Source of the DNA: an uncultured delta proteobacterium
GTDB lineage: Bacteria; Desulfobacterota; Binatia; UBA9968
DNA: 64,000 bases
Direction of reading: 5' to 3'
Assembly (NCBI GenBank): GCA_963847445.1
Contig: CAWJZV010000034.1
Coordinates: 353,393 to 417,392 of the forward strand
Notes under the pieces: model-generated
Databases searched by the model: none
Told to the model about the DNA's origin: nothing
Seen by the model: only the letters and a program-made list of their open reading frames with translations
Program-made: the position numbers and the translations under genes
Part shown: one piece after another, positions 1-64,000 of the stretch
Position numbering within the stretch: the first letter of the stretch is position 1
How the letters are laid out: each line of letters starts with the position of its first letter

Positions 1-2
1 TT

Positions 3-1172
3 TTCGATCAACAGAAAAATACTCTGTTCGGCTTTCTCAATCTGTTCTCGGGCGGCGCATTGGAACAGTTTTCAGTTTTTTCACTGGGCATCATGCCCTA
101 CATCAGTGCGTCGATTATTTTGCAGTTACTGACGGTAGTATTCCCCTATCTGGAAAGGCTCTCTAAGGAAGGCGAAGTCGGCCGGCGCAAGATTACTCAA
201 TACACCCGATATGGCACAGTGTTGCTGTCCATCGTCCAAGGCACGATGATCGCCATCGGCTTGGAAGGCACGCAGGGACCGGGCGGCACGCCGCTGGTGC
301 TCAACCCCGGTGTTGCCTTCCGTTTCATGACTGTGGTGACGCTCACGTCCGGCACGGCGTTTATCATGTGGCTGGGCGAGCAGATTACCGAACGCGGCAT
401 CGGCAATGGCATGTCGCTGATCATCTTTGCCGGGATTGTCGCCCGTCTGCCTTCGGCGATTTGGTCGACTTTTGAGTTCATGCGTAACGGCGAGCTCGGA
501 CCCTTGGTCGCCTTGGTGATATTGGTTCTCAGTGTCGCGATCATCGCCGCGATTATTTTCGTCGAACGCGGCCAACGGCGCATCCCGGTGCAATACGCTA
601 AACGAGTCGTTGGCCGGCGCATGTACGGCGGCATGACCTCGCACTTGCCGTTAAAAGTTAATACTGCGAACGTAATTCCGATCATCTTCGCTTCATCGGT
701 GTTAATTTTCCCGGCGACCATGGCGCAATTCGCGGCGCATCCTTGGATTCAAACAATTTCCGGTATGCTGGCGCCGGGTCAATGGCTCTATGAGATTGCC
801 CAGATGGCGCTGATTATCTTTTTCGCATTTTTCTACACGGCGGTCGTGTTTAATCCCAGTGATGTGGCCGAGAACATGAAAAAGGCTGGCGGCTACATTC
901 CCGGCATTAGACCCGGACAGAAGACCGCCGAGTTCATAGAAAAGGTGTTATCGCGCATAACCTTGAGCGGGGCGGTTTATCTCTGCTTGATCGCGTTATT
1001 GCCATCCTTGTTGGTGCAACAATTCAATGTGCCTTTTTATTTTGGCGGAACCGCGCTGTTGATCGTGGTCGGCGTCGGCTTGGACACGGTGGCGCAGATG
1101 GAAACCCATCTGATCAGCAGGAACTATGAAGGCTTCATGAAGCGTGGTAGGTTGCGCGGCAGAAAGGGCTAA
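3..1172 (+). CDS. secY: Preprotein translocase subunit SecY (5' truncated by window edge)
   Basis: Motifs [38 protein letters not shown] and [12 protein letters not shown]. The frame stays open from position 3 ([20 protein letters not shown]). Confidence 0.99.
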
Positions 1173-1175
1173 ATC

Positions 1176-1841
1176 TTGGCTGCCAGTGCACGTGTGGTTC
1201 TGCTGGGTCCTCCGGGGGCGGGTAAGGGCACCCAGGCAAAGTTGCTTGAGCAGGAATTCGGCGCGGTTCAGATCTCCACCGGAGACATCCTGCGCAAAGC
1301 CGTAGCCGACCAATCGCCGCTCGGTAAGCAAGCTGGAGATTATATCAGGCGCGGGGCTTTGGTGCCCGACCATTTGATTATAGACCTCATCGCCGAACGA
1401 TTGCAGCAGGCGGATTGCGCTCAGGGATTTCTGCTAGACGGTTTTCCCCGGACGATCCCTCAGGCCGAAAGCCTAGATGGGCTGCTTAAGAAATTGGCGC
1501 TGAGCTTGAATTGTGTTCTGTCGGTTCAGGTGCCGAGACCAGTCATTATCGAACGGCTGGCGGGAAGGCGGACTTGCAAAAAGTGCGGTGCGCTGTGTCA
1601 TATGGCCTTCGACCCACCGAAGCAAGACGGAGTTTGCGACCACTGCGGCGGCGAATTATTTCAGCGCGAAGATGATAGGGAAGAGACCATTGCCAACCGT
1701 TTAACCGTCTATGATGCTCAGACCGCACCTCTGGTCGATTATTATCGTCGCCGGGGTGTATTACGAGAGATCGACGGTGTTGGCAGCATAGATGAAATCC
1801 GCGCCCGGGTCATGAAAGCCTTGGGAGGAATGGCGCCGTGA
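1176..1841 (+). CDS. adk: Adenylate kinase (Zn-lid type)
   Basis: P-loop GPPGAGKGTQA, DGFPRT and CxxC...CxxC lid; follows secY. Confidence 0.98.
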   Translation: MAASARVVLLGPPGAGKGTQAKLLEQEFGAVQISTGDILRKAVADQSPLGKQAGDYIRRGALVPDHLIIDLIAERLQQADCAQGFLLDGFPRTIPQAESLDGLLKKLALSLNCVLSVQVPRPVIIERLAGRRTCKKCGALCHMAFDPPKQDGVCDHCGGELFQREDDREETIANRLTVYDAQTAPLVDYYRRRGVLREIDGVGSIDEIRARVMKALGGMAP

Positions 1842-2596
1842 TTTCGCTCAAATCGGCTCGTGAAATCGAGATCATGAGAAGAGCGAATGTGATCGTTGCC
1901 GAGGTTCTCCAGGAGCTTAAAAAGCGCGTGGCGCCGGGTATCACAACTTTGGATTTGGACGCCATTGCCGAAAATATGACGCTGAGCCGCAAGGCGATTC
2001 CGGCATTCAAGGGTTATAACGTCGCCGGCCGGGTTTATCCGTGCTGCCTGTGTGCTTCGGTCAATGACGAGATCGTTCATGGTATCCCGTCAAACCGCCC
2101 TTTGCGCGAAGGCGATATTGTCGGCCTCGACTATGGGGTCATTTATGACGGCTTCTACGGCGACTCAGCGATGACCGTGGCGGTCGGCAAAATAGGCGCA
2201 GCGGCGCAAAAGTTATTGGACGTGACCGAGGCATCGCTCTACGCAGGAATCGAGCAGCTTCATGAGGGCAAACGATTGGGCGATCTCGGCGCGGCGGTGC
2301 AAAAGATTGCAGAGGATGCAGGCTACTCCGTCGTCCGCGCTTTTGTCGGTCATGGCATCGGCAAGAAGCTCCACGAGGAGCCGCCGGTACCGAACTACGG
2401 CGAAAAAGACCGTGGCCTGCGCTTAAAAGAAGGCATGGTCCTGGCGGTGGAGCCGATGGTCAATATAGGCGGTTACGAGGTCGAAATTAAAGAAGACGGT
2501 TGGACGGCGGTGACCAAAGATGGTAGCTTGGCCGCCCATTTCGAGCACTCGATAGCGATCACTAAGAACGGTCCGTATATTTTGAGTCAACTTTAG
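1838..2596 (+). CDS. map: Methionine aminopeptidase type I
   Basis: Motifs [20 protein letters not shown] and AHFEHS. Confidence 0.98.
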
Positions 2597-2634
2597 AGTT
2601 CAGGAGAAGGCGGCGAGGGAATCCCGATTTAGCT

Positions 2635-2853
2635 ATGGCAAAACAAGACGCCATCGAAGTCACCGGTACGGTGCTAGAGACCTTGCCCAACGCCATGTTC
2701 CGGGTGGAGTTGGACAACCATCATAAGGTGCTAGCCCATATATCGGGGAAAATGCGCATGCACTACATCAAAATTCTGCCGGGAGACAAAGTGAAGATCG
2801 AGCTTTCTCCCTACGATTTGGCGCGCGGACGCATCGTCTTCCGCGAGCGTTAG
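2635..2853 (+). CDS. infA: Translation initiation factor IF-1
   Basis: [10 protein letters not shown]...[15 protein letters not shown]. Confidence 0.99.
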
Positions 2854-2867
2854 CAAGAGGAGACATC

Positions 2868-2981
2868 GTGAAGGTTAGAGCGTCAGTCAAAAAGATTTGC
2901 AACAAATGCAAGGTGATTCGCCGTAAGGGCGTGGTGCGGGTATTGTGCGAAAATACCAAGCACAAACAACGGCAGGGCTAA
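2868..2981 (+). CDS. rpmJ: 50S ribosomal protein L36 (not in ORF track)
   Basis: GTG after GAGGAG gives [37 protein letters not shown] (37 aa, Zn-ribbon form). Confidence 0.98.
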
Positions 2982-3034
2982 GTTTTTTTAAATTTAAAAT
3001 CGGTAGTATGAAATTCCGAACCTAGTGAGGATCT

Positions 3035-3415
3035 ATGGCACGTATCGCAGGGGTGGACTTACCCAGAGCCAAACGCATGGAAATCGCGCTCACTTATGTC
3101 TACGGCATTGGCCGCAGCACATCGCGCGATATCCTAACTGCGGCGGGCGTTTCTCTGGATTTGCGCAGCGACGATTTGAGCGACGACGATGTCGCTAAAA
3201 TTCGCCAGGTGCTCGATCAGAGTTACAAAGTTGAAGGCGATCTGCGCCGCGAGGTGACGGGTAACATCAAACGGCACTTGGATATGGGTTCCTATCGCGG
3301 TATGCGCCATCGCAAGAATTTGCCGGTGCGGGGCCAGCGTACCCATACCAACGCGCGCACCCGCAAGGGGCCGCGCAAAACCGTCGCCGGCAAAAAAACC
3401 GCGCCGACAAAGTAA
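3035..3415 (+). CDS. rpsM: 30S ribosomal protein S13
   Basis: [10 protein letters not shown] and [17 protein letters not shown]. Confidence 0.99.
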
Positions 3416-3438
3416 AATAGATAATTTAGGAGAATCTC

Positions 3439-3879
3439 ATGGCAGATGCTGCGGATGAAAAGAAGAGCGAAGCGCCAGCGGGCGACGCCAAAACCGCCGA
3501 CCGGGCGGCGCGCAAGCGGCGCGGCCGCAAGAATATCGCCGAGGGTGTGGTCCATATCCATTCGACTTTCAATAACACCATCGTGACGATTTCGGATTAT
3601 CAGGGCAATGTGATTTCGTGGTCCAGCGCCGGCGCGATGGGTTTCAAAGGATCGCGCAAGGGCACACCGTTCGCCGCCCAGCAAGCCGCCGATAGCGCCG
3701 CTAAAAAAGCTATGGATCATGGGTTACGCACGGTCCAGATCTATGTCCGTGGCCCCGGCGCAGGACGTGAGTCGGCGCTGCGCGCCTTGCAGTCTGCGGG
3801 TATCAGCATCAGTCTGATCAAAGACGTTACGCCGATCCCGCACAACGGTTGCCGCCCGCCTAAACGCCGGCGGGTTTGA
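3439..3879 (+). CDS. rpsK: 30S ribosomal protein S11 (N-terminal extension)
   Basis: [18 protein letters not shown] and [18 protein letters not shown]. Confidence 0.99.
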
Positions 3880-3900
3880 TCATTACAGGAGGAAGCAGGT

Positions 3901-4527
3901 TTGGCTAGATATATTGAATCCGTGTGCCGTCTTTGCCGGCGCGAGAATCTTAAGCTCTTTCTCAAAGGTGAGCGGTGTTATACCGACAAGTGCGCCATCG
4001 AACGGCGTACCTACCCGCCCGGCGAGCATGGCCAGGGCCGGCCGAAGTTCTCGGAATACAGCCTGCAGCTGCGTGAGAAGCAAAAAGTGAAGCGCATGTA
4101 CGGCCTATTGGAAAACCAATTCCGCCGCACATTCACCGAAGCGGCGCGTACCAAAGGAATTACCGGTGAGACCTTGTTGGTGCTGCTTGAACGGCGGCTC
4201 GACAATGTCACCTACCGGGTGGGCTTTGCCAGCTCGAGAGCCGAAGCGCGCTCCTTGGTGCGCCATGGCCATATCTTAGTGAACGGCAAGAAGGTGAACA
4301 TTCCGTCTTTTACGGTTCGCGTTGGCGATGTGATTGCCGTCAAGGAACCGAGCCGGCAGATCACCCGGGTGATGTCGGCGTTGGAAGGGTCGCAGCGCCG
4401 CGGCGTGCCCGATTGGGCCGAAGTCGATCGTGAAGCGTTCACCGGGCGCATCAAGATCCTGCCGACGCGCAGCGATATCACCATGCCGATCAACGAAAAA
4501 CTGATCGTAGAATTGTATTCGAAATAA
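3901..4527 (+). CDS. rpsD: 30S ribosomal protein S4
   Basis: CRLCRRE, QLREKQK and LERRLDNV. Confidence 0.99.
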
Positions 4528-4549
4528 GCAGCGAATCTTGGGAGACGAT

Positions 4550-5572
4550 ATGTCGACAATGTACAAGCATTGGACGGAGCTGATCAAACCCAAACAGTTG
4601 GAGGTGGAAGAGCGAACTCTGACCGCGACGTTTGGCCGTTTCACGGCGGAACCGTTCGAGCGTGGGTTCGGCCAAACCATCGGCAACTCGGTGCGCCGGA
4701 TTCTCTTGTCCTCGCTGATGGGCGCCTCCATCGTCGCGGTGCGCATCAAAGGCGTTTTGCACGAATTCTCCACGGTGGCCGGGGTCACGGAGGATGTTGC
4801 CGAAATCATTCTAAATTTAAAAGAAGTTCGCCTGCGGCTGAACGAGGGTGAACAAGCTACGCTGAAGATCGATGCGAAAGGTCCAGGCGTCGTGTGTGCC
4901 AAGGATATCGGCGGATCGGCGGCGGTCGACATCCTCAATCCCGATCACAAGATCGCGACGCTCTCGCGCGACGGCAGGCTCGACATGGAATTGTTGGTTA
5001 AGCTCGGGCGCGGCTATGTGCCGGCCGAGCGTAACAAAGAAGAGAGCGCGCCGGTGGACACGATCTTTATCGACGCGATTTTTTCGCCGGTGCTTAAGGT
5101 CAACTTCACGGTTTCCAACGCGCGGGTCGGCCAGCGTACCGATTATGATCGCTTGGTGTTCGAAGTCCACACCGACGGCAGCGTCAAGCCCGACGACGCG
5201 ATGGCCTTCGCGGCGAAAATCCTCCAGGACCAGGTGAGCATTTTCGTCAACTTCCAAGACGAACCGCGGCCGGAAAAGCGTGACGACGGTCCATCGATCC
5301 CGCTCAACGAAAATCTGTTTCGCAGCGTCGACGAGCTCGAATTTTCAGTGCGTTCGCAGAACTGCTTGCAAAACGCCGATATCAAATACATCGGCGAGCT
5401 GGTGCAGAAGAGCGAACACGAGATGCTGCGGACGAAAAATTTTGGCCATAAATCTTTGAACGAGATCAAGGAGATCCTGCGCGAGATGGGCCTGGAGCTG
5501 GGCATGAAAGTGGATCACTTTCCGTCTCGCTCGGAAGTCGAAGCGCGCAAGCGCAGTCCTGACAAGGAGTAA
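4550..5572 (+). CDS. rpoA: RNA polymerase subunit alpha
   Basis: [22 protein letters not shown] and [11 protein letters not shown]. Start placed at the ATG after GGAGA. Confidence 0.99.
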
Positions 5573-5580
5573 TCTTTACC

Positions 5581-6030
5581 ATGCGTCATCTCAAATCCGG
5601 CCGGCAGCTGAGCCGCAACTCGAGCCATCGCTGGGCCTTGATGCGCAATCTGATCACCGCGCTGTTGCGCGAGGAAAAGATTCAAACCACCGACCCCAAG
5701 GCCAAAGAATTGCGCCGTTGGGTAGAACGGGTCATCACCCTCGGCAAACGCGGCGACTTGCACGCGCGCCGTCAGGCGGCGAGCATCCTCTTCGACAAAA
5801 CCGTGGTGCAAAAACTTTTCGACACCATCGGTCCACGTTTCAAGGACCGGCCAGGCGGTTACACCAGAATCATCAAGCTGGGGGTTCGCCATGGCGATGC
5901 CGCACAGCTGGCATTGATCGAGCTGGTCGGTAACGAAGCCGGCGCTGAAGCCTCATCGGGTGGGGCGAAAAAAGGCCGCCGCGCACGACGCCGCGAACGT
6001 GAACAGCAGCAACAAGTCGCCGCCGCTTAG
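5581..6030 (+). CDS. rplQ: 50S ribosomal protein L17
   Basis: [12 protein letters not shown] and [12 protein letters not shown]. Confidence 0.99.
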
Positions 6031-6318
6031 CAATCGTCCCTGACAATTGACTTCGATCAGATCCGTCGCCGGCGACCATCAAGCTGGCGGGCGGTTGTGG
6101 TTCGTGTTGGCTGCTTAGCCGAGCCAAGTCGGGCTCGTAAGTGGTTGATGCGCCAATGGTTTTTCCAGATTTGACGTACTGTTCGATATGTCAGTGACGG
6201 GCCCTTGCGCTTCGAGTCGGAATGGCGTATTTATCCGGCGCGGATTTCAGTGATAATTTCGGTGATGTTTGTGCCGATACCTCGCACCATGAAAAACTAC
6301 TAACTCGGCGAACGCGTA

Positions 6319-7218
6319 ATGTCCATCGGCACATTTTCACAACTCGAATCAGAATCCATCGAAATCTTCCGCGAGGTGGCGGCGACGGCGGCTCGGCCGG
6401 TGATGCTCTACTCCATCGGCAAGGACTCCTCGGTGATGTTGCGGTTGGCGCAGAAGGCCTTTTATCCGGGCCCGATGCCGTTCCCGCTGCTGCATATCGA
6501 TACCGGTTGGAAGTTTCGTGAGATGATCGCCTTCCGCGACCGGGTTGTCGAAGAAATCGGCTGCCAATTGATTCGCTATACCAATCCGCGCGGTGCTGCC
6601 GAAGGGATAGGTCCGTTCACCCATGGCTCGGCATTTCATACCGATGTCATGAAGACCGAAGCGCTGAAGCAAGCGCTCGATCTGCACGGCTTCGACGTTG
6701 CTTTCGGCGGCGCCCGGCGCGATGAGGAGAAGTCGCGCGCCAAGGAAAGAATTTTTTCCTTCCGTGCGCCGGGCCATCGCTGGGAGCCCAAAGCCCAGCG
6801 GCCTGAACTGTGGAACCTGTACAACACGCGAATCCATCCAGGCGAATCGATCCGGGTATTTCCTTTGTCCAATTGGACCGAGGCGGATATTTGGGGCTAC
6901 ATTCAGCAGGAACAGATTCCCATCGTGCCGCTCTATTTCGCGGCCCCGCGACCAGTGGTTCAACGCTACGGCCAATGGATCATGGTTGACGACCATAGGC
7001 TGCCACTCGAACCGGGGGAGGCCCCCGAGCTGCGCCTGGTGCGTTTTCGTACCCTCGGCTGCTATCCGCTGACGGCGGCTGTCGAAAGCAGCGCCGTTAC
7101 CCTTACGGAGATCGTCGCCGAAACTCTCGGCGCGACCACATCGGAGCGCCAAGGGCGGGTGATCGATCACGACGGCGCCGGCTCCATGGAGCGAAAAAAA
7201 CAGGAAGGGTATTTTTAA
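6319..7218 (+). CDS. cysD: Sulfate adenylyltransferase subunit 2 (CysD/NodP)
   Basis: [25 protein letters not shown] and [11 protein letters not shown]. Confidence 0.97.
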
Positions 7219-9046
7219 TGGATACCCTGCGCTTCATTACCTGCGGCAGCGTCGACGACGGCAAGTCGACGCTGATCGGCCGCTTGCTTTACGAGACCAA
7301 GTTAATCTTCGAAGATCAGCTCGAAGCGCTCAAGGCCGACTCGAAGAAATTCGGCACCCAGGGCGAGCGCCTCGATTTCGCGCTGCTCGTCGACGGCTTG
7401 CAGGCCGAACGTGAGCAAGGCATTACCATCGATGTTGCCTACCGTTTCTTCTCAACGTCCAAGCGGCGCTTCATCGTCGCCGATACACCCTGGTCACGAG
7501 CAATACACGCGCAACATGGCCACCGGCGCATCCACCGCTGACGCGGCAGTGCTGCTGATCGACGCGCGCAAAGGCGTGCTGGCGCAGACCAAACGGCACA
7601 GCCGGATCGCGGCGATGTTTGGCGTTCGTCATATCGCCCTGGCGGTCAACAAGATGGACCTGGTGGACTGGTCGCAGTCCAGGTTTGAAGAAATTGATGC
7701 AGCCTACCGACAGTTCGCGCAGGACTTAGAGTTCAGCAGCATCACGGCGATCCCGCTGTCAGCACTTGAAGGGCAGAATATTCTTGAACCAGCCCCAGCG
7801 ACGATGCCTTGGTATCATGGCCAGAGTTTGCTGCACTGGCTGGAAACCGTGCCCAGCGCTGAACGCCAATCTACACAACCATTCACGATGCCCGTGCAGT
7901 GGGTCAATCGTCCCAACCTGGATTTTCGCGGCTTCTCTGGACGCATCGGCAGCGGTTCGGTTAGACCGGGCGATCGCGTGCGTGTCAGTCCTTCAGGGGT
8001 TGTCAGCGGCGTCAAGGAAATCTCGGTTTGGGGTGGCCCCCTGCCAGAGGCCGATGCTGGCGATTCGGTGACGCTGGTGCTGGAGGATGAAGTCGACGCC
8101 AGCCGCGGCGATGTCATTGCCGCGGCTGACCAGCCTGTCGAAGTGGCCGATCAGTTCGAAGGCGAGATTCTTTGGATGAGCGAGCATCCGATGTTGCCGG
8201 GGCGATCCTATGCCGGGCAAATTCACAGCAAGTCCGCCAATGTGAGCATCACCGACATCAAGCATCGTCTCGACATCAACAGCGGCGCGCGCCTTGCCGC
8301 CAAAGCGCTGGGCTTGAACGAGATCGCCACCGTCAATATCAGTTTCGACCGTCCGGTGCCCTATACCGCCTATCGCGACAACCACCGGTTGGGCGCGTTT
8401 ATATTAATCGACAAGCTGACCCATGAGACGGTCTGCGCCGGCGTAATTCATTTTGCCCTGCGCCGCGCCGTCAATGTGCATTGGCAGGCGCTCGAAGTGA
8501 CCAAACCGGCGCGCGCCGGCTTGAAGCAGCAGCAGCCGCGCTGCTTGTGGTTTACCGGTCTTGTCGGGCTCGGGCAAATCGACCGTCGCCAACTTGTTGG
8601 AAAAACGCTTACACGCCGACGGCCGACACACTTACATCCTTGACGGCGACAACGTGCGCCACGGTCTCAACCGTGACTTAGGCTTCACCGAGGCCGATCG
8701 GGTCGAAAACATTCGGCGCATCGGCGAAGTGGCGAAACTGCTGGTGGACGCCGGCCTGATCGTTATCGTTTCTTTCATTTCACCGTACCGAGCCGAACGC
8801 CAACTGGCGCGCGGCTTGTTCGAGTCCGGCGAGTTCGTCGAAATTTTCGTCGACACGCCGTTGGAGGAATGCGAACGCCGCGATGTCAAAGGCCTCTATG
8901 CCAAGGCCCGGCGCGGCGAGCTCAAAAACTTTACCGGCATCGACAGCGACTACGAAGCGCCCGAAGCGCCGGAGATTCACTTGCGCACGTTAGAGGCCAA
9001 GCCGGAAGTCTGCGTCGAGCGGATTGTCGAATGGCTGCGCTCGTGA
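7218..9046 (+). CDS. cysNC: Bifunctional sulfate adenylyltransferase subunit 1 / APS kinase (CysNC, NodQ-like); two apparent frameshifts (~7490, ~8560)
   Basis: [12 protein letters not shown] and [13 protein letters not shown] are split across frames; [12 protein letters not shown] and the [13 protein letters not shown] kinase motif follow in a third frame. Confidence 0.93.
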
Positions 9047-9278
9047 CGTAAGAAGTTTTGCGAGGATCACCAAGACATCCCGACTCTCTTTGCATCCCAG
9101 TTCTGAGGCGCAAGCGCGCGACGGCAAATTTGATTGAACTCAATAATCAAACAATTCCTGGCGCTATTGTGACCGCACCCTCGTGATCGCCTTGGCAACT
9201 TCAGCATCCCAGCGTTGCCTCTTGTGGAACCAGCCATCCCGTCTTTTGTTCACCGATTAGTCGTGATAGTTAAACGCC

Positions 9279-9659
9279 GTGGCGGAAAATGACACTGGCG
9301 TATTGCGCCGCTCGCTTAACGATTTTCTCGCGATTCAGCTCGACGATACGGCACTGGCTCGATTGAGCTGGCGCGACTTCGGCAATGGGCTGGAGATGTC
9401 GCGCTTGGCGCGCCAAGGCAAGCGCGAGTTGGTGCTCTATCGCATCGCGGCCGATGCTTCGCCCGAAGCTTTTGTGAAGCATGAACATGTGGGCGGCGAG
9501 TTTTACCTGGTGCTCAAGGGTAAGATCGGCGATGAGACCGGCGAGTACGAATCCGGCGACGTGGTGTTTCTCGATCCCCAGTCGGTGCATACGCCGCGGG
9601 CGATTGGCGAGACGGTCGTGCTGGTTCTATGGCCGGCAGGCGTGCGGCTGGTAGACTGA
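9279..9659 (+). CDS. Cupin domain protein (ChrR-like)
   Basis: Cupin metal motifs HEHVGGEFYLVLKG and SVHTP. Confidence 0.75.
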   Translation: MAENDTGVLRRSLNDFLAIQLDDTALARLSWRDFGNGLEMSRLARQGKRELVLYRIAADASPEAFVKHEHVGGEFYLVLKGKIGDETGEYESGDVVFLDPQSVHTPRAIGETVVLVLWPAGVRLVD

Positions 9660-9692
9660 TTATCAATTCACCTGAATTTCTCGGGAGGCAAC

Positions 9693-10571
9693 ATGGCAAA
9701 TCTAGGATTCATCGGCACCGGCGGCATGGGCAGCGGCATGGCTGCCAACTTGATCAAGGCCGGCAATAAGTTAGTCATCACCGATCTGCGCCGCGAGCAG
9801 TGCCAGGGCTTGGAAGGCCAGGGCGCGGTATTCAAAGACTCGCCCAAAGCGGTAGCGGAATCATGCGACGTGGTGTGCTCGATGTTGCCTTACAATCAAG
9901 CCGTGCAAGCCGTCGGCTTGGGCAAAGGTGGACTGCATGAAGCGACCAGCGGCGCGAAAACATGGATCGATTTCAGCAGCATCGACAAAAAGACCATCGT
10001 CGGCGTCGAAGCTGAGCTTGTGAAAAAGGGCTGGACAATTCTGGATGGTTCAGCGGGCGGGGTCGAAGAGGCGGCTGCGGCCGGTACTTTGTCGCTTTGG
10101 CTATCGGGATCTAAAGCGGTGTTCGACCAGCACCAGGATATCTTCAAGGCGATGGGCAACAAGATTATTTTCGTCGGCGAACTGGGCAACGCCAAGCTGG
10201 TGAAAAACGCCATGGCGATGTTCGCCGCGGTGCAGCACTTGAGTCTGGCTGAGACCTGCGCTTGGCTGAAAAAGGGCGGTCTCAGCGAAGACACCTTTCG
10301 CACGATCTTGAAAAATTCCCAGCAGGATTCGGTCGCCATCGACCGGATCATGGAGATCGTCGTCAGCAAGAAGTACAAGCCGCGCAAGTCGTGGATGCCC
10401 AAGGACGTCGGCTTCGGTCTCGACATGGCGCGCGAGATGGAAGTGCCGATGCCGTTCGTCGCCTTGGCCTACCAGATGTTTTCCATCGCCCAGGCCACCG
10501 GCCAGGACGGCTATGAAGCCACCGGCATCGCCTGCAACGTCTACGACATCATCACCGGGGCGAAAAAATAG
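9693..10571 (+). CDS. NAD(P)-dependent beta-hydroxyacid dehydrogenase family protein
   Basis: Rossmann motif GFIGTGGMGSGMAANL, AAAGTL, catalytic Lys (AKLVKN) and KDVG. Confidence 0.88.
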   Translation: MANLGFIGTGGMGSGMAANLIKAGNKLVITDLRREQCQGLEGQGAVFKDSPKAVAESCDVVCSMLPYNQAVQAVGLGKGGLHEATSGAKTWIDFSSIDKKTIVGVEAELVKKGWTILDGSAGGVEEAAAAGTLSLWLSGSKAVFDQHQDIFKAMGNKIIFVGELGNAKLVKNAMAMFAAVQHLSLAETCAWLKKGGLSEDTFRTILKNSQQDSVAIDRIMEIVVSKKYKPRKSWMPKDVGFGLDMAREMEVPMPFVALAYQMFSIAQATGQDGYEATGIACNVYDIITGAKK

Positions 10572-10581
10572 CGAGGGTAAC

Positions 10582-11117
10582 GTGGCGCTGGCAGCGGAAC
10601 GATTGTCGCGCTTTTTGACGTTTCTCTTGCGCCACAAGCCCAAGGATTATCCTTTGGCGATCGACAGCGAGGGTTTTGCGCCGTGGCAGGATGTTGTCGA
10701 TCTGGTGCGGCAGCGCTTTTACGATGTCAGCGAGGGCAGATGCGCGCGCTGATCGCCGGTGGGCGAAAAAGCGTTTCGAGATTCGCGGCGACAAAGTGCG
10801 CGCGACCTACGGCCATTCGTTTCCCGTCGATCTCGGCGGCAGCTTGGCCGAGCCGCCAGCCGAGCTTTATTTCGCCGCGGCGCGCGACCTGGCAAAGTCG
10901 ATGCTCCACCGCGGCCTCGAACCGCGCGACCGTCAGTATGTGCATTTGAGCGTCACGGCGGAGGAGGCCGAGTCGGTGGCGCGGCGCCATGATCCGGCGC
11001 CGTCGGTTCTTGTCATCGACGCCCAGGCCGCATACTCCGAAGGAGTGCGTTTCTACGAGTCCGGGCCGCTGTTCTTGGCTGAGCAACGTGCCCGCGAAGT
11101 TTTTGTCGTTGCGCTAG
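10582..11117 (+). CDS. kptA: RNA 2'-phosphotransferase (KptA/Tpt1 family), frameshifted
   Basis: LSRFLTFLLRHKP, KKRFE, RATYGHS, RQYVHLS and VPAKFL pieced together across frames. Confidence 0.85.
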
Positions 11118-11162
11118 CCGTAAGCCCTTCGATTGGTTGCCAAGCCATGCGCGCTAACCCGC

Positions 11163-11631
11163 ATGGTTAAAACCCCCGGCGATTATCCCCCCAGTTTGCC
11201 GGACCGCGCCGGAAGATACGTTAGCGTAATTCACAAAGCGATTCGCGCCGCAGTACCCAAGCTCAAGCCGGATATTTTGCATGTCATGCTCGGTTACGGC
11301 CCATTCCACTATAAGCACGCCAGCGGCCACGAGGGCGATTGGTTCGTCGTCGGTCTAGCCAGCCAGAAGAATTACGTCAGCCGGTATATCTGTGCCTGTG
11401 ACAAGAACGGCTATCTTGCCGAGAAGAACAAAAGCCGGCTGCGGCGAAGTTCCCGTCGGCCGCAGCTGCATACGCTTCAAGAAGCTCGAAGACTTGAATT
11501 TGAAGGTGGCGATGGGGTTAGTCAAGAAAGCCGCGGCGTTGGTGCGGAAGCTGGGCGGGTTTTCGCTGGGCCAGTTCGGAATTTCAGCGGATGAGCCGGC
11601 TTCGGGCCGGGGAAGGGATTTCGGGCGATAA
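11163..11631 (+). CDS. DUF1801/YdhG-like protein, frameshifted
   Basis: MLGYGPFHYKHASGHEGDWFVVGLASQKNYVS continues as GRSCIRFKKLEDL in another frame. Confidence 0.7.
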
Positions 11632-11810
11632 TTGGCGGGAGCATAATTCACCTGCGGTTGGATGAAGCACGGATTGATGGCAGTTAGAAGTTCGGTTTGC
11701 ACGGGACATTTCATTCAGTTACATTGCTTCATCGTTAGTCGTTCATCCCAAAAAATTTCAATTGAATCCTCTGGCCTGGCGGTAGTGGCGGCGGATATTT
11801 AAAAAGCGCG

Positions 11811-13494
11811 ATGCGAAGTCATCTTAGGGCACTTCTAGCTCAAGCTATCGAGAAGATGGCAAAGGACGGAGAGCTGAATATCACAGAACTCCCTCCGCTA
11901 CATCTTGAGCCGCCGAAGCAGCGCGAGTTCGGCGACCTGTCGTCGAACATCGCCATGCTGTGGGCTAAGAGCGCCAAAAAAAAACCGCGGGCCATCGCCG
12001 AAGCGATCCTAAAAAATATCGATGATCCTGACGGCTTGCTGGCGCGTCAAGAGATCGCCGGACCGGGATTTTTGAACTTCGCGTTCACGCCGAAGTTTTA
12101 CTTTGCCCGGCTGCGCGAGATCGCCGCGGGCCAGCATGACAAGATCGATATCGGCCAAGGGCGCAAAGTGCAGGTGGAGTTCGCCAGCGTCAATCCGACC
12201 GGGCCACTCCATGTCGGTCATGGCCGGGTGGCGGTGATTGGCGATGTCCTGGCGCGCTTGCACGAAGCCACCGGTTTCTCCGTCGAGCGCGAGTATTACG
12301 TCAACGACGCCGGCAATCAGATGGAGAACCTTGGCTTGTCGCTCTATGCGCGCTACCTTGAACAGTTAGGCCAGCCGGCGGAGTTTCCCGAGGGCGGGGT
12401 ATCCCGGCGACTATGTCAATGAACTCGCCGCCGAGGTGAAAGCCCGCGACGGCGATAAATATCTCCGTGCGGACAAGGCCAGCGCGGTGGCGTTCTTTCG
12501 GCAATTTGGCGGCGATTCATTATTGAACACCATCCGCGGCCAGCTGGGCGAGTTTAGCATTCGTTTCGACTCCTACTTCAGCGAGAAGGCGATGCGTGAG
12601 CGTGACGAAGTGACGCAGTCGATGGCGCGCCTGCGCGAGCTCGGTTTGCTCTACTCTCACGACGGCGCCGAGTGGTTTCGCTCGACCCAATTCGGCGACG
12701 ATAAAGATCGTACGGTGATCAAGAGCGACGGCGAGCTGACTTATTTTGCCGCCGACATCGCCTATCATCGCAACAAATTTGAGCGTAAGTTTGCCAAACT
12801 GATCAACGTCTGGGGCGCCGATCATCATGGCTATGTGCCGCGCTTGAAGGCGGCGATGCAGGGCCTGGGGTACGACGCCGATGCGTTGCAGGTGGTGCTG
12901 GTCCAGATGGTCCAGCTCACCCGTGGCGGCGAACCGGTGCGCATGGGTAAACGCACCGGCGAATTCGTTGCCCTCGAAGACGTGCTCCAAGAAGTCGGGC
13001 GCGACGCGGCGCGGTTTTTCTTCCTCATGCGCAAGTCGGACAGCCATCTCGACTTCGATCTGGAGTTGGCGAAGAAACAATCGAGCGAGAATCCAGTATT
13101 CTACGTTCAGTACGCCCACGCGCGGGTGGCGAGTATTTTCGCGCAAGCTGCCAAAAACGGTGTTGCCCTGGGCGCGTTTGAGTCGGTGCCGGTGGAGCGT
13201 TTGGAGTTGGCGGAAGAGCTGGAGTTGATCCGTCAGATGATTCAGTTCAACGACGTGTTGGAGGAGTCGGTGCGCGAACTCGAACCACACCGTATGGTAT
13301 TCTATTTACTAGAGTTTGCCGGCGAGTTTCATCGTTACTACAACCGCAACCGCGTGGTATCCGACGATATCGACTTGAGCCGGGCGCGTTTGCTGCTTTT
13401 GGCGAATATTCAAAAGACGATTCGCCGGGGGTTGGAGATTCTCGGTGTCGATGCACCGATGAAAATGGCCGCAAGGATGGAAACCGAAGTTTGA
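11811..13494 (+). CDS. argS: Arginine--tRNA ligase; frameshift at ~12400 (G-run)
   Basis: HIGH-like motif EFASVNPTGPLHVGHGR, WGADHHGY, MGKRTG and NPVFYVQYAHAR. Confidence 0.97.
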
Positions 13495-13525
13495 CCAGTC
13501 CGCGAAGGGCGAGAGGTTAATCGAA

Positions 13526-14212
13526 ATGGCGGAGAACCGTAGAGGCAAAGACAGCCGTTACTATCTTAGCCGCGGCCAGATGATCATCCTGGGCGGTACA
13601 TTTACCTTGGCATCCATCGTCGTATTTCTCATCGGCATGATGGTCGGCAAAGAACTCGAAGAGCGAAAGATTCTCAAAAAGGACGAGCCTCTGGTAAGGA
13701 TACCGGTTAAGCCGGCCGGGGCAGCCGCTGGCACGGCAGCGAAGAACGATGAAATTACTTTCTATGATACCCTAGCCAAGTCCCGCAATGCCCAGGCGCA
13801 GGCCGAGCAGCCCGTCAAGGACGCGAAGTCGTCGGAGAAAATCGACCGCGCCGAAGTGACGGAGACCAAGGCTGTCGCTAAACCGGACACGCAGTTGGCT
13901 AAATCGACGGAAAGTAAAGCTGACAAACTCGAACCGGCGACTGACGGCGCCAAGAGCGAGAGCATCGATACTGAGGGTAAAGTGTGGCGCGCGCAAGTCG
14001 ACGCATTTCCCGACGAGCGGTCGGCCAAACTGTTGGTTGATCGACTAAAAAATAAAGGCTACAACGCCTATGTCAACGAGGTCGAGTTCCGCGGCAAACC
14101 CTGGTTTCGGGTCAGCGTCGGCAAGTACGGCTCGCGTGGGGAAGCCGACAAAATCGTCGGCGCGCTCAAGGACAAAGAAAACTATGCGAAAGCGTTCGCG
14201 GCATCCAGGTAA
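13526..14212 (+). CDS. SPOR-domain cell division protein (FtsN/DedD-like)
   Basis: One N-terminal TM helix, ITFYDTL, and a C-terminal SPOR domain (WRAQVDAF...GYNAY...WFRVSVG); argS-SPOR synteny. Confidence 0.85.
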   Translation: MAENRRGKDSRYYLSRGQMIILGGTFTLASIVVFLIGMMVGKELEERKILKKDEPLVRIPVKPAGAAAGTAAKNDEITFYDTLAKSRNAQAQAEQPVKDAKSSEKIDRAEVTETKAVAKPDTQLAKSTESKADKLEPATDGAKSESIDTEGKVWRAQVDAFPDERSAKLLVDRLKNKGYNAYVNEVEFRGKPWFRVSVGKYGSRGEADKIVGALKDKENYAKAFAASR

Positions 14213-14230
14213 GCCGGGTGACGATAGGCC

Positions 14231-15247
14231 ATGAACATACGCGAAGCCATCGATAAATTAGTCAACCGCATCGACTTGACGGAGATACAAACCGTCGATG
14301 TCATGAACCAGATCATGACCGGCGAAGCGACGCCGCTACAGGTGGCGTCCTTTCTGACCGCCCTGCGCATGAAAGGCGAAACCGTCGACGAGATCACCGG
14401 CGCGGCCAGGGTGATGCGCGAGAAAGCGCACCGGGTCAACGTCGGTGCTAAGACGGTGCTCGATACCTGCGGCACCGGCGGCGATCAAAAGGGGACTTTC
14501 AATATTTCGACGACCGCAGCTTTCGTGGTCGCCGGCGCCGGCGTCACTGTCGCCAAGCATGGCAATCGTTCGGTGTCGAGCCAGTCGGGCAGCGCCGATG
14601 TCTTGGGGACGTTGGGAGTCAAGGTCGATGCGCCGAGAGAGCGGGTCGAGCAGTGCATCGCCCAGATCGGTATCGGTTTCCTGTTTGCGCCACTGCTCCA
14701 TGAAGCGATGAAGTACGCCGTGCAGCCGCGCCGCGACATCGGCATTCGCACCATCTTTAATTTACTCGGGCCGCTGACCAACCCGGCCATGGCGACCCAC
14801 CAGCTGATCGGCATCTACAGCGGCGAGTTGGTTGGCCTGGTCGCCAACGTGCTGAAAAATCTCGGCAGCGCACGGGCGATGGTCGTACATGGTCTCGAAG
14901 GCTTGGATGAAATTTCTTTGTGCGGGCCGACCAAAATCGCCGAGCTGCGCGATGGGGCGGTGAAAGAGTTCCAAATCGAGCCCGAGCAGTTCGGTCTCAA
15001 ACGTTGCCTGCTCGCCGACCTTCATGGCGGCACCGCTGAGGAGAGCGCGGTGATCGTTCACGCCGTGCTCGACGGCAATCCCGGCGCGCCGCGCGATGTC
15101 GTGCTCTTCAACAGCGGGGCGGCGCTTTACGTCAGCGGCAGCGCCGCGACTCTGGCGGATGGTATCAAACTCGCTGCGGAATCTATCGATAGCGGTAAGG
15201 CAGGCCAAAAGCTCCAACAACTGGTCGAGTTGACCAACGCCGCATAG
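14231..15247 (+). CDS. trpD: Anthranilate phosphoribosyltransferase
   Basis: DTCGTGGD, KHGNRSVSS and RTIFNLLGPLTNP. Confidence 0.98.
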   Translation: MNIREAIDKLVNRIDLTEIQTVDVMNQIMTGEATPLQVASFLTALRMKGETVDEITGAARVMREKAHRVNVGAKTVLDTCGTGGDQKGTFNISTTAAFVVAGAGVTVAKHGNRSVSSQSGSADVLGTLGVKVDAPRERVEQCIAQIGIGFLFAPLLHEAMKYAVQPRRDIGIRTIFNLLGPLTNPAMATHQLIGIYSGELVGLVANVLKNLGSARAMVVHGLEGLDEISLCGPTKIAELRDGAVKEFQIEPEQFGLKRCLLADLHGGTAEESAVIVHAVLDGNPGAPRDVVLFNSGAALYVSGSAATLADGIKLAAESIDSGKAGQKLQQLVELTNAA

Positions 15248-15254
15248 TTAAGTC

Positions 15255-16031
15255 ATGGCTGAAATTCTGGCCACCATCGCCGCCCATGTGCGTGAAGTCG
15301 TTGCAATGCGCCAGCGCGCACTGCCATTGGCGGCGCTGCGCGATCGATCGCTTTACCATGCGCCGACGCGCGGCTTCGCCAAGGCGCTCAACGGTAACCA
15401 GCGGCGCATTGTTGCCGAGGTCAAGAAAGCCTCACCGTCCAAGGGCCTAATTCGCGCCAATTTCGATGCGGTTGCGATTGCCAAGGATTATGCGAGCCAT
15501 GGCGCCAGTGCGATTTCGGTGTTGACCGAGGAGCGCTTTTTTCAGGGCGACCTGGCTTATCTCGAACAGATTCACGCCAGCGTGGCGGTGCCGCTGTTGC
15601 GCAAGGATTTCATGCTCGATCCCTATCAAATCGTCGAAGCGAAGAGCTTCGGCGCCGATGCGGTGCTGTTCATCGCGGCCATGCTTGACGGCCATTTCAT
15701 GGCCGAGCTGCGTCAACAAGCCAGCGCATTGCAGATGGATTCTCTGGTGGAAGTGCATAGTGAAAACGAGCTGGAAGCGGCCTTAAACGCCGGCGCGCAG
15801 TTGATCGGCATCAACAATCGCGATCTCAAGACTTTCGCCGTAAGCTTGGCGACGACAGAAAAATTGGCGCCGCTAGTGCCGGCGGGAACGCCGGTGGTAT
15901 GCGAAAGCGGCATTGACAGCATCGAGCAGATCCGCCGGGTCGAAAAACTCGGCATCCACGCGTTCCTGATCGGCGAGTCGCTGATGCGCGCGCCCGCGCC
16001 GGGGGAAAAATTGAGGGAACTCTTAACATGA
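15255..16031 (+). CDS. trpC: Indole-3-glycerol phosphate synthase
   Basis: AEVKKASPSKG, PLLRKDF and GINNRDL. Confidence 0.98.
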   Translation: MAEILATIAAHVREVVAMRQRALPLAALRDRSLYHAPTRGFAKALNGNQRRIVAEVKKASPSKGLIRANFDAVAIAKDYASHGASAISVLTEERFFQGDLAYLEQIHASVAVPLLRKDFMLDPYQIVEAKSFGADAVLFIAAMLDGHFMAELRQQASALQMDSLVEVHSENELEAALNAGAQLIGINNRDLKTFAVSLATTEKLAPLVPAGTPVVCESGIDSIEQIRRVEKLGIHAFLIGESLMRAPAPGEKLRELLT

Positions 16032-16073
16032 CTCGTGTTATGCCTAAGCACGATTCTCGAGCATGAGCACGAC

Positions 16074-16700
16074 ATGGTCACGATCAAAGTTTGCGGCATT
16101 ACCAATCTCGCCGACGCCGAGAAGTCGCTGGAGTTTGGCGCGGATATTCTAGGCTTTAATTTTTATCCGCCGAGCCCGCGCTGCATCGCGCCGGCAAAGG
16201 CCCGGGAAATCATCGCGTGCTTGCCGCGCGATTCGTTCAATGTGGCGCTGTTTGTCAACGAGCCGAAAGCGCGGGTCAACGCAGTGTTGGCCGCAGGACG
16301 ATTGCCGGATGGACGGCAAGCGTATCGTGGCTTGCAATTTCACGGCGAGGAGGATGGCGCTTACTGTCAAGACTGGGTGTTCAAAGTGATCAAAGCCTTT
16401 CGCATCAAAGAGCAAGCTTCGCTCGTCGCCTTGAAAGGATTCCCGGCGGATTACTATTTGCTCGATTCCTTTTCCGCGGGGTTCGGCGGTTCGGGTCAGA
16501 TGTTCCCATGGGAATGGTTGGGTGGCATCGACAGCAGTAAGATTATTCTTTCGGGCGGGCTGCGAGCCGACAATGTCGCCCTGGCGATCGCCAAGATTCA
16601 CCCGTTTGGAGTCGATGTGTGCAGTGGCGTGGAGGCGCGCCCAGGGATTAAAGATCATGGCAAACTCAAAGAATTTATCGTTGCTGCCAAAGGTGCCTGA
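16074..16700 (+). CDS. trpF: Phosphoribosylanthranilate isomerase
   Basis: IKVCGIT, QFHGEE, GGSG and GVDVCSGVE. Confidence 0.96.
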
Positions 16701-17877
16701 CCGGCGCGGCCATTTCGGTCCCTACGGCGGCCGTTACGTCGCTGAAACCCTCATGCCCGCTTTGACCGAGCTCGAGCGCGGTTACGCGCAGGTGCGGCGT
16801 GACGCCGGCTTCAAGCGCGAGCTCGCGTATTATCTCAAAGAATATGTCGGCCGGGAAACGCCGCTCTATTTCGCCGAAAGATTGACCCGCAGCCTGGGCG
16901 GCGCGACGGTCTATCTCAAGCGCGAGGATCTGTGCCACACCGGCGCGCATAAGATCAACAACACCATGGGGCAAATTCTCTTGGCCCGGCACATGGGCAA
17001 GCGGCGCATTATTGCTGAGACCGGCGCCGGCCAGCATGGCGTGGCCACTGCCACCGTGGCGGCGCGCTTCGGCATGGAGTGCGAGATCTTCATGGGCGCG
17101 GAAGATGTCCAGCGCCAGTCGCTCAACGTCTTTCGTATGAAACTGCTGGGCGCCAAAGTGCGCGTGGTCGAATCCGGCAGTCAAACCCTAAAGGACGCCA
17201 TGAACGAAGCGCTGCGCGACTGGGTGACCAACGTGCGCAGCACCTATTATCTCATTGGCTCGGTGGCCGGGCCGCATCCCTATCCGATGATGGTGCGGGA
17301 TTTCCAATCGATCATCGGCCGCGAGGCGCGCCGGCAGATTCTCGGCAAAGAAGGCCGGTTGCCGGATTATCTGGTTGCCTGTGTCGGCGGCGGCAGCAAT
17401 TCCATGGGGCTATTTTTCCCCTTTGTCAAAGACCGGGCAGTAAAGATGCTCGGCGTCGAAGCTGCCGGCCTTGGGCTAGGTTCCGGTAAACACTCGGCGA
17501 CCATCCAACGCGGTGCCGTGGGGGTTTTGCACGGCAGCAAGAGTTATCTCTTGCAAGACGACAAGGGCCAGGTGAAGGAAACCCACTCGGTGGCGGCGGG
17601 CTTGGATTATCCTGGCGTCGGCCCTGAGTTGAGTTATCTGCGCGACCAGGGACGGGTGCAGTTCGATTCGGCGACCGACGACGAGGCGATCGCCTCGATC
17701 CGTTTACTCGCCGAAGTCGAAGGGATCATTCCCGCCCTGGAAAGCGCCCATGCGATCGCGGTGGTGCGCCGTTTGGCGCCGAAACTCAAGAAGCGCCAAA
17801 TCGTCATCGTCAATCTGTCCGGCCGCGGCGATAAAGATATGATCACCGTCGGCGACTATCTCGGAGTGAAATTATAA
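16657..17877 (+). CDS. trpB: Tryptophan synthase beta chain
   Basis: [24 protein letters not shown] and NLSGRGDKD. Confidence 0.99.
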
Positions 17878-17880
17878 GAA

Positions 17881-17952
17881 TCGTTAAACGGTTCAAGCGT
17901 TCAGCCGTTCAACGACCGATCCCATCCGCCGCAACCGTGAACCGTTGAACGA
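17881..17952. repeat. Intergenic palindromic element built from ~8-nt CGTTCAAN units
   Basis: TCGTTAAACGGTTCA (17881-17895) is the reverse complement, with one mismatch, of TGAACCGTTGAACGA (17938-17952); tandem cgttca-like units lie inside. Confidence 0.65.
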
Positions 17953-17969
17953 GTGGTGCGAATTGATTT

Positions 17970-18782
17970 ATGAGCCGTATTGAAAATAAGTTTTTTGCGA
18001 TGAAGCAACGCGGTGAAGCGGCGCTGATTCCATTTATCACCGCCGGTGACCCTGACTTGGCGACCACGCTCAAGATCATGCGTGCCTTGGAAGCGGCTGG
18101 CGCGGATGCCATCGAGTTGGGCATCCCGTTTTCCGATCCGTCGGCGGATGGCCCGACGATTCAGCGTTCGTCGGAGCGGGCATTGAAGCACCCGATCTCC
18201 TTGCCGGCGATATTCCGCTTGGTACGCGAGTTTCGCCGTACTTCCGAACTGCCAATTATTCTCTTTGGTTACTACAATCCGTTTTTCCGTTTCGGCCTCG
18301 ACAAGTTTGCCACGCAAGCGGCACAATCCGGCGCCGACGGCGTACTCTGCGTCGACCTGCCGCCGGAGGAGAGCGGCGAGCTTAAAAGCTGCACCGACCG
18401 CCGCGATCTCGACGTCATCTTTCTCTTGTCGCCCACTAGCGGTGAAGACCGCCGGCGCTTGGTGGCACGCCACGGGCGCGGCTTTATCTATTATGTTTCG
18501 GTGACCGGCGTTACCGGTGCGCGGCAAGCTTTCGATAGCGATCTGCGCCGCCAGGTTGCTCAGGTGCGCAAGGCGACGGCATTGCCGGTGGGCGTCGGCT
18601 TCGGCATTTCGACGCCGCGGCAAGCGGCCTGGATCGCCGAGTTCGCTGATGCTGCCGTGGTCGGCAGCGCCCTGGTGCAACGCATCGAGCAAGGCAAAAG
18701 CAAAGCGGACAAGGTGCAGCAAGCCGGGGCTTTCGTCGCCCAGCTCAAACGGGCGATAAAACTAGCCCGCAAGAAAAATTGA
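17970..18782 (+). CDS. trpA: Tryptophan synthase alpha chain
   Basis: IELGIPFSDPSADGPTIQ, YYVSVTGVTG and VGFGIS. Confidence 0.99.
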   Translation: MSRIENKFFAMKQRGEAALIPFITAGDPDLATTLKIMRALEAAGADAIELGIPFSDPSADGPTIQRSSERALKHPISLPAIFRLVREFRRTSELPIILFGYYNPFFRFGLDKFATQAAQSGADGVLCVDLPPEESGELKSCTDRRDLDVIFLLSPTSGEDRRRLVARHGRGFIYYVSVTGVTGARQAFDSDLRRQVAQVRKATALPVGVGFGISTPRQAAWIAEFADAAVVGSALVQRIEQGKSKADKVQQAGAFVAQLKRAIKLARKKN

Positions 18783-18839
18783 CCCAGACTGAACGAAGGC
18801 GCGGAATCTGCCGAGGATTGCCGAGGACCGCTAAGCTCA

Positions 18840-20129
18840 ATGGCTAGCTATGCTGAAACTCTTGAACGGATTTATAATCTGCACGGCGGGGCCATCGATC
18901 TGCGCCTCGATAGAGTTGCCGGCGCGCTAAAACTATTTGACCACCCGGAACGAAAATTCCCTTCGCTTCATATCGCCGGAACCAACGGCAAGGGCTCTAC
19001 CTCGGCGATACTCCAGCGGATTCTATCACTCGCTGGCAACCGTACCGCTTTATATACTTCGCCCCACCTGGTGTCGTTTACCGAGCGCATCAAGATTGAC
19101 GACCAGGAAATCGCCGAAGCTGAAGTCGTTGCCATCGCCGAAGAGATCTGGCGGCGGACGGCGGCAGCCGACATCGCGCTGACCTATTTCGAGGTGGTCA
19201 CGGTGATGGCGTTTATCTACTTCGACCGCCATTCCACCGATGTGGCGGTTATTGAAGTCGGCTTGGGCGGCCGTTTCGATGCGACCAATGTGATCACGCC
19301 GTTAGTCGCACTGATCACGACGATTTCGAAGGATCATGAAGCGTTTTTGGGCACCGATCTATTGTCCATTGCCAGTGAGAAAGCCGGCATCATCAAGGCG
19401 GGTGTGCCGGTGGTCTGCGGTGCGGTCAATGCGGCGGTGCATGAGCTGTTTCACCAGACTGCCGCGGAACGGGGTGCAAAAGCCTATTTCTTTGGTGAAG
19501 ATTTCAATTTTTCCTTGAAAAATGAAGGGTTTTTCGACTATACAGGATTAAAACAATATTATTACAATTTATCGCTTAGTCTGCGGGGATTGCACCAAAG
19601 GCATAATGCTGCGGTGGCATTGGCGGCATTGGAGATTGTTCAGGATCGCTTCCCGGTAACCGAAGCGGCGGTCCGCGCCGGTTTGGCGACTGTCCAATGG
19701 CCGGGACGATTGGAAGTCATGTTGGAGCGGCCGACGGTGATCATCGACGGTGCCCACAACGGCGAGGGCGTGCTGGCCCTAGTGCACGAGCTCAAGGTTT
19801 ATCGCGGGCGCAAGATCAAGCTCTTGTTCGCCGTTATGTCGGATAAAGATTGGCGGTTTATGCTGGCGCGCTTGATCGAGGTAGTTTCGCAAGTGACCTT
19901 CACCAAAGTTGCCATGGAGCGTAGTGTCGACCCGGTCGAGTTGGCGCAACACTTTGCCGGCCAGGTGGCGAGCCGAAGTCACGCCGATGCGCGCGCGGCG
20001 TTACGAGCGCTCATCGATGAATCCGCTCCCGATGATGTGATCGTGGTCGCCGGTTCGCTTTATCTTCTCGGTGAAATTCGGCCGACGTTGCAAGAAATCG
20101 CCGCGGCGCGGCCCAAGCTGGCAAGCTGA
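18840..20129 (+). CDS. folC: Folylpolyglutamate/dihydrofolate synthase
   Basis: HIAGTNGKGS, YTSPHL, EVGLGGRFDATN and DGAHN. Confidence 0.97.
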   Translation: MASYAETLERIYNLHGGAIDLRLDRVAGALKLFDHPERKFPSLHIAGTNGKGSTSAILQRILSLAGNRTALYTSPHLVSFTERIKIDDQEIAEAEVVAIAEEIWRRTAAADIALTYFEVVTVMAFIYFDRHSTDVAVIEVGLGGRFDATNVITPLVALITTISKDHEAFLGTDLLSIASEKAGIIKAGVPVVCGAVNAAVHELFHQTAAERGAKAYFFGEDFNFSLKNEGFFDYTGLKQYYYNLSLSLRGLHQRHNAAVALAALEIVQDRFPVTEAAVRAGLATVQWPGRLEVMLERPTVIIDGAHNGEGVLALVHELKVYRGRKIKLLFAVMSDKDWRFMLARLIEVVSQVTFTKVAMERSVDPVELAQHFAGQVASRSHADARAALRALIDESAPDDVIVVAGSLYLLGEIRPTLQEIAAARPKLAS

Positions 20130-20154
20130 TGCGCGGTAGCAGGCAAGAAAGACC

Positions 20155-22520
20155 ATGACCTTACGACCGATCTCGTTACCGTTTGCAGCGCTCCTGGCGC
20201 TGCTATCGCTGCTCGCCAATGGCTGGGCGGCGCAGGCGCCGCAATCGGCGGCGAATAATCCCGCGGCGCCGATCAATTTGCAGGCTGACAAGTTGTCGTC
20301 GAGTGACAGTGGCAACCTGATCGAGGCGACTGGCAACGTCGAGATCAAACGGGAAGAAACCACGCTCAAGGCCAACGAGTTGCGCATGAACCGGTCGACC
20401 CAAGAGGTCGAGGCCAAGGGCCGGGTGACGCTGGACGGTCCGGAATGGAAAATCAAATCAGCTGAAATGCTACGCATGAACATAGAGAAGGAAACCGGTG
20501 AGCTCCACAACGCCGACCTTTTCCTCGAGCAGGGACATATCAGCGCCTCGGGGCGCCGCTTTGAGAAGTTTGGCGGCCAGAGCTATCACATTGACGATGG
20601 TTTTTTTACCACTTGTCTATGCGAGTCGGGCACGCCGTCTTGGAAGTTCTCCGCCGAGCAGATGGATCTCACCCTTGACGGCACGGGCACAATCAAAAAT
20701 GGCTATTTCTACATCATGGATGTGCCGGTGCTGTACATTCCCTATGGATTTTTTCCACTGAATAGTGAGCGCCAGACGGGTTTCCTATTTCCCAATATTG
20801 GCAGCTCGAATAAAGACGGTTTTCTCTATCTGCAACCATTTTTCTGGGCGATCTCGAAAAACTCTGACGCCACGTTGTCGGTTGACATTGAGACGCGCAC
20901 GCGGTTTGGAGTCATCGGCGAATTTCGCACGCAGTTCGATCGCAACTCGGACTTCAAGCTTGAATCTTCCTATTTCAATGAAGGTTGGCGGCAACACCGA
21001 ACGGTGGTCGACCCAACCATCGCCGATCCGCATATTCCCAGAGACCGCTGGAACATTTTCGGCTCGCACCGTTATACCACAGCGTCCGATTGGCTAACCT
21101 ACAGCGACAGCGCGGCGTACAGCGATGATTTGTTTACGCGTGAACTGATCGGGCGCTTTGACTTGCCGCTTGGCCAGGAGGGGAATATTCGCCGCAGCCG
21201 TTACGGCGAGTCGCGCATGGGTTTGTTCAAAAACTGGGGTGATACCTTCGTCAAAGGGGAGTTCAATTTTTACCAAGACTTCATTCAGCCCGATAAGACC
21301 ACGTTTTTGCGCACGCCGCAGATTGGTTTTTGGGGCCGGCGGCTCTTCCCGGGGTTTCCGTTAGAGCTGCGCTGGTCGGCGGATGGCGTGAACTATATTC
21401 GACGCGAGCCCGGTGACGGTCTTAGATTCGATTTCCGCCCGGAAGCAGTGCTGCCGTTCAAACTCGCTTCGGTTGTAAACGGGTCGTTGAGTGTCGCGCC
21501 ACGCGAAACTCTCTATCATTTGTACAGTCCGCCGGTGAATTCCTCGGCGCACAATGTGTCACGCGAGCTGGTCGAGATTCGCGGTAATCTCAACACTGCG
21601 TTGAGCCGTGTCTTTGCGGTGGATAGCCTGGGTCTAAAGCAGGTCAAGCATGTTTTTGAACCTGAGATCAGTTATTTATTTGTCCCGGGGGTCAATCAGG
21701 ACAAGATTCCGATCATGGATAACATCGATCGTGTTAACCGCCGCAACGTATTTACCTTTGCGGTCAATAATCGCCTATGGGGGAAATCCCCCAGTCCTCT
21801 CGGGGAGCAAAACTTTGACAGCAGCACCGAATATCTTAGCCCGACGGCCACTGGCGATGTGCGGGAGATGGCGTCGTTCCGGATGGCGTTGTCCTATGAT
21901 CTCGACAGGGAGCGTAATGGCGGCGACAGTCTCTCCGATCTCGACTTTCGGTTGCGCTTTACCCCGGCGACGTTTCTCGAATTTCGTTTAGACGGTGGCG
22001 TGAACCCCGGACCGTGGCAGTTTACCCAGATCCTTGCCAGCGCGGGGATCACAGATCCGCGCCCGATTCTGCGGCGCTCGCTCGACGCCGATTTCAACCG
22101 GCCTAATTCCTTTAGCCTGAGTTATCACTTCTTACGCCACGGGCCGAACAGTTTTCTCGCCGAGGATGCCAATATCGGTGCCAATATCAACTACGATTTT
22201 TGCGTCTTGAATCTCCTCCCGTGCCGACGGCTAAGGATAACCAGCGTTGCGCATTTTTGTCTAGTAAAAATACCGTGGGCAATATCAACAACAGTCTTTT
22301 GTACCATGTCACCAACAATCTGCTGTTCAATTTCAGCAGCACTTACGATGCCCGCGATAACCGGTTCATCGGCTTTCGGGCGATCAGCAAGTTCATGTCG
22401 TTTTGCGAGTGCTGGACGGTTTCTTTCGGCGTCAAGCACGAAGTTAACCCCGAGAAAACCAGCTTCAGTGTCAACTTTAGTCTGCTCGGCTTGGGCAATC
22501 CGAAGAGTGCCGTGAAGTAG
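20155..22520 (+). CDS. lptD: LPS-assembly protein LptD; frameshift at ~22200
   Basis: Signal peptide, OstA-like N-terminus (LQADKL, ATGNVEI), FTTC, ERQTGFLFP and beta-barrel strands; the end (FSLLGLG) is in a second frame. Confidence 0.88.
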
Positions 22521-22652
22521 GCGCCACTGGCCTTTCCCCGTCGTCCCCAATTCTGCATAGCAGAGATTCTACTGAAGGCGCCTTCAGACCTATCGAAATA
22601 GGTTTAGACAATTTGTTGGCCGCTGTGGGTTAATCTGCTATCATCACGAACT

Positions 22653-23036
22653 ATGACGGATGATCGACTGACCCACCCGGATAAACTTGTCGACAAACCA
22701 TGGGGTTATGAGCTGATTTGGGCGCACACCGAGCGCTATGTCGGCAAGGTCTTGCACATCAACAAGGGCGAATCGTTGAGTTACCAATACCACAATATCA
22801 AAGATGAGACGATTCGGCTGCTCTCCGGCGTCCTCGAATTGGATATTGAAAAGGACGGCCGTCAGCACAAGCTGCGCTTGGCGGCGGGTGAGAGTTTACA
22901 CATCGTTCCGCTGATGAAGCATCGCATGATCGCCATCGAAGACTGCGATGTCTTGGAGGTCTCGACGCCCGAACTCGACGATGTCGTGCGCTTGGAAGAC
23001 CGCTATGGCAGAGCGGACACGACGGCGCGCAAATAG
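22653..23036 (+). CDS. Cupin (mannose-6-phosphate isomerase type II-like)
   Basis: KPWGYELIW, LSYQYH, HRM and EVSTPELDDVVRLEDRYGR. Confidence 0.8.
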   Translation: MTDDRLTHPDKLVDKPWGYELIWAHTERYVGKVLHINKGESLSYQYHNIKDETIRLLSGVLELDIEKDGRQHKLRLAAGESLHIVPLMKHRMIAIEDCDVLEVSTPELDDVVRLEDRYGRADTTARK

Positions 23037-23056
23037 CGCAAAAATTGGGAACCAGC

Positions 23057-24757
23057 ATGGAAACACAAGTGACCCTGGCGGAGCGTCTGATCGAACGGCA
23101 AATGCTCTCCAGCGAAGAAATGGAGCGGGTGAGAAAGCTCCAGGAGGAGCAGCAAGCGCCGCTTAGCCGGCTGGTGGTTGAGCTCGGTTTTCTGTCCGAA
23201 GAAGATCTCCTGCCGGTGATGCGCGATCATTTCGAACTGCCGCTCATGTCGCTACGCGATGTCGCGAATACGCCGTTGCCCTTGGACCTACCGGCCAACA
23301 TCGGCGATTTTTTCAAGTTGGCGCGCATGGTGCCGGTGAAGATCGAGGGGCGCGACTTAGTCGTCGCCATCGCCGATCCCATGGAACTCTCGCGGCTGCA
23401 TGCGATTGAGTTGGCTACCGGTTTACGGGTCAAAGCGGTGCTCGCCAAGGAAAAAGAGATCGCCGCCCGTATCGAAGCGTTATACGGCGGCAGTTACACT
23501 GCCGATGGGACCACCGAGGAGTCCGCCCAAGGTTTTGACGGTATCGCGGAAGACGAAGATGTCGCCCATCTGCGCGACATGGCCTCGGAAGTACCGGTCA
23601 TCCGGCTGGTCAATCAGATGCTGGTCCGCGCCCTCGAAAGCCGGGCGTCGGATGTGCATATCGAGCCCTTCGAAAATCAACTCAAGGTGCGCTACCGCAT
23701 CGACGGCATTTTGCACGAAGTCGAGTCGCCGCCGCGCCAGTTGAAGGGCGCGGTGATTTCACGTTTAAAAATTCTCGCCCAGCTCAATATCGCCGAACGA
23801 CGCTTGCCGCAGGACGGCCGGATCAAAACCAGATTGGGCGGCAAGGATATCGATCTGCGTATCGCCACGGTGCCGACGCTCTACGGCGAAAGCGTGGTGA
23901 TCCGCTTGCTCGAGCGCGGGCAGATTTTTACCCAGTTGGAGACTATGGGATTCCCGCCGGTGCAACTGGCGCGTTTTAACGAGATGATCTTGAAGCCCCA
24001 TGGCATGATCTTGGTCACCGGGCCCACCGGCAGTGGTAAGACCACCACGCTTTACGGCGCGTTGCAGAAAATCAACGATCCGGGCAAAAAAATCATCACC
24101 ATCGAAGATCCTGTCGAGTATCAGTTGAGCGGTGTCAACCAGATCCACGTCAAGCCGCAAATCGGTTTGACCTTCGCCAACGGGCTACGCTCGATCGTGC
24201 GCCAGGACCCCGACGTGATCATGGTCGGCGAAATTCGCGATGCCGAGACCGCCGAGATCGCCGTGCAAGCGGCGCTTACCGGCCACTTGGTGTTTTCCAC
24301 GCTGCATACCAACGATGCCGCCGGCGCGATCTCGCGGCTTCTAGAGATGGGAGTGCAGGATTATCTGCTCTCGTCGTCGCTGCTGGGCGTTCTGGCGCAG
24401 CGTTTGGTGCGCCGCCTCTGCGCGGATTGCCGAAAAGAAGTACCGTTTACCGGACTGGAGGGCGTGGCGCCCGAAATGGCGCTGGCCAATGGCGAACCGT
24501 TACATACAATCTGGGAAGCGGCGGGCTGTGAAGCTTGCAGCGGCACGGGTTATTTGGGCCGTGTCGGCGTCTTCGAGCTGCTGCCGGTGACGGCGGATAT
24601 TTGTAAATTGATCAACCAAAAGGCCGACGCCAATGTCATCCGCAATCTCGCCGTTCAGCAGGGTATGCGCCTTCTCCGCGAAGACGCCTGGGATAAAGTT
24701 CGCCAGGGGATGACCACCTTGGCTGAGGTGGTGCGTGTGACCCGTGAAGAAGGTTAG
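23057..24757 (+). CDS. gspE: Type II secretion ATPase GspE
   Basis: ASDVHIEP, GPTGSGKTTT, LRSIVRQDPDVIMVGEIRD and a tetracysteine motif. Confidence 0.95.
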   Translation: METQVTLAERLIERQMLSSEEMERVRKLQEEQQAPLSRLVVELGFLSEEDLLPVMRDHFELPLMSLRDVANTPLPLDLPANIGDFFKLARMVPVKIEGRDLVVAIADPMELSRLHAIELATGLRVKAVLAKEKEIAARIEALYGGSYTADGTTEESAQGFDGIAEDEDVAHLRDMASEVPVIRLVNQMLVRALESRASDVHIEPFENQLKVRYRIDGILHEVESPPRQLKGAVISRLKILAQLNIAERRLPQDGRIKTRLGGKDIDLRIATVPTLYGESVVIRLLERGQIFTQLETMGFPPVQLARFNEMILKPHGMILVTGPTGSGKTTTLYGALQKINDPGKKIITIEDPVEYQLSGVNQIHVKPQIGLTFANGLRSIVRQDPDVIMVGEIRDAETAEIAVQAALTGHLVFSTLHTNDAAGAISRLLEMGVQDYLLSSSLLGVLAQRLVRRLCADCRKEVPFTGLEGVAPEMALANGEPLHTIWEAAGCEACSGTGYLGRVGVFELLPVTADICKLINQKADANVIRNLAVQQGMRLLREDAWDKVRQGMTTLAEVVRVTREEG

Positions 24758-24847
24758 TTCGCGGCAGTCCCATTGATCGGTAATGGCTGATTGCCGGTCA
24801 TGATATTTTTGTTCCTTACTCGTCTGATCATAACGTAAAAAATCGCC

Positions 24848-26068
24848 ATGGCGTTTTACCAATATCGGGCCGCCGACCAAGCTGGCAAAGTGGTTGAAGG
24901 CGTGATGGAAGCCGATGCCGAGCAGAGCGTGGTGTCGCGCCTGCGCGAGATGGGCTGTGTGCCGCTGCGCATCGCCATGCCGTCTGAACGCGCGGTCGGC
25001 GCGGTACGACAGCAGCGGCCGCTGTTCGAAAAACGCAAGGTCAGCCAGCAGCAGTTGCTGCAGTTCACCCGTGAGCTCGCCACCTTGCTCCACGCCGGGT
25101 TGCCGCTTGACCGCAGTTTATCGATCCTCGGCAATCTGTTCGAAGGCGGCGAATTTACCAAGGTCATGCGCTCCTTGGTCGAAGCGGTGCGCGCCGGCAA
25201 ATCCCTCGCGGTGTCGATGGGCGAACACCCGCAGATCTTTCCCCGCATTTACGTCAACATGATCCGCGCCGGCGAGGCCGGCGGCATCTTGGAAAGCGTC
25301 CTGCGCTATTTAACCGAATACTTGGAAAGCACCACCGCGCTTAAAGAAGAGATTAAATCGGCGTTAATCTACCCGATTATTTTAGCCACCGCGGCCGGCG
25401 CCTCGTTGATCGTCTTGTTTCTCTTCGTCATTCCAAAGTTCGCAGCGCTGTTCCATGACAACCGCAAAGCGATTCCCTGGATCACCAAAGTGGTCATCGA
25501 CTTTAGCCAGATGCTGTCCCAATACGGCTGGCTGGTATTGTTGGTGGTCGTTGCCGCGGTCGCCGGGGTGATTCTTTACGTGAAAAATCCCGAGGGTCGA
25601 AGCGAATGGGATCGTTTATGCTTGAAGGCTTGGCTGATTGGCGATTTGGTGCGAAAATTTGAAACCGCGCGTTTTTCCCGGACGTTATCCGCGTTGCTCC
25701 GCGGCGGCGTGCCGTTGCTCGAAGCCTTGGGCACGGTACAAGGCGTCGTCGGCAACCGGCTTTTGGCCCGGGCCATCGGCCAGGTGCAGGTGCGGGTGCG
25801 CGAGGGCAAGGGCATGGCGCGGCCGTTGAGCGAGAGCGGTTTATTCCCGATCTTGGCTCTGAACATGATCGCGGTCGGCGAGGAGTCGGGGAAACTGGAT
25901 GGCATGTTGACCGAGGTGGCGTCGTTCTACGATCAAGAGGTCCGACGATCGACGAAAAGATTAACTTCGTTGCTGGAACCGGTATTGATTTTGGGGATGG
26001 GACTGATCATCGCGGTGGTCGTCATCTCCATGTTGATGGCGATATTCAGCATCAATGAAATACAATGA
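24848..26068 (+). CDS. gspF: Type II secretion platform protein GspF
   Basis: FTRELATLLHAGLPL, AGEAGG and GEESGKLD. Confidence 0.94.
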   Translation: MAFYQYRAADQAGKVVEGVMEADAEQSVVSRLREMGCVPLRIAMPSERAVGAVRQQRPLFEKRKVSQQQLLQFTRELATLLHAGLPLDRSLSILGNLFEGGEFTKVMRSLVEAVRAGKSLAVSMGEHPQIFPRIYVNMIRAGEAGGILESVLRYLTEYLESTTALKEEIKSALIYPIILATAAGASLIVLFLFVIPKFAALFHDNRKAIPWITKVVIDFSQMLSQYGWLVLLVVVAAVAGVILYVKNPEGRSEWDRLCLKAWLIGDLVRKFETARFSRTLSALLRGGVPLLEALGTVQGVVGNRLLARAIGQVQVRVREGKGMARPLSESGLFPILALNMIAVGEESGKLDGMLTEVASFYDQEVRRSTKRLTSLLEPVLILGMGLIIAVVVISMLMAIFSINEIQ

Positions 26069-26502
26069 ACCGTCGTCTTAACCAAGCTATGAAGAACCAA
26101 GCCGGGTTTACCCTCGTCGAACTGATTGTCGTGGTCATCATTATCGGCCTATTGGCTGGGCTGGTGGTGCCGCAATTTATTAAACAGGAAGAAAAGGCCA
26201 CGGCCAAGGCGGCTAAGGCGCAGATCGAATTGTTCGGCACGGCGCTCGACACCTTTCGCCTCGACGTCGGGCGTTATCCAACCAGCCAGGAAGGTATGGC
26301 AGCCTTGATGCAGAAGCCCGGCGGGGTCGACCGCTGGGATGGTCCCTATCTCAGAAAAGATCTGCCGCCGGATCCTTGGGGCAAGCCCTATGTCTACAAG
26401 AGCCCGGGGGATCATGGCGTCTACGATATTATTTCCTATGGCGCCGACGGCGCCCCTGGGGGCGACGGCAATAACCGTGACATTACCAGCTGGGAAAGAT
26501 AA
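26065..26502 (+). CDS. gspG: Major pseudopilin GspG
   Basis: GFTLVELIVV, GRYPTSQEG, WDGPYL, DPWG and SYGADGAPGG. Confidence 0.96.
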   Translation: MNRRLNQAMKNQAGFTLVELIVVVIIIGLLAGLVVPQFIKQEEKATAKAAKAQIELFGTALDTFRLDVGRYPTSQEGMAALMQKPGGVDRWDGPYLRKDLPPDPWGKPYVYKSPGDHGVYDIISYGADGAPGGDGNNRDITSWER

Positions 26503-26944
26503 CCGGGGATTCTCGCTCCTTGAGCTCGTGCTGGTGCTGGTGGTCATGGGCATCTCCATGGCGATCGTCGTGCCCAATATCGGCCGGCGCATGCAGGAGC
26601 GTGAAGTGCGCAGTTCGGCGCTCGGCTTGGCCGCGGTGGCGCGGGAGCTGCGTAGCCGCGCGCTAGTCGACGGCATCGCCCAGCAGTTGATCGTCAGCAT
26701 GCCGCACAATACCTATCTGGTGCCAAAGGTCCGCGAGGTCCATCTACCCGAGGATGTGCGCATCGCGTCCATCGCAGGCGGCGAAGCGATGGAGCGCGAC
26801 ACCAAGCGATTTTATTTCTTTCCCAACGGCAGCAGCCTCGGCGGCGAGATCGTCATCGCCAGTAGTGCCAGTTCGATTTCCTATCTGATTCGTCTGGAAC
26901 CGCTCACCGGCAAGATCGAGGTCAGTCGTGGCGGTCAGTCGTGA
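26477..26944 (+). CDS. gspH: Minor pseudopilin GspH
   Basis: Prepilin motif RGFSLLELVLVL and FFPNGSSLGG; the probable GTG start overlaps the gspG end. Confidence 0.85.
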   Translation: MTLPAGKDNRGFSLLELVLVLVVMGISMAIVVPNIGRRMQEREVRSSALGLAAVARELRSRALVDGIAQQLIVSMPHNTYLVPKVREVHLPEDVRIASIAGGEAMERDTKRFYFFPNGSSLGGEIVIASSASSISYLIRLEPLTGKIEVSRGGQS

Positions 26945-27351
26945 GAACTTCCATGGGTCGCGGTAAAGACGGCTTTACATTGCTCGAAGTGCTCATCGCC
27001 ATGACCATCGTCGGTTTAGGCGTGGTGACTTTGCTGCAAATATTTTCCCTCGGCCTGCGTTTGGCGTCGCGCAGCAACGTGCAGACCGACGCCATCGCCC
27101 AAGGCGCGCGGGTCATGGACGAGTTGCTGGCCCGCCCCAATCTGCGCGACGGATCGGAGAACGGTACGGTGGCGCCGGCCACTCGCTGGCGCTCGCAGGT
27201 TCAAACTCAGCGCGATACCGCGCCGTCACTAAACTTGGGCAGCAACTGGGAGCTCAAAGAAGTCGCCGTCGAAATGACGGTGGCTGACGGTGAGAGAGAA
27301 CGCCGCGTGGAACTAAAGACGTTGCGGCTGGCGCGCAAGGGCAATCCATGA
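26941..27351 (+). CDS. gspI: Minor pseudopilin GspI
   Basis: GFTLLEVLIAMTI; position in operon. Confidence 0.82.
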   Translation: MRTSMGRGKDGFTLLEVLIAMTIVGLGVVTLLQIFSLGLRLASRSNVQTDAIAQGARVMDELLARPNLRDGSENGTVAPATRWRSQVQTQRDTAPSLNLGSNWELKEVAVEMTVADGERERRVELKTLRLARKGNP

Positions 27352-28013
27352 GTTCGAGACGGAACGCGACTCCTGACGATGGTAAGCCGCGACGCGGCTG
27401 CAATGGCGCCGCCGGCTTCACCTTGATCGAAGTAGTGTTGGCGATCACTATCTTTGCTCTCATGGGCGGGGTGCTTTATGGCGCTTTTTCCCTCGGCCAC
27501 ACGGCGGTGGAAAAATCCGCGGCGAGTTTTAATCGCAACCAAAAGACCCGTTCCATCGGCGACTTGCTGGCGACCTATATCCGATCCGCTTACCCCTACC
27601 GCAAGTCGATTCAAGAGCAAGCGATTTTTTTCGACGGCGGGCACGAAAGTGTGACTTTCGTATCGGCCTATTCCCACGCCATGGGCGGCCGCGGCATGGC
27701 CAAGATCGCTATAGTAAAGGACGAGGCTGACAACGGCCGCGCGCTGGTACGCCTGGCGGAGACTGCGCCGGTTCGGGTCGGCGACGATGCCGGTGACGGC
27801 GGGCAACGCCATAGCTTGGTGATTCTCGAAGGCATCCGCGATTTCCAGCTCGCTTATCTCGATGCCGAGGGGGAAAAGGAAAACTGGGAAGAGCGCTGGG
27901 ACGGCAATGAGCGGCGCCGCCTGCCGCGCGCTCTGCGCATGACCTTTATCGACGCCGAGGGCAAAGAGGTGCGCTGGGTATTCCCCTTCATGTTGGCGGT
28001 GCTGTCCCAATGA
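27348..28013 (+). CDS. gspJ: Minor pseudopilin GspJ
   Basis: GFTLIEVVLAITI and W..RWD...LPRALR. Confidence 0.85.
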   Translation: MSSRRNATPDDGKPRRGCNGAAGFTLIEVVLAITIFALMGGVLYGAFSLGHTAVEKSAASFNRNQKTRSIGDLLATYIRSAYPYRKSIQEQAIFFDGGHESVTFVSAYSHAMGGRGMAKIAIVKDEADNGRALVRLAETAPVRVGDDAGDGGQRHSLVILEGIRDFQLAYLDAEGEKENWEERWDGNERRRLPRALRMTFIDAEGKEVRWVFPFMLAVLSQ

Positions 28014-29026
28014 AGCCGGTCATCGCAATTAGCGCCAATCCATTGCTCGGCAACCAACGCGGCGTGGCGCTGATCGTGGTTTTGTGGATGTTTATTTTTC
28101 TCTTCGTCGTCGCTTTCGACTTTAGCGCCTCGGTGCGTGAAGAAGCGGAGGCGACCCATCGTTTCAGCGATGAGACCCAAGGTTATTACCTTGCCGTAGC
28201 AGGTTTTGAGCGCGGCTTGTACGATTTCATCCATCAGGCCAGCGGCGGCAATCGGCAGGCCGATCCTGCGAAGGTCGATTTGTTTGACGGCAGTTGGCGC
28301 GAGGAGAAGCTTGGCAGCGGCGGGTTTCGTGTGCGGCTGGTCGACGAGGGCGGTAAGATCAACCTCAATCGCGTCAACGAACAGGTTTTACGCCGGGTAT
28401 TCACCAATCTCGGGGCGGACGGCTCGGTGGTGGATATTCTTGTCGATTCGATTATGGACTGGCGCGATCCCGACGAGCTGCACCGCACCAACGGCGCCGA
28501 AAGCGATTATTATGGGTTACTGTCACCGGCCTATTCGGCGAAGAACGGTCCCCTCGATAGCGTCGAGGATCTCTTGTGGATTCGCGGTATGACGCCAGCG
28601 CTCTATTATGGCTCTGCGGACGACAGCGATGCACGGTCGGAGCGCTCGCCGCGGGTCGGTTTGCGCGAGGTCTTCACCATCGACAGTCCCATCGACCGGG
28701 TCAACCTGCGTACCGCGACGGCGCAGGTGATTCACGCCATGACCGGTATTCCGATGGAGAAATGCCGCAGCTTCGTCGAGGAACGCAAACGTTTGTCGGA
28801 AAAAACCTTGACCGATTTGCTGCCCCTCTTGGGTATTGGATCGGGTGACCCGGTGTTGCAGTCGTTTATTTTTACCAACCCATCGGTGGTCGCCGTCGAC
28901 GCCGAAGGCCGGCCAACCGATGCGCGCGCGGCGCGCCGGGTTAAAGGGGTGGTCCGGCTCGGCGGCGCCCAAGGCTTCGAGATGCTCCGTTGGCTCGATC
29001 GGGAAATTGGACTATCGCAACCTTGA
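28010..29026 (+). CDS. gspK: Minor pseudopilin GspK
   Basis: QRGVALIVVLW, DEGGKINLN, DWRDPD, GAESDYY and VNLRTA. Confidence 0.92.
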   Translation: MKPVIAISANPLLGNQRGVALIVVLWMFIFLFVVAFDFSASVREEAEATHRFSDETQGYYLAVAGFERGLYDFIHQASGGNRQADPAKVDLFDGSWREEKLGSGGFRVRLVDEGGKINLNRVNEQVLRRVFTNLGADGSVVDILVDSIMDWRDPDELHRTNGAESDYYGLLSPAYSAKNGPLDSVEDLLWIRGMTPALYYGSADDSDARSERSPRVGLREVFTIDSPIDRVNLRTATAQVIHAMTGIPMEKCRSFVEERKRLSEKTLTDLLPLLGIGSGDPVLQSFIFTNPSVVAVDAEGRPTDARAARRVKGVVRLGGAQGFEMLRWLDREIGLSQP

Positions 29027-29076
29027 GCTTTAATGTAAAATGGGTTCGTTAACATCATTTTGAACCGCGAATACAC

Positions 29077-30663
29077 ATGGCTATAGGGCAGCGCTTACAA
29101 GATCTTTCGCGCGCCGACTTTCTCAGAAGCGTCGGGCTTTACGTCATGCAGGACCGTCTGGTGATGGTGCGCCTGCGTAAGAGCTTGCTCAACGTAGCGC
29201 TGCTCGACCAGCAGGACCGAGAGTTGCCGCACAGCGACACGCGGCCGGCGATCGCCGATATCACCGGCTGGGTTGCCGAAGACGTTAAGGAGATCGCACT
29301 TAAGGCCGAGAACGATTCGCGCGAGCGCAGTCTGCGCCAGGCGATGGTTTCTCTATTGCCCCATTTTAATGCCGGGCGCGACGCGGTTTATCTGTGTATT
29401 CCGCAAGACCAGGTGATCATGCAGCAGATCTTCCTGCCGCTGGCGGCGCAGGATACCATCGAGCAAGTTTTGCAGTACGAGATCGAGCGGCAGATGCCCT
29501 TTCGCCGCGATGAAATCTATTACGACTATCTCGCCACCGGCAAAAAAGGCGAGAGGTTGAGCCTTTACGTCATTGCCGTGCAGAAAAAGATCGTTGACGG
29601 CCTGGTGAGTTTGCTGGAGTCCTTCGGCATCAAGCCCGCCGGCGTCGAGCCCGACGTCACGGCGCTGCTCAATTACGCGCTTTATGCCACTGGCCCCAAT
29701 AACTCCCGTACGGCGATTTTAGCGGCGAGCGAGCATAGCTGGGACCTGCTCGGGGTCGAGTCCAAGGCGACGAATTGGAGCGCTTCGCAGCAATTCTTGT
29801 TCGCACACCGCATGCCCCATTCAGAATGGGCCCAGGGTGCGGGCCGAGAGTTGCTGCTACAGAATCTCGCCGATGTCGACAAGTGCTACCGCTGGGGTAA
29901 TCTCGGCGACATGACCGGGCTGCCGGCGGAAAAATTCGCTGCCGCCGAGGAGCTGCAAGGCTTGGACGGGCACCGCTTCCGCGGCCTAAAATCGCCCCTC
30001 CCTGAGGCGGCACTGCCCGCTGTTGGCGCCGCGCTGCGCGGGATTCGTGAAGCCGCGGTGATCGGCAATTTTCTGCGTCATGAAAACCCCGAACCGGCGG
30101 GTGGTAATTCGCTGTCCATGCTCAATGCCGTCCTTGGTGGGCTGTTAGCGCTCGCGCTGGTCGCCTGGGGGCTCAGTTATCCGATCAAGGATGAGATGCG
30201 CCTGCGTCAGTTGCAGCGCGAGAACCAGAAGTTCGAGGCGGCCATCGAAGCCCTGCGCCGCGAAGAGAATCAGTTACAGCAACTGAGCAAAGAGGTCGGC
30301 ACTTTGGCCGAACTGCAGGGTCGGCGCGGCGAGGTACTCAAAATCCTCGACGAACTGTCGAAGGTAGTGCCCAACAACGCTCATCTTTCCAATCTGCGTT
30401 ACCGGGCGGGTGTCTTAGAGGTTCAGGGCAACGCGGAAAATGCCTCCGCGTTGATTCCGTTGTTGGAGCGCTCACCGGTGTTCGAGAATGTCGCGTTCAA
30501 TGCGCCGTCGAACCGTGGCCGGGACAACCGCGAAACTTTTTCGTTGAAGGCCGAAGTGGAAAAGCTTAAAGCGGCCGCCAGCGAGCCGCCAGCGCAGGCT
30601 CCCAAAGAAGCTCTTAAAGAGGTTCCGAAAGTAGCACCCAAAGATAGTAAAGCGAAATCATGA
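29077..30663 (+). CDS. gspL: GspL/PilMN-like protein
   Basis: Cytoplasmic domain (LPLAA...YEIERQMPF), one TM helix, and a PilN-like periplasmic domain (LDELSKVVP...GNA...LERSPVFENV). Confidence 0.8.
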   Translation: MAIGQRLQDLSRADFLRSVGLYVMQDRLVMVRLRKSLLNVALLDQQDRELPHSDTRPAIADITGWVAEDVKEIALKAENDSRERSLRQAMVSLLPHFNAGRDAVYLCIPQDQVIMQQIFLPLAAQDTIEQVLQYEIERQMPFRRDEIYYDYLATGKKGERLSLYVIAVQKKIVDGLVSLLESFGIKPAGVEPDVTALLNYALYATGPNNSRTAILAASEHSWDLLGVESKATNWSASQQFLFAHRMPHSEWAQGAGRELLLQNLADVDKCYRWGNLGDMTGLPAEKFAAAEELQGLDGHRFRGLKSPLPEAALPAVGAALRGIREAAVIGNFLRHENPEPAGGNSLSMLNAVLGGLLALALVAWGLSYPIKDEMRLRQLQRENQKFEAAIEALRREENQLQQLSKEVGTLAELQGRRGEVLKILDELSKVVPNNAHLSNLRYRAGVLEVQGNAENASALIPLLERSPVFENVAFNAPSNRGRDNRETFSLKAEVEKLKAAASEPPAQAPKEALKEVPKVAPKDSKAKS

Positions 30664-31328
30664 AGCAGTTTTGGCAAAGGCTGTCGCAGCGCGAACGGGG
30701 GCTGGTTTTTTTGACCGGTGCGATCGTGTTGTTCTTTGTCGGCAAGGTGGCGATTGCCACGCCGCTGCTTGAGCGCCGGGCCACGACTAAGGGCCAACTC
30801 GAAAGCCAGCCGCAATTACTGCAAAAAAACCTGCGTTACTTGAGCCAGAAAGATTCGCTACTGGCGGCACTGGCTGCGGCACGCAATCAGATCAAAAGCA
30901 TCGAACCGGCGCTGTTGACGGGGGATACCCCCTCGGTTACCGCATCAGATCTCCAGGAGACGGTGCAGTCGCTGGCGACCCGCGAGGGCACTCAAGTCAT
31001 CACCACCCGCGTACTTAATCCCGAGCCGAGCGGCTCATTTTCCAAAATCGCCATCCAAATGGAGATCGGTGGCCAGGTTCAACAACTGGCCAGCTTGATA
31101 CGCGGTATCGAAAGCGCGCCAAAACTCTTGGTCATCGACGAGATCAACGTCCGTTCTCTCTTCCGCCCGGTCGGCTTCCCCCAAGTACCTGGGGCACAAC
31201 CGGCGGCCCAACAAAATCTTAGAGTCAGCCTCACGGTTGTCGGCTTTGCCCGGGCTCAGCCGGCGCCCGCGGCGAAGCCGGGAGCGCCGTCGAGCCCAGC
31301 GAAAGCAGCGCCGGATAAACCTGTCTAG
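30660..31328 (+). CDS. gspM: GspM-like protein
   Basis: WQRLSQRERGLV followed by a TM helix; IESAPKLLVIDEINV. Confidence 0.8.
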   Translation: MKQFWQRLSQRERGLVFLTGAIVLFFVGKVAIATPLLERRATTKGQLESQPQLLQKNLRYLSQKDSLLAALAAARNQIKSIEPALLTGDTPSVTASDLQETVQSLATREGTQVITTRVLNPEPSGSFSKIAIQMEIGGQVQQLASLIRGIESAPKLLVIDEINVRSLFRPVGFPQVPGAQPAAQQNLRVSLTVVGFARAQPAPAAKPGAPSSPAKAAPDKPV

Positions 31329-31591
31329 GTTGCGCTCGATCGGCAACGAATTTTGTCGCAAGACTCACTATCGTTGGTCGACTGCGTCAGGACTAGATCG
31401 CGGTCATTAGACGCTAAGCATACGGTTAGCGTGAAAATTTGGCTAATTCCTGGCTTGATCGGTACTAATTTGGAATTTGAAGTATTAATTCTGAGAACTA
31501 CATTGTACACTTTAGGCTATTTTCGATCTTGGCGGGCAACTTGGTTGATTTGCCTAACTGATATTCCTAGGGATTCTGGAGGAAGAGCGAC

Positions 31592-32296
31592 ATTCTTACT
31601 CGATCCGCACTCTTAAGCATTCTTATTACGGTGGCCATCGGTTTGGTTGGATGGACGACTTATCGCTCTTGGCGTGCTGGGCCTTGGGATATTCCCGGAC
31701 CTATGGCGCAAAGGCCGGCGGTGGTTAGCACGGAACAGCAGATTTTGCTGACGCCGCGGCCGCCGATCGGTACCGAAGCGATCGTCACCAAGAACCTTTT
31801 CGATCCTGAAAGGGGAGCTGGTGCGTCGCGCGATGCGGAGGAAAATTCCCGAGCCGTGCAGCGTGTGCGCGGTATGATTCTAGTGGGCACGGTGATCATC
31901 GGTAACAACCGCGTGGCGATTTTACAGGATAGCGCGAGCCCGGCGCCTGGCCAGCCGATTGCCGGACAGCGTCCACCCGGCCAGCCGATTCCGGGCCAGC
32001 GTCCGCCGGGCCAAGCCATGTCCACATTGCGTTTAAAAGTCGGCGATAATGTCGAAGGATTTAGGCTCACGGAGATCGCCGACCAACGGGTGGTTTTTGC
32101 CCGCGACGCGACTCGGGTGGAAGTGTTGCTGGATTACTTTCGTAAGGTTGATAACGTTGCGCCTCGACCCGCTGCTGCGCCGGGGCAGATTCAGGCGCCG
32201 CCAACCGGCAACCCCGTGCCGGTGCCACGGGTATTGCCAAACCTGCCAAGACGGGGGCGGATACCGGTTCCCGGCAGTGGCAGCCCCGAGTCGTGA
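31592..32296 (+). CDS. GspC-like accessory protein
   Basis: N-terminal TM anchor, NLFDPER and an HR-domain pattern (LVGTVIIG...AIL...LKVGDNVEGFRLTEI...V); directly upstream of the secretin. Start uncertain (ATT 31592 or GTG 31631). Confidence 0.7.
   Translation: MLTRSALLSILITVAIGLVGWTTYRSWRAGPWDIPGPMAQRPAVVSTEQQILLTPRPPIGTEAIVTKNLFDPERGAGASRDAEENSRAVQRVRGMILVGTVIIGNNRVAILQDSASPAPGQPIAGQRPPGQPIPGQRPPGQAMSTLRLKVGDNVEGFRLTEIADQRVVFARDATRVEVLLDYFRKVDNVAPRPAAAPGQIQAPPTGNPVPVPRVLPNLPRRGRIPVPGSGSPES
31946..32014 (+). repeat. 30-nt coding tandem repeat (PGQPIxGQRP)x2.3
   Basis: CCTGGCCAGCCGATTGCCGGACAGCGTCCA / CCCGGCCAGCCGATTCCGGGCCAGCGTCCG / CCGGGCCAA. Confidence 0.85.
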
Positions 32297-32315
32297 GTGG
32301 AGAAGGAGCGACCCC

Positions 32316-33663
32316 ATGTCTTTAAAGAGCGTTTCACGCATGGCCGTACTGGTATTCGCAACGACGGTCACCGGTCCGGCAGGGTCACAGCAACAGCCTG
32401 TGGCTCCAACCCCAGCGCCGAGTCCCAATCAGCCACGTCCAAACGCCGCAGCGCCGCAGATTCCTGGAGATCCAAATGTTCCGCCGGCGGCGCGGCCACC
32501 GGTTTTGCCTCAGCGCATACCCACGCCAGTCCAAGCGCCCGGCCAGTTGAGTCCTCCAGGGGGCGTGCCAACCTCTCAGCCGACCCAGGTGAAACCATCT
32601 CCGCAAGTAATACCGGGGCAACCCATACCGGCCGATCCGAACGCGGCCGCACAGCCGCCTGTGCCGGCGGTTCCCGCACCTTCAGCGCGGCGCGGTAGCC
32701 CGGGACCGTCTTTTCCCGCCGGCGGCATGGTTTCTCTTAATTTCAACCGCGCCGATCTAGTCGAGATTATCCACATCATCGCCCAGCAACTGCGGCTGAC
32801 CTACACGATCGATCCTGAGGTCAAAGGGACGGTGACGATCAATAGCGCGGAGCCGCTGCGTTCCGAGGATCTGATGCCGATTTTCCACCAACTACTGCGC
32901 ATGAATGGCGCGGTGGCAGTGCGAACCGGCAATCTTTATCACATCACGCCGATCAAGGACGGCAAAGGGATGGCACGCCCGGTGGCGCAAGGGCGCGAGG
33001 ATAGTTTCGCCTTGCAACTGATCCCCGTACGGTTTTTTACCGTCGCCGAAATGAAACGGGTGCTGACGCCATTTTTGCAACCGGGCGCGGAGATAATCGA
33101 TAACCCGCGCGGCAATTTTTTGATCGTCATGGACACGCCGCTGAATATTCAGCGGTTAACCGAGATCGTCGATCTCATCGACGTCCAGGTTTTCGCCGGC
33201 ACGCGCATGGAAATTTATCAGCCGAAAATCGCCAGCGCCGAAGAACTATCCCAAGAGATGACCAAAGTCATGCAGTCGTTCTCGGCCTCCTCGCCCCAGA
33301 TTGAAAACTTTGCCGCGCAGTTCATCCCGCTGCCAAGAATCAACCAATTGCTGGTCATCGCCCATAGCGAAGCGGCCTGGACCTACGCCAAACGGTGGCT
33401 CGACCGCATCGACGTGGTTGCGGAAGGGCCGGGTCGCAGGATATTTATCTACCCCGTGGAAAACGGTAAGGCGACCGAGCTAGCCGACGTGCTCAATCAG
33501 GCGCTCGGTCAGCCTGTTACAGGTTCACGGAGTAGCCCGCAGACTTTGCAGAGCATCCATCGCTCGTCTTCAAGCAGCTCCAGCCAATCCGGAGGATTCG
33601 GACAGTCAAGTGGCTCATGGACAGTTTGGTTCGGGTGGTTCACAGCAGGGGCAAATGCGATGA
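32316..33663 (+). CDS. gspD: Secretin GspD N-terminal part (signal peptide, Pro-rich linker, N0-N1-N2, start of N3)
   Basis: SD AAGGAG plus ATG; N0 motifs SLNFNRADL and IDPEVKGTVTI; N1/N2 repeats; IFIYPVENGKATELADVL. The probable stop TGA at 33661-33663 requires one indel at ~33618. Confidence 0.75.
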
Positions 33664-35465
33664 AAAAAATTACGGCCGTATTGCTAGTTTTAGTCCTCGT
33701 AAGCTTTTCTGGTGCGCAGGCACAAAATCGCCCTGGGGCGTTCGCAGCGCCAGCTGCGCCCGGTCAAGTCCCAACCCCGGCGGCGGCAGCCCCCCAGGTC
33801 ACCACGCCATCACCGGGACTAGGTGTGCCGCCGAGGCCGGCCGGTCAAGCTCAACCTGGCCAGCAGCAGCAACAACAACAGGAGCAATTGCGTATCGTCG
33901 CTGATCCGGCGACCAACTCACTGATTATTTACGGCACCGTCCAGGAGTATCAGAACGTCAAAAACATTCTGAAAGAATTGGATGCGATTCCACGGCAGGT
34001 GTTGATCGAAGCCATGATATTGCAGGTTGATCTACAGGGATACCGAAGATTTCGGCGTTGATTATGAGCTCTTTCAAGTCGCGGCAGTACATCGTTTTCG
34101 GCCATACCTTTGGTTCGAACGCGGTGATCGGTCTTTAGGGGCGCCTTCCTACCGCGCCATTCTTGAGGGGTGGCGGTTTACGCGCAATCGTAGGCGGGGA
34201 GAACACGGTTCATGCCTTGATCACGCGCTGTTGCTCAAAGATTCACGGATAAAACTGCTTTCATCGCCGAGCGTGATTGCCAGCGGACAATCGCCCGGCG
34301 CGCATTCAGGTCGGTAGCGAGGAACCCATCCCGACAGGAACCGTCAGGCGGCAACTGGTTCGCTCAGCAATCTCCTCACAGTCCACGACCATTCAGTACC
34401 GTAATACGGGCCGAATCTTGACCATCATACCTCAGGTCAATTCACAGGGCTTAGTCAATTTGCAGATAAAGGCCGAGGTAAGTCAAGAGGTGAGAGCGTT
34501 CGTTCGGTGACGTGCAACAGGCGGACACGGCAACTACTTTCCCAACTTTGAACACTCAAGACGCGGAAACCACGGCGGTCGTTCAGGATGGCGAGACGTT
34601 AGTTATCGGCGGCCTAATCGGAGAGCGAAAAAGCAAGGCTCGAGTCGGCGATTCCGTATCTGATGGATATCCCGGTGATCGGCCGATTTTTTGGAACGAC
34701 CAGCGATGATACCGACTCGCACCGAACTAATCATGCTGATCACGCCGCGAGGTCATTCGCAATCGTAGTGACTCTCGCGTTGTTACGGCAGAATTCAAAG
34801 CGGGTTTAGAGAAAGTCAGGGCCGAGCTCGAACGCTTTGAGAAGGATCGCGCCAGATTATTGCCGCCGCGGCCACTGCCGCCGTTGCCGGACCCGAACCA
34901 GTATTATCAGTATGATCAGCAGCAGCCGGCGCCGGCCACTCCACCGGCTGGACCGCGAGCTGCGTTGCCGGCGTTTATTGGGAATGTCACTTTACTGTCC
35001 AACGATCCACTCACTGGCCGGATGATGCCGCCGATGGCTGTGCCGCAAGCGTCGGAGCCGGTATGGCTGGCGCAGAATTACCAGATAGCCGCACCGGCGA
35101 ACACCCAACCAAAGCAAAGCGCCGCGCTGCTGCCACCAGCGCAAGTACTGTCATTTATTCAAGCTGCGCCGGTAGCCGCTCCGGCGGTTCCAGTTAAACT
35201 GGTGCAGCAGCAAACGCCCACGGCCGGCAGACGGACATGGACCGTGCAAGTCGCGGCAATAGCCGAGAGTGGTCCGGCCGAATCGTTAGCGCAGAAACTC
35301 CGCCGGTTGGGTTACAATGCTTATGTCAGAGTCACCTACGGGAACAGCAAGATTTGGCATCGGGTGCGCGTTGGTCAAGTGGAAAACCAAAAAGACGCCG
35401 CTGAATTGCGTAGAACCCTGGCCAGGCAAAAAGAATACAAAGACGCCTATATCGCTGTTTACTAG
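33660..35465 (+). CDS. gspD: Secretin GspD C-terminal part (own signal peptide, rest of N3, secretin core, SPOR domain); several frameshifts at 34030-34750
   Basis: MKKITAVLLVLVLVSFSGAQA, IVADPATNSLII, RQVLIEAMI, ARIQVGSEEPI, QYRNTG, VQDGETLVIGGLI, DIPVIGRFF and RTELIMLITP, then VIR continuing in frame into a SPOR domain. Confidence 0.75.
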
Positions 35466-35485
35466 ATTTCCGGTTTTCTGTGATC

Positions 35486-35524
35486 AGCCGCCCATGAGAC
35501 GAGCTCATCGGGCGGCTTTTTTTT
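35486..35524 (+). terminator. Rho-independent terminator after gspD
   Basis: AGCCGCCC-ATGAG-acgag-CTCAT-c-GGGCGGCT followed by a T-run. Confidence 0.9.
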
Positions 35525-35862
35525 GTCCGAGTGTTGGGGCGGTTGTCGATGAACTCATGTAATCCGGAAGGAACGGTCATTTTCCGTGATTTTGTTCGCG
35601 CAATGGGCTTGGTTATGATTTAGCTAAATTCTAAAACATGGATCTGTCGGCTTTGAATATTCCGGTGGTGTAGAAACCCAGGCCGCCATGAAGGTAGGCA
35701 ACATTGATCCAAGGGGTGAAAGAGGGTATGTTGACACGATTTCCGACAAAGTTAGGGCGATTGGCGGAGGGGTTCTAGAGGCGATCTTACACTCGTACCC
35801 CAACCTAAATAATTCCCGCCTGACGGGTGCTGCAAAAACTAACTGCAAAGGATGAATCAAGC

Positions 35863-36783
35863 GTGGATCCGAAACAGCTGACCATCGAGCAAGTTCAAGA
35901 AATTCTTCTCAAAGAAAAGTACGTCTGCGACCGTTCCCTTGCGACTGTGGTTTATTTATCGCTGGTAATGGGTAAACCCCTGCTTCTCGAAGGCGAGGCG
36001 GGTGTCGGTAAGACTGAAATCGCCAAAGTGCTGTCCAAGGTCTTGGGCGCGCGGCTAATCCGCTTGCAGTGCTACGAAGGGCTCGACGCCAGCACCGCGC
36101 TCTACGAGTGGAACTATCCCAAGCAGATGCTCCACATCAAGCTCGAAGAGATCGAGCGCGGCGATAAGAAGCAGGTCGAGACCGAGATTTTCACCCAGGA
36201 CTATCTGGTCAAGCGGCCGCTGCTCGATGCGATTCAAAGCGAGGATGCTACGCCGCCGGTGCTGTTGATCGACGAGATCGACCGCGCCGATATGGAGTTC
36301 GAGGCGTTTCTGCTCGAAGTGTTGTCCGATTTTCAGATCACCATTCCCGAGTTGGGTACGGTGACGGCGAAGCATCGGCCCTATGTGTTTCTGACTTCCA
36401 ACCGCACGCGGGAAATCCACGACGCCTTGAAACGGCGCTGCTTGTACCACTGGATCGAGTACCCGACCTTCGACAAGGAATACGAGATCATCACCACCAA
36501 GTTTCCCGAAGTCGAAACCAAGATGGCGCAGCAAATCTGCGCCTTCATGCAAAAGGTGCGCGAGATGAATTTCTACAAGCGCCCCGGCGTCGCCGAAACC
36601 TTGGATTGGGCGTCGGCGCTGATCGCGCTCAACCGTAAACAGTTGGATGACAAGTCGGTGATCGAGACCATGGGTTGCGTGTTCAAGTACCGCGAAGATT
36701 TGAGCCACCTGCGCGAGCAGGTGGAAAACCGCCAGTTCAGTCTCGACGCGCTGCTGCGCACGTCGCCGGAGCTAGTGAGTTAA
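35863..36783 (+). CDS. coxD: MoxR-family AAA+ ATPase, CoxD-like
   Basis: LLEGEAGVGKTE, IRLQCYEGLD, LLIDEIDRAD, TSNRTREIHDALKRRC and PGVAETLDW. Confidence 0.9.
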   Translation: MDPKQLTIEQVQEILLKEKYVCDRSLATVVYLSLVMGKPLLLEGEAGVGKTEIAKVLSKVLGARLIRLQCYEGLDASTALYEWNYPKQMLHIKLEEIERGDKKQVETEIFTQDYLVKRPLLDAIQSEDATPPVLLIDEIDRADMEFEAFLLEVLSDFQITIPELGTVTAKHRPYVFLTSNRTREIHDALKRRCLYHWIEYPTFDKEYEIITTKFPEVETKMAQQICAFMQKVREMNFYKRPGVAETLDWASALIALNRKQLDDKSVIETMGCVFKYREDLSHLREQVENRQFSLDALLRTSPELVS

Positions 36784-36789
36784 AACTCG

Positions 36790-38004
36790 ATGGATATCAC
36801 TCCCGAAACAGTCGCGGAGGCGGTCAACAAAGTCGCCTCGGTGCGCGGCAAGGGCACCTTGCCGAACATGATGGCGTTTGGCCGCGCCTTGAAACATCTC
36901 GGTGTCAAGGTCAGCTTGAGCCAGCTGCTCGATGCCTCGCGTTCGGCGCAATGGGTCGACATCGCCGCGCGCGGCGATTTTCGTGCGCTGTTGCGCGCTA
37001 ACTTGATCTCGCAAAAAGAAGACTTTCCGGTCTTCGACATGCTCTTCGATTGTTTCTGGCGCGAGCAGAGTTACGAGCGCGTGCCGATGGAGACCATGGA
37101 CATTCAAGGCACGCCCACCGACTCCAACGCCCCGGAGGGCGGCGATGAGGAGGGCGGCGTCGAAGAGGCCGCCTCCGAGGCGATTGCCAATGAGAATCTG
37201 CCGCTGGAAAACCTTGACGAGTTCGCGGTGCCGACCTATAGCGCCCAGGAGCTGATGAACCGCAAGGATTTCAGCGAAATGGGCACCGAGGAAAGCCGCG
37301 CCATCGCCAGAGCGATACTGCTGATCGCCACCAAGATCGCCACCCAGATCAGCCGGCGCAAGAAAATCGGCCGCAAAGGTCCGGTGATCGATCCGCGCGC
37401 GACCCTGCGCCGCAGCATGAAATACGGCGGCGAAGTGATCGAGATGGCGCACCGCAAGCGGCGCATCAAGAAAACCAAAGTCGTGCTGCTATGCGATGTC
37501 AGCGGCTCGATGGATTGTTACAGCCGGTTTCTGATTCAGTTCATGTACGGCCTGCAAAACGAACTGTGGGGCGTCGAGACTTTCGTTTTTAGCACATCGC
37601 TCAGCCGAATTACCCACCTGATCCGCACCAAGAATATCGTCGATGCTTTGGACAAGATTTCCGGCACTATTCTTGGCTGGTCCGGCGGCACCAACATCGG
37701 CCGCTCGCTGCATACCTTCAACCGCAATTTCGCGCCAAGCATGGTGACCCACCGCACGGTGGTGGTGATCATCAGCGACGGCTGGGACCGCGGCGACGTC
37801 AGCTTGTTGGAAAAAGAAATGCGGGACATCAAACGGCGCGCCAAGAAAATCATCTGGCTCAATCCTTTGCTAGCGAGCGAGAACTACGAACCGCTCTGTA
37901 AAGGCATGCAAGCGGCGCTGCCGTATTTGGATCTGTTTTTGTCGGTGCACAATGTCAATAGTTTGGTTGCGTTAGGGCGGACACTCGAGAAAATGGTGGC
38001 GTGA
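36790..38004 (+). CDS. coxE: VWA domain protein, CoxE-like
   Basis: MIDAS motif LCDVSGSM, WSGGTNIG, IISDGWDRGD and IWLNPL. Confidence 0.9.
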   Translation: MDITPETVAEAVNKVASVRGKGTLPNMMAFGRALKHLGVKVSLSQLLDASRSAQWVDIAARGDFRALLRANLISQKEDFPVFDMLFDCFWREQSYERVPMETMDIQGTPTDSNAPEGGDEEGGVEEAASEAIANENLPLENLDEFAVPTYSAQELMNRKDFSEMGTEESRAIARAILLIATKIATQISRRKKIGRKGPVIDPRATLRRSMKYGGEVIEMAHRKRRIKKTKVVLLCDVSGSMDCYSRFLIQFMYGLQNELWGVETFVFSTSLSRITHLIRTKNIVDALDKISGTILGWSGGTNIGRSLHTFNRNFAPSMVTHRTVVVIISDGWDRGDVSLLEKEMRDIKRRAKKIIWLNPLLASENYEPLCKGMQAALPYLDLFLSVHNVNSLVALGRTLEKMVA

Positions 38005-38016
38005 TTTATCAGAACC

Positions 38017-38074
38017 GAAGATAGAGGATCGAGGATAGAGGATCGCCATCTTCGATCCTCTATCTTCCATCGTC
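38017..38074. repeat. Palindromic heptamer-repeat element (GAGGATA/C)n-(inverse)n
   Basis: GAAGATA GAGGATC GAGGATA GAGGATC GC CATCTTC GATCCTC TATCTTC CATCGTC. Confidence 0.85.
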
Positions 38075-38097
38075 GACCCAACTGAGGAGGTACTCAC

Positions 38098-38493
38098 ATG
38101 GCTGGACCCGGCGCTTGTTACACGGACGCGGATTTAGAAGCGAAAAAGAAAGATACGATCTATCATCAGGTCAACGAGTTTCTCGCCAAGGGCGAGACCG
38201 TCGCGGTGGCGACCATCGTCTCGGCCAAGGGCTCGACGCCGCGCGAAGTCGGCGCCAAAATGGTAGTGACCGCTTGGGGTGAAATCTTGGGCACCATCGG
38301 CGGCGGCTGCGGCGAGGCCGATGTCAAACGCGAAGCTATCGAAGTGATCCGCTCGCGCAAGCCGCGCACCGTGCGCGTCGACTTGCTCGACGATATTTCC
38401 TCGGATAGCCCGGCGGTATGCGGCGGTATCATGAATGTCTTCATCGATCCCTGGTGGCAGGAACGCGATCAGGAGGCAGCAAGCGGCAAATGA
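38098..38493 (+). CDS. XdhC/CoxI-family accessory protein, N-terminal half
   Basis: ATIVSAKGSTPREVGAKM, GTIGGGCGE and CGGIMNVFIDP. Confidence 0.88.
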   Translation: MAGPGACYTDADLEAKKKDTIYHQVNEFLAKGETVAVATIVSAKGSTPREVGAKMVVTAWGEILGTIGGGCGEADVKREAIEVIRSRKPRTVRVDLLDDISSDSPAVCGGIMNVFIDPWWQERDQEAASGK

Positions 38494-39263
38494 GTTCACT
38501 GTCCGAAGAGTTAGTCAAGATCGCCGAGCAGGGTGAAGCGGCGGTGCTGGTGACCATTGTCGAAGTGCAAGGCGACGGGCAAATCCAACCCGGCGCCAAG
38601 TGTCTGATCCGCGACGGCAAGGCGCAGGTGGAAACGATCGGTGACGCCAACGTGGTGGCCGCCCTGGTGCGCGAGAGCGACGGCCATGCGCGGGCGGAAA
38701 AATCGCAGTTGGTTTCGCTGGCGATCGCCGACAGCACGATCAAGCTCGAAGCGTTCTTCGAAGTCATGCCGGCGCCGCCCAGGCTGATCGTCGTCGGTGC
38801 CGGCCATATCGCCGTGCCGCTGGTGAAGATGGCCAAGGTGCTCGATTTTCACGTCACCGTGATCGATGACCGTTTGCTCTACGCCAACCGCGAACGCTTC
38901 CCCGACGCCGATGAAGTCTTGACCGGCGACATGGCGCAGATGCTCAAGGAAATGACCCTCACGCCGTCCTGCTATATCGTCTTGATTACCCGCGGTCATG
39001 CTTACGACGAGCCCTGCCTGCGCAACATCATTCACAGCAAAGCCAAGTACATCGGCATGATCGGCAGCCGGCGGCGCATCAAGGCGTGCTTTCAGCGTTT
39101 TCGCGATGAAGAAAAAGTCACCGAGGAGGCGATCGAACGCATTTACGCGCCCATCGGCCTCGACATCGCCACCGAAACGCCGGCCGAAATCGCTGTGTCG
39201 ATTCTCGGCGAGGTGATCAAGATTCGGCGCGGCGGCAAAGCCGCGTCGTTATCGGGTCATTAA
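38490..39263 (+). CDS. XdhC/CoxF-family accessory protein, C-terminal (Rossmann) half
   Basis: LIVVGAGHIA, DDR, TRGHAYD, YIGMIGSRRR and APIGLDIATETPAEIA; ATGA overlap with the upstream half. Confidence 0.9.
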   Translation: MSSLSEELVKIAEQGEAAVLVTIVEVQGDGQIQPGAKCLIRDGKAQVETIGDANVVAALVRESDGHARAEKSQLVSLAIADSTIKLEAFFEVMPAPPRLIVVGAGHIAVPLVKMAKVLDFHVTVIDDRLLYANRERFPDADEVLTGDMAQMLKEMTLTPSCYIVLITRGHAYDEPCLRNIIHSKAKYIGMIGSRRRIKACFQRFRDEEKVTEEAIERIYAPIGLDIATETPAEIAVSILGEVIKIRRGGKAASLSGH

Positions 39264-39275
39264 ACTATTTCGCGC

Positions 39276-39692
39276 GTGACGACGATGGAACGATTGAGCG
39301 GAATTATTTTTTCCGACTTGGGGCAAGCGTCATCGTTTATGGCGCTCGATTGGGTGCAGGATTTGTTAAATGAGCGCCTTGGCTATCATCCGTTTCCAGC
39401 GACCCTCAATGTCCGGCCCAAGGGCGCCGAAGACGCTCGGGTGTGGCGGCAGGTGCAGCGCGATCATGCTGGCGCGCCATTGACGCCGGCCGCCGACGGT
39501 CATTGTGGCGCGAAGTTATATCGCGTCGAAATTTACCAAGAGGCGAATAGCATTAAGGTCGGTGGCGCAATTTTGCTTCCCGAAGTGGATGATTATCCGC
39601 AAGATAAAATTGAAATTGTCGCGCCGGTGCGCGTGAAAGATTATTTCCGGGTTGACGACGGCGATCAACTTACAGTGGAGTTCCTCAGTTGA
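39276..39692 (+). CDS. CTP-dependent riboflavin kinase family (archaeal type, DUF120)
   Basis: GIIFSDLGQASSFM...LGYHPFPATLNV...IEIVAPVRVKDYFRVDDGD follows the family pattern SGLGEG...PYPGTLN...EIIAP..LR...DGD. Confidence 0.78.
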   Translation: MTTMERLSGIIFSDLGQASSFMALDWVQDLLNERLGYHPFPATLNVRPKGAEDARVWRQVQRDHAGAPLTPAADGHCGAKLYRVEIYQEANSIKVGGAILLPEVDDYPQDKIEIVAPVRVKDYFRVDDGDQLTVEFLS

Positions 39693-40348
39693 ATACCAAG
39701 AAGCGGCTCATTATCGGAGTCTCCGGCGCCACCGGGGCGATTTACGGCGTGCGCATGTTGGAGATTCTCTCCAAGATCGGCGACCTTGAGACTCATTTGG
39801 TCTTGAGCAAGGCCGGCAAGATGACCATCCAAGTAGAAACGCCCTACTCGGTCAAAGAGGTCGAAGCTATGGCCGACGTGGTGCATGACGTTAACAACGT
39901 CGGCGCGAGCATTTCCAGCGGTTCGTTTCGCACCGCGGGCATGGTGATCGCGCCATGCTCGATGAAATCCATGGGCGCTATCGCCCACTCTCTGGGCGGC
40001 GATTTGTTGGTGCGCGCCGCCGACGTGGTCTTGAAAGAACGCAAGAAACTCGTGCTGGTGGTGCGCGAAACGCCGCTGCATCTGGGCCATCTCGAGGCGA
40101 TGGCGACGCTCACGCGCATGGGCGCGATCATTTTCCCGCCGGTGCCGGCGTTTTATCATCGGCCGAAGACTTTGGACGATGTGATCAACCAGACGGTGAC
40201 GCGGATCCTCGATCAGTTCGACATCGATGTCGAATTGTTTCACCGCTGGGACGACGACGGCATGAGCCGCCACCCCGACGCGGCCAAGCCTAAGCCGACG
40301 CCGATCAGTGCAGCCAAAGAGCGCAAGGAAGCGAAGAAGCAGCGCTAG
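39689..40348 (+). CDS. ubiX: Flavin prenyltransferase UbiX
   Basis: GVSGATGAIYG, SISSGS, APCSMKS, RAADVVLKERKKLVLVVRETP and PPVPAFY. Confidence 0.96.
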   Translation: MNTKKRLIIGVSGATGAIYGVRMLEILSKIGDLETHLVLSKAGKMTIQVETPYSVKEVEAMADVVHDVNNVGASISSGSFRTAGMVIAPCSMKSMGAIAHSLGGDLLVRAADVVLKERKKLVLVVRETPLHLGHLEAMATLTRMGAIIFPPVPAFYHRPKTLDDVINQTVTRILDQFDIDVELFHRWDDDGMSRHPDAAKPKPTPISAAKERKEAKKQR

Positions 40349-40366
40349 GCTTACGGCTCTCGGACC

Positions 40367-41419
40367 ATGCCACGCCCCCGGGCCAATAAAGCCCTCACTA
40401 AAACCCAAGCGCGCAAGAAGCAGCATCTGGAAATTTGCCTCGACACCGCCAGCGTTAGCAGCCATTCCAGCACCGGGCTCGACCGCTATCGTTTCATTCA
40501 CAACGCTTTGCCTGAACTGGATCTCGACGAGATCGAGGTGGCGACGACGTTCCTCGGTCAGAAACTCAAAGCGCCGATCTTGATTTCGTCCATGACCGGC
40601 GGTTTCGATCTGGCGCGCAAGGTCAATCGCAATCTCGCCGCGGCGGCGCAGGAACTCGGCATCGCCATGGGGGTCGGTTCTCAGCGGGTCGCCATCGAAG
40701 AATCGTCCGCTGCCGAATCGTTTCAAGTGCGCGATGTCGCGCCGGACATTCTATTGCTTGGCAACCTGGGCGCGGTGCAGTTGAATTATGGCTACACCAT
40801 CGAGCAGTGCCGGCGCGCTGTTGCGATGATCGGCGCCGACGCTTTGATTTTGCATTTAAATGTTTTGCAGGAAGCGCTGCAGCCCGAGGGCAACCGCAAC
40901 TTTAAGGGACTGGCGGAAAAGATCGCCGCGGTTTGCCGCGAGCTGAAAGTCCCGGTGGTCGTCAAAGAAGTCGGCAACGGTATTTCCGTCGAGGTTGCCA
41001 AGCGATTACATAGCGCCGGCGTTGCCGCCATCGATGTCGCCGGCAAAGGCGGCACCGCCTGGTCCGCCGTTGAAGCCCAGCGCGCGACCCAACAAGGCAA
41101 ACCCTACAGCACAACTTTCACCGACTGGGGTATACCCACCGAAGAAGCGTTGGTCGGTGTACGTGCCGCGTTGCCGGAGATTCAGTTAATCGCTTCGGGC
41201 GGCATTCGCAGCGGACTCGATGTTGCCAAGAGCATCGCGCTGGGCGCGGACATAGCGGCTTTCGGCCAGCCGTTGCTGGCGGCGGCATTAGAGTCGCCGC
41301 AACGAGTCGTCGAATATATTTCTACTATCATCCATGAGTTAAAAGTCAGCATGCTCTGCTCTGGGGCGCGCGATCTTACAGCGCTTCGAAAGGCCCACTT
41401 GGTACGGCAGTCTCCTTAG
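40367..41419 (+). CDS. fni: Type 2 isopentenyl-diphosphate delta-isomerase (FMN-dependent)
   Basis: RKKQHL, HNALPE, ISSMTGG, GVGSQR, HLNVLQE, KEVGNG, GGT, WGIPT and SGGIRSG. Confidence 0.96.
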   Translation: MPRPRANKALTKTQARKKQHLEICLDTASVSSHSSTGLDRYRFIHNALPELDLDEIEVATTFLGQKLKAPILISSMTGGFDLARKVNRNLAAAAQELGIAMGVGSQRVAIEESSAAESFQVRDVAPDILLLGNLGAVQLNYGYTIEQCRRAVAMIGADALILHLNVLQEALQPEGNRNFKGLAEKIAAVCRELKVPVVVKEVGNGISVEVAKRLHSAGVAAIDVAGKGGTAWSAVEAQRATQQGKPYSTTFTDWGIPTEEALVGVRAALPEIQLIASGGIRSGLDVAKSIALGADIAAFGQPLLAAALESPQRVVEYISTIIHELKVSMLCSGARDLTALRKAHLVRQSP

Positions 41420-41492
41420 GCCGATTCGCGCTTGTTCGTAGTCATCGTTGCTCACGATTTCAGCTCCCCGTTTTTTTTCACTGGTTGATTTC

Positions 41493-41536
41493 ACCGGTGG
41501 ATTTGCCCCGCTGTGGGTGAAATCCACCGGTTTGTT
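41493..41536 (+). terminator. Strong hairpin, probable terminator after fni
   Basis: ACCGGTGGATTT (41493-41504) and AAATCCACCGGT (41520-41531) form a perfect 12-bp inverted repeat followed by TTGTTT. Confidence 0.7.
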
Positions 41537-41669
41537 TGCCCGACAAAAGCTAGCCCAATTCACTCTTGGCGCGGCGTATTGGGTTAGGTGATTGTTAAGC
41601 CTCGTTACTTATAGATTAATTCTCCCATGGTTCAGTCTCACCATCGGCTGTCGTAAGTTTAAGATTCAG

Positions 41670-41685
41670 TGGCATAGCGATTGCT
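41670..41685 (+). promoter_or_regulatory. Sigma54 (-24/-12) promoter upstream of the glycosyltransferase cluster
   Basis: TGGCAT-AGCGA-TTGCT (GG-N10-GC) in an AT-rich intergenic region ~170 nt before the ATG. Confidence 0.7.
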
Positions 41686-41855
41686 CAATTCTATCTACAG
41701 AAGCGTACGCGGAACCTGCGCTAATACTAAATAAAAACTGAATAGTGATAAATTCTCAGCGATAGAGCAGTACGGTGGGGGGTGGTCCGACAAACGCACT
41801 GGCACAGCAAATTAACTCGCGGCGAAAAATTAATTAGAACTCTCCGGAGGCAACA

Positions 41856-43099
41856 ATGAAAAGACTGCTGGCATATTCGCATGACACTTATGGCTTGGGG
41901 AACATCCGGCGCATGCTGGCGGTCTGCAATCACCTGGTCGATGCGATCCCCGATTTGTCGATCTTGCTGATTTCCGGATCGCCGATGGTACATAGTTTTC
42001 GTATCAAGAGCGGTATCGATTACATCAAGCTGCCATGCCTGTCGCGCACCAAGGCCGACGGCTATGCGGCAAAGAGCATCGGTGTCGATCTCAAAGAAAC
42101 CGTCGATCTCCGTTCCGACTTGATCTTGCAGACCGCCAGCCGGTTTAAACCGGATGTGCTCCTGGTCGATAAAAAACCTTACGGCGTCGAGCATGAGTTG
42201 CGTGACACGCTCAATTACCTACACACCAATCTGCCAGACACAAAGCTGGCATTGTTGCTGCGCGACGTGCTCGACAGCGCCGAGGCGACCACCGCGGTGT
42301 GGAAGAAAAACCGCTATTACGAAGCGGTTCGCAAGTTTTACGACCTGGCGCTAGTGGTCGGTTTGCAAGAGGTATTCGATCTCAGCAAAGAGTATCGCTT
42401 TCCCTGTTCGACTAAAGACAAAGTACGATTCTGTGGTTACATCGGCCAGCACGACAAGCCGCAGCACCGAACCGAGCTGCGCCGTGAATTCAATCTTAAA
42501 ACCGAAAAGCTCGTGTTGGTCACCGTTGGTGGCGGCGAGGATGGTTACTGATCTCTTAAAGAACTACCTTTGCGGCCTAAACCCGTGCGGGAGCGCGCAA
42601 GCATTCGACAGCCTGATCGTTTGCGGTCCCGAGATGGCACCGCAGCGGCGTGCCGATATTGGGCAAATCGCCGCGGGCCGGGCTCATGTCCAAGTACGCG
42701 AGTTTGTTAATGACATGCTCGGCTACATAGACGCCGCCGATGTGGTGGTTTCCATGGGCGGTTACAACACGATTTGCGAGCTCCTATCGTTGCACAAACA
42801 TGCGGTGATCGTGCCCCGCGCCAAACCGGTGGAAGAGCAATGGATTCGCGCTGAACGCATGGCCAACCTCGGTTTGTTTAGAGTCATTCATCCCGATTTT
42901 GTTACGCCGGCTAACTTGCGCGGTGCCGTTGCCGAGCTCATCGGTGTCAATGGCAAGCAGTCGCTGCCGCCGTCGTTGGATCTCGCTGCGTTGCCGCATA
43001 TTGCCGGCCACATCGCGCGCCTCTTGAGCGACGCGTCCGGCACGACTACAGGTGAGGGCACCGCTGCGCGAGATGGCACGAGAACGGTACTTCGCATGA
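41856..43099 (+). CDS. Predicted glycosyltransferase (COG4671-like, GT-B fold); frameshift at ~42550
   Basis: YSHDTYGLGNIRR, VDKKPYG, LRDVLD and VTVGGGEDG, then VSMGGYNTICE and EQWIRAE in the next frame. Confidence 0.8.
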
Positions 43100-44393
43100 A
43101 CGCGCCGAGAGCGGGGAAGCGCATTGCGTATCTAGTCAAGACGTTTCCGAAGATCTCCGAGACGTTTATCCTGCGCGAAATCCTGGCGTTGCAAGATCAA
43201 GACGTCGATCTACAGATTTACGCGCTGCGACACCCCGAAGAGAGCAAAAGCCACTCGATCGATAGCGAAGTACGGGCGCCGGTCAGCTATCTTCCTCGGT
43301 CATTTGCCGAGAAAGCAGCGAGCATGCTGTGGGCGCAATTGTTATTGCTGCTTTGCCGTCCGGCTGCCTATCTGCACGCGATGGTTTTTCTCGTGGGCCG
43401 GGCGGAATCGGGGCGCTATCAAATTTTCTTCAGGCCACCTATCTGGCGCTGGCGTTGCTGAGGGCCAAGGTCGCGCATCTGCACGCTCACTTCATCAATG
43501 AGCCCGCCGGGGTCGCCGAACTCGTGCATTTGTTAACCGGTATTCCCTACAGTGTCACCGCCCATGCCAAGACATCTATCTGTCGCCCAGCGGAGCTGGT
43601 TCGTAAAATGGCCAAGGCCAAATTCATTGTCACTTGTAACGATTACAATCGGCGCTATCTCACACCAGATGGGCGCCGATGTGCCGATATCAAGATCTAT
43701 CACGGTCTCGATGCACGGCTTTTTCAGGCCGATGCCGCGGTTTATCCAAGCGCTGAGGCGTCACTAGTGCTGAGCGTCGGTAGACTGCGTCCGAAGAAGG
43801 GTTTCCATTGTTTAGTCGACGCCTGCGGTTTGCTGAAGATCGGCGGCCACGAATTCCGCTGCATGATCGCCGGCTACGGACCTTTGCGTGGGGAGCTGGA
43901 GACGCGCATCGCCAAGCTCGGTCTGGAGGATACGGTTTCGCTAACCGATATGCTCACGCAAGGGGAAGTGATCGCGCTGTATAAACAGGCATCGCTATTC
44001 GTTTTACCATGCCGGATCACCGCCGACGGCGATCGCGATGGCATTCCCAATGTTCTAGCCGAGGCGATGGCGATGGAACTGCCGGTGGTGTCGACGAATA
44101 TTGCCGGCATTCCGGAGTTAGTCGAACATAATCGCACTGGCATACTCGTCCGGCCGGAAGATCCTGTGGAGCTTGCGGCGGCGATCGCCCGACTGCTCGA
44201 TCAGCCGCAGCTGCGCGAAGAGTTGGGCAAGGCCGGGCGCGAAAGAGTTTGCCAAATGTTCGCCGCGGAGAAACGCGGCGCAGCTAAATCCTGGTTCGTC
44301 GGCGCGCCGCCGGCTGCGGTCGACCCCATGGCCGCGCTGCCGGCGGGCGGAAACGCCAACCACGGAATTATCGATCTGATGTCTGGAGTCTAA
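43096..44393 (+). CDS. Glycosyltransferase family 4 (WcaL-like), frameshifted
   Basis: AYLVKTFPKISETFILREI, HLHAHF, SVGRLRPKKG and DRDGIPNVLAEAMAM. Confidence 0.85.
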
Positions 44394-44397
44394 GGCG

Positions 44398-45110
44398 ATG
44401 CAGGAGCGGCTCGAAATAGCGTATATCATGAAGGGATTTCCCCGGCTCTCCGAGGTCTCATTTCCAATGAAGTCCAATTGCTGGAGAGCCTGGGGTTGCG
44501 CCTGCATATATTCGCCCTGCGAAGCTTGTCGGAAAAAAAGTTCACGCCCAGGTAGATCGAATTCCAAGCACGGGTAAGTTATCTGCCGAAGATCCGTCGC
44601 CGCCGAGGCGCCCTTCGGCGTTTGGTTGCGGCACAATTTTTTCAAGCTAATCGACGGCCATGGCATGCTCCTAAAGCGCCGAACGATGGCCTATCTCAAC
44701 GACCTTTTCGGTGCTGTGCAGTTCAGCGTGAAATACCGGCCGCAGTTCTGGTGTCTGAAAAGGTCATTCTATAAAGATTTTCTCCGCGCCGGTGGATATC
44801 GCCGCGCGGGTGCTCGATGCTCAAAGCATCGGCCACCTACATGGTCACTTTTGCCATGGTTCGGCAACTATCACGATGTGGGTGAGCCATCTGACCGGTA
44901 TCCCGTTTAGTTTCACGGCTCATGCCAAAGATATTTATTTGCCGAGCTCAATCCCGGAGATTTGCTGCCCAAAAAAATCCGCCAAGCTGAATTTGTCGCC
45001 ACCTGCACCGATGCCAATCGGATTCATCTGCAGCGGCTCTGCCCGGAAGCGCGCTCAATCCAAACCGTCTATCATGGTTTATCGACGGCGTTTACGCCGG
45101 CGCGTCCGTG
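44398..45110 (+). pseudogene. Second GT4 glycosyltransferase, N-terminal fragment with many frameshifts
   Basis: MQERLEIAYIMKGFPRLSE, HLHGHFCHGSAT, FSFTAHAKDIY and VYHG; ends abruptly at an A-rich tract. Confidence 0.7.
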
Positions 45111-45147
45111 CTCGGAGAAAAAAACATAATAAAATAAAACAAAATAA

Positions 45148-45960
45148 ATGAGTATAGTCCACCACTATCATCATCTGGTGCTCAAGAATTATTTGTGGGT
45201 GCGCCGGCTTGCCAAGCTGAATCATATCGCCTGCCTGCGCGATGGACGATCTGATGCGCAAGGCGTTGGAATTCGCGGTTTACGTGCACCGGCCGGACGG
45301 TGCGATTCCCTCGCTCAGCGACGGCGATAGTCGAAGTTTTCTCATCTGTTGGCGCAGGGCCATGAACTGTACTGTGATGAGGCGATGCTCTATGTCGCCT
45401 CCGGCGGCCAAAGGGTTCAGCACCAGCGCAGCGCTCGAAAGGATTCGCCGATGGCGGTTACACATTCTTCGCAGCGGCTGGGGTGACGGCACCGAAGCTT
45501 ACCAAGACGAGCGCTATCTGATTTTCGACTGTGGTCCGCTCGGCGCGGCAATCGCGCATTCGATCTGTTAGTTTTGAGATGGCGGTATGGCCGCTCGTTA
45601 ATCGTCGATCCCGGCCGTTACACCTATGACGAGTCCGGCGAGGAAAATTGGCGCGTGCGTTTTCGCGGCACGGATATCACAATACCGTGCAGGTCGATGG
45701 GCTCAATCAGACGCGTTACGAATTTAAGAATACCAGTCGAATCACCGGACCGAGCCGGCGTGGCAGCTGTGCGAGTGGCAGAACGGCGCCGGCTACGATT
45801 ATCTACGCGGCCTGGCGCGCACCACGAGTATGACGCGGTGCATGAGCGGCGGATTTTTTCTGCGCGCGGAGTATTGGATTGTGTCGGATCTGTTGCGCGC
45901 GCCGGGCTGCATGTTTACGACTGCGTTTTCATCTTGGCGCGACGCAACGATCGGGTGTTG
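45148..45960 (+). pseudogene. Heparinase II/III-like (alginate lyase family) internal fragment
   Basis: YHHLVL, PDGAIPSLSDGD, ILRSGWG, FDCGPLG, IVDPGRYTY and HNTVQVDG across frames. Confidence 0.7.
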
Positions 45961-45974
45961 AGGCCGCGTCTTGT

Positions 45975-46220
45975 GGCCGCGGCCTTGTTTCGACCAAAGT
46001 CGGCGGCTGTGAAGATTTGCTTGACGAGAGCCAAAACGGGTTTTTCATCAAAAGAGATCTCGCTGATATTCGACGACGTATTGTTCAATTGGAGGCGGAT
46101 CGCCCGTTGGTCAAACGGTTAGGCGAAAACGCTCGGCGGAAAATTCTCGAACAATACTCCTGGGCAATCCGGGTGCAAGACTGGTTGAAATTTATCGAAG
46201 CGAACCTGCCGGCGGTTTGA
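45975..46220 (+). pseudogene. GT4 glycosyltransferase C-terminal fragment
   Basis: VSTKVGGCEDLL...NGFFI...LGENARRKILEQYSW. Confidence 0.6.
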
Positions 46221-47375
46221 GTGAATGGCATGTTAATTATCGGCACAGCAAAAATTGCCAATGCGACGGTCGGTCATATCGACCACGCGATGGCCTATTT
46301 GAGTGGCTTGCAGCGGCTGGGCCATGAAGTCTATTTGATGGAGCATGTCGGCGCCAATCGCTGCGTCGATTCACAGGGGCAAAAAGTACCTTTCGAAAGT
46401 TGGCAGGGGCGATGCCATTTCGAACAGGTGGCAAAAGCCTATGATATCTGGCCACGCTGTTGCCTGGTCTACAAGGGCGGCGAGGCGACCTACGGCATGC
46501 CGTTTTCCGACGCGGTCAAAGTCGCGCAGCGCTGCGATTTGCTTTTCACTCGCAGCGGAGAGATCGACAAAGCCCCGGAGATATTCCAAAACGCGCGGCA
46601 GCGCGCCTACTTCGACGGCAACCCCGGCAGCACACAGGTCTCCTACCAGCAGTGCGGCTCCTACGAGGCACTGGATCAGTACGACCACCTTTTTACCCTC
46701 GGCCTCAATATCGGCGCGCCGTCATGCCCTATTCCCACACGGAGGCGCCGCTGGCACGCGATGGTCCGCCCGGTGTTTCTGCCGATGTGGCCCCGGTGCA
46801 GCGATCTCGACCGTCAGTGCTTCACAACTATTTCCACTTGGAAAGGACGAGGGACTTTCGCATGGCAAGGCAGTCAGTCGGGTGAGAAGTCCGACAATTG
46901 GCTCAAGTTCCTCGATCTGCCCAAGCGCGTCGCACAGCGAATGGAAGTCGCGTTGAAAATGGAAACTGCCGATCAACAGGCCGATCGCGCCTTGTTTGAA
47001 GAAAACGGTTGGCGCCTCACCGAGCCGACAGAGCTGCGCTATTTCGACGATTACCGGAACTACATCAGACAATCCCGCGGCGAGTTCAGCGTTGCTCATA
47101 ATCGCTATGTCGAATTTTCCACCGGCTGGTTCAGCGACCGCAGCGCCTGCTATTTGGCCTCCAGTCGGCCGGTGTTGGTGCAGTCAACCGGCATCGAAAA
47201 GCACCTGCCGACCGGCAAAGGGTTGCTGACCTTTAGCACGATGGAGGAGGCGGTCGCCGGCATTGAGGCGATCAACCGGGATTACCCGGCCCATTGTCAG
47301 GCGGCGCGAGAGATTGCTGAAGAGTTTTTCGATTCCGACAAAGTGCTGACCAAGGTGCTGAGTCAGATGGGTTAG
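46221..47375 (+). CDS. Putative GT-B glycosyltransferase-like conserved protein
   Basis: YLSGLQRLGHEVY and YRNYIRQSRGEFSVA...GWFSDRSACYLASSRPVLVQSTG...AREIAEEFFDS. Confidence 0.65.
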   Translation: MNGMLIIGTAKIANATVGHIDHAMAYLSGLQRLGHEVYLMEHVGANRCVDSQGQKVPFESWQGRCHFEQVAKAYDIWPRCCLVYKGGEATYGMPFSDAVKVAQRCDLLFTRSGEIDKAPEIFQNARQRAYFDGNPGSTQVSYQQCGSYEALDQYDHLFTLGLNIGAPSCPIPTRRRRWHAMVRPVFLPMWPRCSDLDRQCFTTISTWKGRGTFAWQGSQSGEKSDNWLKFLDLPKRVAQRMEVALKMETADQQADRALFEENGWRLTEPTELRYFDDYRNYIRQSRGEFSVAHNRYVEFSTGWFSDRSACYLASSRPVLVQSTGIEKHLPTGKGLLTFSTMEEAVAGIEAINRDYPAHCQAAREIAEEFFDSDKVLTKVLSQMG

Positions 47376-47965
47376 TGTTGATCATGAATCTCCACCTAGA
47401 AACTGCGGCACCCGAGACCCCGGCGGGTTTTTTGAAAGGCGATAGGTCGACACGGACGTTTGACAGGTTCACAGACCCCGAGGCGATGCGTGAAATATTC
47501 CAAGCGCGACTGCCAGGGTTTCCCGGCGGCAATCTAGTGGCGACTCGCTGTGACATTCTTTTCACCCGATACAAGACTTTTGTGCGGCCGGAGTCGCGGC
47601 ACAATTCGTCCATAGCCTTATGTTATGAGCTCGTGGTCGGTGATCGCGCGGGGCATTTGTTAGGAAGCCAGCTCTTTTACGCCAAAGCCTTTGTCGATGG
47701 TCGAAGCGCGCAGGATTACTCGGCTGCGCCGGGCTATCGGTTAGTAGCGCCACGGTTTGGCGACCCGCTGATGCATTGGGCGGATCTCGACATGGTCCTT
47801 TGGGCTTTTCCCAACGATCCGGCACTGCCGCATTTGGCTGGCGTTATGAACGCCAAAGGCGTGCGGCCTTTTCTTCCCGATGGTTCACTCGCTCCAGGTA
47901 ACGCTGGCGTCTACGATCGCGCGGATGTCGCAGTCGAGGTGATTCACTATTATCCAGAGGAGCGC
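47375..47965 (+). pseudogene. Hypothetical protein N-terminus (AFPNDPALP, possibly phosphotransferase-associated), truncated
   Basis: Coding-like ORF with WAFPNDPALPHL and HYYPEERC; switches abruptly into a glycosyltransferase sequence. Confidence 0.45.
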
Positions 47966-49800
47966 TGCCGCTTGAGTCCGACGAGAACTTCAAAGAGATT
48001 CGCAGCACCGATGGCTCGCGCAGTCTGGCAGAAATCAAAAGCGCCCGCGTGCGCTGCTTGCTCGATGGCTACGAACGCTTGCAGCCGGATATTTTAGTCA
48101 TCGAGCTGTTTCCGTTCGGGCGCAAACAGTTTGCCTTCGAGTTGGTGCCGCTCTTGGCGCGTATCCGGCTCGCCGGCGGCAAGACCAAGGTGGTATGCAG
48201 CCTGCGCGATATTCTGGTCAGTCGCAAGGATCAAGCGCGCCATGAGGCGCGGGTTTGCGATCTGCTCAATCGCTACTTCGATGCGCTGTTAGTTCACGCC
48301 GATCCTCAATTGCAGCGCTTGGAAGAGACGTTTTTTAGTTTATCGGAATTGAAAACGGCGATCCACTACACGGGTTATGTTTCGCAGCCGATCTCAACGA
48401 TGGCCGAATCGAGTGACGACCCATCGGTTCAACTTGGCATTTCATCAATAGTGCCGGCAATCTTGGTCAGCATCGGCGGTGGCCGGGTGGGCTCTGAGCT
48501 TTTGCAATCGGCGATCAGAGCCAGTTCGGAGCTAGCCGCGGTTCAACCACATCGCATGTTGGTGTTCACTGGGCCATACTTGCCGGATGAACAGTTCGCG
48601 GCTTTGCAGGAGCTGGCCGCGAGCCGGCCGGCGGTGATGCTGGAGCGCTATACGGCTCAGTTCGTTTCGTTGATGGCGCAGTCACAACTGTCGGTGAGCA
48701 TGGCAGGCTACAATACCTGCATGAACATTTTGACCACCGGGACGCCGGCGTTGGTTTTGCCGTTTACCGGGGGCAATAACAGCGAGCAAACCGTGCGCGC
48801 CAAGAAGCTAGCGGAACTCGGCGCGGTGACGATGCTTGGGCCGCAGGATCTTGAACCGGTCCAGCTGGCGCAAAAAATGGCGCAGGCGCTTAAGTCCCAG
48901 GCGCCCCGCGCAGTGGTGAATCTCCGCGGTGCCGAGAATGCGGCGGCGTATCTCGGCACACTCGCGGCAGGGGAAAAGACCGCGGCGTTAGTTTCGCCGT
49001 CCTGGTTGGCGACTCATGTGCCGGGCCGAGACTTGTTCCGTGCCAGTGGAGAGCGCCTGCGCGCGGTTCTCGAACAGTTGCAACACGAGGACCGGGAAAT
49101 AAATATTTTTCTGCGCGATGATGATATCGACGACGACGAAGAAACCCTGCGCCAATTACTGGACATAACTTTCGCCCGTGGTGTGCCGGTAAATCTTGAA
49201 GTGATTCCCGCGACCTTGACCGATGATGGCGTCCGGCTGCTGCGCGACTATCAAGGCTTCGATGCCAATCTGGTCGAGCTACACCAGCATGGCTGGCGCC
49301 ATGTGAATCACGAAACTGTTGGAAAAAAGAGTGAATTCGGCGGCGCGCGCGGGTTTGCCGACCAGTTGCAAGACATCGCGCGGGGCAAAGCGCGTTTGGA
49401 GGAATTGTTGGAAGAGCGCTTCTTCCCGGCTTTCACACCGCCTTGGAATCGTTGCACCGACGATACTCTGCGGGTGCTCGACCAGCTCGGCTTTCAGGTG
49501 TTTTCCGCCGACAAAAACGGCCGGCAGCGCGATGGCCAGCGCTTTCGTGAAATCTCGATTACCCTCGATCTGTTTCGCTGGAAGGGGGGCGCGGCGTTGA
49601 AAGCGCCGGCAGAAATCATCGAACAATTGACCGGTCAAGTGAGTCGCGGTGGAACCGTCGGGATACTCTTGCATCACAAGGTGATGGATGGCGCGGCGTT
49701 TTATTTTCTTGATTTTCTCCTGGCGCAGTTGCGCCAGTACTCCAATCTGAAATGGCGGACGCTTGGCGGCTTACTGCCGCAGGTTAGCGAGGGGCATTAA
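47965..49800 (+). CDS. COG4671-like glycosyltransferase fused to a polysaccharide deacetylase domain (N-terminus missing)
   Basis: IELFPFGRKQFAFEL, CSLRDIL, SIGGGRVG and SMAGYNT, then FLRDDD, HQHGWRH, FTPPWNR and GILLHH in one frame. Confidence 0.8.
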   Translation: MPLESDENFKEIRSTDGSRSLAEIKSARVRCLLDGYERLQPDILVIELFPFGRKQFAFELVPLLARIRLAGGKTKVVCSLRDILVSRKDQARHEARVCDLLNRYFDALLVHADPQLQRLEETFFSLSELKTAIHYTGYVSQPISTMAESSDDPSVQLGISSIVPAILVSIGGGRVGSELLQSAIRASSELAAVQPHRMLVFTGPYLPDEQFAALQELAASRPAVMLERYTAQFVSLMAQSQLSVSMAGYNTCMNILTTGTPALVLPFTGGNNSEQTVRAKKLAELGAVTMLGPQDLEPVQLAQKMAQALKSQAPRAVVNLRGAENAAAYLGTLAAGEKTAALVSPSWLATHVPGRDLFRASGERLRAVLEQLQHEDREINIFLRDDDIDDDEETLRQLLDITFARGVPVNLEVIPATLTDDGVRLLRDYQGFDANLVELHQHGWRHVNHETVGKKSEFGGARGFADQLQDIARGKARLEELLEERFFPAFTPPWNRCTDDTLRVLDQLGFQVFSADKNGRQRDGQRFREISITLDLFRWKGGAALKAPAEIIEQLTGQVSRGGTVGILLHHKVMDGAAFYFLDFLLAQLRQYSNLKWRTLGGLLPQVSEGH

Positions 49801-49803
49801 ACC

Positions 49804-51555
49804 ATGGCAGCGCAACAATCGACCAAGCTTAAGCAAATCATTCTCAGCCAGTTGATGCAGAGCCGTGGGAAAGTGTTTCTCGGTATATTGTGTATTGGTG
49901 GTTATGCGGTCACCCAACTGCTGGCGCCTTGGCCGCTGAAGATTATTTTCGATTACGTCTTGCTGGACAAGCCGCTGCCAGAATTCTTGAGCTTCTTAGG
50001 CGGTCTCATCGGCGGCGATAAGGTTTTCGCCCTGATTATCCTGTCCCTGAGCATCGTCGGCATCGCGCTGTGCGGCGGTGGCTTGTCCTATTCGGAAACC
50101 TACTTCACCTCGCGCATCGGCTACGAGCTAGCGCACCGGCTGCGGCGCGACTTGTTCAACCATTTGCAGCGGTTGTCGCTATCGTTTCACAGCCGGGCTG
50201 GTTCCGGCGAGCTGCTCACCAAGGTGTCGAGCGATACCAACGCTCTGCGCGATGTGTTCACCGAGTCGGTGCTGACCTTTATCGTCCACTCGCTGACGCT
50301 GCTCGGCATTTTCGCGACCATGTTCCTGGTCAATTGGAAACTCGCCTTGATCGTGCTGGGCAGTTTCCCAGTGATGTTTTTGGCGCTGCAGTATGTCTAC
50401 CGGGAGATCAAAGCTTCGGCGCGCCGGCAGCGTGGCAAAGAAGGGAAAATCGCCGCGCGCATCAGCGAAATCCTGTCCGCGGTTACCCTGGTGCAAGCCT
50501 TCGGCCGGGAGCGTTACGAAGGCGAGCGCTTTGCAAACGAGAGCGCCGAAAGTTTGCACGAAGGCATCCGCACGGCGCGCTTGGAAGCCGCGGCGACTCG
50601 TACCGTGGAGATTATCGGTTCTATTGGATCTTGGGCGGTGATTTTGATCGGTTCCCTGCAAGCTCTGAACGGCCGGATGACGCCGGGGGATATTTTGATC
50701 TTCGCGGTTTACGTCAACCAAGTTTATCGGCCGATCCGCCAGATGGCGAAGCTCTTGAGCCGCTTCTCGCGGGCCATGGCTAGCGCCACGCGCATCGGCG
50801 AGATCTTGGAGCTGGAGCCGGAGATTGCCGACGCGCCTGATGCCTTTGAGGCGAGGAACCTCAAGGGCGACATCGAGTTTCGCGATGTCTCGTTTGACTA
50901 CGGCGACGGCAAGGCGGTGTTGGACGAGGTCTCGTTCACCATCGGCGCCGGCGAACGGGTGGCGCTCACCGGTGTCTCCGGGGCTGGCAAATCGACCATC
51001 GTCAGTCTGATCCTGCGCCTCTACGATCCGCGAGCTGGTGCGATCGTCATCGATGGCGTCGATGTTAGAAAGTACCAGCGCGAATCGCTGCGCCGGGAGA
51101 TTGGCGTGGTGCTGCAGGACGCGCTGCTTTTGGGCGCGACCATCCGGGAAAATATTGCCTACGGTAAACCGGACGCGAGCATGGAGGAGATCGAGCAGGC
51201 GGCCAAGCAGGCCCATGCCGATGATTTCATTGCGACGCTACCGGACGGTTACGAATCGCTGTTGGGCGAGCGTGGCGCGACGTTGTCGGGCGGCCAACGC
51301 CAGCGCATCGCCTTGGCCCGAGCGATGATCAAGCGGCCCTCGATATTGATTCTCGACGAGCCCACTTCCGCCGTCGATGCCGAATCGGAAAAGATCATTT
51401 GGGACGCTGTCGAACGCTTGCAACAAGGACGGACGGTGCTGGTCATCGCGCATCAGTTGTCGACCATCAAGCGTTGCCATCGGGTTTTGGTGCTGAGAGA
51501 AGGTGCGGTGCTGGAGAAGGCCCAAGGCGGTGAAGCCATGCGGCAGTACCTCTAG
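49804..51555 (+). CDS. ABC exporter (TMD+NBD, MsbA-like)
   Basis: TM domain, GVSGAGKST, LSGGQRQR and LILDEPTS. Confidence 0.93.
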   Translation: MAAQQSTKLKQIILSQLMQSRGKVFLGILCIGGYAVTQLLAPWPLKIIFDYVLLDKPLPEFLSFLGGLIGGDKVFALIILSLSIVGIALCGGGLSYSETYFTSRIGYELAHRLRRDLFNHLQRLSLSFHSRAGSGELLTKVSSDTNALRDVFTESVLTFIVHSLTLLGIFATMFLVNWKLALIVLGSFPVMFLALQYVYREIKASARRQRGKEGKIAARISEILSAVTLVQAFGRERYEGERFANESAESLHEGIRTARLEAAATRTVEIIGSIGSWAVILIGSLQALNGRMTPGDILIFAVYVNQVYRPIRQMAKLLSRFSRAMASATRIGEILELEPEIADAPDAFEARNLKGDIEFRDVSFDYGDGKAVLDEVSFTIGAGERVALTGVSGAGKSTIVSLILRLYDPRAGAIVIDGVDVRKYQRESLRREIGVVLQDALLLGATIRENIAYGKPDASMEEIEQAAKQAHADDFIATLPDGYESLLGERGATLSGGQRQRIALARAMIKRPSILILDEPTSAVDAESEKIIWDAVERLQQGRTVLVIAHQLSTIKRCHRVLVLREGAVLEKAQGGEAMRQYL

Positions 51556-51697
51556 TTGTACAGAATCGGCTGCTCGTCGAATCCTCTCCGGCTCGATTTA
51601 TCCAAGGTGACCTTGTCTTTGGCGAGCGCCAAAGAAGGTGCTAGAATCTCGGATCGCATTGACGGCTGCGGGTTGTGAGCCCAGATTAGGTCCCCAA

Positions 51698-52171
51698 ATG
51701 GCTGACGCTTCAAAACAGCAGGTCCTTGATTATCTCAAGGGGCATAACACGATGACCTTGGCGACTGCCGCAGGCGACCTACCCTGGGCTGCGACGGTCT
51801 TTTATGCCAGTGACGGCTTGCGGCTGTATTTCTTTTCGGCGCCGGAGTCGCGTCATTGCCAAAATATTGCGGCCAATGGGCGAGTGGCCGTGACGATTCA
51901 GGAAGACTATCAAGATTGGCGCAAGATCAAAGGCATTCAACTTGAAGGGCGGGCCGAGCTGGTCGACGGGGTAGTGGCAAAGGGCAAAGCGATGGCCATT
52001 TACGCCCTCAAGTACCCGGAAGTCATCAAGCTCTTTACCGATCCGACAAGCGGGGTGTTTCACAAGGCGTTTCTGAAAGTTAAGTTCTATTGCGTGGTGC
52101 CGGAGAAACTGTTCTTTATCGATAACGCGCAGGGGTTTGGCAAGCGCCAGGAACTGCTCTTGGAGCCATAG
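51698..52171 (+). CDS. Pyridoxamine 5'-phosphate oxidase family (split-barrel flavoprotein)
   Basis: MTLATA, PWAATVFY, SRHCQNI and IKGIQLEG. Confidence 0.85.
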   Translation: MADASKQQVLDYLKGHNTMTLATAAGDLPWAATVFYASDGLRLYFFSAPESRHCQNIAANGRVAVTIQEDYQDWRKIKGIQLEGRAELVDGVVAKGKAMAIYALKYPEVIKLFTDPTSGVFHKAFLKVKFYCVVPEKLFFIDNAQGFGKRQELLLEP

Positions 52172-52212
52172 CCGGCAGCGGCGAGCCAACGTCTAAGGAG
52201 TATTGATTCACC

Positions 52213-52689
52213 ATGTCACAGCTACTAGGCAAAGAATTGCCGGCGGCATTGCAGGAGCGGCTCGGCGGCGGGGATGTCGAAAGCCACGAGGGCAAGATCA
52301 TCCCGATCGTTACTATCGACGAGGCCGGCTGGGCCCATCCAGCGCTGCTGTCCTATTACGAGATCGCCGCCAAGGATGCTTCGACCCTCGACATGGCGTT
52401 GTGGAAGGACAGCTCGACGTCGAAGAATTTGCGCCAAGCCGGCAAGGTGACGCTGATGATTTCCGACCAGGGTGTCAATTATTATCTTAAGGGCAGTGTG
52501 CGGGAGCTACATTACGAGATGCCGGGAGCGGCGCCGGTATCGCGCTTTCGCGTGACCTTGGAGCAGGTCATCGAGGACCAAGAGCCCAATGCCGAGATCA
52601 CCACGGGCTTAACTTATCGGCGCATGACCAAGCGCGACCCCAACGATTTCGCAGCTAAGGTATTTCGCTTATTGCGCGAGGAGTCATGA
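52213..52689 (+). CDS. Pyridoxamine 5'-phosphate oxidase-like FMN-binding protein
   Basis: IVTIDEAGWAHPALLS and SSTSKNLRQAGKVTL. Confidence 0.7.
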   Translation: MSQLLGKELPAALQERLGGGDVESHEGKIIPIVTIDEAGWAHPALLSYYEIAAKDASTLDMALWKDSSTSKNLRQAGKVTLMISDQGVNYYLKGSVRELHYEMPGAAPVSRFRVTLEQVIEDQEPNAEITTGLTYRRMTKRDPNDFAAKVFRLLREES

Positions 52690-53987
52690 AGTTCAAGAAA
52701 ACCATAGTTACCGTCGTATTACTCTTGGCTGCCGGCGGCGCCGGTTACGCTTATTGGCGTATGGGGAATGGACCCAAAGAGCCGCCGTATTTAACTACGC
52801 CGGTAGCGAAGGCGAACATTCGTCAAGTGGTTTCCTCGACCGGTACGCTGCAGGCGGTGACCACAGTGCTGGTCGGCAGCCAGGTGTCCGGCACCATCGC
52901 CAAGCTCAGCGTCGACTTCAACAGCAAGGTCAAAAAAGGCGACATCGTCGCCGAACTCGACCAGGCGCGCTTCGCCGCACGGGTGGAAGAGACCCGCGCC
53001 AATGTGGCGGCCGCCCAAGCCAACTTGGCGAAGTCGAAAGTCGCCCTCGAAGATGCCGAACGGACTTTGAAACGCACCAAAGAACTCAAACAGCGCGAGC
53101 TGGTGTCGCAGAGCGAGTTAGACGCGGCGCAGACTGCCTATGATTCGGCGCGCTCGCAGGTCAACGTCACTCAAGCACAAGTGGGCCAAGCCCAGGCATC
53201 GATGAATCAAGCGCAGATCGACCTGGGCTACACGGTCATTCGCTCGCCGGTGGACGGCATCGTGATTTCGCGCAACATCGATGTCGGCCAGACCGTCGCG
53301 GCGTCGCTGTCGGCGCCGACCCTGTTTACCATCGCCAACGACCTAACCAAGATGGAAGTGCATACCAACGTCGACGAGGCGGATGTCGGCAATATCTCCG
53401 ACGGACAAGACGTAAGCTTCACCGTCGATGCCCATGCGCAGCGGCGCTTCCGCGGCAAAGTGAATCAAGTGCGCAATGCGCCGATCAATGTCCAGGGCGT
53501 GGTGACTTATAATTCGGTGGTGCGCATCAACAACAAAGAGCTCTTGCTCAAGCCCGGCATGACCGCCAACGTGCAATTCCTCGTGGCGCAAAAAGAAGAC
53601 GCGCTGGCGATTCCCAATGTCGCGCTGCGCTTCCGGCCGCCGGAGGAGAAAAACGAAGCCCAGGAATTGCTGCGCCAGGAGCAGGGACGGGTGGGCGGAC
53701 GCATTACGGCGCGTCGCACGAGCCGTGGCGGCGGCAGCGGCGTCGTCGGCGGCGAGGGCCGGCGCGTGCGCCAAGTGAAAGTTTATGTGCTGAAAGATGG
53801 AGAGGCTCAGGCGGTCGACGTCCAGGTGGGCATCACCGACGGCTCCAAGACCGAGATTATCGCCGGCCTCAATGAGAACGATCCGGTGATCATCGGCATG
53901 TCGACTGCCGCCACCGCGCCGCCCCAGAGCGGCGTGGCCAGTCCGTTCCAACCCCAGCCAGTGACAGGCGGATTCAGACGACGATGA
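52686..53987 (+). CDS. MacA-like periplasmic adaptor (membrane fusion protein)
   Basis: VGSQVSG, coiled coil, [18 protein letters not shown] and LKPGMTA. Confidence 0.92.
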
Positions 53988-54697
53988 GCGAGGTCATTCG
54001 CGTCCAAGATTTGCAAAAGATCTACCGCATGGGCGATGTCGAAGTGCCGGCCTTGCGCGGCATTAATTTAACCATCGGGCGCGGTGAATTCGTCGCGGTG
54101 ATGGGCTCCTCGGGTTCCGGCAAGTCGACGTTCATGAATATCATCGGCTGCCTCGACCGCCCCACCGGCGGCAATTACTGGCTCGAAGGCGAAGAAGTCG
54201 CGGCGCTCAGCGCCGACGAATGGGCGCATATCCGCAACAAGCGCATCGGTTTCGTCTTCCAAGGATTTAACTTGCTGTCGCGCACCACGGCGCTGGAGAA
54301 TGTCGAGCTACCGATGATGTATAACGGCTTCGCCGGCAAAGAGCGCCATCGGCGCGCGGTGGAAGTTTTGGACCTGGTCGGTTTGGGCGAGCGTCACGAC
54401 CACACGCCCAATCGTCTTTCCGGCGGCCAGCAGCAGCGGGTGGCGATTGCCCGCGCGTTGGTCAACAAGCCGTCATTGATTCTCGCCGACGAGCCCACCG
54501 GTAATCTCGATTCCGTCACCAGCAGCGAGATCATGGGTTTGTTCCAGCACTTGAATAGCGATCAGGGTATTACCATTGTTCTGGTCACCCACGAGGCGGA
54601 CATCGCCGAGCATGCCAAGCGGCAAATCATCTTCCGCGACGGCGAAGTGATTTCCGACAAGCCCAATAACCAAGTGTTGGTGAAACTGGAGTCGTAA
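53984..54697 (+). CDS. MacB-type ABC ATP-binding subunit
   Basis: [24 protein letters not shown] and ADEPTGNLD. Confidence 0.95.
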
Positions 54698-55915
54698 ATG
54701 CGCGGGTTGATGACATTCCGAATCGCGCTGCGCGCCCTGGCGCGCAACAAGCTGCGCGCGTTCCTCACCATGCTCGGCATCATCATCGGTGTCGGCGCGG
54801 TGATCGCCATGGTCGCCATCGGCGAGGGCGCGAAATCAACGATTCGCTCGCAGATCTCTGCCTTGGGCACCAATGTCTTGATCGTTTTGCCCGGCAGCAA
54901 CGTCCAAGGCGGCGTGCGCGCCGGCACCGGCAACGTCAATACGCTGGTCGATAGCGACGCTCGCGCCATCGCCCGCGAACTGCGATCGGTTGCCTACGCC
55001 TCGCCGGTCATGCGCCGCCAGGAACAACTGATCGCCGGCAACTTGAACTGGGGCAGTTTGGCCCAAGGCGTGGCGCCGGAGTTCGAGCAAATCCGCGACT
55101 GGCAGATCGAGGCCGGACGCTTTCTGCACGACGGCGATATGGACTCCGCCGCCAAGGTCGCGGTTATCGGTCAGACCGTGGCGCGCCAGTTGTTCGGTGC
55201 CGACGATCCCATCGATTCCGTCATCCGCATTCGCAATATTCCATTTCGCATCGTCGGGGTTCTCGCCGGCAAAGGCCAGACCGGCCAAGGCCAGGATCAA
55301 GACGATACCGTGATGATTCCCTACACGACGATGCAGAAGCGGCTCATGCGCATCACCTTCGTGCAGAGCATTGTTGTCCGCGCCGTCAGCGCCGAAAAAG
55401 TCCAGGAAGCCCAGGAGCAGATCACGTTGCTGTTGCGCCAGCGCCATCGCATCGCCGAAGGGCGCGAGGACGATTTCACCGTGCGCAATCTTTCCGATAT
55501 CGCCGAAGCGGCGCAGAGCACGGCGCGGGTGATGGCGATTCTGTTGGGCAGCGTCGCCGGGATATCGCTGCTGGTCGGCGGCATCGGCATCATGAACATC
55601 ATGCTGGTGTCGGTCACCGAACGCACCCGCGAGATCGGCATCCGCATGGCCGTCGGCGCGCGCAGCAAAGACATCATGTTGCAATTCCTGGTAGAGGCCG
55701 TCGTCATGGCCGCCACCGGCGGCATCATCGGTATCTTCTTGGGCATCGGCAGTTCCGAATTGTTAAAAACCTGGGCGCAGTGGCCGACCCTGATCGACCC
55801 GGTTGTGGTTGCCGTTGCTTTTCTCTTCTCCGGCGCCGTCGGTGTGTTCTTTGGTTTTTATCCCGCCAAGAAAGCGGCGGGTTTAGATCCTATCGATGCG
55901 CTGAGATACGAGTAG
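54698..55915 (+). CDS. MacB-type ABC permease
   Basis: LTMLGIIIGV, GGIGIMNIMLVSVTERTREIGIR and PIDALRYE. Confidence 0.95.
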   Translation: MRGLMTFRIALRALARNKLRAFLTMLGIIIGVGAVIAMVAIGEGAKSTIRSQISALGTNVLIVLPGSNVQGGVRAGTGNVNTLVDSDARAIARELRSVAYASPVMRRQEQLIAGNLNWGSLAQGVAPEFEQIRDWQIEAGRFLHDGDMDSAAKVAVIGQTVARQLFGADDPIDSVIRIRNIPFRIVGVLAGKGQTGQGQDQDDTVMIPYTTMQKRLMRITFVQSIVVRAVSAEKVQEAQEQITLLLRQRHRIAEGREDDFTVRNLSDIAEAAQSTARVMAILLGSVAGISLLVGGIGIMNIMLVSVTERTREIGIRMAVGARSKDIMLQFLVEAVVMAATGGIIGIFLGIGSSELLKTWAQWPTLIDPVVVAVAFLFSGAVGVFFGFYPAKKAAGLDPIDALRYE

Positions 55916-56217
55916 CGGCAGGAAGCGCTAGTTTGTTGGGATTGGCATTTTTTCATTGTATTCCGGTTTTCACCATTCGGTGAACCGATCGATATATCGA
56001 AGTCACATCCATTCTCGCAGCCTATTCACGCAAGCAGAGAATTCGACTGCCAGACTCTGCTGCGCGCCGAAGCGACCATGCTTTAGCTAACCAGGGGCCG
56101 AAAGGAATGCGCAGACTTGGCTTGACCCCCCAGCCCGATAGCTGTGATACCACAGTCGTCGCGAGCTTGCTTTGCAAGCGCACCTCGCCTACCTTTCAGC
56201 CAAGGACTCGAAGCTTG

Positions 56218-56327
56218 CACCGCGGAGGCGGCCCTTCGACGTGGCTCAGGACAAGCTCCGGGCACGGAGTAAAGTGTTTCTGATTGAAAAAAATTTCGAG
56301 CTCTACAAACTCCGTGCCGCTGTGGTG
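56218..56327. repeat. Nested REP-like palindromic elements
   Basis: CACCGCGG(56218)...CTGTGGTG(56327) and GGCACGGAGT(56261)/ACTCCGTGCC(56309) arms; a CCCTTCGACGTGGCTCAGGACAAGC unit sits within the left arm. Confidence 0.6.
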
Positions 56328-56371
56328 AATACTCATTCAGATATTTCCAACCGAGAAAACGGAGGTCGACA

Positions 56372-56776
56372 ATGGCACGAATTCGGCACATCGCGATCGC
56401 CACGCGGGACCCGGAGGCGACGGCGCAATTTTACATTGCGGGCCTCGGCTTGAAGCAAGTGGGTAAGGTCAATACTCCAACCTCTGAGGGTTACTACCTC
56501 AGCGATGGCCACGTCAACTTGGCGATCCTGAAGTTTAAGTACGACGACCCCGCCACGACTGAGGGAGCGCCCAGGTACACCGGCCTGCACCACTTCGGCG
56601 TTGAAGTCGAGGATATGGCTGCGGCACAGGCAAGGATCGAAAAAGCCGGCGCCGTGCACCGTCCTTACCCGGGAACCGATGAGATGGCCAAGCGTGGCAA
56701 CGTCGAGGTCAAGTTCAAAGGGCCGGACGGCGTGACGATCGACCTGTCCGAGCATGGTTGGCTCGGCACCAAGTAA
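56372..56776 (+). CDS. VOC/glyoxalase family protein
   Basis: IRHIAI, FY...GL, GLHHFGVEVED and GPDGVTIDL. Confidence 0.88.
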   Translation: MARIRHIAIATRDPEATAQFYIAGLGLKQVGKVNTPTSEGYYLSDGHVNLAILKFKYDDPATTEGAPRYTGLHHFGVEVEDMAAAQARIEKAGAVHRPYPGTDEMAKRGNVEVKFKGPDGVTIDLSEHGWLGTK

Positions 56777-56975
56777 TCAGCCAATCGCGCGCCGCGCTTC
56801 CATGCGCATTCAGATCTTTGCGGGCGCTCCATCGGCGCAGCCAACCTAAGCACAACCTTCATAAGTTCAGCTTGAACCTTGCGGCGATCCGGTTCGCGAT
56901 TCGACCTAATGGAAACTCGATGGCAAACAGCTATCGATGTCGAAGTTCGATCCTGGGTATGAAGGAGTAAGACCC

Positions 56976-58226
56976 ATGTGGAATCCGATTATTTTGATTT
57001 TTCTAGGGGCCACCCTGTTGCTCCCGGCGAGCACGTTGGCGCAAGTTGTCGTGCTCAGCCGTGCCACGGTGATCGACGGCAGCGGCACGCCGGCGCAGAA
57101 GGACATCACCATCGTGATGGAGAATGGCCGCATCCGCGATATCGGGCCAGCGCCGAAGATTCCCGTCCCAGCCGGCGCCACCGTGCTCGATCTCGCCGGC
57201 AAGTTCATTGTGCCGGGCATCATCAATGCGCATGGCCACGTCGGTGCGAAAACCGAGCCGCAGTTGCGTCAGTACGCATTGTATGGCGTCACCACCGCGA
57301 CCAGCATGCAGACCGATCCGGACGAAGTCGTTCAGGTGCGTGAAGCACAGAAGAAGGGTGAGTTGCGCGGCGCAAGGGTTTCCACCGTGAAGTACCGCTT
57401 CGTGCCTGATCCCGAAGTCGCGACACCCGAGCAGGCGCGCGCTAAGGTCGACCAGATCGTCGCCGCGGGCGCTGACTACATCAAGGTGTGGGTGGATAGT
57501 GGATTCGGCACCCGGGCCAAGCTCAGCCCCGAGTTTTGCGCCGCCGTCCTCGAACAGGCGCGCAAGCATGGCAAACTCACATTGGCACATGCGTATGAAC
57601 TCGCCGACGCGAGGATGCTCGTGGAGCGCGGCGTGAATATTCTAGGCCACAATGTCCGCGACCGCGAGGTGGATGGCGACTTCATCGCGCTGCTCAAGCA
57701 GCGCAACGTGACGCTCAATCCGACCTTGATACGCGACGAGTTCCTGTTCGCCTACGGCGACGCGCCGGCCTGGATCGACGATCCTTTCTTCCTCAAGTTC
57801 GTGCCGCCGGAGCGCCTGGCGGTGCTGAAGACCAAGATACGCGACGAGCAGGCGAAACACCCGCAGCGCGCCCTGTTCAAGGCGGGCTTCGAGATGAACA
57901 AGATCAATTTGAAGAAGCTCTCGGATGGCGGCGTGCGCATCGCGTTAGGCACCGATAGCGGCGGGGCCGCTGACCGCTTCTTCATCCAGGGTTTCTCCGA
58001 GCACCGCGAGATGGAGCTGATGGTGCAGGCGGGGCTGACACCGATGCAGGTGATCCAGTCCTTCTCGAAAGGCGCCTCGGAGAGTCTGGGCATCGCCAAG
58101 GACTTCGGCACGCTAGCCAAAGGCAAGGCCGCCGACCTACTTGTGCTGGAGAAAAATCCCCTCGACAATATCGCCAACATGCGCTCCATGCACACCATTT
58201 ACCTCGGCGGCAAGAAGTTCGAGTAA
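56976..58226 (+). CDS. Exported amidohydrolase family protein
   Basis: Signal peptide, PGIINAHGH, IK, AH, GTDSG and GTLAKGKAADL. Confidence 0.88.
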   Translation: MWNPIILIFLGATLLLPASTLAQVVVLSRATVIDGSGTPAQKDITIVMENGRIRDIGPAPKIPVPAGATVLDLAGKFIVPGIINAHGHVGAKTEPQLRQYALYGVTTATSMQTDPDEVVQVREAQKKGELRGARVSTVKYRFVPDPEVATPEQARAKVDQIVAAGADYIKVWVDSGFGTRAKLSPEFCAAVLEQARKHGKLTLAHAYELADARMLVERGVNILGHNVRDREVDGDFIALLKQRNVTLNPTLIRDEFLFAYGDAPAWIDDPFFLKFVPPERLAVLKTKIRDEQAKHPQRALFKAGFEMNKINLKKLSDGGVRIALGTDSGGAADRFFIQGFSEHREMELMVQAGLTPMQVIQSFSKGASESLGIAKDFGTLAKGKAADLLVLEKNPLDNIANMRSMHTIYLGGKKFE

Positions 58227-58533
58227 AAGAGGTTGCGAGACACCGCGCTGAAAACGACGCGGGATCGGACCCTAGTCGCGCTCGATGACACCCGCAAAGT
58301 AGAAGTCTAACTTCTAATCTGCAAATCCATCAGACAAGGCGCCAGCATCGTAGAGTCGGCGGCGCCCTCAAGCGCGACAAATATCCCGCGGATCTAATCG
58401 TCGCGGTATCTTTTTCGCCTCTTACGAATGCGATTTCGTGACCTGCCAAGCCATCGGCGTCGACGGCGGCATGTATATATATTGAGAGCGAGAGAGCTGT
58501 TATCGAGACCGCAGTAACGGTTCGTTAACTGGA

Positions 58534-58555
58534 ACGCGGACATTCTTGTCCGCGT
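58534..58555. repeat. Short perfect palindrome (REP-like)
   Basis: ACGCGGACA-TTCT-TGTCCGCGT. Confidence 0.55.
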
Positions 58556-59027
58556 CTGCTGATTGACCGGTTGAACCGCGGCCCGCTAAGGTCCCCACTC
58601 GTTGCCGATTCAAAGATCGAACTTGTAAACATCACTACCAACCCCGACGCACGCGAAGCGCGAGGTAGCTGACTTCGCTAAGGCGGCGCGGAACGACCGC
58701 AAACCCTCTTCGATGCGCAGCGTTTCGATATCGTTGAGCACGGTTCGCGGGTGAAGGAAGAGGGAGCTTTAGACATCGCGCAGGTTGCTCGCCCGATCTA
58801 ATGGGAATGGCTTGACCACGTGGGACAACTCGCGCCGAGCGCGTGGTGAGGTTCTCGCCGCGCTCGAAATGACCGACTCGTGGCGGCCGTCATAGAGAAC
58901 CAGGGGAGGAGGATCTTGCCGAATTGAACCGCCGCCGGTCGGTCCGGCGTGTGGCAACGGGTATTCGCATATGTTAAGCAATTCGGATACCCAAAAGGCG
59001 CTTTTGCGAAAGGATTAGTGAGGCCGC

Positions 59028-60611
59028 ATGGATAATGTAGTGAACGAAGAAGAACTCAAATTGCACGATGGCCATGACGATGAGTTCGACGATGACGAAG
59101 GGGCGATGGATGAGAATCATCCGATGTGGCGGTCGGAGCGAATTACGCTCAACTCCGTCGGCATCGATATCGGCTCGTCGACCTCCCATCTGATCTTTTC
59201 CCGTTTGACGCTGCGGCGCCAGGGAGTGGCGCTGTCCTCGCGCTTCGTCGTGGTTAACCGCGAGATTATTCATGAGTCGCCGATTCTACTCACACCTTAT
59301 GTCGATAAGACCACCATCGATACCAATAAGTTGGGCGATTTCATCCACGAAGCCTATCGGGTTTCGGGTCTGACGCCCGAGGACATCGACACCGGCGCGG
59401 TTATCGTCACCGGCGAAGCGGTCAAGAAGAAAAATGCCGAAGCGATCGCCGCGCTGTTTTCCGCCGAAGCGGGGAAATTCATTTGCGCCACGGCGGGGCA
59501 CAATTTGGAATCGATCTTGGCCGCCTACGGTTCCGGCGCGGTGCATATGACCTATCATGAGGGCGGCGACTTCACGGTCATGAACGTCGATATCGGCGGC
59601 GGCACCAGCAAGGTCGCCATCGTCAAAGAGGGCCGGGTGGTCGATACCTGCGCCGTCGAAGTGGGCGCCCGGCTGATCGCCATGGATGAAAATGGCGTGA
59701 TCACCCGGCTCGAAGATACCGCGCTCAAGTTCGCCAAGATGGCCGGCATCGACGGTCTCAAGCTGGGCGCCGCCATGAGCGAGGAGCAAAAAGAAAAGTT
59801 CTCAGAGAAGCTCGCCGATTCGCTATTTGAAGTGTTGGAACGCGGCAAGCTTTCGCCCGAAGTGGCCAATCTCTTGCTCACGCCCAATATCGACTTCAAG
59901 GAGCCGATCCATGCGGTGATGTTCTCCGGCGGCGTTTCCGAGTTTGTCTACGGTTATGAGAAGCGCAATTTAGGCGATCTCGGCGCTTATCTCGGCAAAA
60001 AAGTGCGGGCCAAGGCGAACCAATTAGGCGGCGGCAAGATCCCGCTGCGGCCGGCCGAAGTGCGCATCCGCGCTACCGTCATCGGCGCGTCGCAATACAC
60101 CGTGCAGGTGAGCGGCAATACCATTTACTTGTCTCATCCGGAGATCCTGCCATTGCGTAACCTCCAAGTGGTCACGCCGATCTTCGAGCAGAAGGAATCG
60201 ATCAGCGCGGCGGAGGTCAAAGAGGCGGTGGAGCGGGCGCTGCAGCGATTTGACGTCGATAATATCGACCGCTCGGTGGCCCTGGCGATCCGCTGGGAGT
60301 TGGGGCCGTCCTATCCGTTGATTCGCACTTTGGCCGAGGGCTTGGTCCAGGCGATGAAGGGCCATATCGACAACGGCCAGCCGCTGGTTTTGGTCTTCGA
60401 TGCCGATATCGCCAAGCTCATGGGTAATATCATCGAGCGCGAGCTGATTCCTGGCGCGGCGATTATTTCGATCGACGGTATCGATCTGAAGGATTTCGAT
60501 TTCATCGATATCGGCCAAGAGCTCGTCGATGCCAAAGCGGTGCCGGTGGTGATCAAGTCGTTGATTTTCCGCAATACCGAACATGGCCGTGGCCATCATG
60601 CGCAGCATTAA
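59028..60611 (+). CDS. EutA-like reactivating factor (ASKHA ATPase)
   Basis: SVGIDIGSSTSHLIFS, SPILLTP, TGAVIVTGE, ATAGHNLE, NVDIGGGTS, SGGV, IRATVIGA, DFIDIG and VPVVIKSLIF. Confidence 0.88.
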   Translation: MDNVVNEEELKLHDGHDDEFDDDEGAMDENHPMWRSERITLNSVGIDIGSSTSHLIFSRLTLRRQGVALSSRFVVVNREIIHESPILLTPYVDKTTIDTNKLGDFIHEAYRVSGLTPEDIDTGAVIVTGEAVKKKNAEAIAALFSAEAGKFICATAGHNLESILAAYGSGAVHMTYHEGGDFTVMNVDIGGGTSKVAIVKEGRVVDTCAVEVGARLIAMDENGVITRLEDTALKFAKMAGIDGLKLGAAMSEEQKEKFSEKLADSLFEVLERGKLSPEVANLLLTPNIDFKEPIHAVMFSGGVSEFVYGYEKRNLGDLGAYLGKKVRAKANQLGGGKIPLRPAEVRIRATVIGASQYTVQVSGNTIYLSHPEILPLRNLQVVTPIFEQKESISAAEVKEAVERALQRFDVDNIDRSVALAIRWELGPSYPLIRTLAEGLVQAMKGHIDNGQPLVLVFDADIAKLMGNIIERELIPGAAIISIDGIDLKDFDFIDIGQELVDAKAVPVVIKSLIFRNTEHGRGHHAQH

Positions 60612-60618
60612 ATAAGAC

Positions 60619-60692
60619 GGTCGAGGATTGATGATAGATGATTGAGGATGGCAAAATACTCAGGCGCGATCATCCATCATCCATCCTCGACC
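60619..60692. repeat. Second palindromic heptamer-repeat element (GAGGATx family)
   Basis: GGTC GAGGATT GATGATA GATGATT GAGGATG GC...GC GATCATC CATCATC CATCCTC GACC. Confidence 0.8.
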
Positions 60693-60707
60693 CATTCTTA
60701 ACTCACA

Positions 60708-60736
60708 TTGACTTCCAGTGAAATTTCTAATATTTT
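60708..60736 (+). promoter_or_regulatory. Possible sigma70 promoter
   Basis: TTGACT-N17-TATTTT in an AT-rich gap before the 60772 ORF. Confidence 0.4.
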
Positions 60737-60771
60737 TTATTAAATCCTTATAAAACGGGTGTTTAACTTTT

Positions 60772-60957
60772 ATGGAAGAAATGAGCGGACTGCAAAATTT
60801 TCTCGAGATCGTCACCAAGCCGGACAATATTCCGATCGTTGGGATGTTGATCTTGGTGGTTTTCTTTACCTGGCTTGGCATGAAGGAAGCTTTGAAGAAC
60901 GATAAGCTCGTCGAAGAAGGTAGAGAAGACGAAATTCCCAACGAAATGTGGAAATAA
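60772..60957 (+). CDS. Small single-pass membrane protein (PDNIPIV motif)
   Basis: 61 aa with one TM helix (IPIVGMLILVVFFTWLG); its stop abuts the next ATG. Confidence 0.7.
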   Translation: MEEMSGLQNFLEIVTKPDNIPIVGMLILVVFFTWLGMKEALKNDKLVEEGREDEIPNEMWK

Positions 60958-61803
60958 ATGGCGCATAAGTGGCTGGCGCTGCTGATCGCCGCCCTGGCGT
61001 TCGCTTCAGCGTTTAGTTTCTCCCTCGCCGCCGAATTTACCGCTCCGTTTTCTAACGACAAACGCTGGGAACAGGCGCGTAAGGATCTTGCCCAGGGTAA
61101 AGCCGCCGAAGCTAAAGCCGCATTCGAGGAGCTGCTCAGGCAATATCCCAATGACGCCGACTTGCATCTGTTCTTGGCAATGTCGCTATTGCGGCTGCGC
61201 GACCCCCAGGCGGCGATCTTGTCGATTAAGCGGGCGATCGCCATTAACGGCGCGCATGTCGACGCGCGAACCCTATTGGGCTATGTCGAGTTAGAAGTCC
61301 GCGGCGATATTCCGGCGGCGATCAAAGAGTACCGCAAGGTCATCGAGCTGCGGCCCAACTCGGCGGAAGCCCATAGCAATCTGGCGGTGGCGCAGAAAAA
61401 GCAGGGTGACTTGGACGGCGCGGTGGTCAGTTTAAACCAAGCGCTGGAACTCAAGCCCGACAATGTCGGGGCGCTGACGACGCGTGGTAGTACTTTTGCC
61501 GAGCTCGGCAAATGGAACGATGCGCGGCGCGATTTCGAGCAAGCGCTCAAGCTCAATCCGCGCGATGAAGGCGCGCTCTACGGCCTGTCGCAGGCGTTGC
61601 GCGAGGCCAAGGAGTACGGCGGCGCCCAGAGCGCCTTGAGCGATTTGATTTCGCGCTCGGGAAATTTCGTTTATTGGCTGGAATGGGGTCGCGTTGTGAT
61701 GATCCGTTACTGGTGGGCGCTATTGCTGATCGCCATCGGTTGGGCGCTTAAGGGCAAATTACAGGGCAAGTTCATGAAGGCGAGGACGCAAGCGAATGGC
61801 TGA
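60958..61803 (+). CDS. TPR-repeat protein with signal peptide and C-terminal membrane anchor
   Basis: Multiple TPR units (A...Y.KVIELRPNS, A..LKPDN, ALKLNPRD) and a C-terminal YWWALLLIAIGW. Confidence 0.85.
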   Translation: MAHKWLALLIAALAFASAFSFSLAAEFTAPFSNDKRWEQARKDLAQGKAAEAKAAFEELLRQYPNDADLHLFLAMSLLRLRDPQAAILSIKRAIAINGAHVDARTLLGYVELEVRGDIPAAIKEYRKVIELRPNSAEAHSNLAVAQKKQGDLDGAVVSLNQALELKPDNVGALTTRGSTFAELGKWNDARRDFEQALKLNPRDEGALYGLSQALREAKEYGGAQSALSDLISRSGNFVYWLEWGRVVMIRYWWALLLIAIGWALKGKLQGKFMKARTQANG

Positions 61804-62341
61804 GGCAAAAAAGCGCAAAGGTACCGCCCTATTGGCGGTGATGGATGAGAACTGTTCGAGCTGCGCGGGTTCGCCGATCTGCGAAGCTCATTGTCCGGTG
61901 GATGACTGCATCAATCTGCTCTACGAGGAGCTGCCGGGGGGCGGTTTGAAGCCCTACCGCGTCTTTGTCGACAACGATAAGTGCATCGGTTGCCAGATGT
62001 GCTACAGCGACGATCTGACCAAAGTGCAGCAGCATAAAGAAACTGGCGAGATTTTCTACGAATACGCCAACCGCTTCTACGACGCCAATCGCAAGCCTGT
62101 CCCACCCGAGGCCGTGCCCAAACGCTTTCAACTGCAACTCATCGGCACCGAGTCGGAGGATCGTTTGGACAAAAAAATCTGCCCCTGGGACGCCATCAAG
62201 ATGTACGAGTTCGACGATGGCTTGGCCAAGTCGGAATACTTTTACGACCAGAGCAAATTGAAGCAGGTCAACGGCATGTATGTCATCGATGCCAAAGAGA
62301 AGGATCGTTTGGAAGACAAACAGAGCGATCTCTACGATTGA
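61796..62341 (+). CDS. 4Fe-4S dicluster ferredoxin-like protein with large insertion
   Basis: CSSCAGSPICEAHCP and CIGCQMC...ICPWDAI. Confidence 0.75.
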   Translation: MAEAKKRKGTALLAVMDENCSSCAGSPICEAHCPVDDCINLLYEELPGGGLKPYRVFVDNDKCIGCQMCYSDDLTKVQQHKETGEIFYEYANRFYDANRKPVPPEAVPKRFQLQLIGTESEDRLDKKICPWDAIKMYEFDDGLAKSEYFYDQSKLKQVNGMYVIDAKEKDRLEDKQSDLYD

Positions 62342-62367
62342 GATGACCCAATAGGGAGCCAACACAT

Positions 62368-63684
62368 ATGGCGGGTAAGATCGAAATCATGGAGACGGTG
62401 CTGCGCGATGCGCACCAATGTTTGGTAGCGACGCGCATGCCGACCGAAGATATGTTGCCGATCGCGGCGGAACTCGATGACGTCGGCTATTGGTCGCTGG
62501 AAACTTGGGGCGGTGCGACCTTCGACGCGACGCTGCGTTATCTCAAAGAATGTCCATGGGAGCGCTTGCGCAAACTGCGCGCGGCGATGCCTAAGACTCG
62601 TTTCCAAATGCTCTTGCGCGGCCAGAACGTGGTCGGTTACAAGAACTATCCCGACGATATCGTTCAAGCTTTCGTGCAAAGAGCGGCCGCCAACGGCATC
62701 GACGTGTTTCGCATCTTCGATGCCATGAACGATGTTCGCAACATGAAGACCGCCATCGAAGCTGGTCTGAAAACCGGCAAGCTGGTCGAAGGGGCGGTCT
62801 GTTACACCATCAGTCCGGTGCATTCGCCGGATTATTTTCTCCATGTGGCGGAAAAGCTCGCCGACATGGGCGTGCAGATCATCTGCTTAAAAGACATGGG
62901 CGGATTGTTGGCGCCCTACGCCGCCTACGAGATTATCAAGAAAATCAAGTCGCGCATCCCACTGCCGCTGCATTTGCATTCGCACTGCACCGCCGGTTTG
63001 GCGCAGATGACTTACATGATGGCGATCGAGGCAGGCGCGGATATTCTCGATACGGCGATTTCGCCGTTCTCGCAAGGCACCTCGCAGCCGGCAACCGAGC
63101 AGCTGGTTGCCGGACTCATGGGCACGCCCCATGAAACCGGTTTGGATCTTGCCAAGCTCGCCAAGATCGCCGAGTATTTTTACCGCATCCGGCCCAATTA
63201 CCGTGAGTTCGAAAGCCCGGTAAACAATCAAATCAAGCCCGATGTGCTGATCTCGCAGATCCCGGGTGGCATGCTTTCTAACTTGGTCGCCCAGCTGCGC
63301 CAACAAAAGGCCGAAGACAAGCTGGAAGCGGTGCTCGCCGAGATGCCCTCGGTGCGCAAGGATCTGGGTTACCCGCCGCTGGTGACGCCGACCAGCCAGA
63401 TGGTCGGGGCGCAAGCCGCGCTCAACGTCATGACCGGCAAGCGCTACTCCGTGGTCGCCATGGAAACGAGAAATTACGTCATGGGGCTATACGGCGAAGC
63501 GCCGGGCAAGATCGGCGATGAGATCAAAGAAAAGGTGCTCGGCAAGAAAGAGCCGATTACCTGTCGCCCGGCGGATTTACTGAAACCGGGCCTGGAAAAA
63601 GCCCGTGCCGACGCCGGCAGCATGGCCAAGAGCGAAGAAGACGTGCTCACCTACGCCCTGTTTCCCGACATCGCGAAGGACTAG
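62368..63684 (+). CDS. Pyruvate carboxylase subunit B / oxaloacetate decarboxylase alpha-like carboxyltransferase (no biotin carrier domain)
   Basis: LRDAHQ, WGGATFD, MLLRGQN, KDMGG, LHSHCTAG and GYPPLVTPTSQ; no MKM motif. Confidence 0.9.
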   Translation: MAGKIEIMETVLRDAHQCLVATRMPTEDMLPIAAELDDVGYWSLETWGGATFDATLRYLKECPWERLRKLRAAMPKTRFQMLLRGQNVVGYKNYPDDIVQAFVQRAAANGIDVFRIFDAMNDVRNMKTAIEAGLKTGKLVEGAVCYTISPVHSPDYFLHVAEKLADMGVQIICLKDMGGLLAPYAAYEIIKKIKSRIPLPLHLHSHCTAGLAQMTYMMAIEAGADILDTAISPFSQGTSQPATEQLVAGLMGTPHETGLDLAKLAKIAEYFYRIRPNYREFESPVNNQIKPDVLISQIPGGMLSNLVAQLRQQKAEDKLEAVLAEMPSVRKDLGYPPLVTPTSQMVGAQAALNVMTGKRYSVVAMETRNYVMGLYGEAPGKIGDEIKEKVLGKKEPITCRPADLLKPGLEKARADAGSMAKSEEDVLTYALFPDIAKD

Positions 63685-63800
63685 TTCTGCACCGGGACAA
63701 CGCCGCGGGAAAGCAACCGGCAGCAGCCATCGGGCAATTGTAACTGCCTGTCGATGGAGCTTTCATAGTGTTACCCGCCAGCCAACCGCTGGTTTCATTT

Positions 63801-63998
63801 CTAGATAATCTTATTCAGCGGATATTCGATAATGCCCACGGCGCCGTTCTGGATCAGCTGGGGAATTAGATCGCGCACCTGGCGTTCATCGATGACGCTT
63901 TCGATGGAAAACCATTTGATGCCTTTGAGGCTTGGGGATGGGTAAAGCGTTGCCACCGTCGGCGCGGTGATGCTCGGAATCAGCGCGATGCGTTTCTC
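63801..63998 (-). CDS. hisG: ATP phosphoribosyltransferase, C-terminal regulatory domain (5' truncated)
   Basis: Reverse strand reads EKRIALIPSITAPTVATLY...WFSIESVIDERQVRDLIPQLIQNGAVGIIEYPLNKII*. Confidence 0.88.
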   Translation of the reverse strand, partial: EKRIALIPSITAPTVATLYPSPSLKGIKWFSIESVIDERQVRDLIPQLIQNGAVGIIEYPLNKII

Positions 63999-64000
63999 CA

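Follow-up and report, generated by a model that had tools for sequence, protein, structure and literature searches.

The window, the whole stretch of DNA analysed here, is 64,000 nucleotides long, and all features described below lie on its + strand. A T2SS operon at 23045..31328 comprises gspE, gspF, gspG, gspK, an L/PilN-like gene and gspM, together with three further pseudopilin genes, one of which matched GspJ; all of these genes are open. This complete gspE-M operon adjoins a split secretin. The gene directly upstream of the secretin (31631..32296) is possibly GspC-like, with a weak match (NCBIfam T2SS_C_SYNERG, E 1.9e-4, 20.9 bits against a cut-off of 200); the Pfam search of this gene gave no match. 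In a promoter and terminator scan of 31200-35900, the counts were not above those of shuffled sequence.

As sequenced, one frame runs from 32316 via WTVWFGWFTAGANA to a stop codon at 34059-34061; the preliminary description had likewise noted that the frame runs through. That description had also placed a Sec-type signal peptide in the middle of gspD. We read this feature in the window, where the ATG at 33660 opens MKKITAVLLVLVLVSFSGAQA, followed by QNRPGAF. Its position inside the N3 loop was likewise borne out, the flanks being IFIYPVENGKATELADVL and LRIVADPATNSLII. The two flanks together constitute one Secretin_N domain (Pfam; residues 377-557 against model positions 2-65 of 69), and in an unsplit relative (G017) both align with a single region of E. 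coli GspD (solved structure 5wq7). The +1 frame reads GQFGSGGSQQGQMR and then TGA at 33661-33663, overlapping the ATG at 33660, in agreement with the alternative reading suggested previously.

The shift site, formerly placed at about 33618, proved to be exact. One surplus T, private to the window (33618..33618), puts gene 1 in frame with gene 2, and it was absent from all aligned split-type relatives (6/6; in the full-gene comparison, five of the six were aligned at 33618). It was also missing in 5/5 covering public contigs (3/3 of run X1 and 2/2 of run X3), a count drawn from X1 and X3; the contigs of X5 and X9 do not reach 33614-33621. The X1 and X3 contigs are 95-99% alike to the window. 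The window frame reads through the signal peptide because of this surplus T.

Read without the T at 33618, secretin gene 1 spans 32316..33663 and ends with QQGQMR and TGA (33661-33663). It consists of its own signal peptide, a P/Q-rich linker, N0, N1, N2, the first N3 beta-alpha unit IFIYPVENGKATELADVLNQALG and a Ser/Gly-rich tail, and its counterpart in the relative G022 matched positions 1-298 of 600 in the TIGR02517 model. At the ATGA junction (33660..33663), the ATG of gene 2 and the TGA of gene 1 overlap, and an AAGG/AGGG Shine-Dalgarno-like motif lies upstream of the gene 2 start. The Sec-type signal peptide of gene 2, MKKITAVLLVLVLVSFSGAQA, occupies 33660..33722; the feature is kept among relatives and its sequence varies. 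We read a putative cleavage point by eye between AQA and QN. The G+C content of the signal-peptide region is 0.49-0.51, below that of its neighbours. A search of the window's own genome for a donor of the signal peptide, using 81 bases around it, returned the locus itself only, plus chance matches with E >1.

The mature N-terminus of gene 2 is a Pro/Ala/Gln-rich loop (QNRPGAFAAPAAPGQV...QQQQEQ; 33723..33887), which corresponds to ...PLGAYAAVPAPGQV... in unsplit relatives. It is followed by the second part of N3 (LRIVADPATNSLIIYGTVQEYQNVKNILKELD; 33888..33983), which covers positions 29-66 of 69 in the Secretin_N model and aligns from residue 285 onward of 5wq7. The secretin core (PF00263) at 34030..34760 is broken in the window. 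Downstream of it, a linker and a C-terminal SPOR domain form the last 201 codons of gene 2 with the frame intact (34860..35465; PF05036, E 7.6e-15). The SPOR domain scored 55.4 bits in the window (cut-off 21) and 51.6 bits in the relative G004. Both the SPOR domain and the broken core had been overlooked in the preliminary description.

N0 (PF21305) scored 59.5 bits in the read-through protein of the window and 60.2 bits in gene 1 of G004, and Secretin_N (PF03958) scored 93.9 bits over three stretches of the window protein. Gene 2 of G004 is complete at 595 aa and contains positions 30-65 of 69 of the Secretin_N model, so that N3 is divided over two genes, as well as the Secretin core (153 bits) and SPOR. 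Against the TIGR02517 cut-off of 351.35 bits, gene 1 scored 185.6 (positions 1-298) and gene 2 scored 248.2 (286-600); neither reaches it. An unsplit relative of the same genus (G017) scored 450.6 bits over positions 1-597 of 600.

The split secretin occurs in a set of uncultured bacteria from soil and sediment. The synteny check proposed in the preliminary description gave 12 related genomes in which gene 2 starts on a signal peptide and is adjacent to gene 1 (12/12; junctions read in G022, G004, G002, G014, G009, G021, G067, G064, G065, G063, G072 and G073). Genomes with contig ends or masked bases in the loop (G011, G023, G061, G069, G053 and G020) or with partial or paralogous matches only (G074, G079, G081, G085, G086 and G091) were left out. 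Gene 1 stops in the loop in 11/11 genomes whose locus includes its end, the stop of G065 (TAG) resting on a single reading. Gene 2 starts with a basic residue and then a hydrophobic stretch in 12/12 genomes. The 4-base ATGA overlap was present in 8/12 split relatives; the other four junctions have gaps of 2, 27 and 113 bases and, in one case, a short in-frame spacer. Gene 1 is about 440-455 aa and gene 2 about 580-600 aa, and in five relatives gene 2 is open through the core.

Among the best 120 public-protein matches to gene 1, 104 were 415-460 aa long with an M start. N0 and Secretin_N were present in 120/120 of these matches, and PF00263 was found in addition in three, all of them >700 aa. 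Among the best 120 matches to gene 2, 49 were 560-620 aa long, one of the 49 being a fragment of an unsplit protein. In the gene-2-like proteins (48/48), an 11-residue window near the start, 1-7 residues after M, had a mean hydropathy of 2.19-3.72. One or two K/R precede the hydrophobic window in 47/48; in the last one, a K stands before the scored M. None of 50 unsplit loops carried a comparable hydrophobic stretch, the highest window value being 1.25. By eye, the residues before Q/N in the gene 2 starts were AQA, VQA, AQT, ANA and ASA.

Both halves are under strong purifying selection. The dN/dS from N0 to the first part of N3 was 0.007-0.043 in 10/10 pairs, and that of the second part of N3 plus the core was 0.03-0.09 in the 6/10 pairs with unsaturated dS. 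The value for the gene 2 signal peptide was 0.19-0.63 in 9/10 pairs. Each half keeps a highly conserved part of one domain (the A1 and A2 invariant columns).

The core tree mixes split with unsplit forms and requires at least 4 changes. A single clade of split forms was rejected on this tree (p-AU 7.5e-05; the group was named beforehand and the test run after the tree was seen). The sequences thus indicate that the history of the split is not one clean fission.

The locus is probably a T2SS secretin naturally split into two adjacent, translationally coupled genes. The earlier claim of two separately translated and exported proteins, cut in the N3 loop, is strongly supported by the 12 genomes, by the 48/48 gene 2 starts, by the selection on both halves and by the public contigs. 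Gene 1, which carries a signal peptide, N0 to N2 and the opening beta-alpha unit of N3, ends in the Ser/Gly-rich tail. Gene 2 starts on ATGA; a putative SPase-I-type signal peptide and a Pro/Ala-rich tail precede the rest of N3 (beta-beta-alpha), the core, a long linker and SPOR. In the proposed mechanism, each protein would cross the inner membrane through Sec. The product of gene 2 would form the outer-membrane channel, tied to peptidoglycan by SPOR, and the product of gene 1 would dock under the channel and complete N3 in trans. The result would be a two-protein secretin whose GspC-binding N0 ring belongs to a chain of its own. This docking ring might be exchangeable, as the preliminary description suggested.

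Whether N3 reassembles in trans, as also put forward previously, was addressed by complex prediction of the two halves. The prediction passed weakly, with a score of 0.36 against 0.00 for the best of three controls, and the runs agreed in at least 83% of contacts with a partner pLDDT of at least 65. The association of the halves is therefore weakly favoured by the model; an interface for the proposed N3 contact was not returned. In the calibration of the tool at the mark used, 58/80 solved complexes and 2/110 mismatched pairs pass, and scores of 0.60 or below count as weak passes. Because the two halves come from a single known domain, their resemblance to solved secretins may explain the pass.

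We weighed three other readings of the junction. If the window were right as sequenced, the locus would encode a single polypeptide whose N3 loop contains a hydrophobic segment. The frame is indeed open from 32316 to 34061, and a public protein of 751 aa (P0081) is a similar read-through. However, the fusing T is missing in all aligned relatives and near-identical public contigs, the reading stops at 34061 with the core in pieces, P0081 shifts frame several times against its near relative G067, and a hydrophobic stretch was found in 0/50 unsplit loops. A hydrophobic segment lying within the protein, behind an N-terminal signal, would also tend to retain the core at the inner membrane. We regard a single polypeptide as highly improbable. 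A programmed frameshift or stop read-through would yield a full-length secretin from the two frames, in keeping with the gene 2 frame being open for some codons upstream of the ATG in several relatives. The junctions nevertheless differ, including a 4-base overlap in frame -1, an in-frame TAA/TAG plus a spacer, and gaps of 2 and 113 bases, and the gene 2 frame of G009 has a stop 10 codons upstream. The signal peptide keeps its features despite varying sequence, which a mere loop segment would not need to do. This variety of junctions fits two cistrons and not a recoding signal, and there is very little chance that recoding operates here. The two genes might also be real and their products not parts of one secretin, gene 2 encoding a lone N-truncated channel and gene 1 having another role, or one of the two being lost. 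The weak support from complex prediction would suit this reading, secretins with few N domains exist, and the chains of 5w68 and 9k8v are short. Against it stand the strong purifying selection on both halves, their adjacency in 12/12 genomes read and the retention by each of half of one highly conserved domain. Moreover, N0 is on gene 1 only, and N0 is described as the GspC-binding domain in known systems (PMC8134430). Separate roles for the two products are unlikely, and a secretin made from both remains the preferred reading.

The damaged core of the window copy raised a further alternative. The core at 34030..34760 carries 17 indels private to the window, 15/17 of them frame-changing, and about 30 private substitutions. 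PF00263 matched only fragments there (39.3 and 33.7 bits) against 153.4 bits in gene 2 of G004, and five relatives have an intact core. In the SPOR part, 0-1 private substitutions were counted per 150 bases, and 0-3 across gene 1 and the SPOR part. Of the frame-changing indels between the window and G004, 22/89 fell within 34-35 kb and the assembly was otherwise clean; the other indel clusters appear to coincide with gaps between long ORFs. At two-allele sites, the window alternates between both types and neither, within 34000-34800 only. Other secretin matches in the genome were an intact gene on contig 7 (682 aa), a 204-aa ORF on contig 45 and a match on contig 48 truncated where the contig ends; secretin genes in this genome are not garbled in general. 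The window copy could be a true decaying pseudogene and not an assembly fault. Such a gene would account for 18 private indels and about 30 private substitutions in 1.1 kb of an otherwise clean assembly, and the intact 682-aa secretin on contig 7 could be taken in its favour. Yet the damage ends sharply, and the low substitution counts of gene 1 and the SPOR part are unexpected in a dead gene. All other gsp genes are open, and contigs of two runs, 95-99% alike, lack the T and several of the core indels. The alternating allele types in 34000-34800 fit a mixed consensus, and other few-contig assemblies (G003, G066, G068 and P0081) show frame errors in the same gene. A pseudogene thus seems rather unlikely to us. 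The core of the window is most likely a poor local assembly consensus, and we assume a purely technical cause for this one bad kilobase. Since the window's frame reads straight on and its core is damaged, the organism may still be without a working copy. No more than 0.05-0.06 of the sampled words were present in the RNA runs X19 and X20.

In T2SS, T3SS, type IV pili and filamentous phage export, the secretin is regarded as a building block made of a single chain. With a conserved cut in N3 and a second signal peptide, the periplasmic vestibule and the outer-membrane gate could be produced and exported independently, and probably assembled so as well. The split form is a natural test of the N3 ring contacts and of the order of ring assembly, and among bacteria it parallels the divided GspD known from the mitochondrial T2SS remnant. 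Automatically generated annotation names gene 2 'SPOR domain-containing protein', 'FtsN', 'DedD' or 'CpaC', and gene 1 'secretin N-terminal domain-containing protein'. Therefore, detection of T2SS by one GspD may miss or miscall split systems. The locus also illustrates how, in metagenome assemblies with long contigs, a real gene boundary can be masked by a frame that runs across it. A bolder version of the two-protein secretin is possible, though we hold it only tentatively: an obligate two-protein channel with an N3 ring built from half-domains of both chains, gained and lost repeatedly, since the genes could be joined again by one in-frame deletion that removes the signal peptide. If this were true, the N0-N2 vestibule would be a separately dosed and separately assembled module. 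The locus would then offer a free-living bacterial counterpart of the half-domain GspDN2/GspDN3 of the mitochondrial T2SS and a natural split-protein system for dissecting the nucleation of secretin rings.

Our searches of an open-access library and bioRxiv gave no account of a bacterial T2SS secretin in split form. The single-chain GspD structures (5wq7 and 5wq8) share the domain order N0, N1, N2, N3 and secretin core with the split form, whereas the split form has two genes and a second signal peptide, an N3 loop of about 100 residues against about 20 in 5wq7, and an added C-terminal linker and SPOR domain.

Heteromeric secretins have precedent in RhcC1/RhcC2 and in mitochondrial GspD/GspDN, as these are described in the reports cited here. 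RhcC1 (NolW) and RhcC2 are a split secretin of the rhizobial T3SS, present also in the Pseudomonas syringae T3SS-2, and the significance of the split is called unknown in the passages on it by the authors (PMC3574062, PMC3973906). As here, the N-terminal domains are on one gene and the core on the other, and in NGR234 both NolW and RhcC2 have a hydrophobic stretch at their start. RhcC1/RhcC2 belong to a T3SS, whereas the neighbours in the window are gsp genes with no T3SS cluster. Their genes lie apart in different units, and those of the window's relatives are adjacent and mostly overlapping. The NGR234 proteins are cut between domains, NolW having N0 and a whole Secretin_N (model 1-63 of 69), whereas the cut in the window's relatives passes through one Secretin_N domain. 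RhcC2 of NGR234 is laid out like Tad-type secretins (pilus-N, BON and Secretin), and its gene adjoins a CpaD-family gene.

A mitochondrial T2SS-derived system of some protists has GspD, GspDL and GspDN1-3, and GspD interacted with GspDN1 in a yeast two-hybrid assay, as reported by Horvathova et al. 2021 (PMC8134430). By the description given there, the secretin is divided into several polypeptides, as in the split form studied here. The mitochondrial proteins are described as eukaryotic, highly diverged and devoid of N0 and the S-domain, and according to the authors the GspDN proteins could not be mapped to N1-N3 (PMC8134430). Unlike the genes described here, those of the mitochondrial system are not adjacent bacterial cistrons with Sec signals.

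The run-through frame of gspD in the window (plus strand) starts on the ATG at 32316 and ends at the stop 34059-34061, passing an internal ATG at 33660 that opens MKKITAVLLVLVLVSFSGAQA, then QNRPGAF. The +1 frame before 33660 reads GQFGSGGSQQGQMR and terminates on TGA 33661-33663. The preliminary description had placed a signal peptide at this ATG, in the N3 loop of the secretin; it is present in the window sequence, with Secretin_N running on both sides. Frame reading confirmed that the TGA overlaps the ATG, and the 1-nt shift proposed at about 33618 corresponds, in a DNA alignment, to exactly one extra T at 33618 relative to the relatives. In Pfam, residues 377-557 of the run-through protein, hydrophobic stretch included, match one Secretin_N domain over model positions 2-65 of 69. 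In the alignment of an unsplit relative with the solved E. coli GspD structure (5wq7), the match of RRIFIYPVENGKATELADVLSQ stops at chain residue 264 and that of QEQLRIVPDPATNSLII begins at residue 285, with the loop between them. The single domain and the alignment on both sides of the loop thus place the cut within N3, between the first beta-alpha unit and the remainder of the domain, in agreement with the position originally suggested.

The Ser/Gly tail of the N-terminal half, gene 1 (33560-33640 in the window, and the same place in the fetched loci L004 and L006), is a short imperfect repeat of GQSSGSGQF units. Its copy number varies, with 26-27 more bases in the related genome G004 and 14 more in G014, and contigs of the public sequencing run X5 break there.

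The two-gene layout was found in related genomes. In G022, G004, G002, G014 and G009, gene 1 ends in QQGQMR, QQGLTR, QQGQTR or GQGQIR followed by TGA, and gene 2 (the rest of N3 and the core) begins on an ATG overlapping this TGA, with the N-termini MKKITAVVLILLGVCFSGAQA, MKNFTAICLVVIAGGWSGVQA, MKKYFAVWLAVIVAGLSGAQT, MKKFIALWLILIVANFSGAQA and MKNVTAGLLFLIVASLSNAQA. Gene 2 is open across the whole core in all five. The complete G004 gene 2 (L023:10499-12283, minus strand; 595 aa) combines the signal peptide with Secretin_N (model positions 30-65 of 69), Secretin (153 bits) and SPOR. A stop, an ATG and a signal peptide, which were expected to be conserved, were found at the split junctions; among the 12 read, eight are ATGA overlaps, three have gaps (2, 27 and 113 bases) and one has an in-frame TAG and a short spacer. 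The observation is confirmed and its main inference, a secretin split into two genes, is supported. The signal peptide on gene 2 in relatives and public proteins suggests that the halves would be exported separately.

The window's own copy is faulty. Its source is a metagenome-assembled genome (7.19 Mb, 48 contigs). Past 34030 the reading of the core jumps among all three frames and PF00263 is left as two fragments. Compared with the five relatives, 18 indels at 33618-34750 are private to the window, 16 of them not multiples of three, and about 30 private substitutions are all confined to 34100-34550. Of the 89 frame-changing indels against G004 over 64 kb, 22 fall in 34-35 kb and the rest of the sequence agrees well; viewed overall, smaller indel clusters coincide with gaps between long ORFs.

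Such damage could mark a truly dead gene, which we consider improbable. The edges of the damage are sharp, and the last 201 codons of gene 2, with the SPOR domain, are back in frame and free of this damage. All other gsp genes of the window are open. Contigs from the public runs X1 (three) and X3 (two), 95-99% alike to the window, all lack one base at 33617/33618 and also lack several of its core indels. Only within 34000-34800 does the window alternate between two allele types at discriminating sites, and frame errors in the same gene occur in the few-contig assemblies G003, G066 and G068 and in the public protein P0081. We therefore read the window's gspD as a poor local consensus of the assembly. 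P0081 (751 aa, 98-kb contig) mirrors the fault: its split secretin is given as a single ORF that runs through, encloses the signal peptide and changes frame several times.

The split bacterial T2SS secretin is widespread within one uncultured lineage. A family search of 90 genomes gave a match in 76, with classes counted from its table and from loci read. The signal-peptide-bearing type was found in 14 (11 in the window's genus, a figure that takes in the window itself and the noisy G003; one in genus g16; two in genus g18), a single frame through the loop without a hydrophobic stretch in 50 (including the unpublished G005, G059, G062 and G076), and 12 were placed in neither class. Both pieces are in one frame in all 12 matched genomes of two other families of the order. 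Among the best 120 protein matches to gene 1, 104 are 415-460 aa long, and the gene-1-like ones end within the Ser/Gly-rich loop; all 120 carry N0 and Secretin_N, and three, each >700 aa, additionally PF00263. The gene-1-like proteins are named 'secretin N-terminal domain-containing protein [Candidatus Binatia bacterium]'. Lengths of 560-620 aa were seen in 49 of the best 120 matches to gene 2; one of the 49 is a piece of an unsplit protein. The remaining 48 all begin with M, then a K or R and a hydrophobic segment (mean hydropathy over 11 residues 2.19-3.72), followed by AQAQN-like text; the gene-2-like proteins are named SPOR, FtsN, DedD or CpaC. No hydrophobic stretch was found in the loop of 50 unsplit proteins (at least 850 aa; top 11-residue mean 1.25).

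Selection was estimated from five split genomes (10 pairs). Over N0 through the first N3 part, all pairs gave dN/dS values of 0.007-0.043 (dS 0.6-1.85); for the second part of N3 and the core the ratio was 0.03-0.09 in six, dS being saturated in the other four. These values indicate decay in neither half. The 21-codon signal peptide gave 0.19-0.63 in nine pairs and 1.5 in one; its sequence appears to drift while its character is kept.

On a core tree (second part of N3 and core; 45 split, 58 unsplit and two outgroup rows), at least four changes between split and unsplit states are needed, and 58 thinned rows analysed with IQ-TREE gave the same. Constraining the split forms to a single clade cost 137 log-likelihood units (p-AU 7.5e-05; the group was named beforehand, the test run after the tree was seen). 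Since the sequence at the cut, a signal peptide and then R-x-G-A-F-A-A, is common to all split forms, we tentatively favour a single fission; several later re-fusions would have come about as the signal peptide was deleted.

Assembly of N3 in trans from both halves, also proposed initially, was addressed by one complex prediction (gene 2 residues 66-365, gene 1 residues 270-400, an alignment for each chain). The score exceeded the best of three controls (0.36 against 0.00), with at least 83% of contacts agreeing between runs and partner pLDDT of at least 65, but no interface was returned. In the calibration of the tool, 58 of 80 solved complexes passed at this mark, as did 2 of 110 mismatched pairs, and passes up to 0.60 count as weak. 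Because each chain carries one half of a domain for which related structures have been solved, the pass may reflect a fold already known to the predictor; the model gives weak support to assembly in trans.

In this family the T2SS secretin, split or unsplit, carries a C-terminal linker of about 150 residues and SPOR (Pfam; window 34860-35465 and G004 gene 2). Among the papers matched, judged from titles, none was evidently on a secretin-SPOR fusion in type II secretion. Directly 3' of the secretin, at 35827-38004, lie a MadB-family AAA ATPase (284.7 bits, under the cut-off of 475) and a second protein, which matches a MadC-type VWA weakly. An LptD homologue (20155-22515, 786 aa) lies just 5' of the gsp operon, and in the product of a GspL-like gene (29077-30663, 528 aa) a PilN domain at the C-terminus suggests a fusion of the L/PilN type. 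Three long overlapping plus-strand ORFs in different frames (41856-44393; 231, 342 and 354 aa) had no match within the fetched G004 stretch; either a further frame fault or ordinary gene overlap may explain them.

Searches of open-access papers and bioRxiv yielded no description of a bacterial T2SS secretin that is split. Excerpts of PMC8134430 describe a mitochondrial T2SS remnant with GspD in several proteins, of which GspDN2 and GspDN3 match halves of Secretin_N. The split secretin RhcC1/RhcC2 of the rhizobial T3SS and P. syringae T3SS-2 is described, in excerpts of PMC3574062 and PMC3973906, as of unknown significance. By profile layout, NolW (RhcC1) of NGR234 (pNGR234a, L053:44373-45077) has N0 and one whole Secretin_N, whereas the window's relatives are cut within this domain. 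RhcC2 (L054:6670-8097, minus strand), regarded as the 'C-terminal half' and about 12 kb from nolW, combines pilus-N, BON and Secretin, as Tad-type secretins typically do, and adjoins a CpaD-family gene. The rhizobial split is a different kind from that of the T2SS secretin; given the Tad-type layout and CpaD neighbour of RhcC2 and the whole Secretin_N of NolW, it may pair two distinct proteins and not be the result of a simple fission.

Follow-up and report, generated by a model that had tools for sequence, protein, structure and literature searches.

Published UbiX systems include small flavin-binding helper proteins (PMC13040415; PMC10865409), and one of the systems closest to the locus described here is the UbiX-UbiD system with PhdC/YclD and LpdD. 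PhdC has an active-site glutamate, Glu47 (PMC13040415, section 3.5), and a C-terminal ExW motif (Glu136, Trp138) that is strictly conserved. The archaeal riboflavin kinase RibK (MJ0056; PDB 2P3M, 2VBS-2VBV) belongs to Pfam family PF01982. Its described motifs are GTLN, which is the triphosphate motif, and the glycine-rich loop GxGEG, and in MmpRibK the residues Asn41 and Glu104 are Mg2+ ligands (bioRxiv 10.1101/2021.04.15.440061). In archaeal RbkR proteins PF01982 domains act as sensors, and according to the same paper Bacteria have no RibK orthologues (PMC5397151).

The DNA analysed here, which we call the window, is a 64,000-nt stretch from an uncultured delta proteobacterium (Binatia; UBA9968; assembly GCA_963847445.1, contig CAWJZV010000034.1). 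At 39276-41419 it carries a trio of genes, all on the + strand, for a PF01982 RibK-like protein, UbiX and a type-2 IPP isomerase (Fni). The three ORFs are 138, 219 and 350 aa long, the first two overlapping by 4 nt (TTGA) and the last two being separated by 18 nt. A preliminary description had presented the trio as a tightly packed, self-contained operon followed by a strong hairpin. The gene identities, the packing and the hairpin are borne out by the family scores, the ORF coordinates and the folding of the hairpin, but the three-gene limit is not: the trio forms the 3' end of a close-packed block of seven genes, MoxR-VWA-XdhC-XdhC-RibK-UbiX-Fni, which in 46 of 47 relatives continues into two more genes, c8 and c5. 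The features are as follows.

35786-35813, + strand: sigma-70-like promoter match, CTTACA-16-AATAAT, just 5' of the MoxR gene
35827-36783, + strand: MoxR-class AAA+ ATPase (CoxD-like), first gene of the block (PF07728 AAA_5)
36790-38004, + strand: CoxE-type VWA domain protein (PF05762 VWA_CoxE, 198.8 bits, cut-off 26.4)
38098-38493, + strand: stand-alone XdhC/CoxI N-domain protein (PF02625, 88.3 bits; NF045664 positions 1-105)
38490-39263, + strand: full-length XdhC-family protein, N plus Rossmann domain (PF13478, 151.3 bits; PF02625, 39.8 bits)
39276-39692, + strand: RibK-like protein (PF01982 / DUF120, archaeal-type CTP-dependent riboflavin kinase family; 73.7 bits)
39689-40348, + strand: UbiX flavin prenyltransferase (NF004685, 278.8 bits, cut-off 188)
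40367-41419, + strand: type-2 (FMN-dependent) isopentenyl-diphosphate isomerase Fni (TIGR02151, 432.6 bits, cut-off 281.3)
41493-41531, + strand: terminator-like perfect 12-bp hairpin, then UUUGUUUG (inverted repeat, folding energy)
41420-51697, no strand: island of about 10.3 kb that splits Fni from c8, unaligned to the closest relatives (blastn)
51698-52171, + strand: c8, YhbP-like FMN-binding split barrel (PNPOx_N; PF01243, E = 1.4e-14)
52213-52689, + strand: c5, PhdC-like flavin split barrel, candidate prFMN maturase (sequence, profile and fold match to PhdC)

The promoter-like match is weak, since shuffles predict 3.4 matches for the region and 4 were found; it is the sole + strand match in 35000-42500. 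The earlier observation that ubiD and isoprenoid-pathway genes are missing was confirmed by a Pfam scan of the 65 long ORFs of the window, none of which matched UbiD (PF01977), an MEP/MVA enzyme or a prenyl synthase. Near UbiX, no PF01977 gene was found among these ORFs or among 49 representative flank proteins from related loci.

The RibK-like protein, UbiX and Fni

The RibK-like protein probably starts at the ATG at 39285 rather than at the GTG at 39276, because most of the close homologues listed are 135 aa long. It matches PF01982 (CTP-dep_RFKase, cut-off 25 bits) over model positions 2-120 of 121, and its best solved relative is the riboflavin kinase MJ0056, to which it aligns over its full length with E = 1.8e-9. 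Like MJ0056 it keeps the T and N of GTLN and the Glu of the E-I-(I/V)-A-P stretch. Specifically, the motif reads ATLN, with T43 and N45 kept in all Binatia members aligned, and N45 and E113, which on motif position are the equivalents of the Mg2+ ligands, are invariant (alignments A1, A2, A5). Unlike MJ0056, it is bacterial, it falls below the equivalog cut-offs (NF040694 ribK_Meth, 56.1 against 168 bits; NF010762, 50.3 against 279 bits), and it has DLGQA where the GxGEG loop is expected, as do all the aligned Binatia RibK-like proteins, deep-branching ones included. The subfamily also has an invariant Trp, Cys and Tyr of its own (W26, C77, Y107), whose MJ0056 counterparts in the alignment differ. 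More distant subfamily members, the Azoarcus protein discussed below among them, have a near-canonical loop. As judged from its sequence, the protein is a member of PF01982 and a putative kinase, with a diverged nucleotide loop and scores short of the equivalog level. HAD domains are often fused to RibK.

UbiX is assigned clearly, with 239.3 bits for TIGR00421 (cut-off 108.9) and 139.4 bits for PF02441, and among solved structures it comes closest to 1SBZ (E = 1.9e-57) and Aspergillus niger Pad1, 6QLG (E = 1e-56). In the phmmer alignment R126-E127 fall on the phosphate-site pair R161-E162 of AnUbiX, whose E162 is equivalent to PaUbiX E140 (PMC6541611). Q168 aligns with Q203 of AnUbiX, the DMAPP-specific Aspergillus enzyme, at the position of PaUbiX F181, where a polar residue (Gln or His) instead of Phe is the mark of the DMAPP-using subtype. 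PMC6541611 describes Gln203 as not the sole determinant of DMAPP specificity, and the Azoarcus UbiX, which has a NUDIX gene alongside, also has Gln at this position. The alignment thus lends weak support to the prediction that the UbiX of the window uses DMAPP. For Fni, the TIGR02151 match spans positions 2-335 of the 338 in the model. Of all the module's genes Fni is the least constant: 2 of 47 loci lack it, and in Azoarcus its place is taken by a NUDIX hydrolase.

The island and the flavin barrels c8 and c5

In blastn comparisons with the related loci L001, L002, L003 and L012, the window aligns up to 41296-41406 and the alignment resumes from 51698 or 51713. The left part of the intervening stretch is common to L004 only, and the stretch contains glycosyltransferase and ABC-exporter genes (Pfam GT28, GT1, ABC_membrane/ABC_tran). 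In the window a 10.3-kb glycosyltransferase island is thus inserted between Fni and c8, which has moved c8 and c5 to 51698-52689, and therefore just the first three genes of the module look like a unit here. The hairpin falls inside the unaligned stretch, which starts at the Fni stop. Its arms (41493-41504 and 41520-41531) form a perfect inverted repeat of 12 bp, it folds with -26.3 kcal/mol (z = -4.24), a stability reached by none of 200 shuffles, and the arm sequence is absent from the rest of the window; the whole 146-nt region is unexceptional (z = -1.78). Strong hairpins between Fni and c8 are also seen in several related loci, a point against the wider module proposed below.

The protein c8, listed from 51698 within a longest ORF that starts at 51638, has YhbP as its best NCBIfam match (49 bits, cut-off 176), and its AlphaFold model (pLDDT 84.6) retrieved only generic flavin/heme split barrels with Foldseek. 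For c5 there was no family match in Pfam or NCBIfam. On profile and predicted fold, however, it is a remote relative of the prFMN maturase PhdC, its closest solved relative. The single-sequence match (9SRG) has E = 0.004 and the match of the c5 family profile E = 1.6e-6, limited to c5 residues 9-93, with the next unrelated match at 0.64. The AlphaFold model (pLDDT 87.1) matches PhdC in Foldseek with E ~2e-8 and TM 0.62-0.68, and PhdC structures take ranks 1-4 and 6-10. The invariant E50 of c5 aligns with the active-site Glu47 of PhdC. Unlike PhdC, c5 has no recognisable ExW motif, and its C-terminal part is free of Trp. The profile alignment to PhdC leaves out an invariant acidic stretch of c5, E121-D122-Q123-E124, and the model drops below pLDDT 50 at residues 130-136. 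The c5 gene overlaps the following HlyD-type gene by 4 nt in the window, and in most loci an HlyD/ABC/MacB efflux operon begins before c5 has ended, so that c5 may belong there instead.

Conservation and context in other genomes

To describe conservation we use 52 Candidatus Binatia loci, all from this single class, with the evaluable loci as denominators. UbiX follows the RibK-like gene in 50/50 loci and Fni comes next in 45/47, a recurrence that points beyond chance, so the trio is syntenic in relatives. Further along, c8 follows Fni or UbiX in 46/47 loci and c5 is present in 45/46. RibK and UbiX were both called as ORFs in 41 loci; the two genes overlap in 33 of these, and in 25 the overlap is exactly 4 nt. 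The two loci that lack Fni, L046 and L049, have the order RibK-UbiX-c8-c5. In most loci colinearity extends beyond the module, to type II secretion genes on the upstream side and to efflux genes on the downstream side; because of this, and because a single class was sampled, part of the synteny reflects inheritance and not selection. In the deep-branching loci L045-L050 a TPR gene replaces the type II secretion genes upstream, and L045, L046 and L049 have lost the downstream efflux genes; all evaluable loci among them retain the module.

The upstream MoxR, VWA and two XdhC genes are as conserved as the module. The MoxR gene is present in every related locus that extends that far upstream, and XdhC lies directly 5' of RibK in 49/49 evaluable loci; of the 37 gaps measured, 28 are 48 nt or shorter. 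In the window the VWA gene starts 6 nt after MoxR, and the full-length XdhC probably starts at ATG 38490, not at the longest-ORF start 38418, which gives a 4-nt overlap with the preceding stop. Family scores are below cut-off both for MoxR against NF047784 'MadB family' (284.7 bits, cut-off 475) and for the full-length XdhC against NF045664 (211 bits, cut-off 350). The four genes look like a maturation set for a molybdenum hydroxylase. CoxD, CoxE and CoxF are maturation factors of such enzymes, and the corresponding cluster annotation is seen in homologues. As in CoxD/E/F-type sets, a MoxR AAA+ ATPase, a CoxE-type VWA protein and XdhC/CoxI proteins are encoded in one co-oriented set. The window differs from those sets in having the putative prFMN module, and no hydroxylase genes, directly adjoining, and in having XdhC twice, once at full length and once as an N domain on its own. 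Genes for the large, FAD and FeS subunits of a hydroxylase were found neither in the window nor in the sampled flanks. On plasmids, homologues of MoxR with 54-55% identity occur in two kinds of set, coxMSL-coxG-XdhC-MoxR-VWA and MoxR-VWA-XdhC: in Deinococcus sp. AJ005 in a coxMSL-coxG-XdhC-MoxR-VWA cluster with the structural hydroxylase genes alongside, and in Paroceanicella in a MoxR-VWA-XdhC-molybdopterin-binding set.

The pairing of RibK-like gene and UbiX recurs outside Binatia, and in Azoarcus it lies directly beside UbiD-family genes. In the anaerobic phenol cluster of Azoarcus sp. KH32C plasmid pAZKH (NC_020548.1) the order is phenylphosphate synthase/carboxylase genes, UbiD gene, UbiX, DUF120, NUDIX. 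UbiX and DUF120, which overlap by 4 nt, are 57.6% and 35.5% identical to the window proteins, DUF120 being of the same subfamily as the RibK-like protein, and a close c8 homologue (50.7%) adjoins the cluster's sigma-54 regulator. The two contexts differ in that client UbiD-family genes are adjacent in Azoarcus and none lies beside the module in the window, in that a NUDIX hydrolase takes the place of Fni, and in gene order, which is UbiX-DUF120 there and RibK-UbiX here. A PhdC-like c5 and the MoxR/VWA/XdhC genes were not found in the 40 kb examined around the Azoarcus cluster.

Natural fusions join the same families. Fni is fused to RibK in P0158 (TIGR02151, 347.9 bits, cut-off 281.3), RibK to c8 in P0202 (hhalign E = 4.9e-42, 46% identity) and P0211 (E = 1.5e-21), and UbiX to c8 in P0294 (E = 4.2e-21) and P0328 (E = 3.3e-17). 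Most of these proteins are single metagenome gene calls that could be merged neighbours, which would show adjacency even so. Among 79 long UbiX forms there was no UbiX-RibK fusion and none with an XdhC, VWA or AAA_5 domain. Overall, the earlier reading gains from the synteny of the trio, the RibK-like/UbiX pairing outside Binatia and the fusions, and has to give up its limit of three genes.

A proposed prFMN supply module

We consider it likely that the trio makes up the central part of a conserved prFMN supply module, the full form of which is RibK-like protein, UbiX, Fni, c8 and c5. From direct observations, namely the family-level gene identities, the synteny, the fusions and the Azoarcus context, we infer every catalytic step, as well as the substrate of the RibK-like protein, the use of DMAPP, co-transcription, and what c8 and c5 do. 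The RibK-like protein would act on the flavin side, most likely converting riboflavin to FMN, possibly in the reduced state, while Fni, itself an FMN enzyme, would convert IPP to DMAPP. UbiX would then form prFMNH2 by attaching the dimethylallyl group to reduced FMN, c8 would help on the flavin side as reductase or carrier, and c5 would oxidise the cofactor or pass it on. The prFMN produced would be used by UbiD-family enzymes encoded elsewhere in the genome. As in the UbiX-UbiD system with PhdC/YclD and LpdD, a clear member of the UbiX family has a remote PhdC relative alongside; the window differs in having no UbiD beside UbiX and in a module with its own RibK-like protein, Fni and YhbP-like c8. 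Together with MoxR-VWA-XdhC-XdhC, the module would probably form a cofactor-service block whose client enzyme is not alongside. In a literature search we found no paper linking riboflavin kinase to prFMN, and none tying a RibK-like gene, a type-2 IPP isomerase or a YhbP-like barrel to it.

The same genes could instead be a housekeeping neighbourhood, with a general riboflavin kinase, a UbiX for quinones and an Fni for carotenoids or isoprenoids, in an FMN-related gene order that was simply inherited. The block is indeed present in every evaluable Binatia locus within a mostly colinear region, Binatota are predicted carotenoid producers (PMC8262859), and the client enzyme was not found in the window or the sampled flanks. 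We nevertheless regard this as unlikely, given that a betaproteobacterial plasmid catabolic cluster has DUF120-UbiX, with its 4-nt overlap, next to UbiD-family carboxylase genes, that fusions join RibK, c8, UbiX and Fni in other organisms, and that deep-branching loci keep the module though their flanks change. Similarly improbable, in our view, is that the RibK-like protein is no riboflavin kinase and serves as a flavin-binding adaptor or sensor that gives FMN to UbiX, or phosphorylates something else, for example a prenol or prenylated riboflavin. The DLGQA loop in all Binatia members seen, the missed equivalog cut-offs, the separate invariants W26, C77 and Y107 and the sensor role of PF01982 in RbkR (PMC5397151) would fit such a function. 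However, Thr43 and Asn45 of (G/A)TLN and Glu113, the equivalents of residues reported to hold the triphosphate and Mg2+ (bioRxiv 10.1101/2021.04.15.440061), are invariant, and the near-canonical loop of distant subfamily members, including the Azoarcus protein, also argues for a kinase.

The archaeal-type mevalonate pathway has a UbiD-family anhydromevalonate-phosphate decarboxylase, for which UbiX could supply prFMN, with Fni finishing the pathway from IPP to DMAPP. UbiX and the type-2 isomerase are adjacent, and the kinase family is archaeal-type, with RibK orthologues stated to be absent from Bacteria (PMC5397151). We think this very improbable nonetheless, since neither the window nor the sampled flanks include a mevalonate-pathway gene, Fni is missing in 2/47 loci, and the sole client-bearing context is one of aromatic carboxylation. 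It is just as hard to believe that all seven genes are one system, in which MoxR, VWA and XdhC would be an ATP-driven chaperone for prFMN insertion and not serve the molybdenum cofactor, even though XdhC is directly 5' of RibK in 49/49 loci (gap <=48 nt in 28/37), this adjacency is kept in deep-branching loci where other neighbours have changed, and the sole + strand promoter-like match precedes MoxR. The MoxR homologues with 54-55% identity lie in CO-dehydrogenase or xanthine-dehydrogenase-family clusters that are free of UbiX, such genes are missing from the Azoarcus cluster, and 0/79 long UbiX forms carry an XdhC, VWA or AAA_5 domain.

The supply-module reading can be extended, tentatively and at a level that we would call possible but short of likely, to the whole of these families. 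Bacterial DUF120/RibK-like proteins and YhbP-like c8 would then be widespread parts of prFMN biogenesis that make reduced FMN or deliver it to UbiX, with c8 as reductase or carrier. The third gene would be swappable, being either Fni (for DMAPP) or NUDIX, perhaps also RibK-fused HAD domains (for DMAP).

UbiD-family (de)carboxylases are important in the anaerobic breakdown of aromatics, in the synthesis of quinones and for biocatalytic CO2 fixation, and loading them with active prFMN in foreign hosts is a recurring problem in practice (PMC13040415; PMC10865409). The field asks where the reduced FMN for UbiX comes from, which prenyl donor is used in vivo, and which helpers mature or carry the cofactor; a module of a kinase-like flavin gene, an isomerase, UbiX, a PhdC-like and a YhbP-like protein offers candidates for all three questions. 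It also gives the archaeal-type riboflavin-kinase family a bacterial branch with a specialised context. In E. coli the prFMN-handling factor is described as still unidentified (PMC10865409), and if the wider reading of DUF120 and c8 in prFMN biogenesis is true, then YhbP of that organism, which is distantly related to c8, would be a candidate for it. Two helper families, those of c8 and of the RibK-like protein, may thus be newly pointed to for prFMN.

The trio and its neighbours across related loci

Three forward-strand ORFs lie where the preliminary description placed them, the first two overlapping by 4 nt and the third starting after a gap of 18 nt, and the strong hairpin that it described follows them:

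39276–39692, +, RibK-like gene (ORF 1): PF01982 (CTP-dep_RFKase / DUF120), 73.7 bits, cut-off 25
39689–40348, +, UbiX, flavin prenyltransferase (ORF 2): NF004685, 278.8 bits, cut-off 188
40367–41419, +, Fni (ORF 3): TIGR02151 type-2 IPP isomerase, 432.6 bits, cut-off 281.3
41493–41531, hairpin: perfect 12-bp inverted repeat, then UUUGUUUG; 74 nt past the Fni stop

The RibK-like protein probably starts at the ATG at 39285, because most of its close homologues among the matches listed are 135 aa long. The hairpin has a folding energy of −26.3 kcal/mol (z = −4.24), which none of 200 shuffles equalled, and its arm sequence occurs only once in the window. The description had also reported no UbiD or isoprenoid-pathway gene in the window, and a Pfam scan of the 65 long ORFs of the window indeed found no UbiD, MEP/MVA enzyme or prenyl synthase. 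The window contains no tRNA and no match to an Rfam family, FMN riboswitches included; its genes, ribosomal-protein, rpoA, trp and type II secretion genes among them, are those of an ordinary bacterial chromosome.

To follow the trio through related species, we used an alignment of close RibK-like homologues to scan a single genome from each species, which gave 52 loci. All of them are Binatia-like because only this closer alignment served as the query. All are from metagenome-assembled genomes, labelled Binatia, delta proteobacterium, Thermodesulfobacteriota or similar; the RibK-like protein ranges from 40 to 92% identity across them, and those close homologues that carry names are labelled Candidatus Binatia. 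Gene order was then counted by tblastn of the window proteins, for evaluable loci only. The conservation of ribK-ubiX-fni that had been proposed as a check is found in nearly all evaluable Binatia-like loci: UbiX directly follows the RibK-like gene in 50/50 (L047 and L052 stop at a contig edge), and Fni follows UbiX in 45/47 (L016, L040 and L044 end too early), being missing from L046 and L049, whose contigs run on. The RibK-like and UbiX ORFs overlap in 33 of the 41 loci where both were called, by exactly 4 nt in 25, lengths that rest on longest-ORF start calls.

The conserved order extends beyond the trio. An XdhC gene lies immediately 5′ of the RibK-like gene in all 49 evaluable loci, and MoxR and VWA genes are found wherever the contig extends that far. 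On the other side, a YhbP-like split-barrel gene, here c8 (51698–52171), follows Fni, or UbiX in L046 and L049, in 46/47 loci, and a PhdC-like split-barrel gene, c5 (52213–52689), follows c8 in 45/46; both are missing only in L004. The wider region is mostly colinear too, from type II secretion genes on the upstream side to an HlyD/ABC/MacB efflux set on the downstream side, and the synteny within the class is therefore partly a matter of inheritance. The informative loci are the deep-branching L045–L050. In all of these the upstream neighbours have changed, a TPR gene replacing the type II secretion genes, and the efflux genes have been lost in L045, L046 and L049; MoxR-VWA-XdhC-XdhC-RibK-UbiX followed by c8-c5 is nonetheless kept in every evaluable one (the L047 contig stops inside RibK). 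L045 and L050 have Fni; L046 and L049 lack it. The Amidohydro_2 genes beside c5 in L046 were considered as clients and rejected; that family is not known to depend on prenylated FMN (prFMN).

In the window itself, c8 and c5 are intact (89% and 95% identical to their counterparts in L001), and they are separated from Fni by an island:

41856–51555 (genes; 10.3 kb unaligned): island with glycosyltransferases (GT28, GT1), DUF2334 and an ABC-exporter gene

In blastn comparisons with L001, L002 and L012, the nearest relatives (about 88–93% nucleotide identity), and with L003 (about 78–81%), the window aligns up to 41296–41406 and resumes at 51698 or 51713. The island sits exactly between Fni and c8, and it is absent from 46/47 related loci, L004 alone having it. 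No tRNA or repeat was found at its ends, and the hairpin behind the trio falls inside the unaligned stretch. The Fni-c8 spacers of six other loci (L009, L013, L030, L041, L043 and L045) are 65–96 nt long and filled by long hairpins of high stability (−29 to −46 kcal/mol); in other species the spacer is at most 9 nt, or the genes overlap. The Fni-c8 junction is a variable seam.

Several window genes appear split into adjacent or overlapping ORFs (11811–13494, 32049–35465 and 41856–44393): arginyl-tRNA synthetase falls into two parts, a GT28-type glycosyltransferase is likewise divided, and the secretin gene is cut off from its SPOR-domain end, the two forming a single ORF in L003. Either assembly frameshifts or genuine pseudogenes could account for the splits.

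Candidate activities of the conserved proteins

The RibK-like protein aligns over its full length with the riboflavin kinase MJ0056 (E = 1.8e-9). For archaeal RibK, one source gives the motifs GTLN, GxGEG, LRxxxL and PxxTxx, and the Mg2+ ligands Gly14, Asn41 and Glu104 (bioRxiv 10.1101/2021.04.15.440061). In the RibK-like protein GTLN has become ATLN, with T43, N45 and E113 invariant, and GxGEG has become DLGQA in every Binatia member aligned, while GxGE(G/A) is kept in more distant members of the subfamily, including the Azoarcus protein described below. W26, C77 and Y107 are invariant throughout the DUF120 subfamily aligned, fusion proteins and the Azoarcus copy included, and their counterparts differ in the archaeal MJ0056 alignment. 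The protein is a plausible candidate kinase. The bacterial RibK-like branch is itself unusual, since RibK orthologues are absent from Bacteria according to PMC5397151.

UbiX had been predicted to use DMAPP. PMC6541611 reports that Gln203 of the DMAPP-specific Aspergillus enzyme corresponds to Phe181 of the DMAP-specific Pseudomonas enzyme and to His164 of E. coli O157 UbiX, which accepts both substrates, and that mutating the residue at this position did not switch specificity. The window UbiX, which among solved structures is nearest to the O157 and Aspergillus enzymes, has Gln168 here, which fits the prediction, but the same Gln is carried by the Azoarcus UbiX, which has a NUDIX gene beside it; the donor may be DMAPP or DMAP.

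For c5 there is no Pfam or NCBIfam family match. Among proteins of solved structure it comes closest to the prFMN maturase PhdC (9SRG, E = 0.004 with the single sequence), and the c5 family profile matches PhdC with E = 1.6e-6, the next unrelated match being at 0.64. With the AlphaFold model (pLDDT 87.1), PhdC structures take Foldseek ranks 1–4 and 6–10 (E about 2e-8, TM 0.62–0.68), and PhdC Glu47 aligns to Glu50 of c5, which is invariant. However, the ExW motif strictly conserved in PhdC (PMC13040415, section 3.5) has no visible counterpart in c5, and membership of the PhdC family is for that reason not established by these comparisons.

In the window c5 runs 4 nt into the start of the HlyD / ABC ATPase / MacB-type permease set (52213–55915). 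Among the 38 related loci with both genes called, 30 show a c5/HlyD overlap of 1 or 4 nt, so the candidate maturase would be translationally coupled to an efflux system. In L045 and L046, c8-c5 is kept without the efflux genes.

The c8 protein is a PNPOx_N split barrel by Pfam and is very strongly conserved, with a mean column identity of 71% across 26 species. Its best NCBIfam match, YhbP, reaches 49 bits where the cut-off is 176, and Foldseek places its model (pLDDT 84.6) only among generic flavin/heme split barrels, with no specific function. No relation between c5 and c8 is detectable (hhalign probability 0.3%). A complex prediction for the RibK-like protein with c8 scored 0.00, which counts neither for nor against binding.

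A plasmid cluster and natural fusions

A tblastn search of plasmid records turned up a single bacterial DUF120 gene, which lies on Azoarcus sp. KH32C plasmid NC_020548.1, and the best plasmid homologue of c8 (50.7% identical) lies on the same plasmid, 12 kb away:

L053 (NC_020548.1), 128511–141574, annotated region: Azoarcus phenol cluster

One strand carries a sigma-54 regulator and the c8 homologue, abutting. The opposite strand carries, in order, PEP-utilising enzymes, ppcB, ppcD, ppcA, ppcG, a UbiD family decarboxylase, a UbiX family flavin prenyltransferase, DUF120, a NUDIX hydrolase and an AMP-binding protein; DUF120 and UbiX overlap by 4 nt, and the NUDIX gene starts 19 nt past DUF120. 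On this plasmid the RibK-like/UbiX pair has UbiD-family clients next to it, and a NUDIX hydrolase takes the place that Fni holds in Binatia. A different study, on a transcript with UbiD and UbiX, regarded its NUDIX gene as a candidate hydroxylase (PMC5852087). Two remote plasmid homologues of c8 (H6 and H9, 32–35% identical) were examined and left uncounted; the one in Paraburkholderia lies away from UbiX, and the Cupriavidus record carries no annotation.

Natural fusions join several of the same partners.

Second domains in long PF01982 proteins (30 longer than a single domain, out of 150 relatives listed) and in 79 long UbiX forms
PF01982 + HAD hydrolase, either order: 22/30 (P0128, P0146 and 20 others)
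PF01982 + c8-like domain: 2/30 (P0202, 290 aa, and P0211; hhalign E = 4.9e-42 and 1.5e-21)
PF01982 + type-2 IPP isomerase: 1/30 (P0158; TIGR02151 347.9 bits, cut-off 281.3)
PF01982 + low-molecular-weight phosphatase domain: 1/30
PF01982 + glyoxalase domain: 1/30
PF01982 + MFS transporter domain: 1/30
PF01982, no second Pfam domain: 2/30
UbiX + PF09523 (DUF2390 / TIGR02444, function-unknown family): 10/79 (P0302, P0304, P0309–P0311, P0313, P0317, P0320, P0321, P0329)
UbiX + UbiD: 8/79
UbiX + PF01180 (dihydroorotate-dehydrogenase-like FMN barrel): 5/79
UbiX + c8-like domain: 2/79 (P0294, P0328; E = 4.2e-21 and 3.3e-17)
UbiX + HD domain: 1/79
UbiX + PF01982: 0/79

The HAD domain could act as a phosphatase of the flavin pathway or on DMAPP/DMAP, and PF09523 may be another UbiX accessory domain. 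Most of the fusions are single metagenome gene calls; any that are really two adjoining genes run together would still be evidence of adjacency. Overall, the trio is confirmed as described, and the preliminary reading of it as a prFMN supply module finds partial support and is extended beyond the three genes.

In the literature searched, from which subscription journals are largely missing, we found nothing on prFMN together with riboflavin kinase, or on UbiX, riboflavin kinase and isopentenyl together. Papers naming UbiX and riboflavin kinase are, judged from their listing, not on this topic; nothing relevant links UbiX with YhbP, XdhC or UPF0306, and no match listed for phenylphosphate pairs it with riboflavin kinase or DUF120. 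The one listed match for phenylphosphate and Nudix describes a polycistronic UbiD-UbiX-NUDIX transcript. Since subscription journals lay largely outside the search, they may hold older descriptions of phenol-cluster ORFs.

The upstream gene set

The four tightly spaced genes upstream of the trio encode a MoxR ATPase, a VWA protein of the CoxE type and two XdhC proteins, one a stand-alone N domain and the other full-length. MoxR and VWA match NCBIfam ‘MadB/MadC’ below cut-off, names for which the literature searched gave unrelated uses only. Plasmid homologues of MoxR (54–55% identical) belong to a coxMSL-coxG-XdhC-MoxR-VWA cluster in Deinococcus sp. AJ005 and to a MoxR-DUF4260-VWA-XdhC-molybdopterin-binding set in Paroceanicella. 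We read the four genes as a putative maturation set for molybdenum hydroxylases. There are known aromatic and furan degradation routes that combine UbiD-type with xanthine-dehydrogenase-family enzymes, and one possibility is that the maturation set beside the prFMN module would form a co-regulated cofactor service for pathways using both enzyme types.
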